A stretch of DNA of 64,000 nt. Source: Bacteroides sp. Its GTDB lineage: Bacteria; Bacteroidota; Bacteroidia; Bacteroidales; Bacteroidaceae. Each line of letters begins with the position of its first letter. Positions within the stretch are counted from its first letter, which is position 1. Positions 1-64,000 of this stretch are shown here, in pieces. The position numbers and the translations under genes were made by a program. Location: contig JAVBVA010000009.1 of NCBI GenBank assembly GCA_031554665.1, positions 2,911 through 66,910 on the forward strand. Reading direction: 5' to 3'. The notes beneath the pieces were generated by a model. It made no database searches. It was not told where the DNA came from and saw only the letters and a program-made list of their open reading frames with translations.

Positions 1-2148
1 AAACAATCGCTTAACCTAAAAGACGTTGTTTCCGGCAAGTTTCGTGCCGAAACCATCTCGGGAATTATACCGATGCCCGATGGAGAGTTCTATACAAAAG
101 CCAATGCAGAAGGCACACAGATAATCAAGTACTCGTTCAAAACCGGTGAGCAAGTGGAGGTTCTGTTCGATGTAGCTACAGCCCGCGAGTGCAAGTTCAA
201 AGACTTCGACAGCTACCAATTCTCGCCCGAAGGCACTAAATTACTGATTGCCACCGAGACAACTCCAATATACAGACATTCTTATACGGCCGTACATTAT
301 ATATATCCTTTGAAGCGCAACGACAAAGGAGTAACGACAAACAACGTAATCGAACGGCTTTCAGACGGCGGGCCTCAACAGACCCCCGTCTTCTCTCCGG
401 ATGGTAACCTGATCGCTTTCGTTCGCGAGAACAATATATTCTTAGTGAAACTGCTGTACGGAAACAGCGAAAGTCAGGTAACGGAAGATGGCAAAGAGAA
501 TGCCATCATCAACGGTATTCCCGATTGGGTGTACGAAGAAGAGTTCGCCTTCGACCGCGCGCTGGAATTCAATGCCGACAACACCATGCTGGCGTTTATC
601 CGCTTCGACGAAACGGCAGTACCCTTCTACTCCATCCAGCTCTTTGCCGGTGAGTCTCCCCGCATCGCCCCGTTGGCCGACTATCCGGGAAGCTACTCTT
701 ATAAATATCCGAAAGCCGGTTATTCCAACTCAAAGGTGGAAGTCCGTACGTTCGATATCAAGTCGAAAGTAACCCGTACCGTTCAGGTACCGTTAGATAC
801 CGACGGATACATTCCACGCATCCGCTTCACAAAAGACGCCAACAAGCTGGCCATTATGACGCTGAACCGCCATCAGAATCGCCTTGACCTGTATTTTTCC
901 GATCCCCGTTCTACGGTATGCAAATTGGTATTGCGTGACGAAAGTCCCTACTACATTGAAGAAGATGCTTTCGACAATATTCAGTTCTACCCCGAGAACT
1001 TCAGCTTCATCAGTGACAAGAGTGGATACCCGCACCTTTATTGGTACAGTATGGGGGGTAACTTAGTAAAACAAGTTACTGCCGGTCAGTACGAAGTAAA
1101 AGAATTCCTGGGTTACGAAGAAGCCGAAGGCGCATTCTATTATACCACCAACGAAGAGAGTCCGCTGCGTAAAGCTGTGTACAAGCTCGACCGCAAGGGG
1201 AAAAAGACCAAACTATCGACCAAGATCGGAACCAACAACGCCTTGTTCGGCCCGACGATGAAATATTACATCAACACTTACTCCAACCTGAATACTCCTC
1301 CGGTGATTACCTTGAACGACAACACAGGTAAGGAACTGAAAGCCCTTATCACCAACGATAAGTTGAAGCAGACACTGACAGGTATCACCCTGCCTACCAA
1401 AGAGTTCTTCTCGTTCAAGACTTCCGAAGGGGTAGAACTTAACGGCTGGATGTTGAAACCAGCCGACTTCTCGGCTTCTAAGAAATACCCGGTAGTGATG
1501 TACCAATACAGCGGACCAGGCAACCAACAGGTAGTCGACTCATGGAGCTTTACATGGGAGAACTACATGGCCACCCAAGGGTTCATTGTAGCTTGTGTCG
1601 ACGGACGTGGAACCGGAGGGCGTGGAACCGAGTTCCAAAAGTGCACCTACCTCAACCTGGGAGTAAAAGAAGCCAAGGACCAAGTAGAGACCGCGAAGTT
1701 TCTGGGAAATCAATCCTATATAGATAAAAACCGAATCGGAATCTGGGGTTGGAGCTATGGCGGATACATGACTATCATGAGCATGAGCGAAGGAACCCCG
1801 GTATTCAAGGCAGGCGTAGCTGTGGCTGCACCGACCGACTTCCGCTTTTATGATACGATCTATACCGAACGCTATATGCGCACCCCGAAAGAAAATGCCG
1901 AAGGATACAAAGCCGCATCTGCTTTCACCCGCGCCGATAAGCTGCACGGCAATCTGTTATTGGTACATGGCATGGCCGATGATAACGTGCACTACCAGAA
2001 TTGTGTAGAATATGCCGAGCATCTGGTACAACTCGACAAGCAGTTCGACATGCAGATCTACACCAACCGCAATCACGGCATCTATGGCGGAAACACCCGT
2101 CAACATCTGTACACACGCCTGACTAACTTCTTTAAGAACAACCTGTAA
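1..2148 (+). CDS. Dipeptidyl peptidase IV (S9B family), 5'-truncated by the window edge
   Basis: Frame is open from base 1 (KQSLNLKDVVSGKF...). Catalytic motifs GWSYGG (Ser), DDNVH (Asp) and NHGI (His) follow a beta-propeller-like N-terminal region. The stop TAA overlaps the lipA ATG (TAATG at 2146-2150). Confidence 0.93.
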   Translation, partial: KQSLNLKDVVSGKFRAETISGIIPMPDGEFYTKANAEGTQIIKYSFKTGEQVEVLFDVATARECKFKDFDSYQFSPEGTKLLIATETTPIYRHSYTAVHYIYPLKRNDKGVTTNNVIERLSDGGPQQTPVFSPDGNLIAFVRENNIFLVKLLYGNSESQVTEDGKENAIINGIPDWVYEEEFAFDRALEFNADNTMLAFIRFDETAVPFYSIQLFAGESPRIAPLADYPGSYSYKYPKAGYSNSKVEVRTFDIKSKVTRTVQVPLDTDGYIPRIRFTKDANKLAIMTLNRHQNRLDLYFSDPRSTVCKLVLRDESPYYIEEDAFDNIQFYPENFSFISDKSGYPHLYWYSMGGNLVKQVTAGQYEVKEFLGYEEAEGAFYYTTNEESPLRKAVYKLDRKGKKTKLSTKIGTNNALFGPTMKYYINTYSNLNTPPVITLNDNTGKELKALITNDKLKQTLTGITLPTKEFFSFKTSEGVELNGWMLKPADFSASKKYPVVMYQYSGPGNQQVVDSWSFTWENYMATQGFIVACVDGRGTGGRGTEFQKCTYLNLGVKEAKDQVETAKFLGNQSYIDKNRIGIWGWSYGGYMTIMSMSEGTPVFKAGVAVAAPTDFRFYDTIYTERYMRTPKENAEGYKAASAFTRADKLHGNLLLVHGMADDNVHYQNCVEYAEHLVQLDKQFDMQIYTNRNHGIYGGNTRQHLYTRLTNFFKNNL

Positions 2149-2999
2149 TGAGCGAACGAGTGCGCAAACCCGACTGGCTAAAGATCAGCATCGGTGCTAA
2201 TGAACGATACACAGATACCAAACGTATAGTCGAGTCCCATTGCCTGCACACCATTTGCAGCAGTGGGCGTTGCCCCAATATGGGCGAATGCTGGGGCAAA
2301 GGAACTGCCACCTTTATGATTGCCGGCGAGATATGCACCCGTAGTTGCAAGTTTTGCAATACCCTCACCGGACGCCCGCTTCCATTAGATGCCGAAGAAC
2401 CCACCCGCGTAGCCCGTTCCATTGCCCTGATGAAGCTATCGCACGCTGTCATTACCTCTGTAGACCGCGACGACCTTCCCGATCTGGGCGCTGCACATTG
2501 GACGTCTACCATCGAAGCCATCCGAAACATCAACCCAGACACCAGCATCGAAGTGCTGATACCCGACTTCCAAGGGCGGCCGGAACTGATCGGCCAGGTC
2601 ATTGCCGCCCACCCGGAAATAATCTCGCACAACATGGAAACGGTGAAACGACTGACCCCCCAGGTACGTAGTGCAGCCAATTATGAAACCAGCCTGCGCG
2701 TCATCCGGCAGATAGCCGATAGTGGTATTACTGCCAAAAGCGGTATTATGGTTGGCTTGGGCGAAACTATTGCCGAAGTAGAAGAGCTGATGGACGACCT
2801 GATTGCCACAGGATGCAAGATACTCACCATCGGGCAATACCTGCAACCCTCACACAAGCACTATCCTGTAGCCGAGTATATCACCCCCGAACAGTTTGCC
2901 GCTTACAAACAGACCGGATTAGAGAAAGGATTCGAACAAGTAGAAAGCGCCCCGCTGGTACGTTCTTCCTATCATGCTGAGAAACATGTAAAGCGTTAA
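2148..2999 (+). CDS. lipA: Lipoyl synthase (radical SAM)
   Basis: CSSGRCPNMGEC auxiliary-cluster motif, CTRSCKFC radical SAM motif, C-terminal PLVRSSYHA. Confidence 0.96.
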   Translation: MSERVRKPDWLKISIGANERYTDTKRIVESHCLHTICSSGRCPNMGECWGKGTATFMIAGEICTRSCKFCNTLTGRPLPLDAEEPTRVARSIALMKLSHAVITSVDRDDLPDLGAAHWTSTIEAIRNINPDTSIEVLIPDFQGRPELIGQVIAAHPEIISHNMETVKRLTPQVRSAANYETSLRVIRQIADSGITAKSGIMVGLGETIAEVEELMDDLIATGCKILTIGQYLQPSHKHYPVAEYITPEQFAAYKQTGLEKGFEQVESAPLVRSSYHAEKHVKR

Positions 3000-3051
3000 A
3001 CAAAGCTTCTTATTTTTTGTTGTATTATTGAAACAATTCGTACAAAAGTAG

Positions 3052-4173
3052 ATGAGGCGCAAACTTACATTATCGTATGCATTCAATATGTCGCTGGGAT
3101 TCACTCCTGCCATTATTGCGATCTTGCTATGCAGCTTTCTGTCCTATAAAACAGCTATATATATAGGAGCAGGATTTGGCATTATATACTCTCTTTACAT
3201 TCTATCGCAACGAACAAACCGGGCTCCAAACCCAGTCTTGTACATATCCACGGCCATATTGGCAGCATTCTCACTCATCACCTTCATACCCGATAGCTTT
3301 ATACCCGACATCCCGGCTAATATATTGCCCATCACCATTGAGGTAAGCATCCTGGCCCTGTTATTAATTCTCTTTCTGCAACGGAACAAGTTATCCGAAT
3401 ATTTTCGTAAGAGGAAAGAACGGCTGCTTTGTCAAAGCATGGAGTCGACAATAGTATCCGTCCGGGTAGCTCTGGTTCTGGGAACAGTACATCTGGCTGT
3501 CATCATACTTGCTTTGCTATTCGGCAAACACCCCATGCAAGAGCATACCTACCAGATCATATTCTATATCATGCCCTGGACGACGTTCCTCGCTTGCATC
3601 ATATTCAATCAGATCGGTATTTCCTACTTCAATAACACGGTGCGCAAGACCATCATCCTACCAATCGTAAACAAGCGGGGCGATGTCATCGGCAGAAGCC
3701 TGGCTGCCGAAGCATTGAAGAATAAGAACAAACATATCAACCCGGTAGTCCGTGTAGCCATTGTGACCAACGGCATGCTATTTCTGTGCAAACGGGCACA
3801 GACACGTATACTCGACCGTGGAAGAATCGATGTTCCATTAGAGAGGTATCTTCGCTTTGGCGAAACACTGGAAGAGTGTGCCAACGATTTGGTACAAAGC
3901 ACTTTCCCGAAAGCCAAAGAGGTTTTAAAACCTATATTCAGCGTTTCCTATCATTTCGAAAATGCAATTACCAACAGATTGACGTACCTGTTCATTCTGG
4001 ATGTAAAAGATGATATTATCTTGTGCGACTACCGCTTTGAAGATAGCAAGCTATGGACGCTCAACCAGATCGAGCACAATCTGGGAAAAGAATTCTTCGG
4101 TTCTTGCCTGGAAGAAGAGTTCGAACATTTAAAGGTAGTTATTGATACAAGAGAAAAATACAAGGAATCTTAG
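3052..4173 (+). CDS. Membrane protein with C-terminal Nudix/IDI-like domain
   Basis: Several hydrophobic helices in the N-terminal half. The C-terminal PIVNKRGDVIG...GETLEEC segment resembles the Nudix fold with a degenerate Nudix box. Confidence 0.65.
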   Translation: MRRKLTLSYAFNMSLGFTPAIIAILLCSFLSYKTAIYIGAGFGIIYSLYILSQRTNRAPNPVLYISTAILAAFSLITFIPDSFIPDIPANILPITIEVSILALLLILFLQRNKLSEYFRKRKERLLCQSMESTIVSVRVALVLGTVHLAVIILALLFGKHPMQEHTYQIIFYIMPWTTFLACIIFNQIGISYFNNTVRKTIILPIVNKRGDVIGRSLAAEALKNKNKHINPVVRVAIVTNGMLFLCKRAQTRILDRGRIDVPLERYLRFGETLEECANDLVQSTFPKAKEVLKPIFSVSYHFENAITNRLTYLFILDVKDDIILCDYRFEDSKLWTLNQIEHNLGKEFFGSCLEEEFEHLKVVIDTREKYKES

Positions 4174-4843
4174 ACAAATCGGGCACCCTCCCTTTCCACT
4201 CTTTCACCGTTTTGGTTTTGATAAATTCGCCTTCGCAGGTTATATTGGCTGCGATGCAGAGTTTGGTTTGCGGACGGCAGTTTTGCAGTATGTCATCCAC
4301 CATCTTATTGTTGCGGTAAGGAGTCTCGATAAAGAGTTGGGTCTGGTTCTCAGCATAAATGCGTTGTTCCAACACTTTCAACCGCTTGGCCCGTTCGCCC
4401 GGTTCGATAGGGAGATATCCGTGAAAAGCAAAACTCTGTCCATTGAAGCCCGAAGCCATCACGGAAAGAATGATGGACGAAGGACCTACCAATGGAACCA
4501 CTTTCAGGTTCTTTCGTTGGGCAATTGCTACCACATCCGCACCCGGATCGGCCACTGCCGGACAACCGGCTTCGGAAATCACTCCCATAGATGCTCCATC
4601 AATCAACGGTTTCAGATAACCGGCAATCTCTTCGGGCGATGTATGTTTATTCAAGGGGTAGAATGTCAATGCATCAATATCGATTTCTTTATCTACTTTT
4701 TTCAGAAAACGGCGTGCCGAACGCACATCCTCCACAATAAAGTGACGGATGCCGAGAACGACTTCCTTATTATAAGGAGGCAACACTGATTCAAGGGTCG
4801 TATCGCCCAGGGTGACGGGCAAAAGATAAAGAGCTGTTTCCAT
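4139..4843 (-). CDS. SAM-dependent methyltransferase, tetrapyrrole methylase (RsmI-like) family
   Basis: SEAGCPAVADPG, PLVGPSS, FHGYLP and FIETPYRN motifs. Confidence 0.88.
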   Translation of the reverse strand: METALYLLPVTLGDTTLESVLPPYNKEVVLGIRHFIVEDVRSARRFLKKVDKEIDIDALTFYPLNKHTSPEEIAGYLKPLIDGASMGVISEAGCPAVADPGADVVAIAQRKNLKVVPLVGPSSIILSVMASGFNGQSFAFHGYLPIEPGERAKRLKVLEQRIYAENQTQLFIETPYRNNKMVDDILQNCRPQTKLCIAANITCEGEFIKTKTVKEWKGRVPDLSKIPCIFLLYQ

Positions 4844-4854
4844 GCTAAATAGTT

Positions 4855-4958
4855 TTCACCACAGAGTCACACAGAGTTTCACAGAGTATTTCAATTTTTT
4901 AAAGAATTTATTTCTCTCAATAAATACTCTGTGAAACTCTGTGTGACTCTGTGGTGAA
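4855..4958. repeat. CACAGAG-periodic palindromic element, copy 1 (REP-like)
   Basis: ttcaccacagagtcacacagagtttcacagagtatt (4855-4890) is the exact reverse complement of 4923-4958, with an AT-rich spacer. It lies 5 nt from the fabI stop. Confidence 0.92.
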
Positions 4959-4963
4959 TAAAA

Positions 4964-5821
4964 TTATCCGTAAATGATCTTTCCGTTCTCGTCCATATAG
5001 TCGTCCAGACCACGCTCGTAAGTAGCCATAGCACGAAGACTCATACCCACGCTGGAGAAACCTCCATCGTGATACAAGTTCTGCATAGTCACCTTACGGG
5101 TCAGATCGGAGAACATCACGATACAATAATCGGCACACTCATCGGCTGAGGCATTGCCCAGCGGCGACATACGGTTGGCAAAGTCGAACAATTTGTCCAT
5201 ACCCTTTACGCCCGCTCCGGCAGTAGTCATCGTAGGCGATTGCGAGATGGTATTCACACGTACGTTCGATTCGCGTCCGTAGATGTAACCGAAGCTGCGG
5301 GCAATTGATTCGAGCAATGCTTTGGCGTCGGCCATATCGTTGTATCCGTAGAATGTACGTTGCGCAGCCACATAACTCAATGCAATAACCGAGCCGTAGT
5401 CGGCAATGGCGTTCATCTTCTTGGCTACCTGAATCATTTTGTGGAACGAAACCGAAGAAATATCCAGTGTCTTCTCCAACATATCATAATCCAGATCATC
5501 GTATGTACGTTTCTTGCGCACGTTGGGCGACATGCCAATGGAGTGAAGAACAAAATCAATTTGTCCGCCCAATATTTCCATGGAGCTTTTGAATACATTC
5601 TCCAGATCTTCTACGCTGGTAGCATCGGCAGGGATCACCTGGCAATTCAGTTTTTGCGCCAGCGCATCCACTTCGCCCATGCGAACTGCAATCGGGGTAT
5701 TCGACAATGTAATAGTTGCACCTTCTTCTACTGCCTTCTCAGCCACCTTCCAAGCGATGGACTGTTCGTTCAGGGCACCGAAGATGACCCCTCTTTTTCC
5801 TTTCAATAAATTGTAACTCAT
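4964..5821 (-). CDS. fabI: Enoyl-ACP reductase (NADH)
   Basis: GKRGVIFGALNEQSIAW N-terminus, LHSIGMS, YNDMADAKALLE catalytic Y/K motif. Confidence 0.95.
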   Translation of the reverse strand: MSYNLLKGKRGVIFGALNEQSIAWKVAEKAVEEGATITLSNTPIAVRMGEVDALAQKLNCQVIPADATSVEDLENVFKSSMEILGGQIDFVLHSIGMSPNVRKKRTYDDLDYDMLEKTLDISSVSFHKMIQVAKKMNAIADYGSVIALSYVAAQRTFYGYNDMADAKALLESIARSFGYIYGRESNVRVNTISQSPTMTTAGAGVKGMDKLFDFANRMSPLGNASADECADYCIVMFSDLTRKVTMQNLYHDGGFSSVGMSLRAMATYERGLDDYMDENGKIIYG

Positions 5822-5846
5822 ACCTATCTATAGTTAAATTAGGCTG

Positions 5847-5854
5847 CAAAGATA
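5847..5854 (-). promoter_or_regulatory. Bacteroidetes -7 promoter element for fabI
   Basis: caaagata on + reads TATCTTTG on -, 26 nt upstream of the ATG. Confidence 0.7.
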
Positions 5855-5960
5855 GGAAGTTTTTGCACACAAAACCGAAAAGTGAGCGACGAAAAGGATA
5901 ATTCAACAAAAAATACACCTAAACCAACAATTACTACACATCAGGCTTGTCATTCCCATC

Positions 5961-5968
5961 TATATTTG
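5961..5968 (+). promoter_or_regulatory. -7 promoter element for GH28
   Basis: TATATTTG matches TAnnTTTG. Confidence 0.65.
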
Positions 5969-6151
5969 CACTTGATAATTAAGAGGTTTTTTCATAATAT
6001 TTATTTAAGGTTAGAATTAGGTTAACATGAATCATTATTATTCCGTGGCAAGCTGCTCGGGAGAGTCGTTTGCCAAGGATAATAATAAACCGCTTAGTTA
6101 CACCTTTATTATATATAGACAATAAGTTAAACACTATACAATCATTTCCAG

Positions 6152-7765
6152 ATGAACACATTTACCAAAAAACTTCTTTTGATCTCAATGGCATGCTTAC
6201 CGCTGCTGCAGGGAGCCAATAAGATGTATGCTCAAAACGGAAGCGCCATAGATGCCGGCATCTACAACAACCTTCCATTCGATATGCCGAAAGTAGAACA
6301 ACCCTCCTTCCCGAAATACGAGGTGAGTATTGTCAAGTTTGGCGCCAAAGGCGACGGGGTAACCCTGAACACCAAGGCTATCAACGATGCCATCAAGGCG
6401 GTGAACGCCAAAGGAGGCGGTAAAGTTATTATACCTGAAGGACTGTGGCTCACTGGCCCTATCGTCCTGCTGAGCAATGTAAACCTGCATACAGAACGCA
6501 ATGCATTGATTCTTTTTTCTGATGATTTCAGCCAATATCCCATTATAGAAACTTCGTTCGAAGGACTGGAAACCCGCCGTTGCCAATCGCCCATCTCTGC
6601 TCGTGGTGCCGACAATATTGCGATCACCGGTTATGGTACCTTCGATGGTTCAGGCGATTCCTGGCGGCCGGTAAAGAAAGAAAAACTGACTGCGGGCCAA
6701 TGGAGCAACCTGTTGAAATCGGGTGGTGTAACCGACGCTGCGGGTAAGATATGGTATCCCACGGCAGGTGCCCTGAAAGGCGCTATGGCCACCAAGAACT
6801 TCAATGTGCCCGAAGGTATCGAAACCGAAGCCGATTGGAACGAGATCCGTCCGTGGTTACGTCCGGTACTGCTCAGTTTCATCAAGTGTAAGAAGGTGTT
6901 GCTCGAAGGCGCTACTTTCAAAAACTCACCGGGCTGGTGCCTGCACCCGCTGTCATGCGAACATATCACCGTGAACAACGTTACCGTGATCAACCCCTGG
7001 TACTCGCAGAATGGCGACGCCCTTGATATGGAGTCATGCAAGAATGCACTGATCATCAATTCTACGTTCGATGCCGGTGACGATGCAATCTGCCTCAAAT
7101 CGGGTAAAGACGAAGACGGCCGCCGCCGGGGCGAACCTTGCCAGAATGTGATCATAAAGAACAACACCGTACTGCACGGACACGGAGGTTTCGTGGTAGG
7201 TAGCGAAATGTCGGGTGGTGTGAAAAACATCTACGTAGCCGATTGTACCTTTATGGGAACCGATGTTGGACTTCGTTTCAAGAGTACCCGCGGACGTGGC
7301 GGTGTAGTAGAAGGTATCTACATCGACAACATTCACATGATCAATATTCCGAACGAACCGTTATTGTTCGACCTCTTCTACGGTGGTAAAGGACCGGGTG
7401 AGGAAACCGAAGAAGAACGTGCCGCCAACACAAAAACAGACCTTCCACCGGTAACGGAAGAAACTCCGGCGTTCCGCGATATCCATATCTCCAACATCAC
7501 CTGTAAAGGTTCCGGACGAGCTATGTTCTTCAACGGACTTCCCGAAATGCCGGTTAAGAATGTAACCGTGAAGAATGTGGTGATCACCGACGCACAAGAA
7601 GGAATCGTGATAAGTCAGGCCGATGGCGTGAAATTAGAAAAAATTCAGATTGCTACGGTCAACGAAAGTAGTCCGCTCCAGATGCGCCACTCCAAAAATA
7701 TCATCGTAGACGGCAAAGAGTATAAAGAAATTGACGCAAGTGGGTTGAGTTTGAACTTCAAATAA
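6152..7765 (+). CDS. GH28 polygalacturonase family, signal peptide
   Basis: NGDALD, GDDAICLKSG, GHGGFVVGSE and GLRFKS motifs; N-terminal FGAKGDG. Confidence 0.93.
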   Translation: MNTFTKKLLLISMACLPLLQGANKMYAQNGSAIDAGIYNNLPFDMPKVEQPSFPKYEVSIVKFGAKGDGVTLNTKAINDAIKAVNAKGGGKVIIPEGLWLTGPIVLLSNVNLHTERNALILFSDDFSQYPIIETSFEGLETRRCQSPISARGADNIAITGYGTFDGSGDSWRPVKKEKLTAGQWSNLLKSGGVTDAAGKIWYPTAGALKGAMATKNFNVPEGIETEADWNEIRPWLRPVLLSFIKCKKVLLEGATFKNSPGWCLHPLSCEHITVNNVTVINPWYSQNGDALDMESCKNALIINSTFDAGDDAICLKSGKDEDGRRRGEPCQNVIIKNNTVLHGHGGFVVGSEMSGGVKNIYVADCTFMGTDVGLRFKSTRGRGGVVEGIYIDNIHMINIPNEPLLFDLFYGGKGPGEETEEERAANTKTDLPPVTEETPAFRDIHISNITCKGSGRAMFFNGLPEMPVKNVTVKNVVITDAQEGIVISQADGVKLEKIQIATVNESSPLQMRHSKNIIVDGKEYKEIDASGLSLNFK

Positions 7766-7793
7766 CACACACCGCAAGCACTAAATACAGCAC

Positions 7794-7842
7794 AAAGCAG
7801 ACAGTCTTTCAATCAAAAGGGTTAAGACTGTCTGCTTTTTTT
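7794..7842 (+). terminator. Intrinsic terminator after GH28
   Basis: aaagcagacagtctt / aagactgtctgcttt 15-bp stem followed by a T-tract. Confidence 0.85.
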
Positions 7843-7905
7843 CTTGTATATTTGCCGAAGCTCGAAGAGCGCTCCATCCGTACTTAATTTTATACGCATA
7901 CAATC

Positions 7906-9132
7906 ATGAAAAGACAACTTCTTATCTCCCTACTCCTACTTGGCGGATGCCAGGCAGTACTCTGGGGGCAACAAACGCTTACCGTTCAGGTGAATAACCG
8001 CTGGGGCCAGGCTAAAACAGACGAACCTGTAGTGATCGACCTCACCAAACTACAGGCAGGTTTTCAAGTAAAATCGGCTGTTGTCATGGAAGGTGCCACC
8101 GAGATCCCTTCCCAACTCGACGACCTGAATGGCGACCGCAAAGCCGACGAACTGGCTTTCCTCACCAACCTCCCAGCCAACGGGACGAAGACTTTCACCG
8201 TAACGCTCTCGCCCGAAAAGAGCGACAAGAAATACACGCCCCGCGTATATGCCGAGATGCTTGTGAGCGACAAGAAAGGCAAACACGTTCCGGTTATCTC
8301 GGTAACCATCCCCGGCACCAGCAATATATACAATCAGATGCACCACCACGGACCGGCATTCGAATCGGAACTGGTAGCTTACCGCCTCTATTTCGACCAG
8401 AAACAAACAGTCGATATTTACGGAAAGTTCAACAAGGGATTTGAGATTGAGGAATCACAGTTCTATCCTACCGACGAGCAATTGGCACGCGGTTTTGGCG
8501 ATGACGTACTGCTTGTAGGAGGCAGCTGCGGCGTAGGCGCTCTCAAAGGTTGGGACGGCACGAAAGCCACCCACATCACCCCGGTAAGCACCCTTACCGA
8601 ACGTATTATCGCTTACGGTCCGGTACGTACCATCTCGGAAATTGCTGTAGCCGACTGGGAATACCAAGGCAAAACATTGAACATGACTACCCGTTATACG
8701 CTTTACGGCGGACACCGTGACTTACTGATCGAAGCCATGTTCGAAGAACCGCTGGGCGACGAGGTATTCAGCACCGGCGTAATAGATATTATCGGTTCTG
8801 TTTCTTCATCCGACCACCAGGGTCTGATCGGTTGCTGGGGTACTCACTGGCCGGTGAACGATACCATCAAATATGCCAAGGAAACCGTAGGACTTGCCAC
8901 TTGCATCCCGCAGAAATATGTAAAGAAAGAAGTGAAAGACAAGGTGAACTACCTCTACACCGTCGGAGCCAAAGGACAGAAATACTTCAACTACCACACC
9001 ATGTTCACCTCCATGAAAGAAACCTTCGGCTACAAAACGCCCGAAGCCTGGTTTGCCTACATGCGTGAGTGGAAAGAATCACTCGAACATCCGGCAGAGG
9101 TAAAGGTTACCATATCCAAGAAAGGAAAGTGA
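7906..9132 (+). CDS. DUF4861-like secreted protein typical of pectin loci
   Basis: Signal peptide; IPSQLDDLNGDRKADELAF, HHGPAFESELVAYRLYFD and DIYGK motifs recalled for this family. Confidence 0.75.
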   Translation: MKRQLLISLLLLGGCQAVLWGQQTLTVQVNNRWGQAKTDEPVVIDLTKLQAGFQVKSAVVMEGATEIPSQLDDLNGDRKADELAFLTNLPANGTKTFTVTLSPEKSDKKYTPRVYAEMLVSDKKGKHVPVISVTIPGTSNIYNQMHHHGPAFESELVAYRLYFDQKQTVDIYGKFNKGFEIEESQFYPTDEQLARGFGDDVLLVGGSCGVGALKGWDGTKATHITPVSTLTERIIAYGPVRTISEIAVADWEYQGKTLNMTTRYTLYGGHRDLLIEAMFEEPLGDEVFSTGVIDIIGSVSSSDHQGLIGCWGTHWPVNDTIKYAKETVGLATCIPQKYVKKEVKDKVNYLYTVGAKGQKYFNYHTMFTSMKETFGYKTPEAWFAYMREWKESLEHPAEVKVTISKKGK

Positions 9133-9138
9133 TTTCTA

Positions 9139-9244
9139 TTCACCACAGAGTCACACAGAGTTCCACAGAGTTTTTATTTAGGAAGAAAGTTTATTGAAAC
9201 CAAAAATAAAAACTCTGTGGAACTCTGTGTGACTCTGTGGTGAA
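9139..9244. repeat. CACAGAG-periodic palindromic element, copy 2
   Basis: Perfect 41-bp inverted arms 9139-9179 and 9204-9244, starting 6 nt after the upstream stop. Confidence 0.92.
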
Positions 9245-9343
9245 CAATAAATCACAATTAATGAACATCTCTGCCCAATTATTCCCCTTCGCAGACTAAC
9301 TTTTTTCCTATTTTTGCCGCATCAAAACAATTTCAATACTATC

Positions 9344-11017
9344 ATGAGAAAACTCACTGCTCTTTTTGGCCTCTGCCTGCTTGCAACAGCAGCCGTGGCA
9401 CAATCGAACTACGTTTCCGAAGTATGGGTAGCCGACCAAGGTAACGGCACCTACAAAAACCCGGTACTTTATGCCGACTATTCCGACCCCGACGCTTGCC
9501 GCGTGGGCGACGACTTCTACATGACCTCTTCCAGTTTCAACTCCCTGCCCGGCTTGCAGATCCTTCATTCGAAAGACCTGGTCAACTGGAGCATTATCGG
9601 TGCAGCCGTTCCTTACGCGCTTCCTCCGGTTGAAACACCCGAACGTCCCGAGCACGGCAACCGTGTATGGGCCCCGGCTATCCGTCATCACAACGGCGAG
9701 TTCTATATCTTCTGGGGTGACCCCGATCAAGGCGCCTTCATGGTGAAAGCGCGCGACCCGAAAGGTCCGTGGAGCGAACCGGTACTGGTAAAGCCCGGCA
9801 AAGGTATTATCGACACCTGCCCGCTGTGGGACGAAGACGGCAAAGTATACATGGTACACGCATACGCAGGCAGCCGTGCCGAACTGAAAAGCGTGATCGC
9901 CATCTGCGAACTGAACAAAGAAGCTTCGAAAGCCATCACTCCGTCACGCATCATCTTCGACGGACACGAAGCGCACGAAACTTGCGAAGGTCCGAAGTTT
10001 TACAAGAAAAACGGTTATTACTACATCTTCCACCCGGCAGGTGGTGTAGCCACAGGATGGCAGGTTGTCCTTCGTTCGAAGAACGTATACGGCCCGTATG
10101 AGTGGAAAACAGTATTGGCACAGGGTAAGACCACCGTCAACGGACCTCACCAAGGCGCTTGGGTAGACACCCCGACCGGCGAAGACTGGTTCCTGCACTT
10201 CCAGGATGTAGGCGCTTACGGTCGTCTGGTGCACCTGCAACCCATGAAGTGGGTGAACGATTGGCCTGTTATCGGTGTAGATAAAGACGGCGACGGTTGC
10301 GGCGAACCGGTAATGACTTACAAGAAACCCAATGTGGGCAAGACCTATCCCATCTGCACCCCGCAGGAAAGCGACGAGTTCGATGGCTATACCCTCTCTC
10401 CACAATGGCAATGGCATGCCAACATCAATGAGAAGTGGGCATATTATGCAGGCGACCAAAGCTTTGTACGCCTCTACTCCTACCCCGTAGTGCCCGAATA
10501 CAAGAGCCTTTGGGATGTAGCCAACCTGCTGTTGCAGAAAACTCCGTCGGACAACTTCATCGCTACCATGAAGCTCACCTTCAAGCCGAATCAGAAAATC
10601 AAAGGCGAACGTACCGGACTGGTAGTCATGGGTATGGACTATGCCGGATTGATTCTGGAAAACACCGACAAGGGCCTGGTGCTCTCACAGGTAGAATGCC
10701 TCAAGGCCGATCGTGGCGCTACGGAAACCGCCAATGCATCGACCGCACTGAAAGACGGTACTGTCTATCTGAAGGTGAAGTTCACCGCCAAGGGCGACAA
10801 GATCAAAGCCAGCGAAGGCGGTAGCGACTTGGTTGTAATGTGCGACTTCAGCTACAGCCTCGACGGTAAGAAATACCAATCGTTCGGCAAACCGTTCCAG
10901 GCCCGCGAAGGCAAGTGGATCGGCGCCAAGGTAGGTACGTTCTGTACCCGCCCGGCTATCAAGACCAATGACGGCGGATGGGCCGATGTGGACTGGTTCC
11001 GCATCACCAAGAAATAA
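9344..11017 (+). CDS. GH43 glycoside hydrolase with C-terminal beta-sandwich
   Basis: YSDPD, WAP, IDTCP and EGPK five-bladed propeller motifs. Start moved to ATG 9344 because the track start (TTG 9314) lies inside the -7 element TATTTTTG at 9309-9316 and a signal peptide follows 9344. Confidence 0.9.
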   Translation: MRKLTALFGLCLLATAAVAQSNYVSEVWVADQGNGTYKNPVLYADYSDPDACRVGDDFYMTSSSFNSLPGLQILHSKDLVNWSIIGAAVPYALPPVETPERPEHGNRVWAPAIRHHNGEFYIFWGDPDQGAFMVKARDPKGPWSEPVLVKPGKGIIDTCPLWDEDGKVYMVHAYAGSRAELKSVIAICELNKEASKAITPSRIIFDGHEAHETCEGPKFYKKNGYYYIFHPAGGVATGWQVVLRSKNVYGPYEWKTVLAQGKTTVNGPHQGAWVDTPTGEDWFLHFQDVGAYGRLVHLQPMKWVNDWPVIGVDKDGDGCGEPVMTYKKPNVGKTYPICTPQESDEFDGYTLSPQWQWHANINEKWAYYAGDQSFVRLYSYPVVPEYKSLWDVANLLLQKTPSDNFIATMKLTFKPNQKIKGERTGLVVMGMDYAGLILENTDKGLVLSQVECLKADRGATETANASTALKDGTVYLKVKFTAKGDKIKASEGGSDLVVMCDFSYSLDGKKYQSFGKPFQAREGKWIGAKVGTFCTRPAIKTNDGGWADVDWFRITKK

Positions 11018-11040
11018 GAACGAATCAGAACAAAGAAATC

Positions 11041-11697
11041 ATGAAGAAACTGATCATATTCGACCTCGACGGCACCCTGCTGAATACCATTGCCGACCTG
11101 GCCGCCTGCACCAACTACGCGTTGCAGCAATTGGGATTCCCCGCCCACCCCACCGAGGCATACAACCTGATGGTGGGCAACGGCATCAACAAGCTTTTCG
11201 AACGCGCCCTACCCGAAGGAGCCAAAACCGAAGAGAATGTCAGGCAGGTACGCGCAGTATTCCTCCCCTATTACGACCAGCACAATGCCGACTGCACCAC
11301 ACCCTACACAGGTATCCCCGAACTGCTTCAAACCCTGCAACAAACCGGCATACAACTGGCCGTTGCCTCGAACAAGCATCACGCCGCTACCCAAAAGCTG
11401 ATAGCCGACTACTTCGGTGATATCTGCTTCGTAGCCGTACTGGGCCAGCGCGACGGCATACTGCCCAAGCCCGATCCGACCATCGTGCAGGATATTCTTG
11501 CCATTGCCGGAGTGAAAAAAGAAGAAGTACTCTATGTAGGAGATTCGGGTGTAGATATGCAAACAGCCCTTAATGCAGGCGTCACAGCCTGTGGAGTAAC
11601 CTGGGGCTTCCGCCAACGCGCGGAATTAGAGGCTTTCAATCCTGCCTATATCGTGGATGCACCCCAACAGATAGAGAAGATTTGCCGGGACTATTGA
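11041..11697 (+). CDS. HAD-family hydrolase (phosphoglycolate phosphatase-like)
   Basis: FDLDGTL motif I, SNK, KPDP and VGDSGVD motifs. Real start is ATG 11041. Confidence 0.9.
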   Translation: MKKLIIFDLDGTLLNTIADLAACTNYALQQLGFPAHPTEAYNLMVGNGINKLFERALPEGAKTEENVRQVRAVFLPYYDQHNADCTTPYTGIPELLQTLQQTGIQLAVASNKHHAATQKLIADYFGDICFVAVLGQRDGILPKPDPTIVQDILAIAGVKKEEVLYVGDSGVDMQTALNAGVTACGVTWGFRQRAELEAFNPAYIVDAPQQIEKICRDY

Positions 11698-11750
11698 ACA
11701 GATGCCCTGGGGCTAATCGACATCTCTTTCCTATTGCATTTTTCGTAATG

Positions 11751-12290
11751 TATTCACCATTCGCCATATTTTTCGATTTATCACACTGATTAAGTGTTGA
11801 TTACCCGATGGTGAATACCGTTTTTATTCACCATTCATTCACCATTTTACGTGGTATTCACCATTTCTCTACAGTGATGCTACTTTACAAAGCATGCGAA
11901 CCTAACGGTCGACGAAATCAAATGCTAACCCAAACAATGCTTTCTCTTACGGATAGTAAGTTTCACCCCGATTGAAACAAACTGTTTCATGCCACTGAAA
12001 CAATCTGTTTCGTTCTAAAGAAACACTTTGTTTCTCGGTGTGAAACACTCTGTTTCAAAGGATGAAACACACTGTTTCACTACGGGCAACAACCTGTTTC
12101 AAAAGACTGAACATTTTGTTTCAGCAGTTGTGACAGAGTGTTGGCATATACCCTCAGATAAATAATTGCACTCAAATGGTGAATACCTTGGAAAATGGTG
12201 AATGAATGGTGAATAAAAACGGCATTCGCCATCGGATAACCACCACTTAATCAGAACGATAAGTCGAAAATCATGGTGAATGGCGAATGA
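11751..12290. mobile_element. MITE-like non-coding element with ~115-bp imperfect terminal inverted repeats and an internal 22-24-bp palindromic array
   Basis: Left arm 11751-11866 matches the reverse complement of 12174-12290 (e.g. ccgtttttattcaccattcattcaccatttt / aaaatggtgaatgaatggtgaataaaaacgg). GTTTC recurs at 11960, 11984, 12007, 12030, 12052, 12074, 12096 and 12118. No transposase is present. Confidence 0.65.
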
Positions 12291-12321
12291 AATTCATTTA
12301 TTCGCATAGGAGAGAAGACGA

Positions 12322-13227
12322 TTACATCCCAATCTCATTCAGCCATGCTTCGGCCAATGTGGTCCATTGGTTCGCAGTACCGGGATTATTGCGTAGAGCA
12401 ATGCTATGCCCACCTTCCGGAAAGATATGCAGGGTAGATTTCTTCACATCAGCTTTCTTCAATGCTGTATAGTACAAGATGCTGTTGAGGGGTGAAACAG
12501 CCGTATCGTTCGTGGCATGCACAAGAAATGCCGGGGGAGTCTGCGCCGTCACCTGTTCGTCGCACGAGAACTGATGCAGCAACGCCTCCGTAGGGTTCTT
12601 GCCCAACAGATTGTCACGGCTTCCTTTGTGTGCTATCTCGCGCATGGAGATTACCGGAGAAACAAGTATCGTAAAGTCGGGGCGGAAAGGCAGTGCATCG
12701 AGTGCATCCCCTCCGCGCCCCCAGTCTACGGTCAACGTGGAGAGCGTAGCCGACAGGTGCGCCCCGGCCGAACTACCCATCACCCCCACCTTATTTATAT
12801 CTATTCCATATTCGGCGGCATGCGCCCGGATGTAACGCATGGCCCGTTGTGCATCTTCCAGCGGCGCCTGGTGGCTCACTTTTACGTCCGGTGACTGCGG
12901 CATGCGGTGATTCAGCACAAAAGCCGTCACCCCGAAGGTGTTGAACCACTTCGCCAGTTGCCAGCCACTGATCTGATAAGACAGCCGCGCATATCCCCCT
13001 CCGGGAATGATGAGTACAGCCGCCCCTTTGTTTTCCGCTACCGACGGTTCGAACACATATACACCCGGCGTCCCCACCTGATATACCCGTTCGTTGGCGA
13101 TGCTATCTTTTACGGTTACCCCTTTACTGTTGGGCATACTACCGTTCCATACCGGGACAAATGCTTGCGCCCGTGCCACCATGCAGTACACCGCACAAAA
13201 CATCAAGGAAAAAAGAAGTCGTTTCAT
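12322..13227 (-). CDS. Alpha/beta hydrolase, putative carbohydrate esterase
   Basis: Signal peptide, PGGGY oxyanion motif, GSSAG nucleophile elbow, Asp in NDTAV, His in GGHS. Confidence 0.88.
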   Translation of the reverse strand: MKRLLFSLMFCAVYCMVARAQAFVPVWNGSMPNSKGVTVKDSIANERVYQVGTPGVYVFEPSVAENKGAAVLIIPGGGYARLSYQISGWQLAKWFNTFGVTAFVLNHRMPQSPDVKVSHQAPLEDAQRAMRYIRAHAAEYGIDINKVGVMGSSAGAHLSATLSTLTVDWGRGGDALDALPFRPDFTILVSPVISMREIAHKGSRDNLLGKNPTEALLHQFSCDEQVTAQTPPAFLVHATNDTAVSPLNSILYYTALKKADVKKSTLHIFPEGGHSIALRNNPGTANQWTTLAEAWLNEIGM

Positions 13228-13248
13228 AAAGTAACTAATTATTAATCA

Positions 13249-14904
13249 CTATTGCTTGTTCTTCGCCGTGATGATATCTTTCACCAGATAGTGCAGATAC
13301 ATTTCGAGGTTGGTGTACTTTCCATCAGGATCTATCGTTTTGGCAGCACCGTCCGTAGCCTCATTGGGATTCAGCCCGAAACGCTTTTCCCACGCGTCGG
13401 GGATTCCATCCTTATCCGTATCAACCGGAACTTCGCTTTGCTTCAACGTAGGCCATGCCGACCAGTCGGCTGCTGCACCAGCAGGTTTCAAGTCGTCCTG
13501 ACTGTCGATGATACCCTGTTTGGGATAAGCCGTACTCTTCCAGTCCACTCCGTCGACCGTCCCTTTTCCGTTGTATGTACTCAGGCCGATGAAGGCAGCC
13601 GTTCCGTTCTTGGTTTCGCTGACGATACGCTTGTCTACATCGTCGCGCGAAAGCGAGCAACCTCCGTAAGCCAATACCCGTTCCAGCGCCACAGCAGCCG
13701 TATGGGTAGTCACCGTATTCGTTTCCACAGGCGTACTACGCTTCATGGCAGCTTTATCAGCCTCACTGATCGTGCCATACCCCGAAGCAAACTGGTTGTA
13801 CACACCATTAGCCCAGTTGTCGTTTGTAGCATTGGTACAGTAGGTAGTATTTTTGGCATCGACAATACCTCCGTCGTTCACCATATTTCCGGTGATATAG
13901 AACGTACCCCACATATCGTTGATCACCGGGAAGCTATTATCCGTCTTCTTATCGATCGAGATGATACGTCCCCGTTTGCTGGTACCCGTCGGTGTGGCCG
14001 GTCCCGGCTTGTAATAATTGTTCACGATGTTGATGTGCATGGCTTCGGCCCCGTACGAGCTGTTGCCACACCAGTTATAGATCACATTGTTGCGGTAGTC
14101 CACAATTTCGTTGGTCGGCGTGGAATTCGCTCCCGGCCCGAAGCGCGGGTTACGGCTATCGTGATGTGCCAGCAGGTTGTGATGGAACGACGCCTTCATT
14201 CCACCCCAGATACCACCGTATCCGTGCGGACCTTTGGAGTGTTTGCTCAGGCGGAGGCTTTCCGAGATGACGCACCACTGCAACGTAAAGTTTTCGTTAT
14301 TATAAAAAGATACGCACTCGTCCATACACCAGCTCATGGAACAGTGGTCGATGATGATATTCTTATGGAAGCGTCCGCCCACGGCATCGGCCCCATCGGA
14401 AGTCACCAGTTTGTCGCCCATCCGGAAACGGAGGAAGCGGATGATCACATTGTCGGCACTGACATCCACCGGATAACCGGCCAAGCAGATACCATCGCCC
14501 GGCGCCGTCTGTCCGGCTATGGTCAGGTTGCCATTGGCAATCTTCAGGTCTTTCTTCAACCAGATAGTACCCGATACCTGGAATACCACCGTGCGGGCGG
14601 TTGTCCCCATGCTCTCGATGGCATAGCGGAGTGTGCCTTGTGTATTGGTATCTTCGAGCGAAGTGACGATATATACTTTCCCGCCACGTCCGCCGGTTGT
14701 TTCGCGTCCATGCCCTTCGGCACCGGGGAAAGCAGCAAACTCAACGGCATCCATCTTTTCGGGAACAAAAGGAGGGTCAGGGTCAACAGGGGTTACAGGA
14801 ATTTCGGGTTCTTCCGGAGTATCGGGAGTTACATCATCGCCCGAGCAGGCTGCTAAGGCAAAAGCCAATCCCATCATCCAAAACGCAAGTCTTTTTGTCA
14901 TCAT
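13249..14904 (-). CDS. Pectate lyase PL1 family lipoprotein
   Basis: Lipobox LAAC followed by acidic SGDD; AFPGAEG..TTGGRGG, IIDHCSMSW and HHNLLAHHDSRNPR motifs. Confidence 0.92.
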   Translation of the reverse strand: MMTKRLAFWMMGLAFALAACSGDDVTPDTPEEPEIPVTPVDPDPPFVPEKMDAVEFAAFPGAEGHGRETTGGRGGKVYIVTSLEDTNTQGTLRYAIESMGTTARTVVFQVSGTIWLKKDLKIANGNLTIAGQTAPGDGICLAGYPVDVSADNVIIRFLRFRMGDKLVTSDGADAVGGRFHKNIIIDHCSMSWCMDECVSFYNNENFTLQWCVISESLRLSKHSKGPHGYGGIWGGMKASFHHNLLAHHDSRNPRFGPGANSTPTNEIVDYRNNVIYNWCGNSSYGAEAMHINIVNNYYKPGPATPTGTSKRGRIISIDKKTDNSFPVINDMWGTFYITGNMVNDGGIVDAKNTTYCTNATNDNWANGVYNQFASGYGTISEADKAAMKRSTPVETNTVTTHTAAVALERVLAYGGCSLSRDDVDKRIVSETKNGTAAFIGLSTYNGKGTVDGVDWKSTAYPKQGIIDSQDDLKPAGAAADWSAWPTLKQSEVPVDTDKDGIPDAWEKRFGLNPNEATDGAAKTIDPDGKYTNLEMYLHYLVKDIITAKNKQ

Positions 14905-15125
14905 GATATCAGATCTTAATTATGTATATATAAATATTGGTGCAAAGATAGGGACCTGACTCTTAAACCATGTCGAATATTTGTTTTTACTGATTTTTCC
15001 TCCATATAATTGCCTGAACATGCGTCTCAGACCCTTTAAGTTAAACCTCTTAGTCCATTTCGAATATAAAACAAAAAGTACCACCCGAAAAACAATAATT
15101 GCACATCGAATCTTTAAACTATAAA

Positions 15126-15133
15126 TACTTTTG
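15126..15133 (+). promoter_or_regulatory. -7 promoter element for susC, divergent from the PL1 promoter (caaagata 14943-14950)
   Basis: TACTTTTG lies 67 nt upstream of the susC ATG. Confidence 0.6.
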
Positions 15134-15200
15134 CAACGATAAATTAACATATTTGTCGAGTACACGCATTATAAAACCATTTATTCATTAATTAATAAAC

Positions 15201-18200
15201 ATGCAAAGAATGTCTAACAAACTGAAAAACATGCGCGCCGTGCTGCTAATGATTTTTGCAGCAGTATCGCTAAGCGTATCAGCGCAGACAGTTACTCTAA
15301 CAGGTAACGTGAAAGACACGACTGGGGAATCGGTTATCGGTGCCTCGGTAACGGAGAAAGGGAAGAACAACAACGGTACTATTACCGACTTGGATGGAAA
15401 CTTCACCCTCAGAGTAAGTCCCAATGCAACGGTTGTTATTTCGTACATCGGTATGAAGACACACGAAGTTGCTCTCAAAGGACAAACAAAAATCGACGTA
15501 ACCCTTTTGGATGATGCAAAAACATTGGACGAAGTGGTTGTTATCGGTTACGGTACGGTAAAGAAAAAAGACCTGACCGGATCGGTATCTTCAGTAGGTG
15601 GAGATATGCTTGCCAAAGTTCCGGTAGCAAGTACTGCTCAGGCTTTGACCGGTCGTTTGGCCGGTGTGCAAATCACCACTGCCGACGGTTCTCCCGATGC
15701 TGAAATGATCATCCGCGTGCGTGGTGGTGGTTCGATAACAGGTGACAACTCTCCGCTGTATATCGTGGACGGTTTCCCGGTGAAGAGCATCAACGACATC
15801 GCAGCTGCCGACATCCAGACAATCGACGTATTGAAAGATGCTTCTTCAACAGCTATCTATGGTTCGCAAGGTGCGAATGGTGTAGTAATGATCACCACCA
15901 AGTCAGCCAAGTCGGGTAAAACTCAGGTAAGCTTTAACAGCTACATGCAAAGCAAGAAATTAGCAAGACGTCTCGACGTGCTCGATCCTTACGAATTCGC
16001 ATTGTTCAACTACGAACGTGCAGCTTTAGATGGTGAATCGGCATTGAACTCTTTCGAGAAAAACTACGGTTACTTCTGGGATCTCGACTTGTACAAGTAC
16101 CAGAAAGCGACCGATTGGCAGGACGACATGTTCGGTAGCAGCGTTATCTCACAACAATACAATGTAAGTATCACCGGTGGTAGCGATAAGACTAAGTTCT
16201 CTTTGAGTGCTACCTATAATAAAGATGGTGGTTTGATGGTAAATAACGATTACTCTCGTTTGAACCTGAACTTCAAATTGAACCATCAGATTGCCAAAGG
16301 CTTGACATTGGACTTCATCACCCGCGTTACCGATACAGAAACCAACGGTTCGGGTACATCGGGCGGTACATACAAGATCCGTAGTAGCCAGGCCGTAACA
16401 AGCAGCCCCGTGAAAGGTTTGTCCGATTACACCATTGTAGATCCGTCTACCATGACTGAAGAGGAATACGAAGAGTATCTTCGTGGCCAGTTGACATTGA
16501 CCGAACAGGCACAACAATACTGGAAGAGAAAAAACACCAATGTATTCCATTATACAGCTGCTCTTAACTGGGATATTATCAAAAACCTGACTTACCGTGT
16601 TGAGGGAGGTTACGAATATAATTTTAGCCAGCAAAAGAACTATTGGGGTCCGCGCACTTCTCAATCTTCTAACGAAGGTCAAAACCTTCCGTTGGTAGAC
16701 TGGACCAAAACGAACGCTTGGAACTACCGTATTGCCAACACGCTGACTTATCGTTTCACTTTGGCTAAGAAACATCAATTCGACATGATGGTCGGACAAG
16801 AAGTAAAATCCGGTGGGTCGGAACAAAACTACATGAAGGCCAAATATTTCTCAGAAGACCTGACCCCTGAAAAGATTTTCGCCAACATTGGTCTTAGCTC
16901 GGGTACCAACAATCTCTCTGCAACCAGTAAAGTGAATCCGCATGAAAACATGGCTTCTTTCTTCGGTCGTTTCAACTACCGTTTTGCAGAACGCTACTTG
17001 CTGACATTGACATTCCGTACAGACGGTTCTTCAAAATTTGGGAAAGGAAACAGATGGGGTTACTTCCCTGCTGCTGCTTTGGCATGGCGTATCAATGAAG
17101 AAACTTTCATGGCCGGAACACATGACTGGCTTTCCAACCTGAAGCTTCGTTTCAGCTACGGTGAAGCTGGTAACGACCGTATCTACAACACCATGTATAA
17201 ACTGGACTACTCTATCAACTCGACTACCAAGCCGTATGGTGCCGGTGAAATTGTAAATCCGTACTATGCACCTACCAATACTCAACTTGCCAATCCGTAT
17301 TTGCAATGGGAGTCTATGGTTACCCGTAATATGGGTTTGGACTTTGGTTTCCTCAATGAGAAAATCAGCGGTACATTGGATCTTTACAACAACAAAACAA
17401 AAAAGCTGTTGCTCCAGTCCCCTATTGTAGCTCCGGGATACCAAACCCAACAACGTAACGTAGGACAGACATCTAACAAGGGTATTGAATTAACCCTGAA
17501 TGCTTTCCTGATCGAAAAGAAAAACGTCTCATTGTCTGCGACCTTCAACATGGGTATCAACAAATCTAACGTTGATAGATTGGAAGATGGTGTCTCAGTA
17601 ATGAGCGCTAACTCCGGATGGGCAGGTACCGACCTGAAAGGACAAGACGACTACCGTGTCATGGTAGGCGAGCCGGTAGGTCTTATTTATGGTTTTGTGA
17701 CCGATGGTTATTACACTACAGACGACTTCGTGGGATATGATTCACAAGCCAAGAAGTGGATATTGAAAGACGGCGTTACTCCTAACGGTTATGTAACCAT
17801 GCGTCCGGGTGCCTTGAAACTGAAAGACCTTGATGAAAATGGCAAGATCGACGAGGAAGACCGTCAGATCATCGGCCGCACCGCTCCCAAACACACCGGT
17901 GGCTTCGGCTTCAACGGATTGTTCCACGGCTTTGATGCCAGCATCTATTTCAACTGGGTATATGGTAACAAAATTTACAATGCCGATAAGATTGCTTCTA
18001 CGCAACAATATCGTAGCTCTTACCCCAACTTATTGGAATACATGAACTCATCCAACCGTTACACCTACTTAGATTCTGAAGGACACGTGATAACAGATAT
18101 GGCTGTACTGAAAGAGATGAACGAAGGCGCCAATGCCAAGCAATACTGGTCACCTCATAACTTCGGTAATGCGGTAGTCATTCCTCACAGCTGGGCTGTT

Positions 18201-18464
18201 GAAGACGGTTCGTTCCTGCGTCTGCAAAACATCACAGTGGGTTATACGCTACCAAAGACCATCACCAAGAGATTTGGTTGCAACCAGTTCCGTTTGTATT
18301 GTACGTTGAACAATGTATATGTATGGACCAAATATACCGGATACGATCCGGAAGTTAGCTCGCCAGCACGTTCAAACTCTACCTCAGGTCTAACCCCAGG
18401 TGTTGACTACTCTGCTTATCCGAAGAGTTTCTCTTATACTTTTGGAGTTAATCTTACATTCTAA
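15201..18464 (+). CDS. susC: SusC-like TonB-dependent transporter
   Basis: EVVVIGYG, PLYIVDG, LKDASSTAIYGSQGANGV, GSSKFG..NRWGYFP motifs and C-terminal GVNLTF. Confidence 0.96.
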   Translation: MQRMSNKLKNMRAVLLMIFAAVSLSVSAQTVTLTGNVKDTTGESVIGASVTEKGKNNNGTITDLDGNFTLRVSPNATVVISYIGMKTHEVALKGQTKIDVTLLDDAKTLDEVVVIGYGTVKKKDLTGSVSSVGGDMLAKVPVASTAQALTGRLAGVQITTADGSPDAEMIIRVRGGGSITGDNSPLYIVDGFPVKSINDIAAADIQTIDVLKDASSTAIYGSQGANGVVMITTKSAKSGKTQVSFNSYMQSKKLARRLDVLDPYEFALFNYERAALDGESALNSFEKNYGYFWDLDLYKYQKATDWQDDMFGSSVISQQYNVSITGGSDKTKFSLSATYNKDGGLMVNNDYSRLNLNFKLNHQIAKGLTLDFITRVTDTETNGSGTSGGTYKIRSSQAVTSSPVKGLSDYTIVDPSTMTEEEYEEYLRGQLTLTEQAQQYWKRKNTNVFHYTAALNWDIIKNLTYRVEGGYEYNFSQQKNYWGPRTSQSSNEGQNLPLVDWTKTNAWNYRIANTLTYRFTLAKKHQFDMMVGQEVKSGGSEQNYMKAKYFSEDLTPEKIFANIGLSSGTNNLSATSKVNPHENMASFFGRFNYRFAERYLLTLTFRTDGSSKFGKGNRWGYFPAAALAWRINEETFMAGTHDWLSNLKLRFSYGEAGNDRIYNTMYKLDYSINSTTKPYGAGEIVNPYYAPTNTQLANPYLQWESMVTRNMGLDFGFLNEKISGTLDLYNNKTKKLLLQSPIVAPGYQTQQRNVGQTSNKGIELTLNAFLIEKKNVSLSATFNMGINKSNVDRLEDGVSVMSANSGWAGTDLKGQDDYRVMVGEPVGLIYGFVTDGYYTTDDFVGYDSQAKKWILKDGVTPNGYVTMRPGALKLKDLDENGKIDEEDRQIIGRTAPKHTGGFGFNGLFHGFDASIYFNWVYGNKIYNADKIASTQQYRSSYPNLLEYMNSSNRYTYLDSEGHVITDMAVLKEMNEGANAKQYWSPHNFGNAVVIPHSWAVEDGSFLRLQNITVGYTLPKTITKRFGCNQFRLYCTLNNVYVWTKYTGYDPEVSSPARSNSTSGLTPGVDYSAYPKSFSYTFGVNLTF

Positions 18465-18487
18465 CAATCCATTAAAACGAACTAAAA

Positions 18488-20437
18488 ATGAAATTACATA
18501 AATATATACTTTTAGCACTCACCGCCGTTGCATTAGCTTCGTGTGATGATTTTCTGGAGGTTGAATCTCCCTCTGCATTCGATACAGATTATGTATTCTC
18601 TACTGTAGCAGATACCGATAAAATGTTATTGGGCGTATACGCTTGTTTCCCACCCGATGCATATACTTCGAGAATGTCGAACGTTTTCATGCAGAATACC
18701 GACGTAGAAGCTACCGGTGTTTCGGCTGCCCCTGACGGAAGCCGTCGTGACGTGTGGTCTTTGGAAGGCGGATTGCTCCAGAACTTTGCCGACATGAAAA
18801 CTTGCTGGAATAACTGTTACTTGGCCATCGACCGTGCTAACCAATGTATTGAAGGTATCCAGGCAAGCGCTTTGTATAATAGCGGCGATGCCCAAATGAA
18901 GCAATTGCTCGGCGAGGCTTACTGTTTGCGTGCTTACTGGTACTTCATGTTGTGCAACTTTTGGGGAGACGTGCCTTTGGCACTGAAAGCTTCTAAAGCA
19001 GGTATGGATTTGAATACTCCGCGTGTTGACAAAAACATCATTTACTCGCAAGTTATTCAAGACATCATCAACGTTGAAGAACTCATGTTGTGGGCCGATA
19101 AGTCAAGCTATGGAATCGAAAGAATGAACCGCGAATTTGCGTTGGGTATGATTGCTCGTCTTTCTTTGTTCCGTGCCGGATATGCTACCACCCAAGATGG
19201 TAAATCTCAGAAGGCAGATAGTTACATGAGCGAACTTCCGGAAGTAACTTACACCATCAATGGCACAACTAAAACTGCTAAAACATCTACTGAATACTGC
19301 CAGGTGGCTAAAGATTATTGCCAGAAACTGATTTCATTGAAAGACCGTGCATTGAATCCTGATTTTGCAAAGATCTTCTACAACCAGTGTAGATTTGAAT
19401 CTCCGGTGAACGACGATATCTTGTTCGAGGTAGCATTCGTAAAGAATGGCGGTGGCGACGTGGGTTGGTGTATTGGCCTTTCGGTAGACGGTGGTACGTA
19501 TGGTAGCGGTGGTTCTTATATCGCTTTCCCGGTAACTTACTACTACTCGTTCGATGATCAGGACTTGCGTCTGAACACCACTTGCTCATTAGTGAAATAT
19601 ACCAACGAAACCACACAGGCTATCCTTGGCGCCAATGGAACCGTTCCCGGAAAATGGTGCAGATTGTGGCTGAAAGAAGCTCCGGGTTCCTCTTCCTCTA
19701 AGGGTACAGGTATTAACTGGCCGCTTATGCGCTATTCAGACGTCCTGTTGATGCTGGCCGAAGCCGAAAACGAAATCAATGGTCCGACAAGCATTGCAAA
19801 AGATGCGTTGAAACGCGTACGTAACCGTGCCTTCGCTGCTGAAGACAGAGGTATCAAGGTAGAACAATATGTAAATAATCTGACTGACAAGCAAGCATTC
19901 TTCAATGCCATTGTCAACGAACGTGCCTGGGAATTCGGTGGAGAATGTATGCGTAAGTTCGACCTGATCCGTTGGGGTAACTACGGACAAAAGATTGTAG
20001 AAACAAAGAAAGCATTAACAAACATGGGTCTGGCTGCAAACAAACAACAACTGGACAACCCGGAAGTGGCCAAGTATGCTGATTTGGCAGACGTATTCTA
20101 CTATCAACTGACCAACGGTAAGATTATTATTGCCAATCCGCGTTATAAAACGACAGACATTCCGACAGAAAAGATTGTAGCGTCTGCCAACTTAAAAGAC
20201 GGTGACGGTAACTATGTTGCTCAAAGCTGGACAAAATCGCTTGTAAAGAAAGTAACTACCGATGGTGTAGATACTTGGGAAGAAGCAGACTTCACCGCCA
20301 GAAGCTGGAGAGGATATAAAGATGCAACCGGTGTTTCACCTGTTCCTTACTACCTCCCTATTGCATACGAAATTGTAGCTAACAGTAACGGTGTATTAAG
20401 CAACAAGGGTTACGGATTAGTGTTATCTAACAACTAA
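18488..20437 (+). CDS. susD: SusD-like glycan-binding lipoprotein
   Basis: Lipobox LASC-DDF; GEAYCLRA, RYSDVLLMLAEA and ERAWEFGGE..R..DLIRWG motifs; directly follows susC. Confidence 0.95.
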   Translation: MKLHKYILLALTAVALASCDDFLEVESPSAFDTDYVFSTVADTDKMLLGVYACFPPDAYTSRMSNVFMQNTDVEATGVSAAPDGSRRDVWSLEGGLLQNFADMKTCWNNCYLAIDRANQCIEGIQASALYNSGDAQMKQLLGEAYCLRAYWYFMLCNFWGDVPLALKASKAGMDLNTPRVDKNIIYSQVIQDIINVEELMLWADKSSYGIERMNREFALGMIARLSLFRAGYATTQDGKSQKADSYMSELPEVTYTINGTTKTAKTSTEYCQVAKDYCQKLISLKDRALNPDFAKIFYNQCRFESPVNDDILFEVAFVKNGGGDVGWCIGLSVDGGTYGSGGSYIAFPVTYYYSFDDQDLRLNTTCSLVKYTNETTQAILGANGTVPGKWCRLWLKEAPGSSSSKGTGINWPLMRYSDVLLMLAEAENEINGPTSIAKDALKRVRNRAFAAEDRGIKVEQYVNNLTDKQAFFNAIVNERAWEFGGECMRKFDLIRWGNYGQKIVETKKALTNMGLAANKQQLDNPEVAKYADLADVFYYQLTNGKIIIANPRYKTTDIPTEKIVASANLKDGDGNYVAQSWTKSLVKKVTTDGVDTWEEADFTARSWRGYKDATGVSPVPYYLPIAYEIVANSNGVLSNKGYGLVLSNN

Positions 20438-20458
20438 TAACAAATAAGATTTTAAGTC

Positions 20459-22051
20459 ATGAAGAAAAAATATTTTATACCATACATTATAGGAAGCTTG
20501 TTGCTCTGCACTGCTTTCTTCACCAGCTGTGATGATGACGAAAATCTGGGAGAAGCTCCTCGCTTATTTTCACCCCAGATCAACAAAAGCAAGATTGAAA
20601 GTCCCGCTAACTGGATTCTGATTTCCTGGGACAGATACGTAGGCAGCAAAAAATACTTAGTAGAACTCAGTCAGGACACCTTCGCGACTGCACCGATCCA
20701 TACAGCCGAAGTAGATACTACTTTCTACAAATTTACCGACTTGAAGTGGGGAGAAAAATATCAGGTACGTATGACTGCTTTTGGTGATAACATTAAGTCT
20801 AAGCCTGTGATTACGTATGGGCTTCAAACTTCTGCTTATCCAACCAAAATGAACAGAGTCATTATTACCGACATTGCTATTCGGATTATGTGGGAAGTTG
20901 CCGGCGAAAACTATACATCAATTGTGGTTTCCAAAGGAAAAGAAGTGATAAAGACTGTTGAAGTATCTGCAGAAGAATACGCAGACGGTTCCAAGATTAT
21001 CACAGGTCTTTCACCTGAAACGACGTATAGCATCGAAGCTTATTCGGGAACTGATTATAAAGGAAAGGTTACTCTAACTACCATCAAAGCTCAGGTATTC
21101 GAAGGGAATGTGGTTGACTTGCGCGAATTGTCAGACGCAGAAGCGTTGGGTTATATTACCACTGCCTTCATTGCCGGTTTGGAAGACAACACTACAGTAG
21201 TATTGAATGGTGGAACGGTGTATAACATCAATGGTCCCTCATTTACAAGTAAGTCTGTTAAGTTCATCACCGGATACTCACTTTTGGGTCCTGCTCAATT
21301 CTCTATGGCTTCTGACCTGAAGATCCCGGCTGGTGTAAATGTACCAAAGATTGAGTTCGAAGGTATTTACTTCTATACTCCGAATGTAGATAATTCCACT
21401 TCCAACTATGGAGGTAAGTATGTATTCAACTTAAACACAGCAGCAAATGCATCGCTGATTTCATTCGAAAACTGTCAGATCAGATACTTCCGCGGTATAT
21501 TTAGATTACAGTCCGGTCCAGTAATTGAAAAAGCACGGATTAACCGTTGTACAATTGACCGTATTGGCGGTTATGGTATCTTGAATGTGGATAATTCGGC
21601 TGCGACAATGGGCGAAATGGTACTGAGCAACTCTACTATTACTTATGCCGACAAGCTTCTTGTAAACAGCAAAGCTAACACTACTACTTCTGTACTGGTT
21701 GATGGCTGTACAATTTACGCTTCGCCTGCATCTGGAAGCTATGGTTTCGACTTTAACGGCATGTCTCCGAAAGTAGTTATGAAGAACAACATTCTGGGCT
21801 ACAGTGCAAACGCAAGCTTCTACCGTTCGGCTTCAAAGGATTTGACATTTGAGAATAACCACCAAACGAGCGACTGTAAAATTGCAGTAGACGCTAATAG
21901 TTTGAAAGTGGGTGAATTCCCGGATGTTAAGATCTATAGTGGCAGTTCTACCGATCTGTTTGCAGATCCTTCTAACTTTGACTTCACCATCAAAGATAAT
22001 AAATTCGAAGGTGCCAAAACAGCTGGTGCGCCGACTTGGAGAATGCAATAA
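20459..22051 (+). CDS. Surface glycan-binding lipoprotein (FN3 plus DUF4957/DUF5123-like beta-helix)
   Basis: Lipobox FTSC-DDD, FN3-like segments, C-terminal GAPTWR; position after susD. Confidence 0.75.
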   Translation: MKKKYFIPYIIGSLLLCTAFFTSCDDDENLGEAPRLFSPQINKSKIESPANWILISWDRYVGSKKYLVELSQDTFATAPIHTAEVDTTFYKFTDLKWGEKYQVRMTAFGDNIKSKPVITYGLQTSAYPTKMNRVIITDIAIRIMWEVAGENYTSIVVSKGKEVIKTVEVSAEEYADGSKIITGLSPETTYSIEAYSGTDYKGKVTLTTIKAQVFEGNVVDLRELSDAEALGYITTAFIAGLEDNTTVVLNGGTVYNINGPSFTSKSVKFITGYSLLGPAQFSMASDLKIPAGVNVPKIEFEGIYFYTPNVDNSTSNYGGKYVFNLNTAANASLISFENCQIRYFRGIFRLQSGPVIEKARINRCTIDRIGGYGILNVDNSAATMGEMVLSNSTITYADKLLVNSKANTTTSVLVDGCTIYASPASGSYGFDFNGMSPKVVMKNNILGYSANASFYRSASKDLTFENNHQTSDCKIAVDANSLKVGEFPDVKIYSGSSTDLFADPSNFDFTIKDNKFEGAKTAGAPTWRMQ

Positions 22052-22070
22052 TACATTCAATAGGTAGTTT

Positions 22071-22120
22071 AAGAAAGGAGATATCCCGATTCATTTCGGG
22101 GTATTCTCCTTTCTTCTTTT
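22071..22120 (+). terminator. Intrinsic terminator of the susCD operon
   Basis: aagaaaggagatatcccga ... tcggggtattctcctttctt followed by ctttt. Confidence 0.85.
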
Positions 22121-22239
22121 TACAAAAAAAGAATATTCGAGCGAAATAGTTGAAAACAGCTTGATTTAGCATTATTTTTTACTATATTTGGCAATTGCTA
22201 CCAACGTAAACTCACTAAAATAACTTTACACATCATACC

Positions 22240-23448
22240 ATGAAAAGACTACATTCCATATTGAGCCTCCTGTTCTTGTTATCTGCAACGACCATCTATG
22301 CACAAATCAACCTGCGTCCCGGATACATCATCACCAACCTGAACGACACCGTTCAGGGCCAGATAGACTTCCGGACGGACGAACGGAACACTACTGTTTG
22401 TGATTTCTACCCGGCAGGAAGCAGCCAGAAAGAATCATACAAACCGGGCGATATCTATGCATACCGCTTTACAGACGATGGAAAGTTCTATGTCACACGG
22501 AAAGTCACCATCGACGATAGTCCCCAAACTGTATTTCTGGAATACCTCATTAAAGGAGTGGTCAGCCTGTACTATTACAGAGGCGAAACCGATCGCTTCT
22601 TCTTCGAAAATGAAGAAGGACAGATGGTCGAGGCGATTGAAAATATCCAGAAAATCGATACCCAGTCAGGCCATGATGTTATCCGCACCAATAAACAGTA
22701 TGTGGGAGTGATGACGTGGATGTTCCAAAACAGCGACAAGGTGAAAAAGCAACTCCCCAAGGTGGACCTCACCAAGAGCGATCTGATTAAAATCACCAAA
22801 GAGTACCACTACGAAACCTGCGAAACGGGCGAGCAATGCATCGAATTCGAGAACAAACGTGATAGGCGTTACGTAAAGTTTGCCTTTAACGTTGCTGCCG
22901 GAATACGCGTACATCGTTTGGATGTGGATGGGTACATCTATAACAGTTGGGAAATGACACCCATCCTGCAAAAAGCTTCATCCCCTGTCATTACCATAGG
23001 AACCAATATATCCGTTCCCCGTCTGGGCCCCACATTCAGCCTGCAAATAGAAGCCGATTTGAGCAAGGTTGACGGTGAAAGTCGCTACAAGCTCAACTCT
23101 AATGGATATCCGCACATTACATTTAGTTCGCTCATCACCGATTTGCGCATAGGAGGCCGGGTGAAACTGTTCGAAGGCAAAGTATATCCCTTTATTGAAG
23201 GAGGACTCACCTACTCGCGCATCTGGAATACCGATGGCACGATAATTCCCTACTCAAAGAATGCCCCGGAAGGCATAAGAGAGGTTAGGCTCAACATAAC
23301 CAAAGGCTACTTTGGTGTCTATGCCACTGCCGGTCTGGTAATTGAGCTAAAGAAACACAGCTTCATCCTTCAAGGATTGTTTCAGTACCGTACACAAATG
23401 GAAGATAAGCTCAATACTTATGGAGGGAGTGTAGGTTTTACCTTCTAA
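22240..23448 (+). CDS. Outer-membrane beta-barrel protein, paralog 1 of 3
   Basis: Signal peptide, conserved N-terminal domain, amphipathic beta-strands, C-terminal Phe (SVGFTF). -7 element TATATTTG at 22183-22190. Confidence 0.75.
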   Translation: MKRLHSILSLLFLLSATTIYAQINLRPGYIITNLNDTVQGQIDFRTDERNTTVCDFYPAGSSQKESYKPGDIYAYRFTDDGKFYVTRKVTIDDSPQTVFLEYLIKGVVSLYYYRGETDRFFFENEEGQMVEAIENIQKIDTQSGHDVIRTNKQYVGVMTWMFQNSDKVKKQLPKVDLTKSDLIKITKEYHYETCETGEQCIEFENKRDRRYVKFAFNVAAGIRVHRLDVDGYIYNSWEMTPILQKASSPVITIGTNISVPRLGPTFSLQIEADLSKVDGESRYKLNSNGYPHITFSSLITDLRIGGRVKLFEGKVYPFIEGGLTYSRIWNTDGTIIPYSKNAPEGIREVRLNITKGYFGVYATAGLVIELKKHSFILQGLFQYRTQMEDKLNTYGGSVGFTF

Positions 23449-23522
23449 GGAACAGCCATACAACTCTGTAAAGTCCATCTCCATGCACGTAAACTCAAAA
23501 CGCACTTTAACACCATAGTACC

Positions 23523-24728
23523 ATGAAAAGAATTCAATGCACGTTGACCACCCTGCTTCTGCTCTCCGCGACAACTGCCGTCGCGCAAATTAACCTGCGA
23601 CATGGATACATCATCACCAACCTGAACGATACCATTCAGGGACAGATCGACTTCCGGACGGACGAACGAAACTCTACTGTTTGTGATTTCTACTCGGCAG
23701 GAAGCGACCAGAAAGAGTCATACAAGCCGGGGGATATCTATGCGTACCGCTTTACAGACGACGGAAAATTTTACGTATCACGAAAAGTCACGATCTATGA
23801 CAAACCTCAAACACTATTCCTGGAATACCTTATCAAGGGTGTAGTGAGCCTGTACTATTACAAAGACGACGCAGATCACTTCTTCTTCGAAAACGAAGAA
23901 GGGCGGATGGTCGAAGCTACTAAAGATGTTCAGGAAATTATAACCAGATCCAGCCATACGAATATCCGCACCGGCAAACAATATGTAGGAGTTATGACGT
24001 GGATGTTCCAGGATAGTGAGAAAGTAAAAAAGCAAATTCCCAAGCTGGATCTCACTAAGAGCGACTTGATCAAAATCACCAAAGAGTATCACTACGAAAC
24101 CTGCGAAACGGGTGAGCAATGCATCGAGTTCGAGAACAAACCCGATAAACATTTCTTAGAATTCGCGTTTACAGCAGCTACCGGTGTACGTATGCATAGT
24201 TTGTATTCAAAGTATATGTACCGTAACTGGAAGATGTCCCGGCTAAACTCAAACTTTCCATCGCCTGTCCTTACACTGGGTACCAACATATCCGTTCCGC
24301 GTATGGGTCCTGCAACCAGTGTACAATTAGAAGTCGATTTCAGCCAGATTAACGGAGAAAACGACTACCCCGGAGGTGAAACCGGATATCCGCATATACG
24401 CCTGAAAACGCTGCTTACCGATGTACGTATAGGAGTCCGGCGAAGGCTAAGCGAAAACAAAACATGCCCTTTCATTGAAGGAGGTTTTAATTACTCGCAC
24501 ATCTGGAATGACGAAGGTACGTTGGTTTCTCTCATTAATGGCCCCGCAGAATCCACAAAAGATATCCAAATCAATACTAACGAACACCTCATTGGCATCT
24601 ATGCCGCTGCCGGCGTAGTCATTGGCATGAAGAAGCACAGCCTCATCATTCAAGGTTTGTTTCAGTTCCGGGTGATTATGCAGGACAATCTGGCTACCGC
24701 CGGACTAAGTGTGGGGCTTACGCTCTAA
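23523..24728 (+). CDS. Outer-membrane beta-barrel protein, paralog 2 of 3
   Basis: Same architecture and strong similarity to paralogs 1 and 3. No -7 element of its own was seen. Confidence 0.75.
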   Translation: MKRIQCTLTTLLLLSATTAVAQINLRHGYIITNLNDTIQGQIDFRTDERNSTVCDFYSAGSDQKESYKPGDIYAYRFTDDGKFYVSRKVTIYDKPQTLFLEYLIKGVVSLYYYKDDADHFFFENEEGRMVEATKDVQEIITRSSHTNIRTGKQYVGVMTWMFQDSEKVKKQIPKLDLTKSDLIKITKEYHYETCETGEQCIEFENKPDKHFLEFAFTAATGVRMHSLYSKYMYRNWKMSRLNSNFPSPVLTLGTNISVPRMGPATSVQLEVDFSQINGENDYPGGETGYPHIRLKTLLTDVRIGVRRRLSENKTCPFIEGGFNYSHIWNDEGTLVSLINGPAESTKDIQINTNEHLIGIYAAAGVVIGMKKHSLIIQGLFQFRVIMQDNLATAGLSVGLTL

Positions 24729-24940
24729 ACATAGTCGAGTACAAAGAGCTCATATTGGTATAGTTCTTTGAGTGGAGTATATGTGTTTTGGGAAGTAATC
24801 GCCAAGCTTCGACGTCTTGATTGCAGTGAATTATTCTTCAATCACATTCTGTTGATGAAAAGCACTTCAATCATTATTTTTTACTATATTTGACAATCAT
24901 TATCAATGGAAACTCATAAAACACTTATATCCACAGCACC

Positions 24941-26146
24941 ATGAAAAGACTCCATTACATTCTTAGCTTCGTGTTTCTGTTTGCCATTACTACTGTCTCC
25001 GCGCAAATTAATCTGCGACAAGGGTACATCATCACGAATCTGAACGATACCATTCAGGGGAAGATTGACTTCCGGACAGACGAACGAAATTCCACAGTTT
25101 GCGATTTCTATCCGGCAGGAAGCAACCAACTTGAATCATACAAACCGGGTGATATCTATGCATATCGTTTCTTGGACGACGGCAAGTTCTACGTCACGCG
25201 AAAAGTCACAATCGGCGATACCCCCCAAATGTTATTTCTGGAATACCTTATAAAAGGAGTCGTCAGTCTATACTATTACAAGGGCGAAACCGATCACTTC
25301 TTTTTCGAGAATGAGGAGGGGCAAATGGTCGAAGCAATGAAAAATATCCGGCCAACTACCACCATGGATGGCAATGAAGTTATACGTACCAATAAACAAT
25401 ATATCGGGGTCATGACCTGGATGTTCAAGGGAAGTGATAAAGTGACAAAGCAAATTTCCAAGCTGTCTCTTGTTAAAAGCGACCTGATCAAAATAACCAA
25501 AGAATATCACTACGAAACCTGTGATACGGGTGAGCAATGTATCGAGTTCGAAAACAAGCCCGACAAGCATTTCCTAAAATTCGCTTTTACAGTTGCCGCC
25601 GGGATACGAATGCATAGCCTGAATGTGAAGAATATATACCACGATTGGGACATGTCCAAGGTAAAGATAAACAAGCCATCGCCTGTCATTACACTGGGCG
25701 CCAATATGTACGTCCCACGCATGGGCCCCACATTCAGCCTACAAATAGAAGCCGATTTAAGTAAGATTGAAGGAGAAAGCCACTATCTGGAAAGCGAAAA
25801 TGGATATCCTTATCTGAAAATAAGTTCTCTGGTCACCGATGTACGCATAGGCCCCCGGATAAAGCTATGTGGTGGAAAAGTATCGCCCATCGTCGAGGGA
25901 GGATTAACCTATTCGCGCATCTGGAACACTGATGGTACGGTAACCGGCTATATTAAAGACGACCCGAAAACTGAAAGAGAAGACGAATTCAATATTAGTA
26001 AAAACTACGTTGGGTTCTATGCCACTGCAGGCGTGACTATTGATATCAAGAAGCATAGCCTCATAATTCAAGGATTGTATCAGTACCGGTCACTATTGGA
26101 GGACAAACTCAAGACTTATGGAGTCAGTGCAGGATTTACCTTCTAA
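24941..26146 (+). CDS. Outer-membrane beta-barrel protein, paralog 3 of 3
   Basis: Same architecture; C-terminal SAGFTF. Shares the promoter 21-mer cattattttttactatatttg (24872-24892) with paralog 1 (22170-22190). Confidence 0.75.
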   Translation: MKRLHYILSFVFLFAITTVSAQINLRQGYIITNLNDTIQGKIDFRTDERNSTVCDFYPAGSNQLESYKPGDIYAYRFLDDGKFYVTRKVTIGDTPQMLFLEYLIKGVVSLYYYKGETDHFFFENEEGQMVEAMKNIRPTTTMDGNEVIRTNKQYIGVMTWMFKGSDKVTKQISKLSLVKSDLIKITKEYHYETCDTGEQCIEFENKPDKHFLKFAFTVAAGIRMHSLNVKNIYHDWDMSKVKINKPSPVITLGANMYVPRMGPTFSLQIEADLSKIEGESHYLESENGYPYLKISSLVTDVRIGPRIKLCGGKVSPIVEGGLTYSRIWNTDGTVTGYIKDDPKTEREDEFNISKNYVGFYATAGVTIDIKKHSLIIQGLYQYRSLLEDKLKTYGVSAGFTF

Positions 26147-26186
26147 ACAGAGTGAAGCTGTGAATGCAAATATTATGTCAGGAACT

Positions 26187-26558
26187 TTATACTCCTAACA
26201 CAATATTTGCATCAATATTTAATTTTCGGCTAATTTCACGAGCTATATTTAAAGTTGGATCTACCTTCCCGGATAGATATTCGCTTACTCGTGACGGGCT
26301 AATACCCAAAATTTCAGAAACTTGTTTTTGAGTTAAATTCATTTCGTACATACGAAGCTTAATTACATCCACAAGAGAAGGCTTTTCAATTTTGTGATGC
26401 GCTTTCTCGTATGCTTGTACTAAATCGACGAGTATATCAAGTTCCACATACTCCTTGCTTGTCTTAGGAGTATTATCATCCACACTTTCCACCAATTCAT
26501 CAATTCTTGACATTATGGCGTTGTATTCCGCTTCGGTTGTTATTGTTTTCATAATCAT
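26187..26558 (-). CDS. higA: HigA-type antitoxin (XRE HTH)
   Basis: N-terminal EAEYNAIMSRIDEL..EL..LVDLVQAYE and a C-terminal HTH (LTQKQVSEILGISPSRVSEYLSG). ATG 26558 overlaps the toxin TGA (TGATG). Confidence 0.88.
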   Translation of the reverse strand: MIMKTITTEAEYNAIMSRIDELVESVDDNTPKTSKEYVELDILVDLVQAYEKAHHKIEKPSLVDVIKLRMYEMNLTQKQVSEILGISPSRVSEYLSGKVDPTLNIAREISRKLNIDANIVLGV

Positions 26559-26854
26559 CACACTTTTGAACAATCATTTATTTTATCATAATCCGCATGA
26601 GAGTAGACACCTCTGATATAAACTATTTGAGCTTCAAACAGAACTAATGCTATTAACCTGTATGAGTTGCCTTTTATATTGAAAACATACCTTTTATTAC
26701 CCACCGAATCCACACTGTTAAACATAGATTTAATGTCAGCAAAACAAGTCCATTTAGAATCTTCAACTTTAAAATACCAGTCGTCCAAAGCTGTTTTTGA
26801 ATCCGAATGAGTCTCTGCAAACAACGCTATTTTTTTATAAGCTATTATTCTCAT
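26558..26854 (-). CDS. higB: HigB-type RelE-family toxin
   Basis: MRII..., RYVFNIKGNSYRLIALV and HADYDK motifs; toxin-first gene order. Confidence 0.9.
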   Translation of the reverse strand: MRIIAYKKIALFAETHSDSKTALDDWYFKVEDSKWTCFADIKSMFNSVDSVGNKRYVFNIKGNSYRLIALVLFEAQIVYIRGVYSHADYDKINDCSKV

Positions 26855-26892
26855 GCTTGTATATTTAACGACAAAGATACTACGTTTGTTCT

Positions 26893-26910
26893 AATTATCA
26901 AATGATAATT
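26893..26910. promoter_or_regulatory. Palindromic operator candidate in the higBA promoter
   Basis: aattatca-aa-tgataatt perfect dyad just upstream of the -7 element (caaagata 26872-26879, TATCTTTG on -). Confidence 0.6.
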
Positions 26911-27070
26911 CTATTTTTTAGACCAAAAAAACCACCATCGGCATCTAATAGGCAAGCTTCGACGCTGACCTTTACTGGATTTTATTTACACTTTAGTACC
27001 TGCTAATTCAAACATCGGGTGGCAGATGGCAGAGTGAGTTGCATTTTTTACAGAGAGAGAGAACGATAAA

Positions 27071-27113
27071 GAATCGCCCTTCCAAGAACATTCATTTCTT
27101 CGAAGGGCGATTC
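27071..27113 (-). terminator. Terminator hairpin after the second GH28
   Basis: gaatcgcccttc / gaagggcgattc 12-bp stem. Confidence 0.75.
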
Positions 27114-27136
27114 ATTATATAACACAAAAACTTTTC

Positions 27137-28552
27137 TTACTTCTTCGCGGCAGGATCTCCACTGACACTGAGGTTCTTGAAACGGATATCGTCTGTTTTT
27201 CCGCTGATGTAGTGACTCACTGTTTGTACGCCGGTAAAGGTACTATTGGACACTTCGATATCATAGACATGGGTCACATCTTCGAGGGCAGTGATCATCA
27301 CACCATACTTGCTCTTCTGGCAGGTAACATTGTCCAGATATACATGACGCACCACAGGCGGGAAGTCGCGACAACAAATCTCCCGGGGCTCGTACACCAG
27401 ATTGATCTTCAACACCGCCTCACGGCACTGGCCGCAACGAACATTGCGCACATAGATATTCTCGATCACACCACCGCGACAGGTATTGGTCTTGATACGG
27501 ATCACGCGATCCAGTTCCGGACTATCCATGTCACAGTTCTCCACAAACAGGTTCTTATAACCGCCGGAAATCTCGCTACCGATCACCACACCACCATGTC
27601 CGTTCTTCATCTTGCAGTTGCGCACGATGATATTTTCACTGGGCATGTCCCAACGGCGACCGTCTACATTACGGCCCGACTTGATGGCAATACAATCATC
27701 GCCTGTATCGAAAAAGCAATCTTCGATCAATACATCCTTGCACGATTCCGGGTCGCAACCGTCACCGTTCGGCCCGTCGTTTTCAATGTGTACGCCACGT
27801 ACCGTCAGGTTCTCGCACATCAACGGATGAATCACCCAAAACGGTGAGCGAAGCAACTTCACACCTTCGATCAGTACATTCTTGCATTTGTACAGGTTGA
27901 TGAGTTGAACACGCATACCGTAACCATCGCCCATCTTACGCTCTTCTACAGGAACGCCGTCTTCGTTCCACTTCATGAGTTGCGGGCGGCCGATGCGTTG
28001 GGAGGTGATCCCCTCTTTCCAACCATAATGAACGGCTCCGCACATTGCCCACCAATCGTCGTTTGTCCCGCCACCGTCGATAACGCCTTTTCCGGTGATG
28101 GCCACGTTGGTTTGGTCGTATGCATACACCATGGGTTGGTAGTTATAGCAGTCCATCCCTTCCCAGCGGGTAAGTACCAGCGGGTATTGCGACAAGTCTT
28201 TGGTGAAGAGCAGGGTAGCTCCTTCGCTCACATGCAGGTTGACGTTGCTTTTCAGGGTAAGCGGACCGGTGTGCCAGGTTCCGGCAGGTACCATTACCGT
28301 TCCCCCACCCTGCGCACTGCACTTGGCGATGGCGTTGTTGATGGCTTTGGTGTTCAGAAACTTCGGGTTATCGGGTTTGGCTCCGAACTTGGTTATCAGA
28401 TACTCTTTGTTAGGAAAGACAGGCGCTTTGATACGCGCTTCGATGGCTGGATACTCCACACTCCATGCCTCCTCGGCATTCTTGGTTTGCGCTTGCAGGG
28501 ATAGTGCAACGCCTGCCAACAATAGCAGGCAGTAATGTTTCATCAATTTCAT
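27137..28552 (-). CDS. GH28 polygalacturonase family, signal peptide
   Basis: NGDGCDPES, GDDCIAIKSG, GHGGVVIGSE and RIKT motifs. Start moved to ATG 28552 (MKLMKHYCLLLL signal peptide). Confidence 0.93.
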   Translation of the reverse strand: MKLMKHYCLLLLAGVALSLQAQTKNAEEAWSVEYPAIEARIKAPVFPNKEYLITKFGAKPDNPKFLNTKAINNAIAKCSAQGGGTVMVPAGTWHTGPLTLKSNVNLHVSEGATLLFTKDLSQYPLVLTRWEGMDCYNYQPMVYAYDQTNVAITGKGVIDGGGTNDDWWAMCGAVHYGWKEGITSQRIGRPQLMKWNEDGVPVEERKMGDGYGMRVQLINLYKCKNVLIEGVKLLRSPFWVIHPLMCENLTVRGVHIENDGPNGDGCDPESCKDVLIEDCFFDTGDDCIAIKSGRNVDGRRWDMPSENIIVRNCKMKNGHGGVVIGSEISGGYKNLFVENCDMDSPELDRVIRIKTNTCRGGVIENIYVRNVRCGQCREAVLKINLVYEPREICCRDFPPVVRHVYLDNVTCQKSKYGVMITALEDVTHVYDIEVSNSTFTGVQTVSHYISGKTDDIRFKNLSVSGDPAAKK

Positions 28553-28637
28553 GATATGATTAATAAGATTAAATATTCCGGAGGTAAAGATAGAGTGTTT
28601 CGAAAAAGTAAAGTGGTAATAATTGGGATGATTTATG

Positions 28638-28675
28638 GAAAAGGTGCACAAACTGGTTAATTTATGCACCTTTTC
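28638..28675 (-). terminator. Terminator after the HTCS
   Basis: gaaaaggtgca / tgcaccttttc 11-bp stem. Confidence 0.7.
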
Positions 28676-28695
28676 TATAAAGAGGGAAGTAGCTG

Positions 28696-31600
28696 TTACT
28701 TCTTCGCCAGATTGTCACGAAATTCCGTCGGCGTCATGCCATACTTGGCTTTGAAGCATTTGCTGAAGTAACGTGGATCGTTGATACCTACCATGTACGA
28801 TATCTGTGTCATGTTGAACTCGCCTGTCTCGATGAGCTGGGCAGCCCGGTTGATACGCATCTCTTTGATGAATTCGATCGGGGCCAGTCCGGTCAGCGTC
28901 TTGAGCTTCTTGAAGAATACCGAACGGCTCACCGCCAGCTCGCGTACCAGCATATCGACTACCAGGTCGCCATTGTCCATGTTCTTCTCCATCAGATCGA
29001 CAAGCTTGTCCATAAACTTACGGTCGTTGACCGACATCTCCAGCGTTTGCTGCTGTTCATCGCCCGAAAGCTCTTCACCAGGTGTTTCGACAACTTCTTC
29101 CGGGAGCGACTGCAAGGAAGGCGCCGCCGCATGACTCATCAGATTGTCGCGGTAGAACTCACGCAGTTTGCGGCGTTGTGCCAACAAGTTTTCTACACGC
29201 GCTCTCAAATAGGTAGCGCTGAACGGTTTGGTGATATAGTCGTCGGCGCCATACTCCAACCCTTCGAGTTTACTTTCGATAGCCGATTTGGCCGTAAGTA
29301 ATACGATGGGGATGTGACTGGTTGTCATCTCGGCGCGTAGCTCCTTCGTCAGCTGGATACCATCTTTTTCGGGCATCATCACATCGCTGATGATGATATC
29401 GGGCAGGAAAGTCAATGCCTTGTGCCAGCCCTCCATACCATCGGCAGCTTCGACTACCCGGTACGATTGGGCAAAGATGCTACGAAGGAAGAAACGGAGC
29501 TCCTGATTATCCTCCACCAGAAGCATCACTTCTTGTTGAGGCATATCTTCATCTTCGGTCGACAGATCGGTTTCGACCGTGGTAATGTTGGTTACCGGAA
29601 GCACCACAGGCAAATGCACAGGGACTTTGTCACCCACCGGAACAGAATCTTCGACCACGTATTCCACCGTTTTGTCGTAATGTTCTTTTCCTTTCAGGAA
29701 GTCGACCTGGAAGCAACTGCCCTCGCCCAACTTACTTTCGACCGAGATAGTAGCCTTGTGCATCTCGACCAATTCCTTCACCAACGATAGCCCGATACCT
29801 GTACTGCCCTGATTGAACAGGTTCTTATCGACCAGATTCTCGAACCGTACGAAGAGCGACTTCTTGCGATTCTCGGCAATACCGATGCCCTGATCCTGTA
29901 CACCTACGGAAACAGTATCTTCGTCCTCCCGGATGAATACCGAAATCAGTTTGCCGTTCGGAGTATATTTGAAGGCATTAGACAGCAGGTTGAATACGAT
30001 CTTCTCAAACTTATCGGCATCTACCCAGAGATAGAGTTCATCTTTCTCGGTCTCGAACAGGAAGTCTATCTGATGTTCCAACGCCAGCGATTCGAAGTTG
30101 GCCATGATCTTACGGACAAACGCCACTACATCCAAACGTTGTACCTGCATCTTCATCTTCTTGTTCTGTATCTTGCGGAAGTCCAGAATCTGATTCACCA
30201 AGCGCAACATACGATTGGTATTCCGTTCCACAACTATAAGCTGTTCGCGGGCATCTTCGGGCAAGCGGGAGTTCTTCAACACATGTTCCACCGGGCCGGC
30301 AATCAGCGTAAGCGGGGTGCGCAACTCGTGTGATATATTGGTAAAGAAACGAAGTTTGATGTCCGACACTTGTTGCTCTACCGATACCTCGTGCTTCAAC
30401 CGGTAAATGGTGAAGAGTATGTAAACCGCCACCAGGATAATCAATACGATGCCCATCACATAGAGGAAGTACGCAATCGGAGTTTCCCAGAACGAAGGTA
30501 GCACCACAATACTGAGTGCACGGATATTGTCCACCCATACTCCGTCGCTATTCGTCGAGCGCACCTTGAATATGTAATCGCCCTTCGGTAGGTTAGTAAA
30601 GGTGGCGCTGCGCAATTTATCGACATACGTCCACTGATTCTCAAATCCTTCGAGCATATAAGCATACTGAATATTACCGGGACTGGTAAAATCGAGCGCT
30701 GCATATTGAATGGTAAAGATACTCTCCTTGTGCGAGAGTACCAATTCTTTGGTATCATCGAGCCCTACTTTCAGCAGTGAATTATCGTCATCGGGCATTA
30801 CATTTTTATTGGCAATCACCAGGTTGGAGAATACAATCGGAGGTACATACCGGCTTTTGCTTACCGAATCGGGATTGAAGAACAAGGAGCCGTTACTGGC
30901 GCCGAAAACAAGGTCGCCCGTCGAAGTCATGACCGAAGCCGCCTCGCTGAGACGTACCCGGAATCCGATACTCCGCTGATTGTAATTATCGAAAGTCTGC
31001 TCGGAAGGAACAAACTTACTGATCCCGTTTTCGGTAGCCAGCCAAAGGTTATGCTGATTGTCCTCGCGAATGGAAAGGATCACATCCGACGATAGCCCGT
31101 CGAGCACGGAGTACGACTTGAACTCCCCGTGTCCGTCATCGTTGATCGAAACCAACTTATTCAATCCACCACCGAAAGTACCCAAATAGAGTTCTTTGTC
31201 CTGTGTGGAGGTAATCCAATGCACATCGTTATTGCTCAGGCTCTTCGGGTCGTCAGGAATACGGGAGAAGAGATGAAATACGATATCTTCGGGTTTATTG
31301 AAATTCTCATCGAACGCCACAGCTCCGGCGGTAGTTCCTACCCACAAGCGTCCGTTATGGTCGGAAGTAATGAAACGCGAACGATAGCACAGGTTAATGG
31401 GGAATCCCTTCAGGTTGTTCCGGTGGTTGATAAAGATGGTGCGCCCGCTCTTGTCTTGCGAGATGTAGTTAATTCCATTGGCAAAGGTTGCTACCCAGAT
31501 ACGTCCATGATGATCTTCGTACACACAATAGACATTGTCATTACTCAGGCTGTACATATCCTTGTCGTCATTCCGGTAACGGGTCAGTTTATAAGTCATG

Positions 31601-33201
31601 CCCGATGTCGAAGTACGTTCGGCACGCACCAACCCATCTCCCTTGGTAGCAAACCACATCACTCCTTTGGAATCTTGTATGATGCAATATACCGCTCCCA
31701 ACATGGGAGTTCCTGTTGAAGATACCGTACCCGATTCGGTGAGATATCCCTTGAGATTTCGATGACGGTCGTACACCCGCAGTTTTCCGTCCTTTAATCC
31801 CATCCACAGGTTCTGATCTTTGTCTTCACATAGTGCGCGCACGTCATTGCCCAATGTCTCCGGTATTTCGGACACAGGTGTAAGCAGAGTGAACTGAGAA
31901 GTCCGGAAAGTGACCTTCTCTAGTCCTTTTGAGTGGGAGGATATCCACAAGTTACCTTGTTTGTCGGAGAAAGCTGAATGCAACTTATTAGAGAATCGCC
32001 AATCCTGGTTCCCCAGTTCGTTGTAGAAAGGTACAAGTTTGTTGGCTTTCCGGTCGAAATAAGAGAAGCCTCCCCCATAAGGATGCACCCAGAGATATCC
32101 GTTCACATCTTCATGGATATGGAATGCCGGACGTGAGCGGTCGGAGCTGGTGTACTCCACTTTGATCTGCTCTCTTTTGAGTATACCGGTATGCGGGTTG
32201 AAATGAGCCACTACGCCTGCTTCTTCCTGTTCGAACCATACCTCCGATGTGCGATCCACATAAGCAGAAAGAATCGGTTTGGCAGGTAAATCTTTACAAA
32301 GCGTATGCGAGTAGTGTATTTTTTCTTCCGTCACGCGGTTGTACACAAAAAAGCCGTCGGTCGATGTGGTGATCACCACTTTATCGGGGGACACCGTATT
32401 GATAGACACGATTGACGCCGAGGTCGGAAGTTCGAGTAAGTGAAACTGCCCGTCCTTCTTGGAGTACCGCCACACACGTCCCCGCTCGGAACCGAAGCAA
32501 ATCTCATCAGCATGTTCCTGCACAGCATAAAAAGCCTGACGGTCGGCCCGCTGGTCTTTGGTTTCCACAAAATAGCTGACAGGGGTTTTCTCTCCCGGTC
32601 GAATCATCCCCAATCCATTGTCGGTCAGGATCCATTCATTACCCTCCAGATCCTGGTGAGCCTTGAATACATGTACAGCCGGAAACAGTCCTGTTTTGAT
32701 GGAATATACGGATGTCGACAGTTTCAGAGTTTTAGGATTGGTCGTTACCCGGATAGCCCCGTCATTATCGGTCAGCAACCACACGCTGCCATTAGGTAGT
32801 GGACGTATTCCATTGATATTGTATGTACTTCCATCCTCTCCGGCTGCCGGTACCTGCTCAAAGGTCTCCTTTCGCGGATCGAAACGATGCGCCCGGTTAT
32901 CGTATGTCTGCAGCCACAGACAATCATTTACGTCTTCGTAAAGGCGGTCTACACGGTTATTGGTCAGGCTGATATAGCTTCCCTGCCGCGCCTTATATAC
33001 CATAAATGAATAACCGTTGAACCGGTTAATACCATCCCACGTGGCAAACCACAGATTGCCTTTATGGTCTTGCAACATACTCATCACTGTAGTTTGCGAC
33101 AAGCCATCTTCTGTGGAATAATGGGTGAAAGAGCAATTCTTCTGGGCGTTCACCGTCAAGCCAAGGGCTAGAAATAAGGCAATGTATATTATTCTCTTCA
33201 T
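28696..33201 (-). CDS. Hybrid two-component system (beta-propeller sensor, Y_Y_Y, HisKA, HATPase, receiver, AraC HTH)
   Basis: Reg_prop-type repeats, FFTNISHELRTPL H-box, STGIGL G2 box, DIIISDVMMP receiver, INDPRYFSKCFK AraC HTH. Confidence 0.96.
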   Translation of the reverse strand: MKRIIYIALFLALGLTVNAQKNCSFTHYSTEDGLSQTTVMSMLQDHKGNLWFATWDGINRFNGYSFMVYKARQGSYISLTNNRVDRLYEDVNDCLWLQTYDNRAHRFDPRKETFEQVPAAGEDGSTYNINGIRPLPNGSVWLLTDNDGAIRVTTNPKTLKLSTSVYSIKTGLFPAVHVFKAHQDLEGNEWILTDNGLGMIRPGEKTPVSYFVETKDQRADRQAFYAVQEHADEICFGSERGRVWRYSKKDGQFHLLELPTSASIVSINTVSPDKVVITTSTDGFFVYNRVTEEKIHYSHTLCKDLPAKPILSAYVDRTSEVWFEQEEAGVVAHFNPHTGILKREQIKVEYTSSDRSRPAFHIHEDVNGYLWVHPYGGGFSYFDRKANKLVPFYNELGNQDWRFSNKLHSAFSDKQGNLWISSHSKGLEKVTFRTSQFTLLTPVSEIPETLGNDVRALCEDKDQNLWMGLKDGKLRVYDRHRNLKGYLTESGTVSSTGTPMLGAVYCIIQDSKGVMWFATKGDGLVRAERTSTSGMTYKLTRYRNDDKDMYSLSNDNVYCVYEDHHGRIWVATFANGINYISQDKSGRTIFINHRNNLKGFPINLCYRSRFITSDHNGRLWVGTTAGAVAFDENFNKPEDIVFHLFSRIPDDPKSLSNNDVHWITSTQDKELYLGTFGGGLNKLVSINDDGHGEFKSYSVLDGLSSDVILSIREDNQHNLWLATENGISKFVPSEQTFDNYNQRSIGFRVRLSEAASVMTSTGDLVFGASNGSLFFNPDSVSKSRYVPPIVFSNLVIANKNVMPDDDNSLLKVGLDDTKELVLSHKESIFTIQYAALDFTSPGNIQYAYMLEGFENQWTYVDKLRSATFTNLPKGDYIFKVRSTNSDGVWVDNIRALSIVVLPSFWETPIAYFLYVMGIVLIILVAVYILFTIYRLKHEVSVEQQVSDIKLRFFTNISHELRTPLTLIAGPVEHVLKNSRLPEDAREQLIVVERNTNRMLRLVNQILDFRKIQNKKMKMQVQRLDVVAFVRKIMANFESLALEHQIDFLFETEKDELYLWVDADKFEKIVFNLLSNAFKYTPNGKLISVFIREDEDTVSVGVQDQGIGIAENRKKSLFVRFENLVDKNLFNQGSTGIGLSLVKELVEMHKATISVESKLGEGSCFQVDFLKGKEHYDKTVEYVVEDSVPVGDKVPVHLPVVLPVTNITTVETDLSTEDEDMPQQEVMLLVEDNQELRFFLRSIFAQSYRVVEAADGMEGWHKALTFLPDIIISDVMMPEKDGIQLTKELRAEMTTSHIPIVLLTAKSAIESKLEGLEYGADDYITKPFSATYLRARVENLLAQRRKLREFYRDNLMSHAAAPSLQSLPEEVVETPGEELSGDEQQQTLEMSVNDRKFMDKLVDLMEKNMDNGDLVVDMLVRELAVSRSVFFKKLKTLTGLAPIEFIKEMRINRAAQLIETGEFNMTQISYMVGINDPRYFSKCFKAKYGMTPTEFRDNLAKK

Positions 33202-33288
33202 GCGTGTTTTTGAAAATCAGTGTCACAAAGATAAGAATTAAACTGAATTTCCTCGCATATAATATGTAAACATAATATTTAACCTGAA

Positions 33289-33813
33289 TTATTCTTTTCC
33301 TACCACTTCCCTACCATCTTTGGAAAGGATGAACGTGTCTGTCCGCTCCTGGCGGGTATTCTTGCCGGGCATGACGAGACTGTACCTACATTTAGCCTTG
33401 ACTGCCAACACCTGCTCCGGGGGAAGGCCGTAATTAACCACATCTTCCACCTTCCGGTTTTTAATCGCATCTATGCGCTGGTTGATATAGACTATGTTTT
33501 CGTTGTATCGGTCTATCTCCTTTGATTCCGGGTCGTCGGAAATAACCCCCAGCCAGTATTGGAGGCTTTTCGTTTCGCTCTCGATGGCTGCCGCCCGCTC
33601 CGTTTCAAACTCGGCACGGATGATTTTCAGGCTGTCCGCCACCGTTACCTCGGAAGTTTCCAGCGATACTATTTCAAACTTCAAATCCGTCCATGTGCCC
33701 CATCGGTCGGTCTGCACATACTCGGCAATTGCTTTTTCATACAAACTCGCCGGGTTGGTCGAACAGGCCGCGGGTGTTAAAATAAATCCTGCCATAACTC
33801 CTAATCCTTTCAT
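33289..33813 (-). CDS. Hypothetical lipoprotein
   Basis: Short N-terminal hydrophobic stretch with PAAC lipobox; coding-like composition. Start ATG 33813. Confidence 0.65.
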   Translation of the reverse strand: MKGLGVMAGFILTPAACSTNPASLYEKAIAEYVQTDRWGTWTDLKFEIVSLETSEVTVADSLKIIRAEFETERAAAIESETKSLQYWLGVISDDPESKEIDRYNENIVYINQRIDAIKNRKVEDVVNYGLPPEQVLAVKAKCRYSLVMPGKNTRQERTDTFILSKDGREVVGKE

Positions 33814-34533
33814 ATACAATTAGTTTATATGTTGAGTTTTACTATCCATTGAATGTCCTATATAGCAAAGTGCTATATTCGTCAAACGTCGGTAGAACAG
33901 GATGCCGGGCGAATGGAAGATTGCCCTGATAAAATGGCACGAAGACAGGCAGAACGCTTTCCGACTGCCGGTTCTGCCATCGATAATACTACAGGACACA
34001 TAATACAAGTAATAATTTCATAGTTGATCCCATATCGCACCAGCATCCTGATTCAGCAATAAACAGCCAAGGTTGGGGCTAAATTAAGGTTAGCTCCTTG
34101 CCTGCCATCTGTCCGCACTCCTTATGTAGGCGTGTGCGAGCAGACGGCGACTATTATCTTGATAACAAGAATCAGAATACACAGGCAGCAGGCAAGTATC
34201 ATTGCCCATACACTGATGAAATTCCAATTCAGATGTAAGTGTTTCTTTTTGTCCATTTTCTATTCTTTTATTACTACTTTATTCTTAACTATTTTTGTCG
34301 TTTCGCTATTTTTCTTCTCACAACCTTTTTATCAAATGCGGTCAGCCGGTTTGTCCCAACGGGGCTTTCCCTGTATGAAGAGAGAGCGCTGGGGTGGGGT
34401 GGCATATCAATTTATACTTAGTATTCCTATTTGTTGAAACGAATACAGCAGCCTCCATTCCTTGATTGTTATAACTTAATCTCTGTATATACCATCCCAT
34501 TTAATCGAATCCTGAAACGTGCTGGATGATACC

Positions 34534-34549
34534 CCCGCCCGAAGGCGGG
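34534..34549 (-). terminator. cUUCGg tetraloop hairpin 47 nt downstream of the tip-pilin stop
   Basis: The minus strand reads cccgcc-TTCG-ggcggg. There is no clear U-tract, so it may be a stabiliser or processing signal. Confidence 0.45.
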
Positions 34550-34596
34550 ATTGAAGCCTACCGTGTTATTTACTGTCATTTTAATTCAGATATAAT

Positions 34597-37161
34597 TTAT
34601 TCTAACAGTTTTACACACCGCACATTAGCAGCGCCAACGTTACCACCACCAGCGCCTTGCCCATCATAGCGTAAGTCATAATACCAATAAGCTAATCCTG
34701 CCGTACCATTTAATAGAGTTTGGTAATAAACGCGCTGACGTCCGAACGGTAAATTGTCCTGAGAATGTGAGTAGTATGGGCCTGAATTTGACCAATGGTT
34801 TCCAAAAGTTTGCCCACTCGCTGCCACCATTGCTGAATGCATGGCAGTAGCAGGTAAACTCCATCCGGATGGGCACGGATTTGGTGGAGTATTCACGTAA
34901 ACGCCTCCCCATCTTAAGCCGACGGCGTTATCGCTGGTATTCATTAGATAATAGTGGCCACCGTACTCGAAAACATATCCGAATTGACCGTTAATATCTA
35001 CCGACAGTGTTTCAAAATATGTATGATTCAGTGGCTTAAAAATTATTGTCGATTTTCCCGAGATTGTTGATGCGTTTCCGTTTATCATCCTGAAAGAGAC
35101 CGGTTCACCATTGATCGGGTCGCCCATCCCAGACAATACAGTCAGACCACCTTCGTCAATGGCCGTCCCTCCCGCTTCGATTTCAGCCATCCAGGGCGCA
35201 TTTGCATAAACCTTGATAGTTTGTAACTCTCCCATTAACTGATAAGCTGGAGAGGCTGTTACAACTATTGCATAATTTTTTTGCCTCAGTATGATCGTCT
35301 TCATTAGTAATCCGCCTTCTCCATTCTCTGCCGTGACCTCCAGGCGTGAGACCTTTTCGAGGAAACGGTTGCCGGTGACGGGATCCACTTCATTTGCAGT
35401 GAAATCCGCGGGCGTAACCGTAAAATTATGACTATTCCCGGCCAATGTTTGGGGAGCGGAAGTTGGCAGCCCGGAGAGTCCCTGCAAGCCTCCGTTCTGA
35501 ACCGGCCTAATGTAGTAGTTGGCCGAGTTGGCATACCAGTTCAGTACAAACTGTTGTGGTACTATTGGATCGAGGGCATATAAACCGCTGGGGAATACGA
35601 TCTCTTCTACGTTCGGTAAAATATATAATGCAAACTGGGTTTTCAAGGTTTGTGTAACCTTTACTTTATATATCAATCGTCCGGAGGCGATATGAATATA
35701 CGCTGTTCTTTCCGTCAATCCGGTGTTGGCATCCATTGATAATATGACGGTGGTTCTACCCGCCGATGCTGAAGTGGAGGACACACGCAGCCACGGGTTT
35801 CCTGTGGTTTGGTCGTTAGACAGAGCTACAGTTCCGGCCTGATCGTTCCAGATTGTTGCTTGCCAGCCGGTCGGAACGTCGGTCTCAACAAACAGTGTGT
35901 TATCGTTGCTCGAAGCATTGCGAGATTCGCGAGTAAATTCAAATTCGCCTTTGCTGACGGATAGATAGTATTGCCCGTCGAAGACAATCTCTCCCATATC
36001 GGTTTCGTCCCATTCGTAGATATCGACCGCCATATTCATAGCTTGGGAGTTGTAGGCAGTTTCGGGGTCGGGATAGCCTCCGCCTGTTACTTTCGAGATG
36101 TTGAACTGATAGAGATGGTTTCGGAGGACATTTACAAGCGACTTGTTTACGGCGAAGTCAAGGCGGTAAAATGTTTCTGTCGTGCTGCCATTGAAGTATC
36201 CGCCCACAACTAACGCCATACGGTTGGTGTGGTTTTCATCGCCCAGTGTGCCCGCACCACCCATCACAATATTCGCTTCAGGAACATAAATATCGCGCGA
36301 GGTGTAGCCGCCCGTTGCGCTTGCGGTAGCGGCAAATCCGAAATTGGTTTCGGATGCGGCCAACGAAAAGGCGGTGGTACCCGCCGGGACAGTCGGTTCA
36401 CCCACCGCTTTGGAGGCATCAGGCGCTACGGCATAGCGGTTATTGGGCTTCATGACATAAACGTGCGCCAATTCGAAGGGGATAGTCGCACTGGCGGCAT
36501 CCTTGCCGTCCCAAGTCCAGGCATCGGTGCTGCTGCTTTTCGTCGGGCGCCCCACACCCACGTCGATACGCGCCACCGAGCGCGTGAGTTGCAGCGTGCG
36601 GTTGGTGGTACCCGGCTCAATCACTACCTGCCCGCTTTCGCCCCACATCGGGATTGTTCCGCCGGAGGAGTACATTGGCCCGCTAAGTTGTCCCTGTATG
36701 GAAGTCATCACTATCGTGTAGCTTTTATTGCTTATCTGCGACACATCGAAACCAATCGTATTGGTGAGAATAGTCTGTGCATTCGCCAACACGACGAGGT
36801 TGTAGGTGTCCACCGTAGTTTTACTCGCTTCGAGCGTAACGCTGAACGATCCCTCGCCACTGTAGGCGGGGTTGGTATGGCCCGAACTGCTTGTTACGTT
36901 CGCTCCCTGCTCGATAGCAACGAGCGTATTCGTTTTGTCGAACACAAGCACGAAAATATCATTGATGGTATTCTCTTGCTCATACGTCAGCGCACGGTTT
37001 TTTACCTGCGAGAAACCATCAGGCGTTTTAAGCCGCAGAACCACCTGGGCAGCGCCCTGTTTTATGGGCATACCGCCGTCATCTATATCTTTATCCGCGA
37101 TACACGAAAAGGTGATAAGTGAAACTGCCGCAAGAATAAGTGCGGGAAAAATCTTCTTCAT
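34597..37161 (-). CDS. Type V pilus minor/tip subunit (pilin domain, BACON-like domain, C-terminal CLec-like domain)
   Basis: Lipobox TFSC; NR-A processing site; TRSVARIDV pilin motif; internal donor-strand-like MAVDIYEWD; BACON-like W..V....SAG.TTV.LSMDANTG..ERTAYI; C-terminal NPCPSGWSLP...VRCVK. Confidence 0.78.
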   Translation of the reverse strand: MKKIFPALILAAVSLITFSCIADKDIDDGGMPIKQGAAQVVLRLKTPDGFSQVKNRALTYEQENTINDIFVLVFDKTNTLVAIEQGANVTSSSGHTNPAYSGEGSFSVTLEASKTTVDTYNLVVLANAQTILTNTIGFDVSQISNKSYTIVMTSIQGQLSGPMYSSGGTIPMWGESGQVVIEPGTTNRTLQLTRSVARIDVGVGRPTKSSSTDAWTWDGKDAASATIPFELAHVYVMKPNNRYAVAPDASKAVGEPTVPAGTTAFSLAASETNFGFAATASATGGYTSRDIYVPEANIVMGGAGTLGDENHTNRMALVVGGYFNGSTTETFYRLDFAVNKSLVNVLRNHLYQFNISKVTGGGYPDPETAYNSQAMNMAVDIYEWDETDMGEIVFDGQYYLSVSKGEFEFTRESRNASSNDNTLFVETDVPTGWQATIWNDQAGTVALSNDQTTGNPWLRVSSTSASAGRTTVILSMDANTGLTERTAYIHIASGRLIYKVKVTQTLKTQFALYILPNVEEIVFPSGLYALDPIVPQQFVLNWYANSANYYIRPVQNGGLQGLSGLPTSAPQTLAGNSHNFTVTPADFTANEVDPVTGNRFLEKVSRLEVTAENGEGGLLMKTIILRQKNYAIVVTASPAYQLMGELQTIKVYANAPWMAEIEAGGTAIDEGGLTVLSGMGDPINGEPVSFRMINGNASTISGKSTIIFKPLNHTYFETLSVDINGQFGYVFEYGGHYYLMNTSDNAVGLRWGGVYVNTPPNPCPSGWSLPATAMHSAMVAASGQTFGNHWSNSGPYYSHSQDNLPFGRQRVYYQTLLNGTAGLAYWYYDLRYDGQGAGGGNVGAANVRCVKLLE

Positions 37162-37196
37162 ATAGCTGTTTTTTTATTATTTCCATTTTTCAAAAC

Positions 37197-38240
37197 CTAA
37201 TTGCGCCCGATATCAGGTGTGGTATCGGCAATCTCGAAGCCGTTCACGGTGACTTTTATCCTCAGATCGTGCAGGATAGAGATTTCGATCGGAAACTCGT
37301 CCTCGCAGTCGATTTCCTCCTGCGTCTGCCAAAGAAGGTTACCCTGCGCATTACGCGCCTGCCGGATTGTTCCGATAACGTCGAGCGGAAGGATCATATC
37401 CTGTCCCGTCGCCGGGCTTTGCAGGAAGAGCAGCACAGGATTGGAGGCGAGATAGGCTATATCGAGCCGTTGAACCTTTATATCTACATCCATAGCCGTC
37501 GCGGTAAGCGTTTTATACGGCGGCTCATAACGCATCTGGCGGGCGTTTCCGCAGATGGCATTGTTCCAGCCGTAGCGCTCGTTTTTACCAACTGCAAACA
37601 CGTTGAGCGGTGCGGCTCCCGTGCCGGGCGTGAAGGGCGGCAGGTATTCGAGGCCCGTAATATGGACTTTCAGCGTGCTTGTATTTTTAAGAAAATCAAA
37701 ATCTACCGTCCGGCTCGTTCCCATGGCGACCTCGATACCGGATGCCATAGCAAAGAATAGGTGGTCGAACTGTGCTGTTTGCGGTGTGACCTGTCCGATG
37801 GAGCCATTCGGCAACGGTTCGGAACCGAGCATCATGCGGAAGTTATCGAGTGTAGTAACGCCGACCCTCGCCTGCGGAATGTAAGTGTGTGTGCCGGCAT
37901 TGGACATTTCGGCGGCCACATAGCCCCCCTGCAACAAATCAGTGCCACTTCCGGCCCATGCAACAGCGGTATAAACCCCGGCGGGAATGTCCGGTTCGAT
38001 CCACCCCAGGACGATATCGGCCTGATCCACGCGGATAATATTGGCCAGCTTGTTTGTCGTTTGGTCGAACAGGTAAATGCGGATATCCTGTACCTGTACG
38101 GCCAGTTGATCCTGCCGCTGGTTATTGTAAGTGTAGCTGAACTGGAACCGGAGTTTCGGCTCACAGTCGCTTTGATCTTCCTTAATGCAACCGGCCATCG
38201 TGCAGGCCAGCAGGGATAAAATGACGATTCTTTTGAACAT
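37197..38240 (-). CDS. FimB/Mfa2-family pilus anchor lipoprotein
   Basis: Lipobox MAGC-IKEDQSDC, LRFQFSYTYN, DIRIYLFD motifs. Start moved to ATG 38240. Confidence 0.82.
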   Translation of the reverse strand: MFKRIVILSLLACTMAGCIKEDQSDCEPKLRFQFSYTYNNQRQDQLAVQVQDIRIYLFDQTTNKLANIIRVDQADIVLGWIEPDIPAGVYTAVAWAGSGTDLLQGGYVAAEMSNAGTHTYIPQARVGVTTLDNFRMMLGSEPLPNGSIGQVTPQTAQFDHLFFAMASGIEVAMGTSRTVDFDFLKNTSTLKVHITGLEYLPPFTPGTGAAPLNVFAVGKNERYGWNNAICGNARQMRYEPPYKTLTATAMDVDIKVQRLDIAYLASNPVLLFLQSPATGQDMILPLDVIGTIRQARNAQGNLLWQTQEEIDCEDEFPIEISILHDLRIKVTVNGFEIADTTPDIGRN

Positions 38241-38354
38241 ATTCGATTGTTTATGTTTTTGAACGGTTGCGTTTCTTTTGTACCGTCCTGTTGCGCCATT
38301 CCCGCCGCAAAGCGGGCACACGTCGTGCGCCGGATACCCGGAAAGGCAATTTGT

Positions 38355-38383
38355 AACCGGCAGGAGTGTCCCCCCTGCCGGTT
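38355..38383 (-). terminator. Intra-operon hairpin after the major pilin gene
   Basis: aaccggcagg / cctgccggtt 10-bp stem, 12 nt past the stop. Confidence 0.65.
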
Positions 38384-38395
38384 TTAGTAGTAAGT

Positions 38396-39445
38396 TTAGA
38401 GTATTGCGTCGGGAGTTACGAGTACCCACTCTTCGATGGTAACCTCCAGCGTCAGTGTTACATCCACCGGATTCGGGGTCAGGCCCAGATCGTCTTCGCC
38501 GAAGGTGATACCGTTCGTACCACCGATGCGGTAGATCTTGCCACGCTCGAATACGGTCGAACCGAGGTTATTGTAACCCGTCACGGTCAGGTAATAGGTC
38601 GTTCCGCTCAGGTCAACTTCAGGATCAGAACCGACTTTGTACTTCACGCCGTCCAGTGCGATGATAAAGCGGGGCAGAGCGCCCGAAGCCACGTTATGTG
38701 CCCATACATTGCCCGAAGCCGGAGCAGCTACCAGCGGCGTGCCGGTTGCCGCCCAAGTACCAGCATCACCGATACCTGTGAAAGTAGCGCTTTGGTCCTG
38801 AGAGAACATGGTACCGGCAAAGCCACCTGCATAGGTGAACGAAGGATGGTAGTTATCCACATACACGCCCTTCACGTTAAAAGCAGTGATATTCGTGCCA
38901 CCCTCAATCTGGGTTAGCTCCAGGCGGGAGATCAACGGTTTGATCGATACGTCCACCGTAGCGGTATTGTTAGCACCCGGAACAATCGAGGCAGGAATGC
39001 CATTTGAATTGGCCAAAGCTGCATCCCTGTAATCCACTTGCGTGGTCATCAGTGACGCCGCAGCTTGAAGATCGGTGATCGTGGTTTTTGCTGAGATCGT
39101 TGCAAGGTCACTGGACGGAATGTTACCGATGATGTAGATACGCGAGTCAGCTGCAACAGCCTGTCCCAATACTTGACCTGAGCCGGTGGTAGCTTGAATT
39201 ACGTTCAATGCCTCGTGGTAAGTTACTCCACCCATCGGGTTGATTACGAAAATGTGCCCATCGTTGAGCCGGATAGTACCTATGGCAGTAGAACCCGGAG
39301 CCTCTACGGCCCTCGACTGGATCACGCCCGAAACTTTGATCGAAACGTGCGTAGCATCTTTACCGGCACCGCCGTTTTCATCCTTAGAACAGGATGTGAA
39401 AACCATTGCTGCGATTGCAGCAGTCATTAAAAGAACTTTTTTCAT
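38396..39445 (-). CDS. Type V pilus major stalk subunit (FimA/Mfa1-like)
   Basis: Lipobox FTSC-SKDE, SR-A maturation site, PLISRLEL, FERGKIYRI, C-terminal donor strand LTLEVTIEEWVLVTPDAIL. Confidence 0.82.
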   Translation of the reverse strand: MKKVLLMTAAIAAMVFTSCSKDENGGAGKDATHVSIKVSGVIQSRAVEAPGSTAIGTIRLNDGHIFVINPMGGVTYHEALNVIQATTGSGQVLGQAVAADSRIYIIGNIPSSDLATISAKTTITDLQAAASLMTTQVDYRDAALANSNGIPASIVPGANNTATVDVSIKPLISRLELTQIEGGTNITAFNVKGVYVDNYHPSFTYAGGFAGTMFSQDQSATFTGIGDAGTWAATGTPLVAAPASGNVWAHNVASGALPRFIIALDGVKYKVGSDPEVDLSGTTYYLTVTGYNNLGSTVFERGKIYRIGGTNGITFGEDDLGLTPNPVDVTLTLEVTIEEWVLVTPDAIL

Positions 39446-39501
39446 TTGTGTAAAAATTAAAAATTAATAAAAATGGTTGTTTGAAAATATTTACTCTCGT
39501 T

Positions 39502-41166
39502 TTACTGATTGTCTGATTCTCTTGTTTTGAAGCACTTTACCAGTTCTCCCGTATTCCGGATCGCCTCGGCGTTGCCTGCGGCTTTGGCAAAACATTCCGC
39601 AGCCTTCTGCTTGTCGCCCTGCATGTATGCTAGTATCCCGGCATTGTTCCAGTAGGCAGGTGTGTGTCCCTTTACCTTTTGCAGGTATTGGGCGGCCGAT
39701 ACCGCATCCTTACGGTTCAGTGCATTGGCAGCGGCATTGATATTGGCTACATCACTTGCGGGGAAAATCCGGGCCGCTGTTTCAAACACTTCGTTGAAAG
39801 CGGTGCTGCCCGGCTCGTAGGTATCTGCAATAAGGAACATTTCGTTGAGCGATAGGCTTGATGGCTTAGTCTTGAATACTGCCTTACCTTTCTCGACCGT
39901 GAATGGAAGTACCGTATAATGCAGTTCGTAGTCCGAACGGCGAAGCTGCGGGAACAATTCGACCTTCATCTGACGGTAAGGATTGCCACCGGATAAGTCC
40001 ATTAGCTTTTTCTCCCGTCCATCGAAAATGTCCGTGCCGCGTATGATTTCCAGTATGCGGTATTTATCGGCCATGCCCGATTGCTCGACCAGCACATCGA
40101 GGGTTTTCCAGTCCTCGCCCCGGCCTTCTACCCGGAACAAACCATGGGAGAAGCCGTACATGGACCGGATATGCTCTTTCAAGGCATTGGCACGGTGCTG
40201 GGAAAGCGTCATATTCGATTCATACGTTCCTTCGGGTGAAGCGTAGCCCGTGATGGTGATGCCGGTAATGGTAGCATCCGGATCATTCTGTACCTGACGG
40301 ATCAGGGCGTGTATCTTATCCAGTTCGACAGCATTGTTCTTGAACGAGGGTACGATTTCCGAACGTCCTACTACAAAGTCCAGATATGCCTTGCCCGCTT
40401 CGCTACGTTGCTTCACCGTTTCCACTTCGGGGGTAATGAAACTGACAGCAAACTGTGGAACGTAGGCAACTACCGGTTTGGCGGGTTCCGGTTCCTTTAC
40501 CACTACTGGCGGGATATATACCGGTTCGGGGTTCTGTACCGGCTTTTTCTTTGCGCCGAAACTATATATTAAGGAGATAGCCGCCTTTGTGGGACCAATA
40601 TAGTTCTTTACCTCACTGCCGATCTTCTCCCCGCAATGGGTGCAAGGGTATTTGTCATACGACAGGTAAGCATAGCCCACACCGATTTCAGCCTCCATTG
40701 CCAGGCGGTGGTTGAAATTCCACCGATAGCCGTAACCGATACCTGCACCGGCCAGCCAGCCCTCAAAGCGGTGGGCATTCATGTATTCCGAAAACGGAGG
40801 ATTGTCGAGACCGCCTATATTATAATAACCATAGTGCGCGTGCAACCCGAAGAACGATCTCCGGAAGGTTTCACCCGGCCAGAAACGGAATTCCGGCTGG
40901 ATAAGCAGGTGCTTCCATTTCCTGTTATTATCAAAAGTCCAGGGATTGTAATTGCCCGAGATCTCGAATGATGTTTTTCTACCTGTCTTAAATTCCATCC
41001 CTAAATTAATAGTGGTAGTGGCATCGTAGAGCAAATTAGTTTTGATGCCCCAGGTCGGCAGCGTATAAACAGACGCTTCCGGTGTTGTAGTTTCCTGTGC
41101 GAGGCACGTATTACCGATAACTATGGCAGTTATCGCAGTCAATAGACATTTTCTCATGTATTGCAT
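39502..41166 (-). CDS. DUF3575 beta-barrel fused to an OmpA-like/DUF3868-type domain; first gene of the pilus operon
   Basis: WGIKTNLLYDATTTINLG, QPEFRFW and GPTKAAISLIY (DUF3575); ITGYASPEG..N..LSQHRA (OmpA-like). Start moved to ATG 41166 because the track's extension runs through the recombination site. Confidence 0.82.
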   Translation of the reverse strand: MQYMRKCLLTAITAIVIGNTCLAQETTTPEASVYTLPTWGIKTNLLYDATTTINLGMEFKTGRKTSFEISGNYNPWTFDNNRKWKHLLIQPEFRFWPGETFRRSFFGLHAHYGYYNIGGLDNPPFSEYMNAHRFEGWLAGAGIGYGYRWNFNHRLAMEAEIGVGYAYLSYDKYPCTHCGEKIGSEVKNYIGPTKAAISLIYSFGAKKKPVQNPEPVYIPPVVVKEPEPAKPVVAYVPQFAVSFITPEVETVKQRSEAGKAYLDFVVGRSEIVPSFKNNAVELDKIHALIRQVQNDPDATITGITITGYASPEGTYESNMTLSQHRANALKEHIRSMYGFSHGLFRVEGRGEDWKTLDVLVEQSGMADKYRILEIIRGTDIFDGREKKLMDLSGGNPYRQMKVELFPQLRRSDYELHYTVLPFTVEKGKAVFKTKPSSLSLNEMFLIADTYEPGSTAFNEVFETAARIFPASDVANINAAANALNRKDAVSAAQYLQKVKGHTPAYWNNAGILAYMQGDKQKAAECFAKAAGNAEAIRNTGELVKCFKTRESDNQ

Positions 41167-41194
41167 GTCGTTTTCTTCTTGTTTTACTTGTCCT

Positions 41195-41218
41195 GCACTA
41201 TGTAGTGCAGGACACATT
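41195..41218 (+). repeat. Left inverted repeat of the invertible cassette
   Basis: gcactatgtagtgcaggacacatt is the exact reverse complement of 42410-42433 (27/28 when extended outward). Confidence 0.92.
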
Positions 41219-41448
41219 TGATCGTATTTCTCTAACCAATTGATAAACAATAGGATACAGAAAATTAAGGTACTAACAAATCAACACTCGCCAAACATTG
41301 GTAAAACAAGGGATGGGGACGGAATGTAGCCGAAAGCAGCCAAGGCCACACAGAGACAGGATTTACGGGCAGAAGAAAGCCCGGTAAAACGAGCCATTAG
41401 TAAAACATTTGTAAAACAACAGGACAATCTATTAAATATCAATACTAT

Positions 41449-42324
41449 ATGGAATTATTGAACATTCAGGAGCACAAACGCTGTTTGAGTTTTGAGCATT
41501 CGCAGCACCCGATGATCGAGGTACGGAAAACACTTCACGGGCATGAAGGCGAATTGGAGTTTGCATGCAACGAAATCGTATTCGTGTTGGAAGGGAAAAT
41601 AGACTTTTTTTTCCGTGATCACCCGGAGAAAACAGTACAAAAAGGTCAATTCTTTTTTATACCGACGGTCGGCGTGTTCCGTTACAAGGCCGAACGCAAA
41701 AGTATGGTGCTGGTAATCCGCTTACACGACCGGATACGGCTGTGCCGGGGGATGACGGTGGAGCAGCTGTATGACAAAGCGAAAGCCGGAGAGGCGTTAA
41801 AAAAAGCAGAGGCCGTTTCCATGCTCGACATCAACGTACACCTACAGCACTTCCTGACCGGAATTTGCGAAGTGCTGGCCGATGGTTTGCAATGCCGCCA
41901 CTACTTTGAAACCAAGACGCAGGAGTTGTTTTTTCTGCTCAGGACATACTACCCAAGGGAAAAGCTCCATGAATTCTTTTCGCTGATACTGACCCCCGAC
42001 ACGGCGTTTTCCGAATATATACGGGCGAATGCACTGAAATATAAAACGGTTGGTGATTTTGCTTCAGCACTACACATGACACCCCGCCAGTTTTCCGACA
42101 AATTCAATAGGGTATTCCGGCAAGCACCCTACGCTTGGATGAAGCAGGAAAAAGTACGCATGATACAGGCTGATCTTATGCAAGGCGAAAAGGATAACAA
42201 GCAGATAGCCCACGAATACGGTTTCTCAACACCGAACCATTTATATGACTTTTGTAAGGAAAATTTAGGTAAAACACCAGGGGAAATCCGTTGCAACAGT
42301 AGGATTGGAGAAAAACGGGAGTAA
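41449..42324 (+). CDS. AraC-family transcriptional regulator lying inside the inverted repeats
   Basis: Cupin-like N-terminus (NEIVFVLEG); double HTH FASALHMTPRQFSDKF...IAHEYGFSTPNHLYDFCK. Confidence 0.92.
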   Translation: MELLNIQEHKRCLSFEHSQHPMIEVRKTLHGHEGELEFACNEIVFVLEGKIDFFFRDHPEKTVQKGQFFFIPTVGVFRYKAERKSMVLVIRLHDRIRLCRGMTVEQLYDKAKAGEALKKAEAVSMLDINVHLQHFLTGICEVLADGLQCRHYFETKTQELFFLLRTYYPREKLHEFFSLILTPDTAFSEYIRANALKYKTVGDFASALHMTPRQFSDKFNRVFRQAPYAWMKQEKVRMIQADLMQGEKDNKQIAHEYGFSTPNHLYDFCKENLGKTPGEIRCNSRIGEKRE

Positions 42325-42364
42325 AATGTCCTGATTTTGGACTTCATAATCGGAAATTATCTTC

Positions 42365-42372
42365 TACTTTTG
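42365..42372 (+). promoter_or_regulatory. Invertible internal promoter -7 element
   Basis: TACTTTTG lies 37 nt inside the right IR and has no sense gene downstream in this orientation. TTTG at 42336-42339 is 25 nt upstream, longer than the usual spacing. Confidence 0.7.
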
Positions 42373-42409
42373 CAGACAGAATAAAGAAATGCAAAGTAGT
42401 TAAACCAAT

Positions 42410-42433
42410 AATGTGTCCTGCACTACATAGTGC
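42410..42433 (-). repeat. Right inverted repeat of the invertible cassette
   Basis: aatgtgtcctgcactacatagtgc, the reverse complement of 41195-41218. Confidence 0.92.
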
Positions 42434-42462
42434 CGGATAACTGTAAACTAAGTTTAACGATA

Positions 42463-42470
42463 CAAAGATA
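42463..42470 (-). promoter_or_regulatory. Fixed external promoter -7 element pointing into the cassette
   Basis: caaagata reads TATCTTTG on -, 29 nt outside the right IR. A TTG (caa 42492-42494) lies 21 nt upstream. Confidence 0.65.
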
Positions 42471-42679
42471 TTAATATATGCCGTAAAAGATCAATATTAG
42501 GCTTATTTTAACTATTTCACAACATCTTATAATGTTAAAATACTTCCGTCATCCAACTTCGACCTATTTCCATTATTCCTTTTTATTTCAAAGCATATCC
42601 GTAGCTGCCCGTAGCCTCCGGCAACAGGTACAAACAGTGAACACTCCTCCTTTGTAGGGCAGATGCGAGTAATAAAAAA

Positions 42680-43978
42680 TTATTTCCCAACTGCCGCCAT
42701 ACCCGATGGCCTCGACAGCAGGGTCACAATAATGTGGTACGCCTGATCGTAGTACGAACGTTCAAAGGAAGCAAAATAGTTGTGCGTCATCTTCTCGGTA
42801 GAGTGCCCCAGCATTTCGCTGATAACACCCGCAGGCATCCCGCCGCCCCGGACAAGGGTGGCAAACGAGTGACGTGCAACATGTGTGGTCAGCCGCTTAT
42901 CCTTGCCAATGGCTGCCAGCTTCGCCAATGCTTTCAGTCGCCGGTTTTGTGTCCGCAGTGCGGTTTCGTATTCGCGGCGGGCGGTTTCCCCTTCGCCGGT
43001 AATGATGGGGAACAGGTAGGGAGAATCTCTTACCTCGTCGGCAAAGCTGTCGATGATTTGCTGCATACCCTCGTTTACCTTCACTTCCACCTGCTTGCGG
43101 GTTTTCTTGCGGTAGTAAGTACAGATACCATCTTTTATATTTTCTTTCCGGAGGTGGGCCATATCAATGAAACACATCCCCTGTGCGAAAAAGCAGAACA
43201 TAAACAAGCGGTGGGCGAAGTGCAGGTTCTCGGTATGTTCCCGTCCGCATGTCCCGGCAGGGTGCCTCTTCCGCAGAGCATCGAAGTCGACTTCGTAGAA
43301 GTGGGTGGTTTCCTCTACCGTCAGGGCGCGTTTGGCTGTTTGGTGTACCTTTGTATAGACCCCGGCAAAAGGATTGCTCTGTTTGACCGGTATGCGGCGG
43401 GCTTTGACGGCCTTGTTATAAATTGCCCGCAGGTTACGCATATAGAACGAGATGGTATTGGGTTTCAATCCCCGGTTCATCATGGCTGTTTCAAAGTCTT
43501 TCATCAGCGTGGCATTAATATGGTTAAGGGGAATATCCACGTTTTTGTTAAACTTTACCAACCCGTTAGACACAGTACGGTAGGCATCTGCCAGCCGGAA
43601 TTGCTTATTTTGTTCCGCTTCCTCCGCCAACGCTTCGGCATAGCCCAGCAACTTGCCGTCATCTTTCTTGCGGCGCAGCTTCCCGACAATATCCCCGACG
43701 GTATAGCGCCCTTGCTTTTCAAGCGAAGTAACGATATCCTGCACTGTTTCGACAGAGGCGGCGATCTTTGCCTCCACTTCTTCCAAATACGCCGTCCGCC
43801 CGGGGTCGTTTTCGGGGTAAATCACAGTTTGCTGTTCTCTGTCCCATTCCTGGGGGTAGAGGTAGCAACCTAAAGCGGTTGTTTTGCCCTTACGGTAATG
43901 TAGTACACGCAGGGATAGGCTTCCTGGGTGGTGGCCTTTCCGGGTGGAAGGCCGCAATACAAAGTTTACTGATGTCAT
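42680..43978 (-). CDS. Tyrosine recombinase (Arm-binding, SAM-like and catalytic domains)
   Basis: PNTISFYMRNLRAIYNKA, THVARHSFAT (HxxR), MLGHS, catalytic Tyr in MTHNYF. -7 element TAACTTTG at 44007-44014 (-). Confidence 0.93.
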   Translation of the reverse strand: MTSVNFVLRPSTRKGHHPGSLSLRVLHYRKGKTTALGCYLYPQEWDREQQTVIYPENDPGRTAYLEEVEAKIAASVETVQDIVTSLEKQGRYTVGDIVGKLRRKKDDGKLLGYAEALAEEAEQNKQFRLADAYRTVSNGLVKFNKNVDIPLNHINATLMKDFETAMMNRGLKPNTISFYMRNLRAIYNKAVKARRIPVKQSNPFAGVYTKVHQTAKRALTVEETTHFYEVDFDALRKRHPAGTCGREHTENLHFAHRLFMFCFFAQGMCFIDMAHLRKENIKDGICTYYRKKTRKQVEVKVNEGMQQIIDSFADEVRDSPYLFPIITGEGETARREYETALRTQNRRLKALAKLAAIGKDKRLTTHVARHSFATLVRGGGMPAGVISEMLGHSTEKMTHNYFASFERSYYDQAYHIIVTLLSRPSGMAAVGK

Positions 43979-44170
43979 TGTTCGATAAATAAAATTTAAA
44001 TTTCTGCAAAGTTAGCCCTTACCTGTGTGGGTAACAGAAAGAATTCTAAATAGTTTTCAATTGTACCCATTTACGAGTATTCATAAAATCATGTTTGACT
44101 CTATATAAATTAATATTCACACCGTTGCATAAATTTATTGCCGGATATGGATACAAGTATTGTTATTTTA

Positions 44171-44300
44171 GAAAACAGCTATTCGTATCAGTGCATTATT
44201 TCTTTCGTATCAGTGCATTGATACGAAAGAAATAATGCACTGATATGAAAGAATGAATGCACTGATACGAATACTGATTAGGCAAGCTGAAAATAGCTAT
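44171..44300. repeat. Palindromic array of ~22-bp units with near-direct flanking 12-mers
   Basis: ttcgtatcagtgcatt twice, then inverted units (aatgcac)tgatacgaa three times. Flanks are gaaaacagctat (44171-44182) and gaaaatagctat (44289-44300). Confidence 0.85.
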
Positions 44301-44520
44301 ATGCATCCCAAGGAATTAAAATATGCAAGCCTGCTATTAATTTTATTCCACTTTCTTGGTGCTGATAGATACTTTCTTGAATGACCCCTGGGTCAAAAAT
44401 GTTAGTACCTTACAAGGAAGCAACTTAACATTTAGTAAGCTATTAAATTCCATACAGTTATATTATAAAAGATATTTTTTCTTCTTATCTTTGCAGCCTC
44501 GTAAAACGTAAAATCAGCTT

Positions 44521-47500
44521 ATGGATACAAATTTCATTGCCCGTACAACGCAAAAGGCGATTGTACTCAACACACAACACACAAAACTAAAGCGGCTCTC
44601 TTCTCTTCTATTATTCCAGCTCTTTGTCTGTGCTTTATTGTCTGCTCAAAAAAGAGACAGTTGCATTCTGGTAATCAACACTTACACAGAAATGGAAGCT
44701 CTGAGCGACAATATTGCTAATACTCTTTTGCATAATCTACCGCACGAATACCGAGGAACTTCGGTTGCCTTCGAAAACCTGAGCATGCTTTTGGTTAATA
44801 CCGAAGAAGAACTGGACACCCTTAAGAGTCGTCTGTTCAAGACTTATCAACAACGCCCTCCCAAGCTGATCATTATGGAAGGGAATAGTGTTTGGGGGCT
44901 GTTACACAAGGATATCAAGAAACGTTGGCAGAATGTTCCCATTGTTCTCTGTGCCGAAAAAGATTATATGGGGCCCGAAGAAGCCTATCTTAAAAAATAT
45001 GCCATTACTCCGGGGCAACGAGTTCCCTTGTCTCAGGCATTAAAAGGGGAAAATGTAGTAGTGGTACATACCGGTTACTATATAAGCGAAACCATCTCAT
45101 TAATGAAAAAGCTACAACCGCAGATAAAGCGTTTGGCGTTCATCTCCGATAGACGATGGATCAATGCACAAAACCGGGAAGAATTGTCGGCAGTTGTTGA
45201 GAAGCAATATCCGGAATTAAAAGTTGACTACTTTACAGGAGGGGATATCTCTACAAACGACCTTCTCGATTCGTTGAACACATTCGACCAGAACACCGGT
45301 ATACTGCTCTGTTCCTGGTACATGCGCGATGTGCTGACCAATCAGGGGGTCATCAACACCCGCGGATACCGGGTGCTTGCCCGGCAGACTCAGCAACCGG
45401 TCTTCACGTTATCTGATATCGGAGTAAAGGATCGGGAACTTGTCGGAGGATATTTCCAAATGCTTGATAGTATCAGTATAGCCGTGACCCGAACTGTACA
45501 TGGCATTCTATCGGGTAAACGGGCAGAATTCATGCCGCCAGTCCAAGTACAAGCACAGCCGGTATTCAACTACTGGGACTTCAACCGGGTAGGTTTCTCA
45601 GAAGCATTATGCCCCGCCGGCACCTTCTTTTACGAAAAACCGGGAAGTTTTCTGAGCAAGTACAAGTACCATATAGGAGCCATTTCGGTACTCCTACTAT
45701 TCGTCTTTATCTTGATGTACTACCGCATCCTTGCCGACAAAAAACTTCAGAAGAGCCAAGCCAAAGAAATAGATACCATGCGGAAGCTCGACCACCTGTT
45801 CAACCACATGCCCATCGGCTACCTCAACAGCCGGGTGGTCAGGAATGAGCAGGGAGAAGTGTGTGATTATGTATTGCAACGGTTGAACCCGGCTTTCAAG
45901 CAACTGATCCTCCCTAAAGAAGAAGTGGATTCAGTCGATTTTGCCTGGCGTCTGGATGCCAAACGTCGCAAAGAGTATATCCACCAGATCAATCTTGTGT
46001 GCAGTAAGCAACGCAGTATCACTACTCAATATTATCATCGGGAAACCAATCGCACGATTACCTTAATATATACTCCCTCCGAAAAAGCGGATGAAGTAGA
46101 TATGTATTGCGTGGACAATACCGAACTGGCACAGGCACAACAACTACTCAGGACAGTAAACCACAAACTAACAATGGCGTTGGATGTGGCCAACCTGGTG
46201 CCCTGGAAATGGGATCTCAAGAAACGCACCATCCTGTGTGACGTGAACCGGCCGTTGGAGCTCGCCAACTCCATTGACAAAGCCGAAGACCAACTGTCGG
46301 TACCCGACCGGGAATACTTCTCGAAGATATGCAAGGAAGACCGGGAGCGTGTACGGAAAGCTTATCAGAACCTGATTCTGGGTAAGGTAGAAAAGATTAG
46401 AGAAGAATACCGTGTGCTGACCGTCAAAGGAAAAGAACGCTTCTTCGACTGGGTAGAAGCTCAGGCAGCGATCGACCAGCGGGATACAGAAGGAAATCCG
46501 CTGACACTCATCGGCTCGTCCCTCGTCATCACCGAGCGCAAACGAATGGAGCACGAACTGATCTCCGCCAAAGACCAGGCCGAAGAATCGAGCCGGTTGA
46601 AATCGGCTTTTCTTGCCAACATGAGTCATGAGATACGTACGCCGCTCAATGCTATTATCGGATTCTCCGGCATACTGGCATCGGCCAAAGAGGAGGAAGA
46701 GAAGCAAGAGTATATCAGCATTATTGAGAATAATAACACACTGTTATTGCAACTCATCAATGATATTCTCGACCTTTCGAAGATTGAAGCAGGCACCTTG
46801 GAGTTCACTTACTCCAACATCGACCTGAACCTGCTGATGCGCGAAATTGAGCAGTCGTCGCGCTTACGGCAAGGAGCCGAACACCTGGCCATCGACTTTG
46901 AACCGGGATTGCCCGATTGTTTCGTTCACACAGAGAAGAACCGGTTAATGCAAGTGCTCACCAATCTGATAACCAATGCTATCAAGTTTACTACAGAGGG
47001 TGGCATACGTTTCGGATATACACTCCAACCCGATGGTAACCTGCGTTTCTTTGTTGCAGATACGGGATGCGGCATTCCCCAAGAAGCGCAAGACCAGGTC
47101 TTTGGCAGATTCGTGAAACTGAACAATTTCGTACAGGGTACCGGACTGGGGTTGTCGATCTGTGAAACGATCATAAAAAATCTCAAAGGTACTATCGGCG
47201 TAGACTCGGAACCGGGTAAAGGGTCTACGTTCTGGTTCACTATTCCCTACGACCCGGTACAGTTATCCGAAAAACAAGTAAAAGAGTACAAGCAAATTAC
47301 AATTCATAAAACCAAAGAAGAGAAACTCACCGTACTGATAGCCGAAGACAATGCGAGCAACTTCCGCCTGCTCGAATCGATTCTGCAAAACGACTACCAC
47401 CTGATCCATGCCTGGAACGGAAAAGAAGCCGTAGAGCAGTTCGAGCTACATCAACCGGAAATGGTGCTGATGGATATCAACATGCCCGAAATGAATGGAT

Positions 47501-47694
47501 ATGAGGCAACGGAGGAGATCAGGAAGCTATCGGACAGTGTGCCTATCATTGCCCTCACAGCATACGCGTATGCCTCAGACGAAGAAAAGATTCTGAGCAG
47601 CGGGTTCGATGCTTACACTCCGAAACCTCTGGATGCCAACCGTTTGCGAAGGCAGATGCACGAATTACAGCAAAGCAGGTTGCTGTTTTTGTAA
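44521..47694 (+). CDS. Hybrid sensor histidine kinase (periplasmic binding-type sensor, PAS-like, HisKA, HATPase, receiver)
   Basis: [17 protein letters not shown]-box, DTGCGI G1, GTGLGL G2, MVLMDINMP receiver. -7 element TATCTTTG at 44486-44493. Confidence 0.93.
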
Positions 47695-47706
47695 GATTTC
47701 GCTTAT

Positions 47707-49434
47707 TTACCGCTTCACATCCAGCAACGCATTACCGTTCTTCACCGGATTCCAACCATCGTCACCGGCCAGTACCGTTTCTATCTCATACCCTTTCAAG
47801 TCTTTCAACTGATGGGAGAACGGTGCGCGGGCTGTCGGGTTGGCTCCTTCGCCCTTGCTTTGATATTCGGCATAGAATACTGTCTGCTCAGCCTCCTTCT
47901 TCGACCAGTTGTTCCAACCCACGGGGGCAATATGCTTGCCCAGGTTGCACCGCACGTACACCGCTTTTGCATACGGACGCCAGGGGCGCGACAGGAATAC
48001 CTGATCTGCGCCGGCAGCAGCCACCAGGGTACAATCGTAAAACACGTAGCCATACTTACTTTCTTTATCGGTCGACGGAGCGGTAACATAACCATTAGTC
48101 AGGCTGCGGATGGTGCACCCGTTGAACACTGCCGTAGACCAGCCGAAGATGAAATCGACCGTTCCTTCGATGTAACAATGATCGTAATACTGACGGCTAT
48201 GCTTACCATACGTATAGAGTGTATCCTGGAAACCAAGGAAGTGACATTTCTTGAAATAGACCCGGTCGCCCGCAACGAAACAAGCCACCGCCTGCCCTAC
48301 CGGTCCGGAACTATTCTCAAATGCGATATTCTCCGCATAGAAATCGGGTGCATAGATGTAGCAGGTCGATGAGCCCGACGTACCTTTATTTTCGCCAAAC
48401 ACATTCTTCTTGTCGGCATAGTCGTCGTACGTCAGTACGGTACGATCTTCTCCTATCAGCGAAATGTTGATCTTGCTTTCGGGCACCACCACCTTCTCTT
48501 TGTACACTCCTTTGCGTACCAGGATGGTGGTACGAATGTTCTTGCGGAAATCGGGCACCGCATTGATGGCTTCCTGAATGGTGAAGAAGTCACCGCTACC
48601 GTCCTTTGCTACTACATAGTCGAACCTCCGGATGTGTTTAGCCAAGTCGGGAATCTGCTTCTCGATGGCATCCACCGCCAAACCGGCCATCACCTTGGCA
48701 CCATACACATTAAGATGGGTATTGTCTTCGCGGCCGTTCGGAGCAGCGGCAACTGTATTCGGTTCCACCCATACGAAGAGTTTCTTCGAGTCTACCGGTC
48801 CCATGCCCTGCACCAGATCGTGCGTCAGTTTATTCATGTCGATGAATGTTACACCCAGCGCCTTCGCGACATTGCGCGGAGAGTCCAGATAGGCTCCGTG
48901 AGTATCGTACAACACATCGCCCTCTACCGGTTGTTCATCCTTCCCGGCATCCTTGCGTTCGTCTTTGGCTATCGCATCATCCTGCGGACGAACGAAGTTG
49001 CGCCGGACAATGGCATTGAACAGCACCGGAATACCTCCTTTGGCGCGTGTTTCCTCCACGAAACGTTTCAGGTTGGCATCGAACGTCGTTCCCGGATCGG
49101 TATGACGGTCGGGGTTGGGTTTCTCATCGTTGTGGCCAAACTGTATGAAAACATAATCACCTTTCTTTACTTGTGAGATCACTTTCTCCCAACGCCCTTC
49201 GTCGATAAAGCTCTTCGAGCTGCGCCCGTTCATGGCATGGTTGTCCACCCGTACCCCTTCATCGAAATAGCGCGGTAAGGCATGTCCCCATCCCCGCTCC
49301 GGATTTCCTCCGGTAATGGGCTTGTTGGCCATGGTCGAATCACCGATCATAAAGATAGTAATCACAGGTTGGTCTGCCCGGAAGGCCGTCAGCAGAAAGA
49401 AAGACACGAGTAATAGAATCAATTTGTTTTTCAT
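47707..49434 (-). CDS. Bifunctional pectin esterase: SGNH acetylesterase (CE12-like) fused to pectin methylesterase (CE8)
   Basis: GDST, QFGHND and DNTH (SGNH); GQAVA, GFQDTL, GTVDFIFG and LSRPW (CE8). Confidence 0.93.
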   Translation of the reverse strand: MKNKLILLLVSFFLLTAFRADQPVITIFMIGDSTMANKPITGGNPERGWGHALPRYFDEGVRVDNHAMNGRSSKSFIDEGRWEKVISQVKKGDYVFIQFGHNDEKPNPDRHTDPGTTFDANLKRFVEETRAKGGIPVLFNAIVRRNFVRPQDDAIAKDERKDAGKDEQPVEGDVLYDTHGAYLDSPRNVAKALGVTFIDMNKLTHDLVQGMGPVDSKKLFVWVEPNTVAAAPNGREDNTHLNVYGAKVMAGLAVDAIEKQIPDLAKHIRRFDYVVAKDGSGDFFTIQEAINAVPDFRKNIRTTILVRKGVYKEKVVVPESKINISLIGEDRTVLTYDDYADKKNVFGENKGTSGSSTCYIYAPDFYAENIAFENSSGPVGQAVACFVAGDRVYFKKCHFLGFQDTLYTYGKHSRQYYDHCYIEGTVDFIFGWSTAVFNGCTIRSLTNGYVTAPSTDKESKYGYVFYDCTLVAAAGADQVFLSRPWRPYAKAVYVRCNLGKHIAPVGWNNWSKKEAEQTVFYAEYQSKGEGANPTARAPFSHQLKDLKGYEIETVLAGDDGWNPVKNGNALLDVKR

Positions 49435-49659
49435 TGTTTCTTCATATTATAGTAAACTGGGTGCAATATTACATAAATCGCTTTTCATAGATGTGGAAAA
49501 TTTGAACTATGAGATGGAATAATTTGTCACTTGCGTGGTTTTAGATTGCAAAATAACAAAAAACCATATACACCCGCAAGTGTACCGTTGGTAATCCGAA
49601 ATTTTGCTTGTATCTTTGGAGCAAAAGAATGTAAAAAGGATTACAAAAAAGAGAAAGTC

Positions 49660-50004
49660 ATGAAAACAGGAAGTGCAAACTTTATTTTCGAGAAAGATAC
49701 GCCGTGGGAATCCGCCGGCGAAGGTGTAACCCGCCAGATCATGGGATACGACGGACAGATCATGATGGTAAAGGTGAAGTTCGAGAAAGGTGCTGTGGGC
49801 GCCATGCACTCGCACTATCACTCGCAAGCCACTTACGTGCAAAGCGGTAAGTTCGAGTTTACCGTGAATGGGGTGACGAAGATCGTCGAAGCTGGTGATG
49901 CCTTATACAAAGAGCCCGATGTGGTACACGGCTGTGTATGTTTGGAAGCAGGCATACTGATCGATTGTTTTACTCCCATGCGTGCGGAGTTCTTGAAGAA
50001 GTGA
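49660..50004 (+). CDS. kdgF: Cupin, KdgF-like pectin degradation protein
   Basis: HSHYHSQATYVQSGKFEF, HGCVCLEAG and DCFTPMRAEFL motifs. Start ATG 49660 after -7 element TATCTTTG. Confidence 0.82.
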   Translation: MKTGSANFIFEKDTPWESAGEGVTRQIMGYDGQIMMVKVKFEKGAVGAMHSHYHSQATYVQSGKFEFTVNGVTKIVEAGDALYKEPDVVHGCVCLEAGILIDCFTPMRAEFLKK

Positions 50005-50015
50005 TATATTAATAA

Positions 50016-50042
50016 AGGGGCAGCGCTAACAACGCTGCCCCT
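50016..50042. terminator. Terminator hairpin after kdgF
   Basis: aggggcagcg / cgctgcccct 10-bp stem. Confidence 0.7.
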
Positions 50043-50145
50043 GCTGCAAAGAATGCCCTCCCATGATGTCATCACGACTTTATATATCGGGGCTCTTTTT
50101 TAATTCTTCCAGCGCGCCTCCACCTTTTGTCGAAGATCGGGTAAA

Positions 50146-50259
50146 TCACAAAAAGGTAAACCCAATACCGGGTGTATCGGGTGTATCGAGCAAGTTCCAT
50201 CCGCTGGTAGATATGTTTACCGGCAAACTGCCGAAAAGGATACGTATATAGCGTCTCAT
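50146..50259 (-). CDS. Candidate 37-aa small protein (MRRYIRILFGSLPVNISTSGWNLLDTPDTPGIGFTFL)
   Basis: Below the track cutoff. -7 element TATTTTTG (50285-50292, -) and an A-rich leader directly precede the ATG. Confidence 0.35.
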   Translation of the reverse strand: MRRYIRILFGSLPVNISTSGWNLLDTPDTPGIGFTFL

Positions 50260-50355
50260 AGTATTGAGTATTGTTTTGAATGCTCAAAAATAGACAGCTA
50301 TTTTTAAATTAAGGTGTAGTTTTTGACAATAAAAGAGTAAAAATCGTTTATTATC

Positions 50356-50429
50356 GTTCACCACAGAGTCACACAGAGTTTCACAGAGTTTTTATTCTCT
50401 GTGTGACTCTGTGTGACTCTGTGGTGAAC
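50356..50429. repeat. CACAGAG-periodic palindromic element, copy 3
   Basis: 33-bp arms 50356-50388 and 50397-50429 with 2 mismatches, 4 nt from the GH3 stop. Confidence 0.9.
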
Positions 50430-50433
50430 TGAA

Positions 50434-53019
50434 TTATTTAATGACCAGTTGAAGCTTTTGCAAGTCTTCGTCGCGTGAGCTACTGCCTATCATTACCTCG
50501 TAAGTACCCGGATAATTACGTACAGTATTTGTACCGGCATCCCACCATTCCAACTGTTTGGGAGTAAGTTCCAGTTCTACATTTGCGCTGGTACCGGCAG
50601 CCATAGCCACCCGCTTGAAAGCACGCAACGCCTTGACAGGTCCTTGTGCATCGTCGGTCCGGCGGAGGTACACCTGTACCACTTCTTCACCATTGTAAGC
50701 GCCGACATTAGCCACCGGCACAATTACCTTCACCGATTCGCCTACTTTCACCTGACTCTCAGACAGCGTTGCCTTGTCATAGCTGAATGTAGTGTAGCTC
50801 AATCCGTAACCGAATGGAAAGAGTGGAGCCTCCTTCATATAGCGATAGGTACGTCCGGCCATGTCGTAATTCTCAAAGTCGGGAAGCTGATCCACGTTGC
50901 GGTAGAATGTCACCGGCAAACGTCCGGCAGGATTGTAGTCGCCAAACAATACTTCGGCAACAGCTTTACCACCCGCTTGTCCCGGATACCAGGCTTGCAG
51001 GATAGCTTCGCACGTTTGCATCTCCGGCTCGAATCCGATGGGCGAGCCCGAACAGTTCACCAATATCACCTTCTTACCTTTGGCTTTCAATGCCTTGATC
51101 AGTTCACGTTGAATAGCAGGCAGTTCGATGTCGGTACGGTCGCCACCCCGGAATCCAGGCAGGTTCACGCCCATCTCCTCGCCTTCCAATGACGGCGAGA
51201 TACCACCCACGAAGATCACGATATCGGCATCCTTTACGCGACCGGTCATCTGTGCCACATTGACTTCTTCCTTGAAGCCCAGGTCGAAGTTGAGCTGAGC
51301 ATCGCCGCTGAAATATTCAAAGTCGATCTGAATGTCGTACGCCTTGCCCTTCTCCACCTTCATCTCGTAGGTTACTTTGCGGCTACCGTGCTTGTTGGTA
51401 AACTTCTTCACTTCTTCCTTGTTTACCAGGATGCGGCTGCTTCCACAACTGTAGAAATCGAACACCACCGTACCGGTTTGTTTGGATTTGAATACCGTAT
51501 TATAGGTTGCAGCGAAGTCGGTCAGGTTCACACCCGGAGCAAAGACCGTGGCACCCGACGTACAAAGACGGAACGGAGTTGTCAGCTGAGCCACTGCCAC
51601 CGAATCGCCCATGCGTTCCTTGTTGTTCCAGTAACGGGCGGAGAAACCGGGGCCCTCTTTCGACGCGCATTGATCGAACACGCTCCGGATAATTGTACGT
51701 TCCACCCAACTGCAACCTTGTTCGTATGTCAGTTGGTCGCCGGGCGTCAAAGCCGAACGGATACCTTCCAAGATGGTAATGGTACGGGCAGGAGTTCCGT
51801 TATAGTTACCCCACTGCATCACCGAGTCGTTAGCATTCGGTCCCATCACGGCGATCTTCAGTCCGCCCCGTTTCAGCGGGAGTATGCTGTCTTTGTTCAC
51901 CAGCAGCGTCATCGACTTGCGAGCCATGTCGAGTGCCAGTGAGTCGTGCTTGGCCGAGCAAACCACTGAATACGGGATCTTGGTCCACGACACGTCTTTC
52001 AAGTCGTCCATCTCGCCCAACTCAAAGCGGGCTTTCATCAGGCGTATCACTGCCGTATCGATATCTTTCTCATTGATCAGTCCCTTCTGAACACCTTCGA
52101 TCAACGCCTTGTAGCTCGAACCGCATTCCAGATCCGTGCCGCTCAGCACTGCCGCTGCCGAAGCCGAAGCAGCATCCGGATGTGTCAGGTGGCGGTTTTC
52201 CCGGTAGAAATCGTCGATAGCGCCGCAATCGCTCAGCACGATGCCTTCATACCCCCACTCTTTGCGCAGGATCTGCATCAGCAGTTGCTTGCTACCGCAA
52301 CACGGCTCACCTTCCAGACGATTGTAGGCGCACATCACCTCTTTCACCTGCCCTTCCTTCACCAGCGCTTCGAAAGCCGGTAAGTATGTTTCATATAAAT
52401 CGCGCGGATTGATATCTTTCGCATCGTACGAGTGGCGGTTCCATTCCGGACCGGAGTGTACGGCAAAGTGCTTGGCACACGCATGCAGCTTGTCATACCG
52501 TCCATCGTTGCCGCCTTGCAAACCTTTCACCACCTCTACACCCAATACAGCTGTCAGATAAGGGTCTTCGCCGTAGGTTTCGATCCCTCTACCCCAACGC
52601 GGATCGCGATAAATGTTGATAGTAGGCGTCCAGAATGTCAGTCCTTCGTAACGTTCGAAGCTACCTTGCTCCACAGCGCGTGTATTCTTGGCGCGTGCTT
52701 CATCAGACACCGCATCGAACACATGGTACACCGCCGCATCATCGAAGGCAGCCGCCATACCGATGGGTTGCGGATATACCGTAGCCCGTCCGGCACGTGC
52801 CACACCGTGCAGAGCTTCGTTCCACCAATTGTACTTTTTGATACCCAGACGCTCCACGGGTTGGGAAGCATCCATCATTAGAGCGACTTTCTCTTCGAGA
52901 GTCAGTTGAGCCACCAGCAGTTCGGCCCGCTCCTGTGCAGACAACGACTTGTCTTTGTACGTTCTCTCACACCCGACTAAGGCGAGCAACGCTAACAAGC
53001 AGATAAAATTCTTCTTCAT
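50434..53019 (-). CDS. GH3 beta-glycosidase with PA14 insert and FN3 domain
   Basis: Lipobox LVGC; WNEALHGV, RWGRGIETYGEDP, KHFAVH, VLSDCGAI nucleophile, LEGEEM acid/base region. Confidence 0.94.
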   Translation of the reverse strand: MKKNFICLLALLALVGCERTYKDKSLSAQERAELLVAQLTLEEKVALMMDASQPVERLGIKKYNWWNEALHGVARAGRATVYPQPIGMAAAFDDAAVYHVFDAVSDEARAKNTRAVEQGSFERYEGLTFWTPTINIYRDPRWGRGIETYGEDPYLTAVLGVEVVKGLQGGNDGRYDKLHACAKHFAVHSGPEWNRHSYDAKDINPRDLYETYLPAFEALVKEGQVKEVMCAYNRLEGEPCCGSKQLLMQILRKEWGYEGIVLSDCGAIDDFYRENRHLTHPDAASASAAAVLSGTDLECGSSYKALIEGVQKGLINEKDIDTAVIRLMKARFELGEMDDLKDVSWTKIPYSVVCSAKHDSLALDMARKSMTLLVNKDSILPLKRGGLKIAVMGPNANDSVMQWGNYNGTPARTITILEGIRSALTPGDQLTYEQGCSWVERTIIRSVFDQCASKEGPGFSARYWNNKERMGDSVAVAQLTTPFRLCTSGATVFAPGVNLTDFAATYNTVFKSKQTGTVVFDFYSCGSSRILVNKEEVKKFTNKHGSRKVTYEMKVEKGKAYDIQIDFEYFSGDAQLNFDLGFKEEVNVAQMTGRVKDADIVIFVGGISPSLEGEEMGVNLPGFRGGDRTDIELPAIQRELIKALKAKGKKVILVNCSGSPIGFEPEMQTCEAILQAWYPGQAGGKAVAEVLFGDYNPAGRLPVTFYRNVDQLPDFENYDMAGRTYRYMKEAPLFPFGYGLSYTTFSYDKATLSESQVKVGESVKVIVPVANVGAYNGEEVVQVYLRRTDDAQGPVKALRAFKRVAMAAGTSANVELELTPKQLEWWDAGTNTVRNYPGTYEVMIGSSSRDEDLQKLQLVIK

Positions 53020-53255
53020 TTGCAGTGTTTTTATGATAAGATTAATATATTTGACTTCATGTGCTGTATCCGGATGATTAACACGACCGGATACTAAGTT
53101 CTTCAGCCAACCCTTATTGTAAAATATACAAGCTGAAAAGAGATGAAAGACAGAGTAATAAAAAAGAATCCCCCACCCTTTAACCAGTTATATTTCAAAT
53201 ATAAACAAAAACCGATAAACGATCGAAGATTCTTACACTAATTACAAAAAAGTAT

Positions 53256-55790
53256 TTACTTCCATTCCATCTTCAGCCAATGAAGCATGGTAGCATTGGC
53301 TCCGGTCGACCCGGTATGCTGTACTCCCGTGCCTCCGAAAGCATTGGGCTTTATGTCCGCCCGGATATCCACCACCTTCTTCAACTCCGGATTTACCGGA
53401 TCGGGAAGTTCAGTTCCTGTATCTACGTGTGCGGCCAGTGTCTTGCCTTGCGCCTTGAGGGTTATCGTACAATCCGTACGGTAACAGATGCCAGCAACAG
53501 GTTCGGAGATCTCCGTGGCTACCCCATTTTCGTACTTCATCAGGATAAAGTCCACCGCATTATCATATTTCGTCGTGCGAACAATGCGCAACCCATAGCC
53601 CGTAAGTGTACGGGTATCGTATTTGATGTAAAGTTCCAGATACTGCCCGGTGGCGCTTCCGAAACCCTGTCCGGCCGTCTTTCCCGGATCCACATTCAGG
53701 GTGACGGTCATATCTCCCGTCTTGGCCTGCACAGGTGTGTAGAGCAGGCGGGCGCCTTTCGTATTCTGTATCAGTCCGGTACCCTTCATGCCGTCGAGCC
53801 CTGTTCCATAATACCAGGTCTCCCCGGTAGGTACTTCCCAGTCGTACTCACTCAGGTCGAGCGGTTTGTATCCGTCTATCGTCCAGAAACCGGGTATCAC
53901 CTCAGGCTGACGATTGTTCGGAAAGTTCTGGAAATCGGTATAATAGATCTGTTGTTTCACCACCTCTTTAGCAGTTATCGGAGCCGGAGTGATGGCTACT
54001 TCCAGCTTCCCCGGATGACAACGCAAGTGTTTGGGAGCCACCGATGCCATGAGGTAGTAGCCCACATCGGCGCTCGAAAGTTCGTACGTAGTTTCCGGTC
54101 GGCAGAGACGGGATACAACCACCGCCACCGCGCCCTTTCCCATTGCATCCTTGCACCGGTACCAGGTAATGAGCGATTCGTCCTTACGCCCTTCAAGCGC
54201 CAGGGCATAGTTCACATCGAGCTTACCTTTCGCCACACGCCGTATGGTGGGAAGCGAAGTAAATGCAGGGGCTTCGAGATATGCCGGAGCCACGGTTATC
54301 ACCGATGCCGACTCCACGCCGTACGTATCCACCACGTTTACGACTACCTTCTTCGTTTCATCCTGTTTGTTGATGCCGGTCACTTCACACTTGCCCGACG
54401 CCTCGCCTGCCAACTGTACCAGCGACCCATCCGCCGGAGCGATGCTCCATTTGAAAGCAGGATTCGTTTTATCTATATTCCCGAATCGTTTCGACACCGC
54501 CTGTAGTTTGGCGGTAGTCCCCCCCGACTCGATGGACATTGCGTGCGGCACAATCCGTGCATACGTAGGTATATTGGTCAGGAATCTGCCTGTTTCCTTT
54601 TCGATTCCGAAGATTTGCTCCTTGATCCCCATCGGATCCCATCCGTCATTACCGCGAAGCAGATTGTATGTATTGTACATCACCTTCCCCTTGTACTCCA
54701 CCCGGTAGGCTTCGAGCACCGGTTTGCCGGTCATATCCACCGTACAGGCCGGTTTATCTTCATTGATACGTACAGGCTGTCCGTTCAATGTCACGTTGTA
54801 CTGATAACAGCGCAGGTCATCGGTAGGGTCTTGCGTCCATCCCAGATAGAGAGGAGTGCTGCTACTATGGAACCGACTGTCCACAATCGCCACCGGACTA
54901 CCAACCTTGGTGAGGTACTGACGTTTCAGGGTCAGCACATCGAAATCACAGTTCAGGAAGATGGCTCCTGTACCTTGTGTGCTATAGAATGGTTTCGAGC
55001 TAAAGAACGTGAAACGGCAATCGAGGTACACCCCCGTGCCGCACAGTGCATCGTCGGTGCTTTCGAAATAACACCGATCAAAAAGAATGCGTTTGGCAGC
55101 AGCAAACGGACAGAGGTTGAGACGGCTGATAAAGCGGGTATTGCGTGCCATCACCCGGTCGCTGTTGCAGATGATAAGTTGTGCCTGCGTCACGGTATTC
55201 GATCGCTTTTCCCGGTTTAGTTTGGGTAATAACGGAAACTCCAGATCTACATTGCAGTAGTTGCCGAAGGTGAGGTTCTCCGAACTGATATCATTCCCGT
55301 CGAAGTAGAACATGGTGAAGTTTCCTTCGGCACCCTGCGTTTGTCCGCGACGGGAAGCCAATACTACATGGCGGGCATCGTCCGTCAGTCCGTAGAACTT
55401 CAAGCCGTTGCATTTCACGATGCGTCCGTAAGGAATGGCTCCTGTAATCGGTTTGCGGATGGCAGCATCATCGGGGTCGTCGACCCAGTACACGTACGGA
55501 GCGATGTAGAGCGTCATCGGCTCGGTTGCCGTTCCGTCTTTCACCTGGTCGAGCGCCTTATTTATACTATTGAAAACATACGGATATTGAGCGGCCTCTG
55601 CATCTGTGAGTTGGCCGTCTATAAAGAATGACTTCTCGTTGAGAGCGATAGTGACGCCCTTGTAAGTGATGTGATCGCCATGGAAAGATACCGGATTGGC
55701 TTTATCCAATGGCTGGTAGTCTGCATGGTTTCCGGCATACGTGGAAAGACAGAACAGACTGGTCAAGAAGAATGCTATGTATTTTCTCAT
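53256..55790 (-). CDS. Secreted multidomain protein with an atypical CE8-like beta-helix, Ig-like domains and a C-terminal beta-sandwich
   Basis: Signal peptide; ENLTFGN, QAQLIIC, RILFDRCYFESTDDALCG and YLGW resemble the pectin methylesterase fold. Confidence 0.6.
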   Translation of the reverse strand: MRKYIAFFLTSLFCLSTYAGNHADYQPLDKANPVSFHGDHITYKGVTIALNEKSFFIDGQLTDAEAAQYPYVFNSINKALDQVKDGTATEPMTLYIAPYVYWVDDPDDAAIRKPITGAIPYGRIVKCNGLKFYGLTDDARHVVLASRRGQTQGAEGNFTMFYFDGNDISSENLTFGNYCNVDLEFPLLPKLNREKRSNTVTQAQLIICNSDRVMARNTRFISRLNLCPFAAAKRILFDRCYFESTDDALCGTGVYLDCRFTFFSSKPFYSTQGTGAIFLNCDFDVLTLKRQYLTKVGSPVAIVDSRFHSSSTPLYLGWTQDPTDDLRCYQYNVTLNGQPVRINEDKPACTVDMTGKPVLEAYRVEYKGKVMYNTYNLLRGNDGWDPMGIKEQIFGIEKETGRFLTNIPTYARIVPHAMSIESGGTTAKLQAVSKRFGNIDKTNPAFKWSIAPADGSLVQLAGEASGKCEVTGINKQDETKKVVVNVVDTYGVESASVITVAPAYLEAPAFTSLPTIRRVAKGKLDVNYALALEGRKDESLITWYRCKDAMGKGAVAVVVSRLCRPETTYELSSADVGYYLMASVAPKHLRCHPGKLEVAITPAPITAKEVVKQQIYYTDFQNFPNNRQPEVIPGFWTIDGYKPLDLSEYDWEVPTGETWYYGTGLDGMKGTGLIQNTKGARLLYTPVQAKTGDMTVTLNVDPGKTAGQGFGSATGQYLELYIKYDTRTLTGYGLRIVRTTKYDNAVDFILMKYENGVATEISEPVAGICYRTDCTITLKAQGKTLAAHVDTGTELPDPVNPELKKVVDIRADIKPNAFGGTGVQHTGSTGANATMLHWLKMEWK

Positions 55791-55833
55791 TAGCGTTACA
55801 GATTAATAGGATGAAGAACCGATGGAGAAATAC

Positions 55834-55867
55834 AGAGGGTGTACCTCTTGTTTGTGGTACACCCTCT
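55834..55867 (-). terminator. Hairpin after the second susD
   Basis: agagggtgtacc / ggtacaccctct 12-bp stem. Confidence 0.75.
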
Positions 55868-55892
55868 TAGTTAGTACAGAATATTTCTGAGA

Positions 55893-57947
55893 TTATTTCT
55901 GTGGCAACTCGTAGCCATTTGTAACTTTACCTTTAGACTGGTCGAGAACTGTAATAGGCAGGGGATGGAAGTAGCGTGGAGCTTTTGATTCACGACCTAC
56001 CACCCCATTCAGAATAGCTCCATCGAGCATAGCTTTGGCGTTGGCATCATTCCAAATCTTGATACCCCAATCTGCTCTCGTATATCCATCAGCGACCAAA
56101 GCAGCAGCTTCTGCACCATTCGGATCGATGTATTCGTATAGACCTTTAATTGCAAGGTTCTTGGCAGTAGCCGTATGAGCAGCTGCACCCCAGTTATAAA
56201 TACCGCGCCATCCCGGAAAGAGTGCAGGATTCGATTCGTCTGTACAGTCTTGTGTCACCACAGCAGCGCTTCCATTCAACTGTACAAACTTCGTCCATAC
56301 ATAGTTGGAGATAGTTCTGCCGCTGGGGAATGTATAGTATCCATTAGCTTGCAGGCCATTCGCCATATCTACCATTTCCTGACGAACTGCTATAGCTCTT
56401 TCGTTGAATTTGCCCGAACGGATCATATCCCAACGAATATCGCCTTCACCCAATAATTCCAATTTACGTTCGGCATAGATAGCATCCAATAATGCTTCGC
56501 CCGAGAGGTTAGAAATAGCATGGTTGTTATCACCAAAAGCTCTTGCACGAACCGTGTTAACTAAAGTCACTGCACCAGCATTGTCACCATTGATAGCTTT
56601 TGCTTCGGCCAGCATCAGCATGGCATCAGCCATTCTCATCACAGTGTAGTTCATGCCCGACGCACGGTTGGATGCACCAGTGAGGTTAGGCACGTCACCT
56701 CTGTTCTGATCCCACTTGTTGATGCAAGGACCACCACCGCCAGTACGTGTGCCTACGCCCATAGGAATTAACACTTCTCTACCACTTGCCGCATCACTTC
56801 CGGTTACTACCATACTTGCGTCACGACGTTTGTCGCCTTTTTCGTAAGCATTATAGAAGAAGGTCGGAATCATACGGATGGCAGCAAACGTATTCAACAA
56901 ACTTACAGCTGCATTGTTAGCACCGGCACGACCCATACTGTAAGGGTGTTCGCAGTTACCTACACCTGTTACACAACCTATTTCAAAGAATGATTCATTA
57001 CTTACCAATCTTGAGTTAATCTTTTGCCAATGCAATTGGAAAGGATTATTGGTAGTTGATCTTGTATCAGTAGTATACAAAGCAGGTATTGCACCTAACT
57101 TGTTCACAGCTATATCAAGGTATTGTTCAGCAACTTTGATATACTCTAAGTAGTCTTTACGACGGGCATAAACGCACATGTTATCATCAGATCCCTTTGT
57201 ATCAAATTGTACATCACCATACAAACCTTTCATGTCAGTACGGATGGTTTGCCATCCACCAGCGTGAAGTGCTATTTCGCCTATCAAAGCGTTGACAAAG
57301 TTACGACTGATACGTTCAGCAGTAATTTTCTTATCATCCAATTTGTACATTAATCCTTCTACCGCTTTGAGGTCATCTATGATATTATCCATAATGACAA
57401 AGCGCGAAGTCAATTCATACGAGTCTACCACCTTATTCTCATAACCATAAGGTACATCACCATAGTGGCGCACCAATTCCCAGGCACAGAATGCCCGCAA
57501 AGCTCTGGCTTCTCCATAAAGATGAGTCCAATCGGTGGCTTTACCACCAGCAACATCAGTCTTGTATTCGCCTTTTGCAGCTATTGCATCAGCAATTCGT
57601 GCAGCACGAGCCAACACAATATTTAAGCTATTGTACTGTGTAGCCGAGCTTCCGATGGCGGTTGCAGTAGGCTGGCAGCGGGCGATCACATTGTTAGCCG
57701 TAGGGTATTCGCTCATGTATTCCGCATCAGAGCCCAACACATCCTGATAAAGGTAGTTTCCGCCATGCGCGCAATCCTGACGATATTGAGCATATGCCCA
57801 TGTCAGTGTTTTAAGAGCCTCCGTGGGGCTCGACATCACAAAAGCGTCATCGGATTGACCGGGGTTTTCCGTATTCAAATAGTCACTACACTGGGTAAAC
57901 AGGCCCAAAGCCATTGCCAGGCATATATATTTTGCTATTTTTTTCAT
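55893..57947 (-). CDS. susD: SusD-like lipoprotein
   Basis: FTQC lipobox; GEARALRA, RMADAMLMLAEA and ERKLELLGEG.IRWDMIR motifs. Confidence 0.94.
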   Translation of the reverse strand: MKKIAKYICLAMALGLFTQCSDYLNTENPGQSDDAFVMSSPTEALKTLTWAYAQYRQDCAHGGNYLYQDVLGSDAEYMSEYPTANNVIARCQPTATAIGSSATQYNSLNIVLARAARIADAIAAKGEYKTDVAGGKATDWTHLYGEARALRAFCAWELVRHYGDVPYGYENKVVDSYELTSRFVIMDNIIDDLKAVEGLMYKLDDKKITAERISRNFVNALIGEIALHAGGWQTIRTDMKGLYGDVQFDTKGSDDNMCVYARRKDYLEYIKVAEQYLDIAVNKLGAIPALYTTDTRSTTNNPFQLHWQKINSRLVSNESFFEIGCVTGVGNCEHPYSMGRAGANNAAVSLLNTFAAIRMIPTFFYNAYEKGDKRRDASMVVTGSDAASGREVLIPMGVGTRTGGGGPCINKWDQNRGDVPNLTGASNRASGMNYTVMRMADAMLMLAEAKAINGDNAGAVTLVNTVRARAFGDNNHAISNLSGEALLDAIYAERKLELLGEGDIRWDMIRSGKFNERAIAVRQEMVDMANGLQANGYYTFPSGRTISNYVWTKFVQLNGSAAVVTQDCTDESNPALFPGWRGIYNWGAAAHTATAKNLAIKGLYEYIDPNGAEAAALVADGYTRADWGIKIWNDANAKAMLDGAILNGVVGRESKAPRYFHPLPITVLDQSKGKVTNGYELPQK

Positions 57948-57985
57948 GTTTACTAGTCTTTAAAATTATTACTTATTTACCCTAC

Positions 57986-60900
57986 TTAGAAAGTAGCATT
58001 TACACCAAGAACAAACTGACGGGCGCGAGGATAGGTTCCCCAATCAAGTCCCGGAGTCGGATAACGGGAGTTGTTCATGTTAGACTGAGTATTGACTTCA
58101 GGGTCAAGTCCCGAATACCCTGTCAAGGTAAATACATTATAGATTGTTCCATAGACCCGGATATTGTTCATACCTACTTTCTTCAGAATTGTTTTAGGTA
58201 ATGTGTAACCCAGAGTCAATGTATTCAAGCGGAGGTATGAACCATCTTCGATACCAATGTCGGATACATAGCCTTGCTTCAGATAAGTCAACGGCAACGT
58301 GGCATTCTTGTTGGCAGCATCTAATTGCTCGGGAGTAGTAAGAGGCATCAGCATTCCATCTTTAATGTCATAAATTTTGTAGCAATTGTTTGTGATAGCC
58401 AGCTTGTTACCGTACAAACCACCACCCTTTTCACCATTGTAAAGAGTAGCCAGTCTATTCGCATTGTAGATATCATTACCATAACTCCAGTTGAAATACA
58501 AACCAAGGTCGAAGTTCTTGTAGTTAACATTAACATTGAAACCACCTGTATGTTTGGGGTTCATGTTACCGATCTCAACAATATCGGCTTCAGTGATTAT
58601 GTTGTCATCGTTCATATTCTGAAATTTCGGCATACCCGGATACGCATACTGTCCGGCAGGAACTTTACCTCCGTGTTGTCCTACAAATGCACCTGTAAGA
58701 TCGGCAATACCCGGTTTCAAAGTGTAAATACCAGTGGTTGAGTCGTAATCGAAATCTTGGGTTGTATAATATCCTTTACCATCCATCTTATAGCCTTGTA
58801 CGATACCTACAGGTTTGCCTTCTTTCAGGACATAGTCTGTATTGGGTATACCCGATTGCAGGAACTGGGTTCCGTAAGCGCTCTGAACACCTTCGGCCAG
58901 TTTATCAATATTACCTTTATTGAAGTTAATGTTAACACCTCCGGTAATATTCCAATCCTGATTCTTATACAGTACACCCGAGAGTGAAAGTTCCAAGCCC
59001 TTATTGCTAGTTTGACCGATGTTGGCATAAGTGTTGTTAAACCCGGTAATAGACGGAATGTCAGTCAGCATGAGCAAGTCTTTTGTAGTATTCTTGTACA
59101 CTTCGATGCTACCCCACATCCGGTTCTTCAGTAAAGTGAAGTCAAGTCCGATATTACGTGTGATGGTGGTTTCCCATTTCAAGTCGCGGTTGGCCATCTG
59201 CTTCGAAGCCAGGTCGTATGCCGGCTGAGACTTATTGCCTAAACCGTACTGAAATTTGATATCTGTTTCAGCTTCCCACATTTGAGTCCATTGGTCGGAG
59301 TTGATCGCATCATTACCTACCTGTCCGTAAGAGAAACGAAGTTTCAAGTCGTCGAGCCAAGTCAATGGTTTCATAAAAGCTTCCTCTGAAATACGCCATG
59401 CCAAAGCAGCAGCAGGGAAGTATCCCCAGCGGTGTTCGGGCGAGAAGTTTGACGAACCGTCTGCACGCATTGTCACCGTAAGCATGTAGCGATCGAGAAG
59501 TGAGTAGTTGGCTCTACCGAAATAGGAGAGGATACGGCTCGGAGTAGTAACTCCTGAAGAAAGACTGAGCTTGTCACCGTATTGTGAAATCATGGCAAAG
59601 GCATTATCTTTCGTAAAGTTTGCCGGATACATTTCGGCTTGAACGCGCAAGTCCGAACCACCCGAGTCGGTTACTTCCTGACCCACCAATACATTGATTC
59701 TGTGCGCTTGTTTCAGCTCAAATTGATAATTCAAGGTATTCGACCAACGTGAACTCCATTTGTCACGTTTTCTGTAGTCTGCATTACCTGCATACTTTAT
59801 TTCGTCAATGGTCTCTTTGGTACCTATCGCAGTATAATAGTTATCGCTGACCAGCGGGCCGTTCCAAGTCTTGTTTGTGGTGTATCCGCGAGTCAATGTC
59901 AATTCGGTGCGATATGCCAGTCCCTTGATGATATTCCAATTAATACCGGCAGTAGCACGATACGATTGGGTCATCTCTCTTTCATCGTTATTTTTGATTC
60001 TGTTTACACCATTCGTCACATCAAACATAACGTTATTTTCTTCACCCAGCTTGGTATTATCAAACACTTTTATGTCGCCTCTTGCATCGATATCAGCTAC
60101 AGAGATGGGACGAAAGCGGTAAGCACCCGAGAGTACAGATCCATAACCATTGGTCGTTCCTTCGCTACCCAACGTTGTTCTATCGGTATAGCGGGCGTCC
60201 AGATTGAAAGTCAGGTTATTGCTGATCTTTTGCTCCAGTTTGAACGATGCCGAAGCACGTTTGTTGTATGATTGTAACTTCATACCTTGTTCGTCCATGT
60301 AGTTCAAAGAGAAGATAACCTTTGTGCGGTCGCTTCCGCCTGTAATGGTGAGGTCATGGTTGTGCGAGAATGAGCTGTTGTAAACCTCCTTTTGCATATC
60401 GTATACTGATACATTCTTATAACCATTAATACCAGCTTTATTCTTATCGGTGGTATAATCTCCAATGCCAAACAATTGTTGGAACGGTGTCGTAGCTGTT
60501 TCTCCATCGTATGCAGCAAGGACTCCCCACTTATAAGCTAAATAATCGTAAGGATTCAATGTTTCCATGTATCCGGTAGTTGTATTGAATTTGGCATATC
60601 CGCTATAGTTAACAGACACTTTTCCTTCTTTACCTTTCTTGGTAGTAACAAGAATTACACCATTAGCACCACGTGCACCATAGATAGCTGTCGAAGAAGC
60701 ATCTTTCAAGACGTCTATACTTTCTACCTGATCACCGGGAATATCACCAATGGTACCCGGAATACCATCGATCAGCACCAGCGGGTCATTATTTTGCGAA
60801 ATAGAACCTCCACCACGTACGCGAATGGAAACAGATGCATTCGGACGACCGTCTTGTGACATTACGTTTACACCCGGCAGCTTACCTTGCAGGGCCTGGG

Positions 60901-61327
60901 CTACGTTAGTAACCGGAGTAGCGGCAAGGGTCGAACCTTTGACAGAAGCCACAGATCCGGTAAGGTCTTTACGTCTTACCGTCTGATAACCGATAACCAC
61001 AACTTCGTCCAATTGTTCGGCATCTTCTTTCAATGTAATCTTAATAGAAGTCTGCTTCCCAACCGTAACTTGTTCGGGGAGATAACCAATGTAAGAAACC
61101 ACAATCACTGAATTGTCGGAAACACCGGAGATTGAAAATTTACCGTCGAAATCAGTAATAGATCCATTGGCTGTTCCTTTTACGAGTACATTCACACCGA
61201 TCATCGGTTCACCCTGAGTGTCGACAACAACACCCGTCACCGTACGAACTTGTGCAAAAGCAGCGAGACAAAGCATACTCAGGAATAGAGATGCCATTGC
61301 CTTTTTGGCGAGTCTTTTTAGCTCCAT
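57986..61327 (-). CDS. susC: SusC-like TonB-dependent transporter
   Basis: EVVVIGY, LKDASSTAIYGARGANGV, GSSNF...RWGYFP motifs and C-terminal GVNATF. Confidence 0.96.
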   Translation of the reverse strand: MELKRLAKKAMASLFLSMLCLAAFAQVRTVTGVVVDTQGEPMIGVNVLVKGTANGSITDFDGKFSISGVSDNSVIVVSYIGYLPEQVTVGKQTSIKITLKEDAEQLDEVVVIGYQTVRRKDLTGSVASVKGSTLAATPVTNVAQALQGKLPGVNVMSQDGRPNASVSIRVRGGGSISQNNDPLVLIDGIPGTIGDIPGDQVESIDVLKDASSTAIYGARGANGVILVTTKKGKEGKVSVNYSGYAKFNTTTGYMETLNPYDYLAYKWGVLAAYDGETATTPFQQLFGIGDYTTDKNKAGINGYKNVSVYDMQKEVYNSSFSHNHDLTITGGSDRTKVIFSLNYMDEQGMKLQSYNKRASASFKLEQKISNNLTFNLDARYTDRTTLGSEGTTNGYGSVLSGAYRFRPISVADIDARGDIKVFDNTKLGEENNVMFDVTNGVNRIKNNDEREMTQSYRATAGINWNIIKGLAYRTELTLTRGYTTNKTWNGPLVSDNYYTAIGTKETIDEIKYAGNADYRKRDKWSSRWSNTLNYQFELKQAHRINVLVGQEVTDSGGSDLRVQAEMYPANFTKDNAFAMISQYGDKLSLSSGVTTPSRILSYFGRANYSLLDRYMLTVTMRADGSSNFSPEHRWGYFPAAALAWRISEEAFMKPLTWLDDLKLRFSYGQVGNDAINSDQWTQMWEAETDIKFQYGLGNKSQPAYDLASKQMANRDLKWETTITRNIGLDFTLLKNRMWGSIEVYKNTTKDLLMLTDIPSITGFNNTYANIGQTSNKGLELSLSGVLYKNQDWNITGGVNINFNKGNIDKLAEGVQSAYGTQFLQSGIPNTDYVLKEGKPVGIVQGYKMDGKGYYTTQDFDYDSTTGIYTLKPGIADLTGAFVGQHGGKVPAGQYAYPGMPKFQNMNDDNIITEADIVEIGNMNPKHTGGFNVNVNYKNFDLGLYFNWSYGNDIYNANRLATLYNGEKGGGLYGNKLAITNNCYKIYDIKDGMLMPLTTPEQLDAANKNATLPLTYLKQGYVSDIGIEDGSYLRLNTLTLGYTLPKTILKKVGMNNIRVYGTIYNVFTLTGYSGLDPEVNTQSNMNNSRYPTPGLDWGTYPRARQFVLGVNATF

Positions 61328-61621
61328 AAAGAAATGTTTTTATAGTTATTAAATAAGGTAATGCGTACCTAATATTTGTTAATACCGCAAATCTAAAAAT
61401 ACAGACACGAATGTATGTGCATTTTTTGATTATTCATGTGGAAATATCGTTCTTTCGGACATTCCACGTACTTACAGGCGTCTTTTGACGTATTTAATTG
61501 CATCTTTCAGCATAAGAAGAAATTTCACCATAGGGAATCCCCTACCTCATTTTAGGACATTTACTACCGAAAGAATAAAACCTATTTGATTAATTTACAC
61601 AAATTTTAAAACAAACGAATC

Positions 61622-62956
61622 ATGAACAAAAGAAAACCAATTCCTCATTTACTACTAAGCGGTCTGCTGCTATGCGCCGCCATGAATTCTTTCGCACAAG
61701 AGTACAGCGTAAACCTGCTGAAAAACTACACTTTGCCCGACATCAACCGTAAAGCACTGGAGCTGGAATTCAACTCCAACGGAGCTTTCCAAGGCAACAA
61801 GTATGAAGATTCCGAAACCGTATCGTCAACACAGGTAGCAGGAAAGGTAGGTGCCGCCTATTCCCAGTACAAGAACACACGGAAATTCATCGGTGGGCAA
61901 ACATTCAAGTTTAACTTCGACGGGACTTATGCCAGCGAGAAACCGGCAGATGTCGAGGCAGGATACTGGACACCCTCCGCAACCTACACGCATTCGAACC
62001 GGTTTTACAAAGACAAGCTATTATTCTGGGAGGTGAACCCAACGGCTTCGGCTAAGTACCGGAGGGATTTCGGAGACGATCTCTCGAACACGTACTCACA
62101 GTCATGGACTATAGGAGTTCCGCTGGCAATCGGTAAGGGACGTATTGAGAATGTGACCGACATGCGGCAGGCCATCTACATAGCACAAGCGCTGGCCGAC
62201 AAAGGGGTGCTGACTACCCGCATAGCCGACGGCAAAATGACGGAATTCGCACAACTCATCTCTACCGTCAAGAACAAACGATTCCTCGATTACCGGAAAC
62301 ACCTGGAAGAGGAGATCACGCGGGTGGATTCTTTCTTAGTGAGCAACGAGTATGTGAAGGATGGAGGGGCAGCCTATTTTACTACGTTGTACGACTACTG
62401 GTTGTATGGAGCATTGTTCGAAAGACGTAGCGGATGGGAAGTCAGCGCAGGAGTGACACCAGGGTATATGGGTTTTTCGAATAAGAACGACGACAAATAC
62501 AAGGGCCATGGCTGGACAGGCGATACCGAGATCAAGTTCTTGTACGAAAATCCTGTAAGCCTTGCCTGGCAGCACTCGGCAGGGGTATCGGTCAATGCCG
62601 GACTGAGAAAGATGAAGAGCAAATACAATGATTATGAGCAAGATATCGACACCCACTCGGTAGGCACGTCGGGCAGCTACGCCATAGGTTACTACCCGAA
62701 TTCACGGACCAACCTCAACCTTAGGTTATCCGAGTCATTCACGTGGGCGAAGTCTACGAATCAATCCAATGACCGTACCTACTACGACCGGATTTCCAAT
62801 ACGCAACTGGCTTTCCAGACATATTATTATATTTCGCCTCAACTGAGAATCGGCGCGGAAGCTGCATTGAATTATTCTACCAACAATGCCAGTAACCAGA
62901 GGTACGATAACTGGAACGGGAGTTATGTAGCGAAGATTACGTATGCGTTCTATTAA
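61622..62956 (+). CDS. Hypothetical outer-membrane beta-barrel protein
   Basis: Signal peptide, alternating beta-strand pattern, aromatic C-terminus KITYAFY. Confidence 0.65.
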   Translation: MNKRKPIPHLLLSGLLLCAAMNSFAQEYSVNLLKNYTLPDINRKALELEFNSNGAFQGNKYEDSETVSSTQVAGKVGAAYSQYKNTRKFIGGQTFKFNFDGTYASEKPADVEAGYWTPSATYTHSNRFYKDKLLFWEVNPTASAKYRRDFGDDLSNTYSQSWTIGVPLAIGKGRIENVTDMRQAIYIAQALADKGVLTTRIADGKMTEFAQLISTVKNKRFLDYRKHLEEEITRVDSFLVSNEYVKDGGAAYFTTLYDYWLYGALFERRSGWEVSAGVTPGYMGFSNKNDDKYKGHGWTGDTEIKFLYENPVSLAWQHSAGVSVNAGLRKMKSKYNDYEQDIDTHSVGTSGSYAIGYYPNSRTNLNLRLSESFTWAKSTNQSNDRTYYDRISNTQLAFQTYYYISPQLRIGAEAALNYSTNNASNQRYDNWNGSYVAKITYAFY

Positions 62957-62984
62957 GCCAACTCTTCGAGACAGGCCCTAAAAA

Positions 62985-63011
62985 AGGCCCGTTCCAGATG
63001 GTTCGGGCCTA
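62985..63011. terminator. Hairpin between convergent genes
   Basis: aggcccg / cgggcct stem with an A-run on the left (U-tract for the minus strand). Confidence 0.55.
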
Positions 63012-63032
63012 TATAAATTTTGAAGATGCAAT

Positions 63033-63377
63033 TCAAAAATGACACAAGAATTCTGTTAAACTTTCCACATCAGAATATTCTCTGACATCTCCATTAAGCG
63101 AATATGTTCTTTGAGTATTTCTATTTTTCCTAACAATTTTCATCGTTAAGTCAATATTCAAACTTTTATTTACCATAATAACTTTATTACTTAAAGAATC
63201 TATAATCTCGCATAGTTCGTCAGCAAAAGAACGAGATATCAGAACAACACCACTGAAATCTATTTCAATTTCAACTGTCGGAGATGTTATTGATCTATAT
63301 TTCTCAAACATTTTTCTTGCCTCAGACCTGGAACGCAGCTCCGAAGCGATATTGGACAGCATTATTTTTTCTCTCAT
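63033..63377 (-). CDS. STAS-like (DUF4325) protein
   Basis: LRSRSEAR...IDFSGVVLISRSFADE pattern. Confidence 0.8.
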   Translation of the reverse strand: MREKIMLSNIASELRSRSEARKMFEKYRSITSPTVEIEIDFSGVVLISRSFADELCEIIDSLSNKVIMVNKSLNIDLTMKIVRKNRNTQRTYSLNGDVREYSDVESLTEFLCHF

Positions 63378-63380
63378 AAT

Positions 63381-64000
63381 TTATCCCTCCAAATAGTTGA
63401 TATAATTAAACTTGTTATTCTCATTATAGGGAACCCTAAGTAAAACAATTGTACCGTCCCATTTTATTTCTTTTGGCAGTTTTACATATTGTTCGGTACT
63501 TTTGGCTCCTTCTTGTGAGAAATACCTATAAAAAGCGCCCCCTGAGAATAAGAAGAAATGACCTTTGAGCCCATCAACCAACATTTTTCTTGATGTTACA
63601 ATTCCATATCCACGATTCTCAGCATCCGGAAGATTCTTTGCAGAGACCCCAATACTCGCTTTCTGTATAGCCTCAAGATCATCCGCTATGTCCTCAATTT
63701 CCGCTTGCAGGTAACTTCCTAACAAAGTAACACCCTCATCCGCAATACAAATATCTATATATTTATTCTTTCTATAATACTGTGCAAAAATATAACCAAA
63801 TTCACTTCGGGAATGTTCCACAATATTATCTATAATTTCTGATAATAAGTAACTTATACCTCCATACAGATTACCACTGATATTCAACTGCTTCCTGAAT
63901 ATTCCTCCAATTGTAGATATTATTCTGTTTCTCACAGTATCTTTCAATACAGAAGCTGGAAATCGAGTAATTGGAATATATCTTTTCTCAGCATATTCAT
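63381..64000 (-). CDS. HATPase-fold ATP-binding protein (RsbW-like), 5' end outside the window
   Basis: LSEIIDNIVEHS N-box, IADEGV G1, RGYGI G2. The frame stays open to the window edge (EYAEKRYIPITRFPASVLKD); the track start is an internal TTG. Confidence 0.8.
   Translation of the reverse strand, partial: EYAEKRYIPITRFPASVLKDTVRNRIISTIGGIFRKQLNISGNLYGGISYLLSEIIDNIVEHSRSEFGYIFAQYYRKNKYIDICIADEGVTLLGSYLQAEIEDIADDLEAIQKASIGVSAKNLPDAENRGYGIVTSRKMLVDGLKGHFFLFSGGAFYRYFSQEGAKSTEQYVKLPKEIKWDGTIVLLRVPYNENNKFNYINYLEG

Follow-up and report, generated by a model that had tools for sequence, protein, structure and literature searches.

The locus analyzed here raises the question of whether a single DNA inversion might switch the expression of a type V pilus operon by flipping a segment that carries both a promoter and an entire gene for an AraC-type regulator. 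The gut Bacteroidota use type V pili as major adhesins, and a switch of the corresponding kind in B. fragilis alters phage susceptibility. The original prediction for this 64-kb stretch of DNA (referred to here as the window) proposed such a mechanism, and our analysis largely supports it: the segment is probably an inverton on which the IntDOT-like tyrosine recombinase next to it acts, with araC and an internal promoter (P_int) flipping together and thereby switching the pilus operon.

Inverted repeats and genes of the locus

The repeats are the two arms of a perfect 24-bp inverted repeat, GCACTATGTAGTGCAGGACACATT, located at 41195-41218 (plus strand) and 42410-42433 (minus strand); the match between them lengthens to 31 nt at 94%. 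No further matches to GCACTATGTAGTGCAGGACACATT at 3 or fewer mismatches exist in the 64 kb, and there were 0 in 100 shuffles. The arms bound an interior of 1191 bp that includes the complete araC gene and P_int. The left recombination site (IRL, 41190-41218) combines its perfect arm with the near-perfect palindrome GTCCTGCACTA-TG-TAGTGCAGGAC (41190-41213), in which 11-bp half-site arms surround an asymmetric TG centre at 41201-41202. The right site (IRR, 42410-42438) has the corresponding structure GTCCTGCACTA-CA-TAGTGCCGGAT (42415-42438), also with 11-bp half-site arms, and its CA centre is of opposite polarity to the TG of IRL. The inverted half-sites, the short asymmetric overlap and its opposite polarity at the two sites are the features of core-type sites for this class of enzyme. 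The site core CACTATGTAGTGCAGGACA is identical between IRL and the corresponding site of the relative L001, the AraC proteins of the two loci being only ~63% identical. In its sequence the segment has every hallmark of a tyrosine-recombinase inverton, and the positions that the original prediction assigned to the repeats, the 1191-bp interior and the genes proved exact, base for base. A scan for sigma-70 promoters and terminators was uninformative, the genome being that of a member of the Bacteroidetes.

The recombinase and all of the pilus genes are encoded on the minus strand, on opposite sides of the repeat-bounded araC. The recombinase gene (42680-43978) predicts a protein of 432 aa with an IntDOT-like three-domain composition (Arm-DNA-bind_5, Phage_int_SAM_5 and Phage_integrase in Pfam); 246 nt separate the right repeat from its stop codon at 42680, and the gene is preceded by a promoter of its own, TAACTTTGCAG, at 44014-44004 on the minus strand. 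The pilus operon (34597-41166, annotated from Pfam and NCBIfam) begins with an ATG at 41166, which is 28 nt outside the left repeat, and consists of four genes: a DUF3575/OmpA/TPR outer-membrane protein (39502-41166; DUF3575, 3e-66), an Mfa1-like pilin (38396-39445; NCBIfam), an Mfa2-family anchor (37197-38429; Mfa2 PF08842, 1.3e-24) and an 854-aa tip-like pilin with FimA and BACON domains (34597-37161; P_gingi_FimA PF06321, 2.5e-7). The combination of FimA/Mfa1-superfamily pilins with an Mfa2-type anchor identifies a type V pilus locus, the Mfa1-family matches being weak; a match to the FimD tip adhesin within the operon (NCBIfam) is weak as well. Downstream, the operon is followed directly by an unrelated HTCS gene and a GH28 gene.

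The araC gene (41449-42324, plus strand) lies wholly within the segment and encodes 291 aa with a C-terminal match to HTH_18 (2.9e-16). Its match to Cupin_2 is weak (1.3e-4, under the Pfam cut-off), and the cupin-like domain that had been proposed for this protein draws its support from the predicted fold: the AlphaFold model (pLDDT 83) has a beta-barrel of the ToxT/Rns type over residues 23-99 and two HTH motifs, and its best fold matches in the PDB are ToxT, Rns and CsvR (E ~5e-10). According to this model the protein is a ToxT/Rns-like member of the AraC/XylS family, with an N-terminal cupin-like barrel and a C-terminal double HTH. Activation of pilus operons is the dedicated function of ToxT, Rns and CsvR, and both ToxT and Rns bind fatty acids. 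The AraC protein predicted here shares their domain composition, but its identity to them is only 11-15%, and none of the three is encoded inside an invertible element. That it might bind a ligand is a conjecture.

Promoter boxes and a paired accessory motif

The -7 box of P_int, TACTTTTG followed by CAG, is at 42365-42372 on the plus strand, 37 nt inside IRR, and now faces the recombinase gene. An external -7 promoter had been predicted at 42463-42470 on the minus strand, and the box TATCTTTG is indeed found there (P_ext); it is 29 nt outside IRR, on the strand of the recombinase and pilus genes, and is aimed into the segment. Both boxes match the Bacteroidetes sigma-A -7 consensus TAnnTTTG, and their positions are conserved across related loci. 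A canonical P_int box occurs 26-44 nt inside the repeat in 15 of 16 OFF-oriented loci (chance ~1% per locus), and P_ext occurs 21-44 nt outside the recombinase-proximal repeat in 17 of 18 araC invertons (~1% expected per slot). The longer sequence TAnnTTTGCAG has 4 occurrences in the window, and two of the three others immediately precede the recombinase and HK genes. Since L022, an inverton without araC, has its P_int and P_ext in the same arrangement, P_ext would be no adaptation for araC. The nearest TTTG, a sequence of the kind associated with the -33 element, precedes the P_int box by ~25 nt as judged by eye only.

The pilus side was said to lack a canonical -7 box, and a scan of the pilus strand over 41167-41448 for TAnnTTTG found none. 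The original prediction missed a minus-strand copy of TACTTTTG inside araC (41697-41704), which, as the segment now lies, is aimed at the pilus operon; this box is not conserved in relatives, and it could yield some pilus transcription in the OFF state.

The segment also contains two copies of a motif, AAACATTnGTAAAAC, at 41293-41307 and 41403-41417 (plus strand); a third, partial one is at 41392-41406. Two GTAAAAC units 11 bp apart are present in each copy, and the first copy begins 75 nt inside IRL. In most invertible loci two copies of the motif are found 110-123 nt apart and in the same register from one of the repeats. The pair is also present in araC-less invertons, namely L022 and seven in Dysgonomonas sp. 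521, and is absent from the non-invertible araC-pilus loci; a search of GTDB genomes for the paired pattern gave 21 matches, all of them in Bacteroidales. The motif varies at its TTTG, which is replaced by TTAG or TTCG in several loci. The AAACATTTGTAAAAC motif is unlikely to be either an operator for AraC or the promoter of araC itself, because it occurs in araC-less invertons, is missing from non-invertible araC loci and does not conserve its TTTG. The AAACATTnGTAAAAC copies may instead be arm-type sites for the N-terminal domain of the recombinase, which has an Arm-DNA-bind_5 match; the position and distribution of the motif, araC-less invertons included, fit this idea. In combination with the near-palindromic repeats, the paired motif provides a sequence signature by which both kinds of inverton can be found without read data.

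Related loci in the Bacteroidales

A survey of genomes for similarly arranged loci, as the original prediction had proposed, recovered the layout of pilus operon, repeat, araC, repeat and recombinase from the Bacteroidales at no fewer than 20 independent loci, and both orientations are represented among the genomes. The cultured carriers of the family include Bacteroides sp. GD17 and OM05-12, B. reticulotermitis JCM 10512, D. capnocytophagoides DSM 22835 and Parabacteroides sp. PF5-6. Their AraC proteins are 26-63% identical, and their interiors measure 1175-1231 nt. The sequence of the repeats varies between lineages, and the asymmetric centre is inverted in every related locus. The recombinase of L001, which is 70% identical to that of the window, is accompanied by the same site core, and recombinases of 42-53% identity are accompanied by the GACACTTnnnAAGTGTC site type; by these comparisons the site type tracks the relatedness of the recombinases. 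There are also non-invertible relatives, in which araC directly precedes a DUF3575 pilus operon, runs in the same direction and is separated from it by an interval with a -7 box. A scan of GTDB genomes with the single AraC protein found no relatives; the alignment A1 was too diverse to serve for locus scans, and a metagenome scan with the alignment A2 detected two distant loci only. L001 was the sole other match in a scan for the exact site core, apart from two chance matches (L006 and L007) inside a conserved coding motif.

Most of the assembled relatives have the same orientation as the window locus. Flipped copies (L030 and L038) are found in D. capnocytophagoides DSM 22835 and in a Proteiniphilum MAG, and in the Proteiniphilum copy the accessory motif is at the other repeat, as expected. 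Because P_int is degenerate in these two ON-oriented copies and the full pilus operon is lacking, they may be decayed. Additional evidence comes from the 1221-nt contig L084 (AraC 46% identical), both ends of which coincide exactly with its 23-nt repeat, a signature of de Bruijn-graph assembly that suggests mixed orientation within one sample; it was the one so bounded among five ~1.2-kb contigs with homologues that were checked for repeat ends. Likewise, in a D. termitidis contig a promoter-only inverton of the family has the same flank on either side. Eight gut runs compared with the relative L052 contained the reference orientation only. For the window locus itself, no flipped junction was seen in the 13x Logan contigs of the sole run with the locus, which have the OFF orientation only; Logan contigs drop minority variants. 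No RNA words were found for the window locus. Its closest relative, L001, is OFF-oriented, and there is almost no pilus-operon RNA from L001 in the metatranscriptome, as an OFF state would predict, although these data are unstranded; one of its RNA contigs begins ~22 nt downstream of P_int. Others, which are without strand information, cover araC in this OFF-dominant locus, and could represent either sense RNA from an unrecognised internal promoter or antisense RNA from P_ext.

Conservation of the family across Dysgonomonas, Parabacteroides, Bacteroides, Proteiniphilum and insect-gut lineages indicates that the regulator-in-inverton design is no oddity of B. fragilis, and its fixed two-promoter geometry and common accessory motif offer concrete parts for dissecting the wiring of the switch.

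A proposed switch, its alternatives and its precedents

In the mechanism that we favor, the recombinase would pair the near-palindromic cores, with their inverted TG and CA centres, and flip the 1191-bp segment, which would behave as a cassette of three elements: the paired AAACATTnGTAAAAC motif, araC and the outward-directed P_int. The assembled state would be OFF, with P_int firing at the recombinase gene, head-on with P_ext, and the pilus operon left without a promoter of its own. After a flip the order on the pilus strand would become recombinase, P_ext, araC, P_int, IRL and pilus operon. The box of P_int would then be at 41256-41263, 90 nt upstream of the ATG of the first pilus gene and in accord with the ~90 nt of the original prediction, and araC would be in the sense orientation behind P_ext. 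The predicted ON junctions on the plus strand read ...GCAGGACACATTATTGGTTTAACTAC... and ...GAAATACGATCAAATGTGTCCTGC..., with CTTGTTTTACTTGTCCTGCACTATGTAGTGCAGGACACATTATTGGTTTAACTACTTTGC on the pilus side and GGTTAGAGAAATACGATCAAATGTGTCCTGCACTACATAGTGCCGGATAACTG on the recombinase side. The assignment of the present orientation to the OFF state, already part of the original prediction, gains from the agreement of the ON layout with the arrangement of the non-invertible relatives and with the orientation in which the Tsr16-adjacent operon of B. fragilis is reported to be transcribed (PMC13139388). We infer that the window copy still flips, that P_ext drives araC after the flip, that AraC, being ToxT/Rns-like, serves as an activator of P_int or of the pilus operon and may respond to a ligand in doing so, and that the N-terminal domain of the recombinase uses the paired motif as arm-type sites.

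The weakest of the competing explanations is that the repeats are not inversion sites at all; they might be the termini of a mobile araC cassette, att sites of an integrated element, hairpins of terminators or operators for AraC. In favor of such explanations, both arms are palindromes able to form hairpins, and there is an adjacent integrase of the phage type. Against them, att sites would be arranged as direct repeats, and the asymmetric core is inverted at every locus; the hairpins are not followed by T-runs; the same site type flanks araC-less segments; the pilus operon and the recombinase remain syntenic with the segment across genera; and the family includes both orientations as well as a repeat-bounded contig. 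We regard this explanation as extremely unlikely. It is also quite improbable, though somewhat less so, that the window inverton is a fossil or effectively locked, having inherited the layout and lost the ability to flip, so that the pili are permanently off or are expressed by read-through. The single orientation in the contigs of the one run with the locus, and the predominance of that orientation in assemblies of the relatives, are what a locked copy would produce, but a switch of low frequency would give OFF-dominant consensus assemblies anyway. Moreover, the 24-bp repeat has no mismatch, the recombinase has an uninterrupted ORF that includes the HxxRH residues and Tyr nucleophile, and P_int, P_ext and both motif copies are preserved.

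More weight is due to the possibility, still rather unlikely in our estimation, that the switch is real and araC is a passenger in it, expressed in both states from a non-canonical promoter of its own. Only the orientation of P_int would then gate the operon, AraC would add a ligand-dependent layer, and P_ext would serve another function, for example by opposing P_int to spare the recombinase mRNA, or as a second, tandem promoter of the operon. The identical promoter geometry of the araC-less L022 is compatible with this arrangement, as is the second motif copy (AACATTTG, which is near to a -7 box) 19-40 nt upstream of the araC ATG. However, 14 of 18 loci have no canonical -7 box between the repeat and that ATG, and the motif neither conserves its TTTG nor depends on the presence of araC. 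The RNA contigs over araC in L001 would also be accommodated, but these could also be antisense products of P_ext.

The original prediction implied that the whole-regulator design was new. It had already been described for the Tsr16 locus of B. fragilis NCTC 9343, in a preprint of January 2025 (PMC11761130) and in Nat Commun in 2026 (PMC13139388). According to these reports, the cluster includes the AraC-family regulator BF9343_RS20615, the recombinase BF9343_RS20620 and the operon RS20580-20610; reads show inversion of the repeat-flanked AraC gene next to Tsr16, and transcription of the neighboring fimbria-like operon is confined to the state in which regulator and operon point the same way (PMC13139388). 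Compared by the description of its layout, the window locus is similar in having an entire AraC gene within perfect repeats (~23 bp there, 24 bp here), flanked by a tyrosine recombinase and, opposite it, by a fimbria-like or pilus operon, and in having a predicted ON state in which regulator and operon are co-oriented. It differs in its host, an uncultured Bacteroidales of the invertebrate gut, and in that inversion is deduced here from sequence and was observed there in reads. B. fragilis never appeared among the matches of our AraC-profile and motif searches, and P_int, P_ext, the conserved two-promoter geometry and the paired motif were not found in the accessible portion of the Tsr16 paper (PMC13139388).

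Promoter-only invertons of fimbrial and other surface-protein genes also adjoin tyrosine recombinases in the Bacteroidales, where groups of invertons have been associated with fimbrillin genes and with site-specific integrases (PMC11892184); Tsr15 of B. fragilis is an example. The window locus resembles these in its class of recombinase, short repeats, internal Bacteroidetes -7 promoter and surface-structure target, and L022 and those of Dysgonomonas sp. 521 are promoter-only members with its own family of sites and motifs. It is unlike them (~0.3-0.5 kb) in that its segment is ~1.2 kb and, between accessory motif and promoter, accommodates a full regulator gene.

Further parallels are found in Salmonella and E. 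coli. A single flip of the Salmonella hin-fljBA H-segment, which contains a whole gene, alters both a structural surface gene and the regulator FljA, much as one flip here would affect a regulator and a surface structure. The gene inside the H-segment is that of a serine invertase, however, and the regulator is outside, downstream of the flipped promoter, whereas the segment here has the regulator gene inside and the tyrosine recombinase outside. In E. coli fimS, the tyrosine recombinases FimB and FimE flip the promoter of a pilus operon, with accessory binding sites inside or beside the element, and orientation can feed back on recombinase expression; unlike the present segment, fimS (314 bp) contains no gene, and its pili are of the chaperone-usher type rather than type V.

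A possible though doubtful extension of these comparisons is that the araC inverton was derived from the widespread promoter inverton of the Bacteroidales, through insertion of a ToxT/Rns-like gene between the arm-type sites and the invertible promoter, with P_ext expressing the regulator only after a flip. On the same tentative footing, the paired motif might provide directionality or environmental control, and orientation-gated regulators could cross-regulate other pilus loci or their switching, such that one pilus type would be made at a time, in parallel to UpxZ for capsules and to PapB-FimB cross-talk. Such cross-regulation is conceivable because several genomes, those of Bacteroides sp. 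GD17 and B. reticulotermitis among them, contain three or four such loci.

Inverted repeats and promoters around the araC segment

We consider it probable that this locus is a recombinase-driven switch, assembled in its OFF orientation, in which a flip of the 1191-bp segment would bring araC and the promoter carried near its right end (P_int) into the same direction as the type V pilus operon and so turn that operon on. Under this account, araC would be expressed only after the flip, from a promoter outside the right repeat that points into the segment (P_ext), and its product would activate the pilus operon. The repeat itself, the 24-mer GCACTATGTAGTGCAGGACACATT, is found as exact matches at 41195-41218 (+) and 42410-42433 (-); no further copies occur in the 64 kb when up to three mismatches are allowed, and the repeat arose in 0 of 100 dinucleotide-preserving shuffles. 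A repeat finder extended the arms, which lie 1191 nt apart, to 31 nt at 94%. Each arm is nearly palindromic (left, GTCCTGCACTA-TG-TAGTGCAGGAC; right, GTCCTGCACTA-CA-TAGTGCCGGAT): a pair of inverted half-sites flanks a short asymmetric centre, the layout of core sites for tyrosine recombinases. Since the TG and CA centres are of opposite polarity, inversion is predicted rather than excision. Between the arms lies a complete araC ORF of 291 aa (41449-42324, +) with an AraC-type HTH_18 domain; the start of the first pilus gene (41166, -) is separated from the left arm by 28 nt, and 246 nt separate the right arm from the end of the gene for a tyrosine recombinase of 432 aa (42680-43978). The coordinates of the original prediction (repeats, araC ORF, both -7 boxes, ATG and recombinase distances) were all borne out.

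Both P_int (TACTTTTG, 42365-42372, +) and P_ext (TATCTTTG, 42470-42463, -) fit the Bacteroidetes -7 consensus TAnnTTTG, which occurs 58 times on the two strands of the window, so that any 25-nt slot has a chance of ~1% of holding one on a given strand. Of 16 OFF-oriented loci, 15 have an outward-pointing canonical box at 26-44 nt inside the repeat next to the araC 3' end, and 17 of 18 loci have an inward-pointing one 21-44 nt outside the recombinase-proximal repeat; the two-promoter design proposed at the outset is thus real and conserved, with fixed slots. The longer string TAnnTTTGCAG is present only four times in the window, once as P_int and twice just upstream of the recombinase and histidine-kinase genes. 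No canonical box was found between the left repeat and the pilus ATG, either in the window or in 16 of 17 relatives, nor between repeat and araC ATG in 14 of 18 loci. The same geometry of P_int and P_ext is seen in an araC-less inverton of 481 nt (L022), from which it would follow that P_ext is older than the acquisition of araC and, on this comparison of sequences, cannot have evolved for it. A canonical TACTTTTG at 41697-41704 (-), within the araC coding sequence and aimed at the pilus operon in the present orientation, is not kept in relatives and could give rise to leaky transcription in the OFF state or to antisense transcription.

Related loci and the evidence for inversion

Homologues of AraC (26-63% identical) were followed to their own contigs and to GTDB genomes. 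The order pilus operon, repeat, araC, repeat, recombinase, for which a survey had been suggested, recurs in >20 independent loci with interiors of 1175-1231 nt, among them a MAG from the same sample (L001), human-gut contigs (L012-17), three loci of Bacteroides sp. GD17, and loci of Bacteroides sp. OM05-12, Parabacteroides spp., B. reticulotermitis, Dysgonomonas spp. and an Apibacter MAG; both orientations are represented in the family. The repeat sequence varies, being CACTATGTAGTGCAGGACA in the window and L001 and variants of TCTGACACTT-nnn-AAGTGTCGGA in most others, and in all loci the two copies match each other with the asymmetric centre inverted. Recombinases 70% identical have the same site core and those at 42-53% the other site type, a pattern that co-evolving pairs of recombinase and site would give. 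In a second class of loci both repeats and recombinase are missing, and araC sits immediately upstream of a DUF3575 pilus operon and points the same way; a -7 box separates the two in L004, L046, L048, L050 and L055, and L009 shares the layout without a canonical box. This fixed arrangement is exactly the ON state predicted for the invertible loci. In some Parabacteroides and Bacteroides genomes (L061, L062 and L064) the araC match falls into two tblastn pieces, and these genes are therefore probably frameshifted pseudogenes.

The segment is opposite to the window's orientation, relative to the recombinase, in D. capnocytophagoides DSM 22835 (L030) and in a Proteiniphilum MAG (L038), and in the latter an internal accessory motif lies at the other repeat, as inversion predicts. 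Both copies look decayed, with a degenerate P_int and the full pilus operon missing. Just outside the left repeat of L030 (~3600-3750), an araC-like N-terminal reading frame (MDINTLEHTC...) takes the place of a pilus operon; L030 may be a rearranged or decayed copy. A contig of 1221 nt with an AraC 46% identical (L084) has exactly its 23-nt repeat at both ends. At k = 31, for a unitig to stop where a 23-nt repeat meets its flank, each interior end must join two different flanks, and this contig therefore points to both orientations in its sample. The ends of a 599-nt contig of the isolate D. termitidis CCUG 66188 (L034) are mutually reverse-complementary (flank plus TCTGACACTTAGCAAGTGTCGG site) around an interior of ~480 nt, with a site of the family's type; this is the assembly signature of a promoter-only inverton present in both orientations within an isolate.

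The window's own locus was present in one run, in Logan contigs at ~13x, and one contig covers the whole segment in the window's orientation; this single orientation is a contig-level observation, as contigs lose minority forms. That the window holds a locked or fossil copy is in our view improbable. It is still harder to credit that the repeats are something other than inversion sites, a reading opposed by the inverted polarity of their cores, by the conserved synteny and by the contig bounded by its own repeats. The main rival keeps the switch and makes expression of araC independent of orientation, which we judge unlikely. In the metatranscriptome of the same study, the OFF-oriented L001 shows next to nothing across the pilus operon, and its RNA contigs, which do not carry strand, cover part of araC (6342-6782) and the recombinase. 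One of them (6949-7811) starts ~22 nt downstream of the P_int box (6920-6927) and crosses the repeat into the recombinase gene, with a gap before the araC contig; these unstranded contigs are consistent with P_int firing outward in the OFF state.

Recombinase, regulator and the Tsr16 locus of B. fragilis

The recombinase has a three-domain architecture (Arm-DNA-bind_5, Phage_int_SAM_5 and Phage_integrase) and retains HxxRH and the tyrosine nucleophile. At residues ~262-264 it aligns GMC with the GLR of a XerC-like structure, the position of the first catalytic arginine; integrases of the IntDOT type in Bacteroides are known to lack this residue. The pilus operon encodes a DUF3575/OmpA/TPR protein, an Mfa1-like pilin, an Mfa2 anchor and a large FimA+BACON tip-like pilin, and is bounded on the left by an unrelated hybrid two-component regulator and a GH28 gene.

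AraC gives a sub-threshold match to Cupin_2, and its AlphaFold model (pLDDT 83) has a beta-barrel at residues 23-99 followed by a double HTH. The top PDB matches are ToxT, Rns and CsvR (E ~5e-10), and isolated cupins match too. ToxT, Rns and CsvR are AraC-family activators of pilus operons, and the cupin-like domain of ToxT and Rns binds fatty acids. The suggestion of a cupin-like, possibly ligand-sensing domain is thus structurally reasonable, given the modelled barrel and its fold matches.

In B. fragilis NCTC 9343, an AraC-family regulator gene lies inside perfect 23-bp inverted repeats between the recombinase Tsr16 and a fimbria-like operon; reads place this gene inverted in operon-expressing cells, and the operon is described as active with the regulator co-oriented and silent with it inverted (PMC13139388; preprint PMC11761130). 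The locus in the window resembles it in layout, with a repeat-flanked AraC gene between recombinase and pilus operon. The AraC-carrying fimbrial inverton was first reported for Tsr16; the original interpretation was largely right except in its claim to novelty, and the locus studied here adds a case from an uncultured insect-gut Bacteroidales. As far as found in that paper, the family-wide architecture, the fixed geometry of P_int and P_ext, the connection with promoter-only invertons and the paired motif described below go beyond it.

The paired motif and the surroundings of the island

The accessory motif AAACATTnGTAAAAC is 15 nt long and contains two GTAAAAC units at a spacing of 11 bp. It is present as two copies, 110-123 nt apart, with the first copy beginning ~75-100 nt inside one repeat; the window has them at 41293 and 41403. 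Among 185,579 species genomes scanned, the pair was found at 21 loci, all from Bacteroidales, and every one with a long enough contig lies inside an inverton. A role as AraC operator or araC promoter is unlikely, because araC-less invertons also have the motif (L022 and seven of Dysgonomonas sp. 521), non-invertible araC-pilus loci lack it, and it does not conserve TTTG. The most economical reading is that the copies are candidate arm-type recombinase sites. The seven invertons of Dysgonomonas sp. 521 (L066, L069, L071, L073, L074, L076 and L081) are near-identical and promoter-only, with interiors of 386-396 nt and the repeat GTCTCTTTATAAGTGAC; no relative of the recombinase was detected in 6.6-8 kb per locus, which suggests that a trans-acting master invertase serves them.

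The sample behind the window is an invertebrate-gut metagenome, and the island of pilus operon, inverton and recombinase is flanked by pectin-utilisation genes (27137-33201 and 44521-49434), with an HTCS regulator and GH28 on one side and a hybrid kinase and pectinesterase/GDSL esterase on the other. Nested palindromes at 44125-44328 (95-nt arms at 72%, 34-nt arms at 94%) sit between the recombinase promoter and the hybrid histidine-kinase gene; their k-mer depth in the source run, 41-45 against 12-14 around them, marks a multicopy repeat, possibly MITE- or REP-like.
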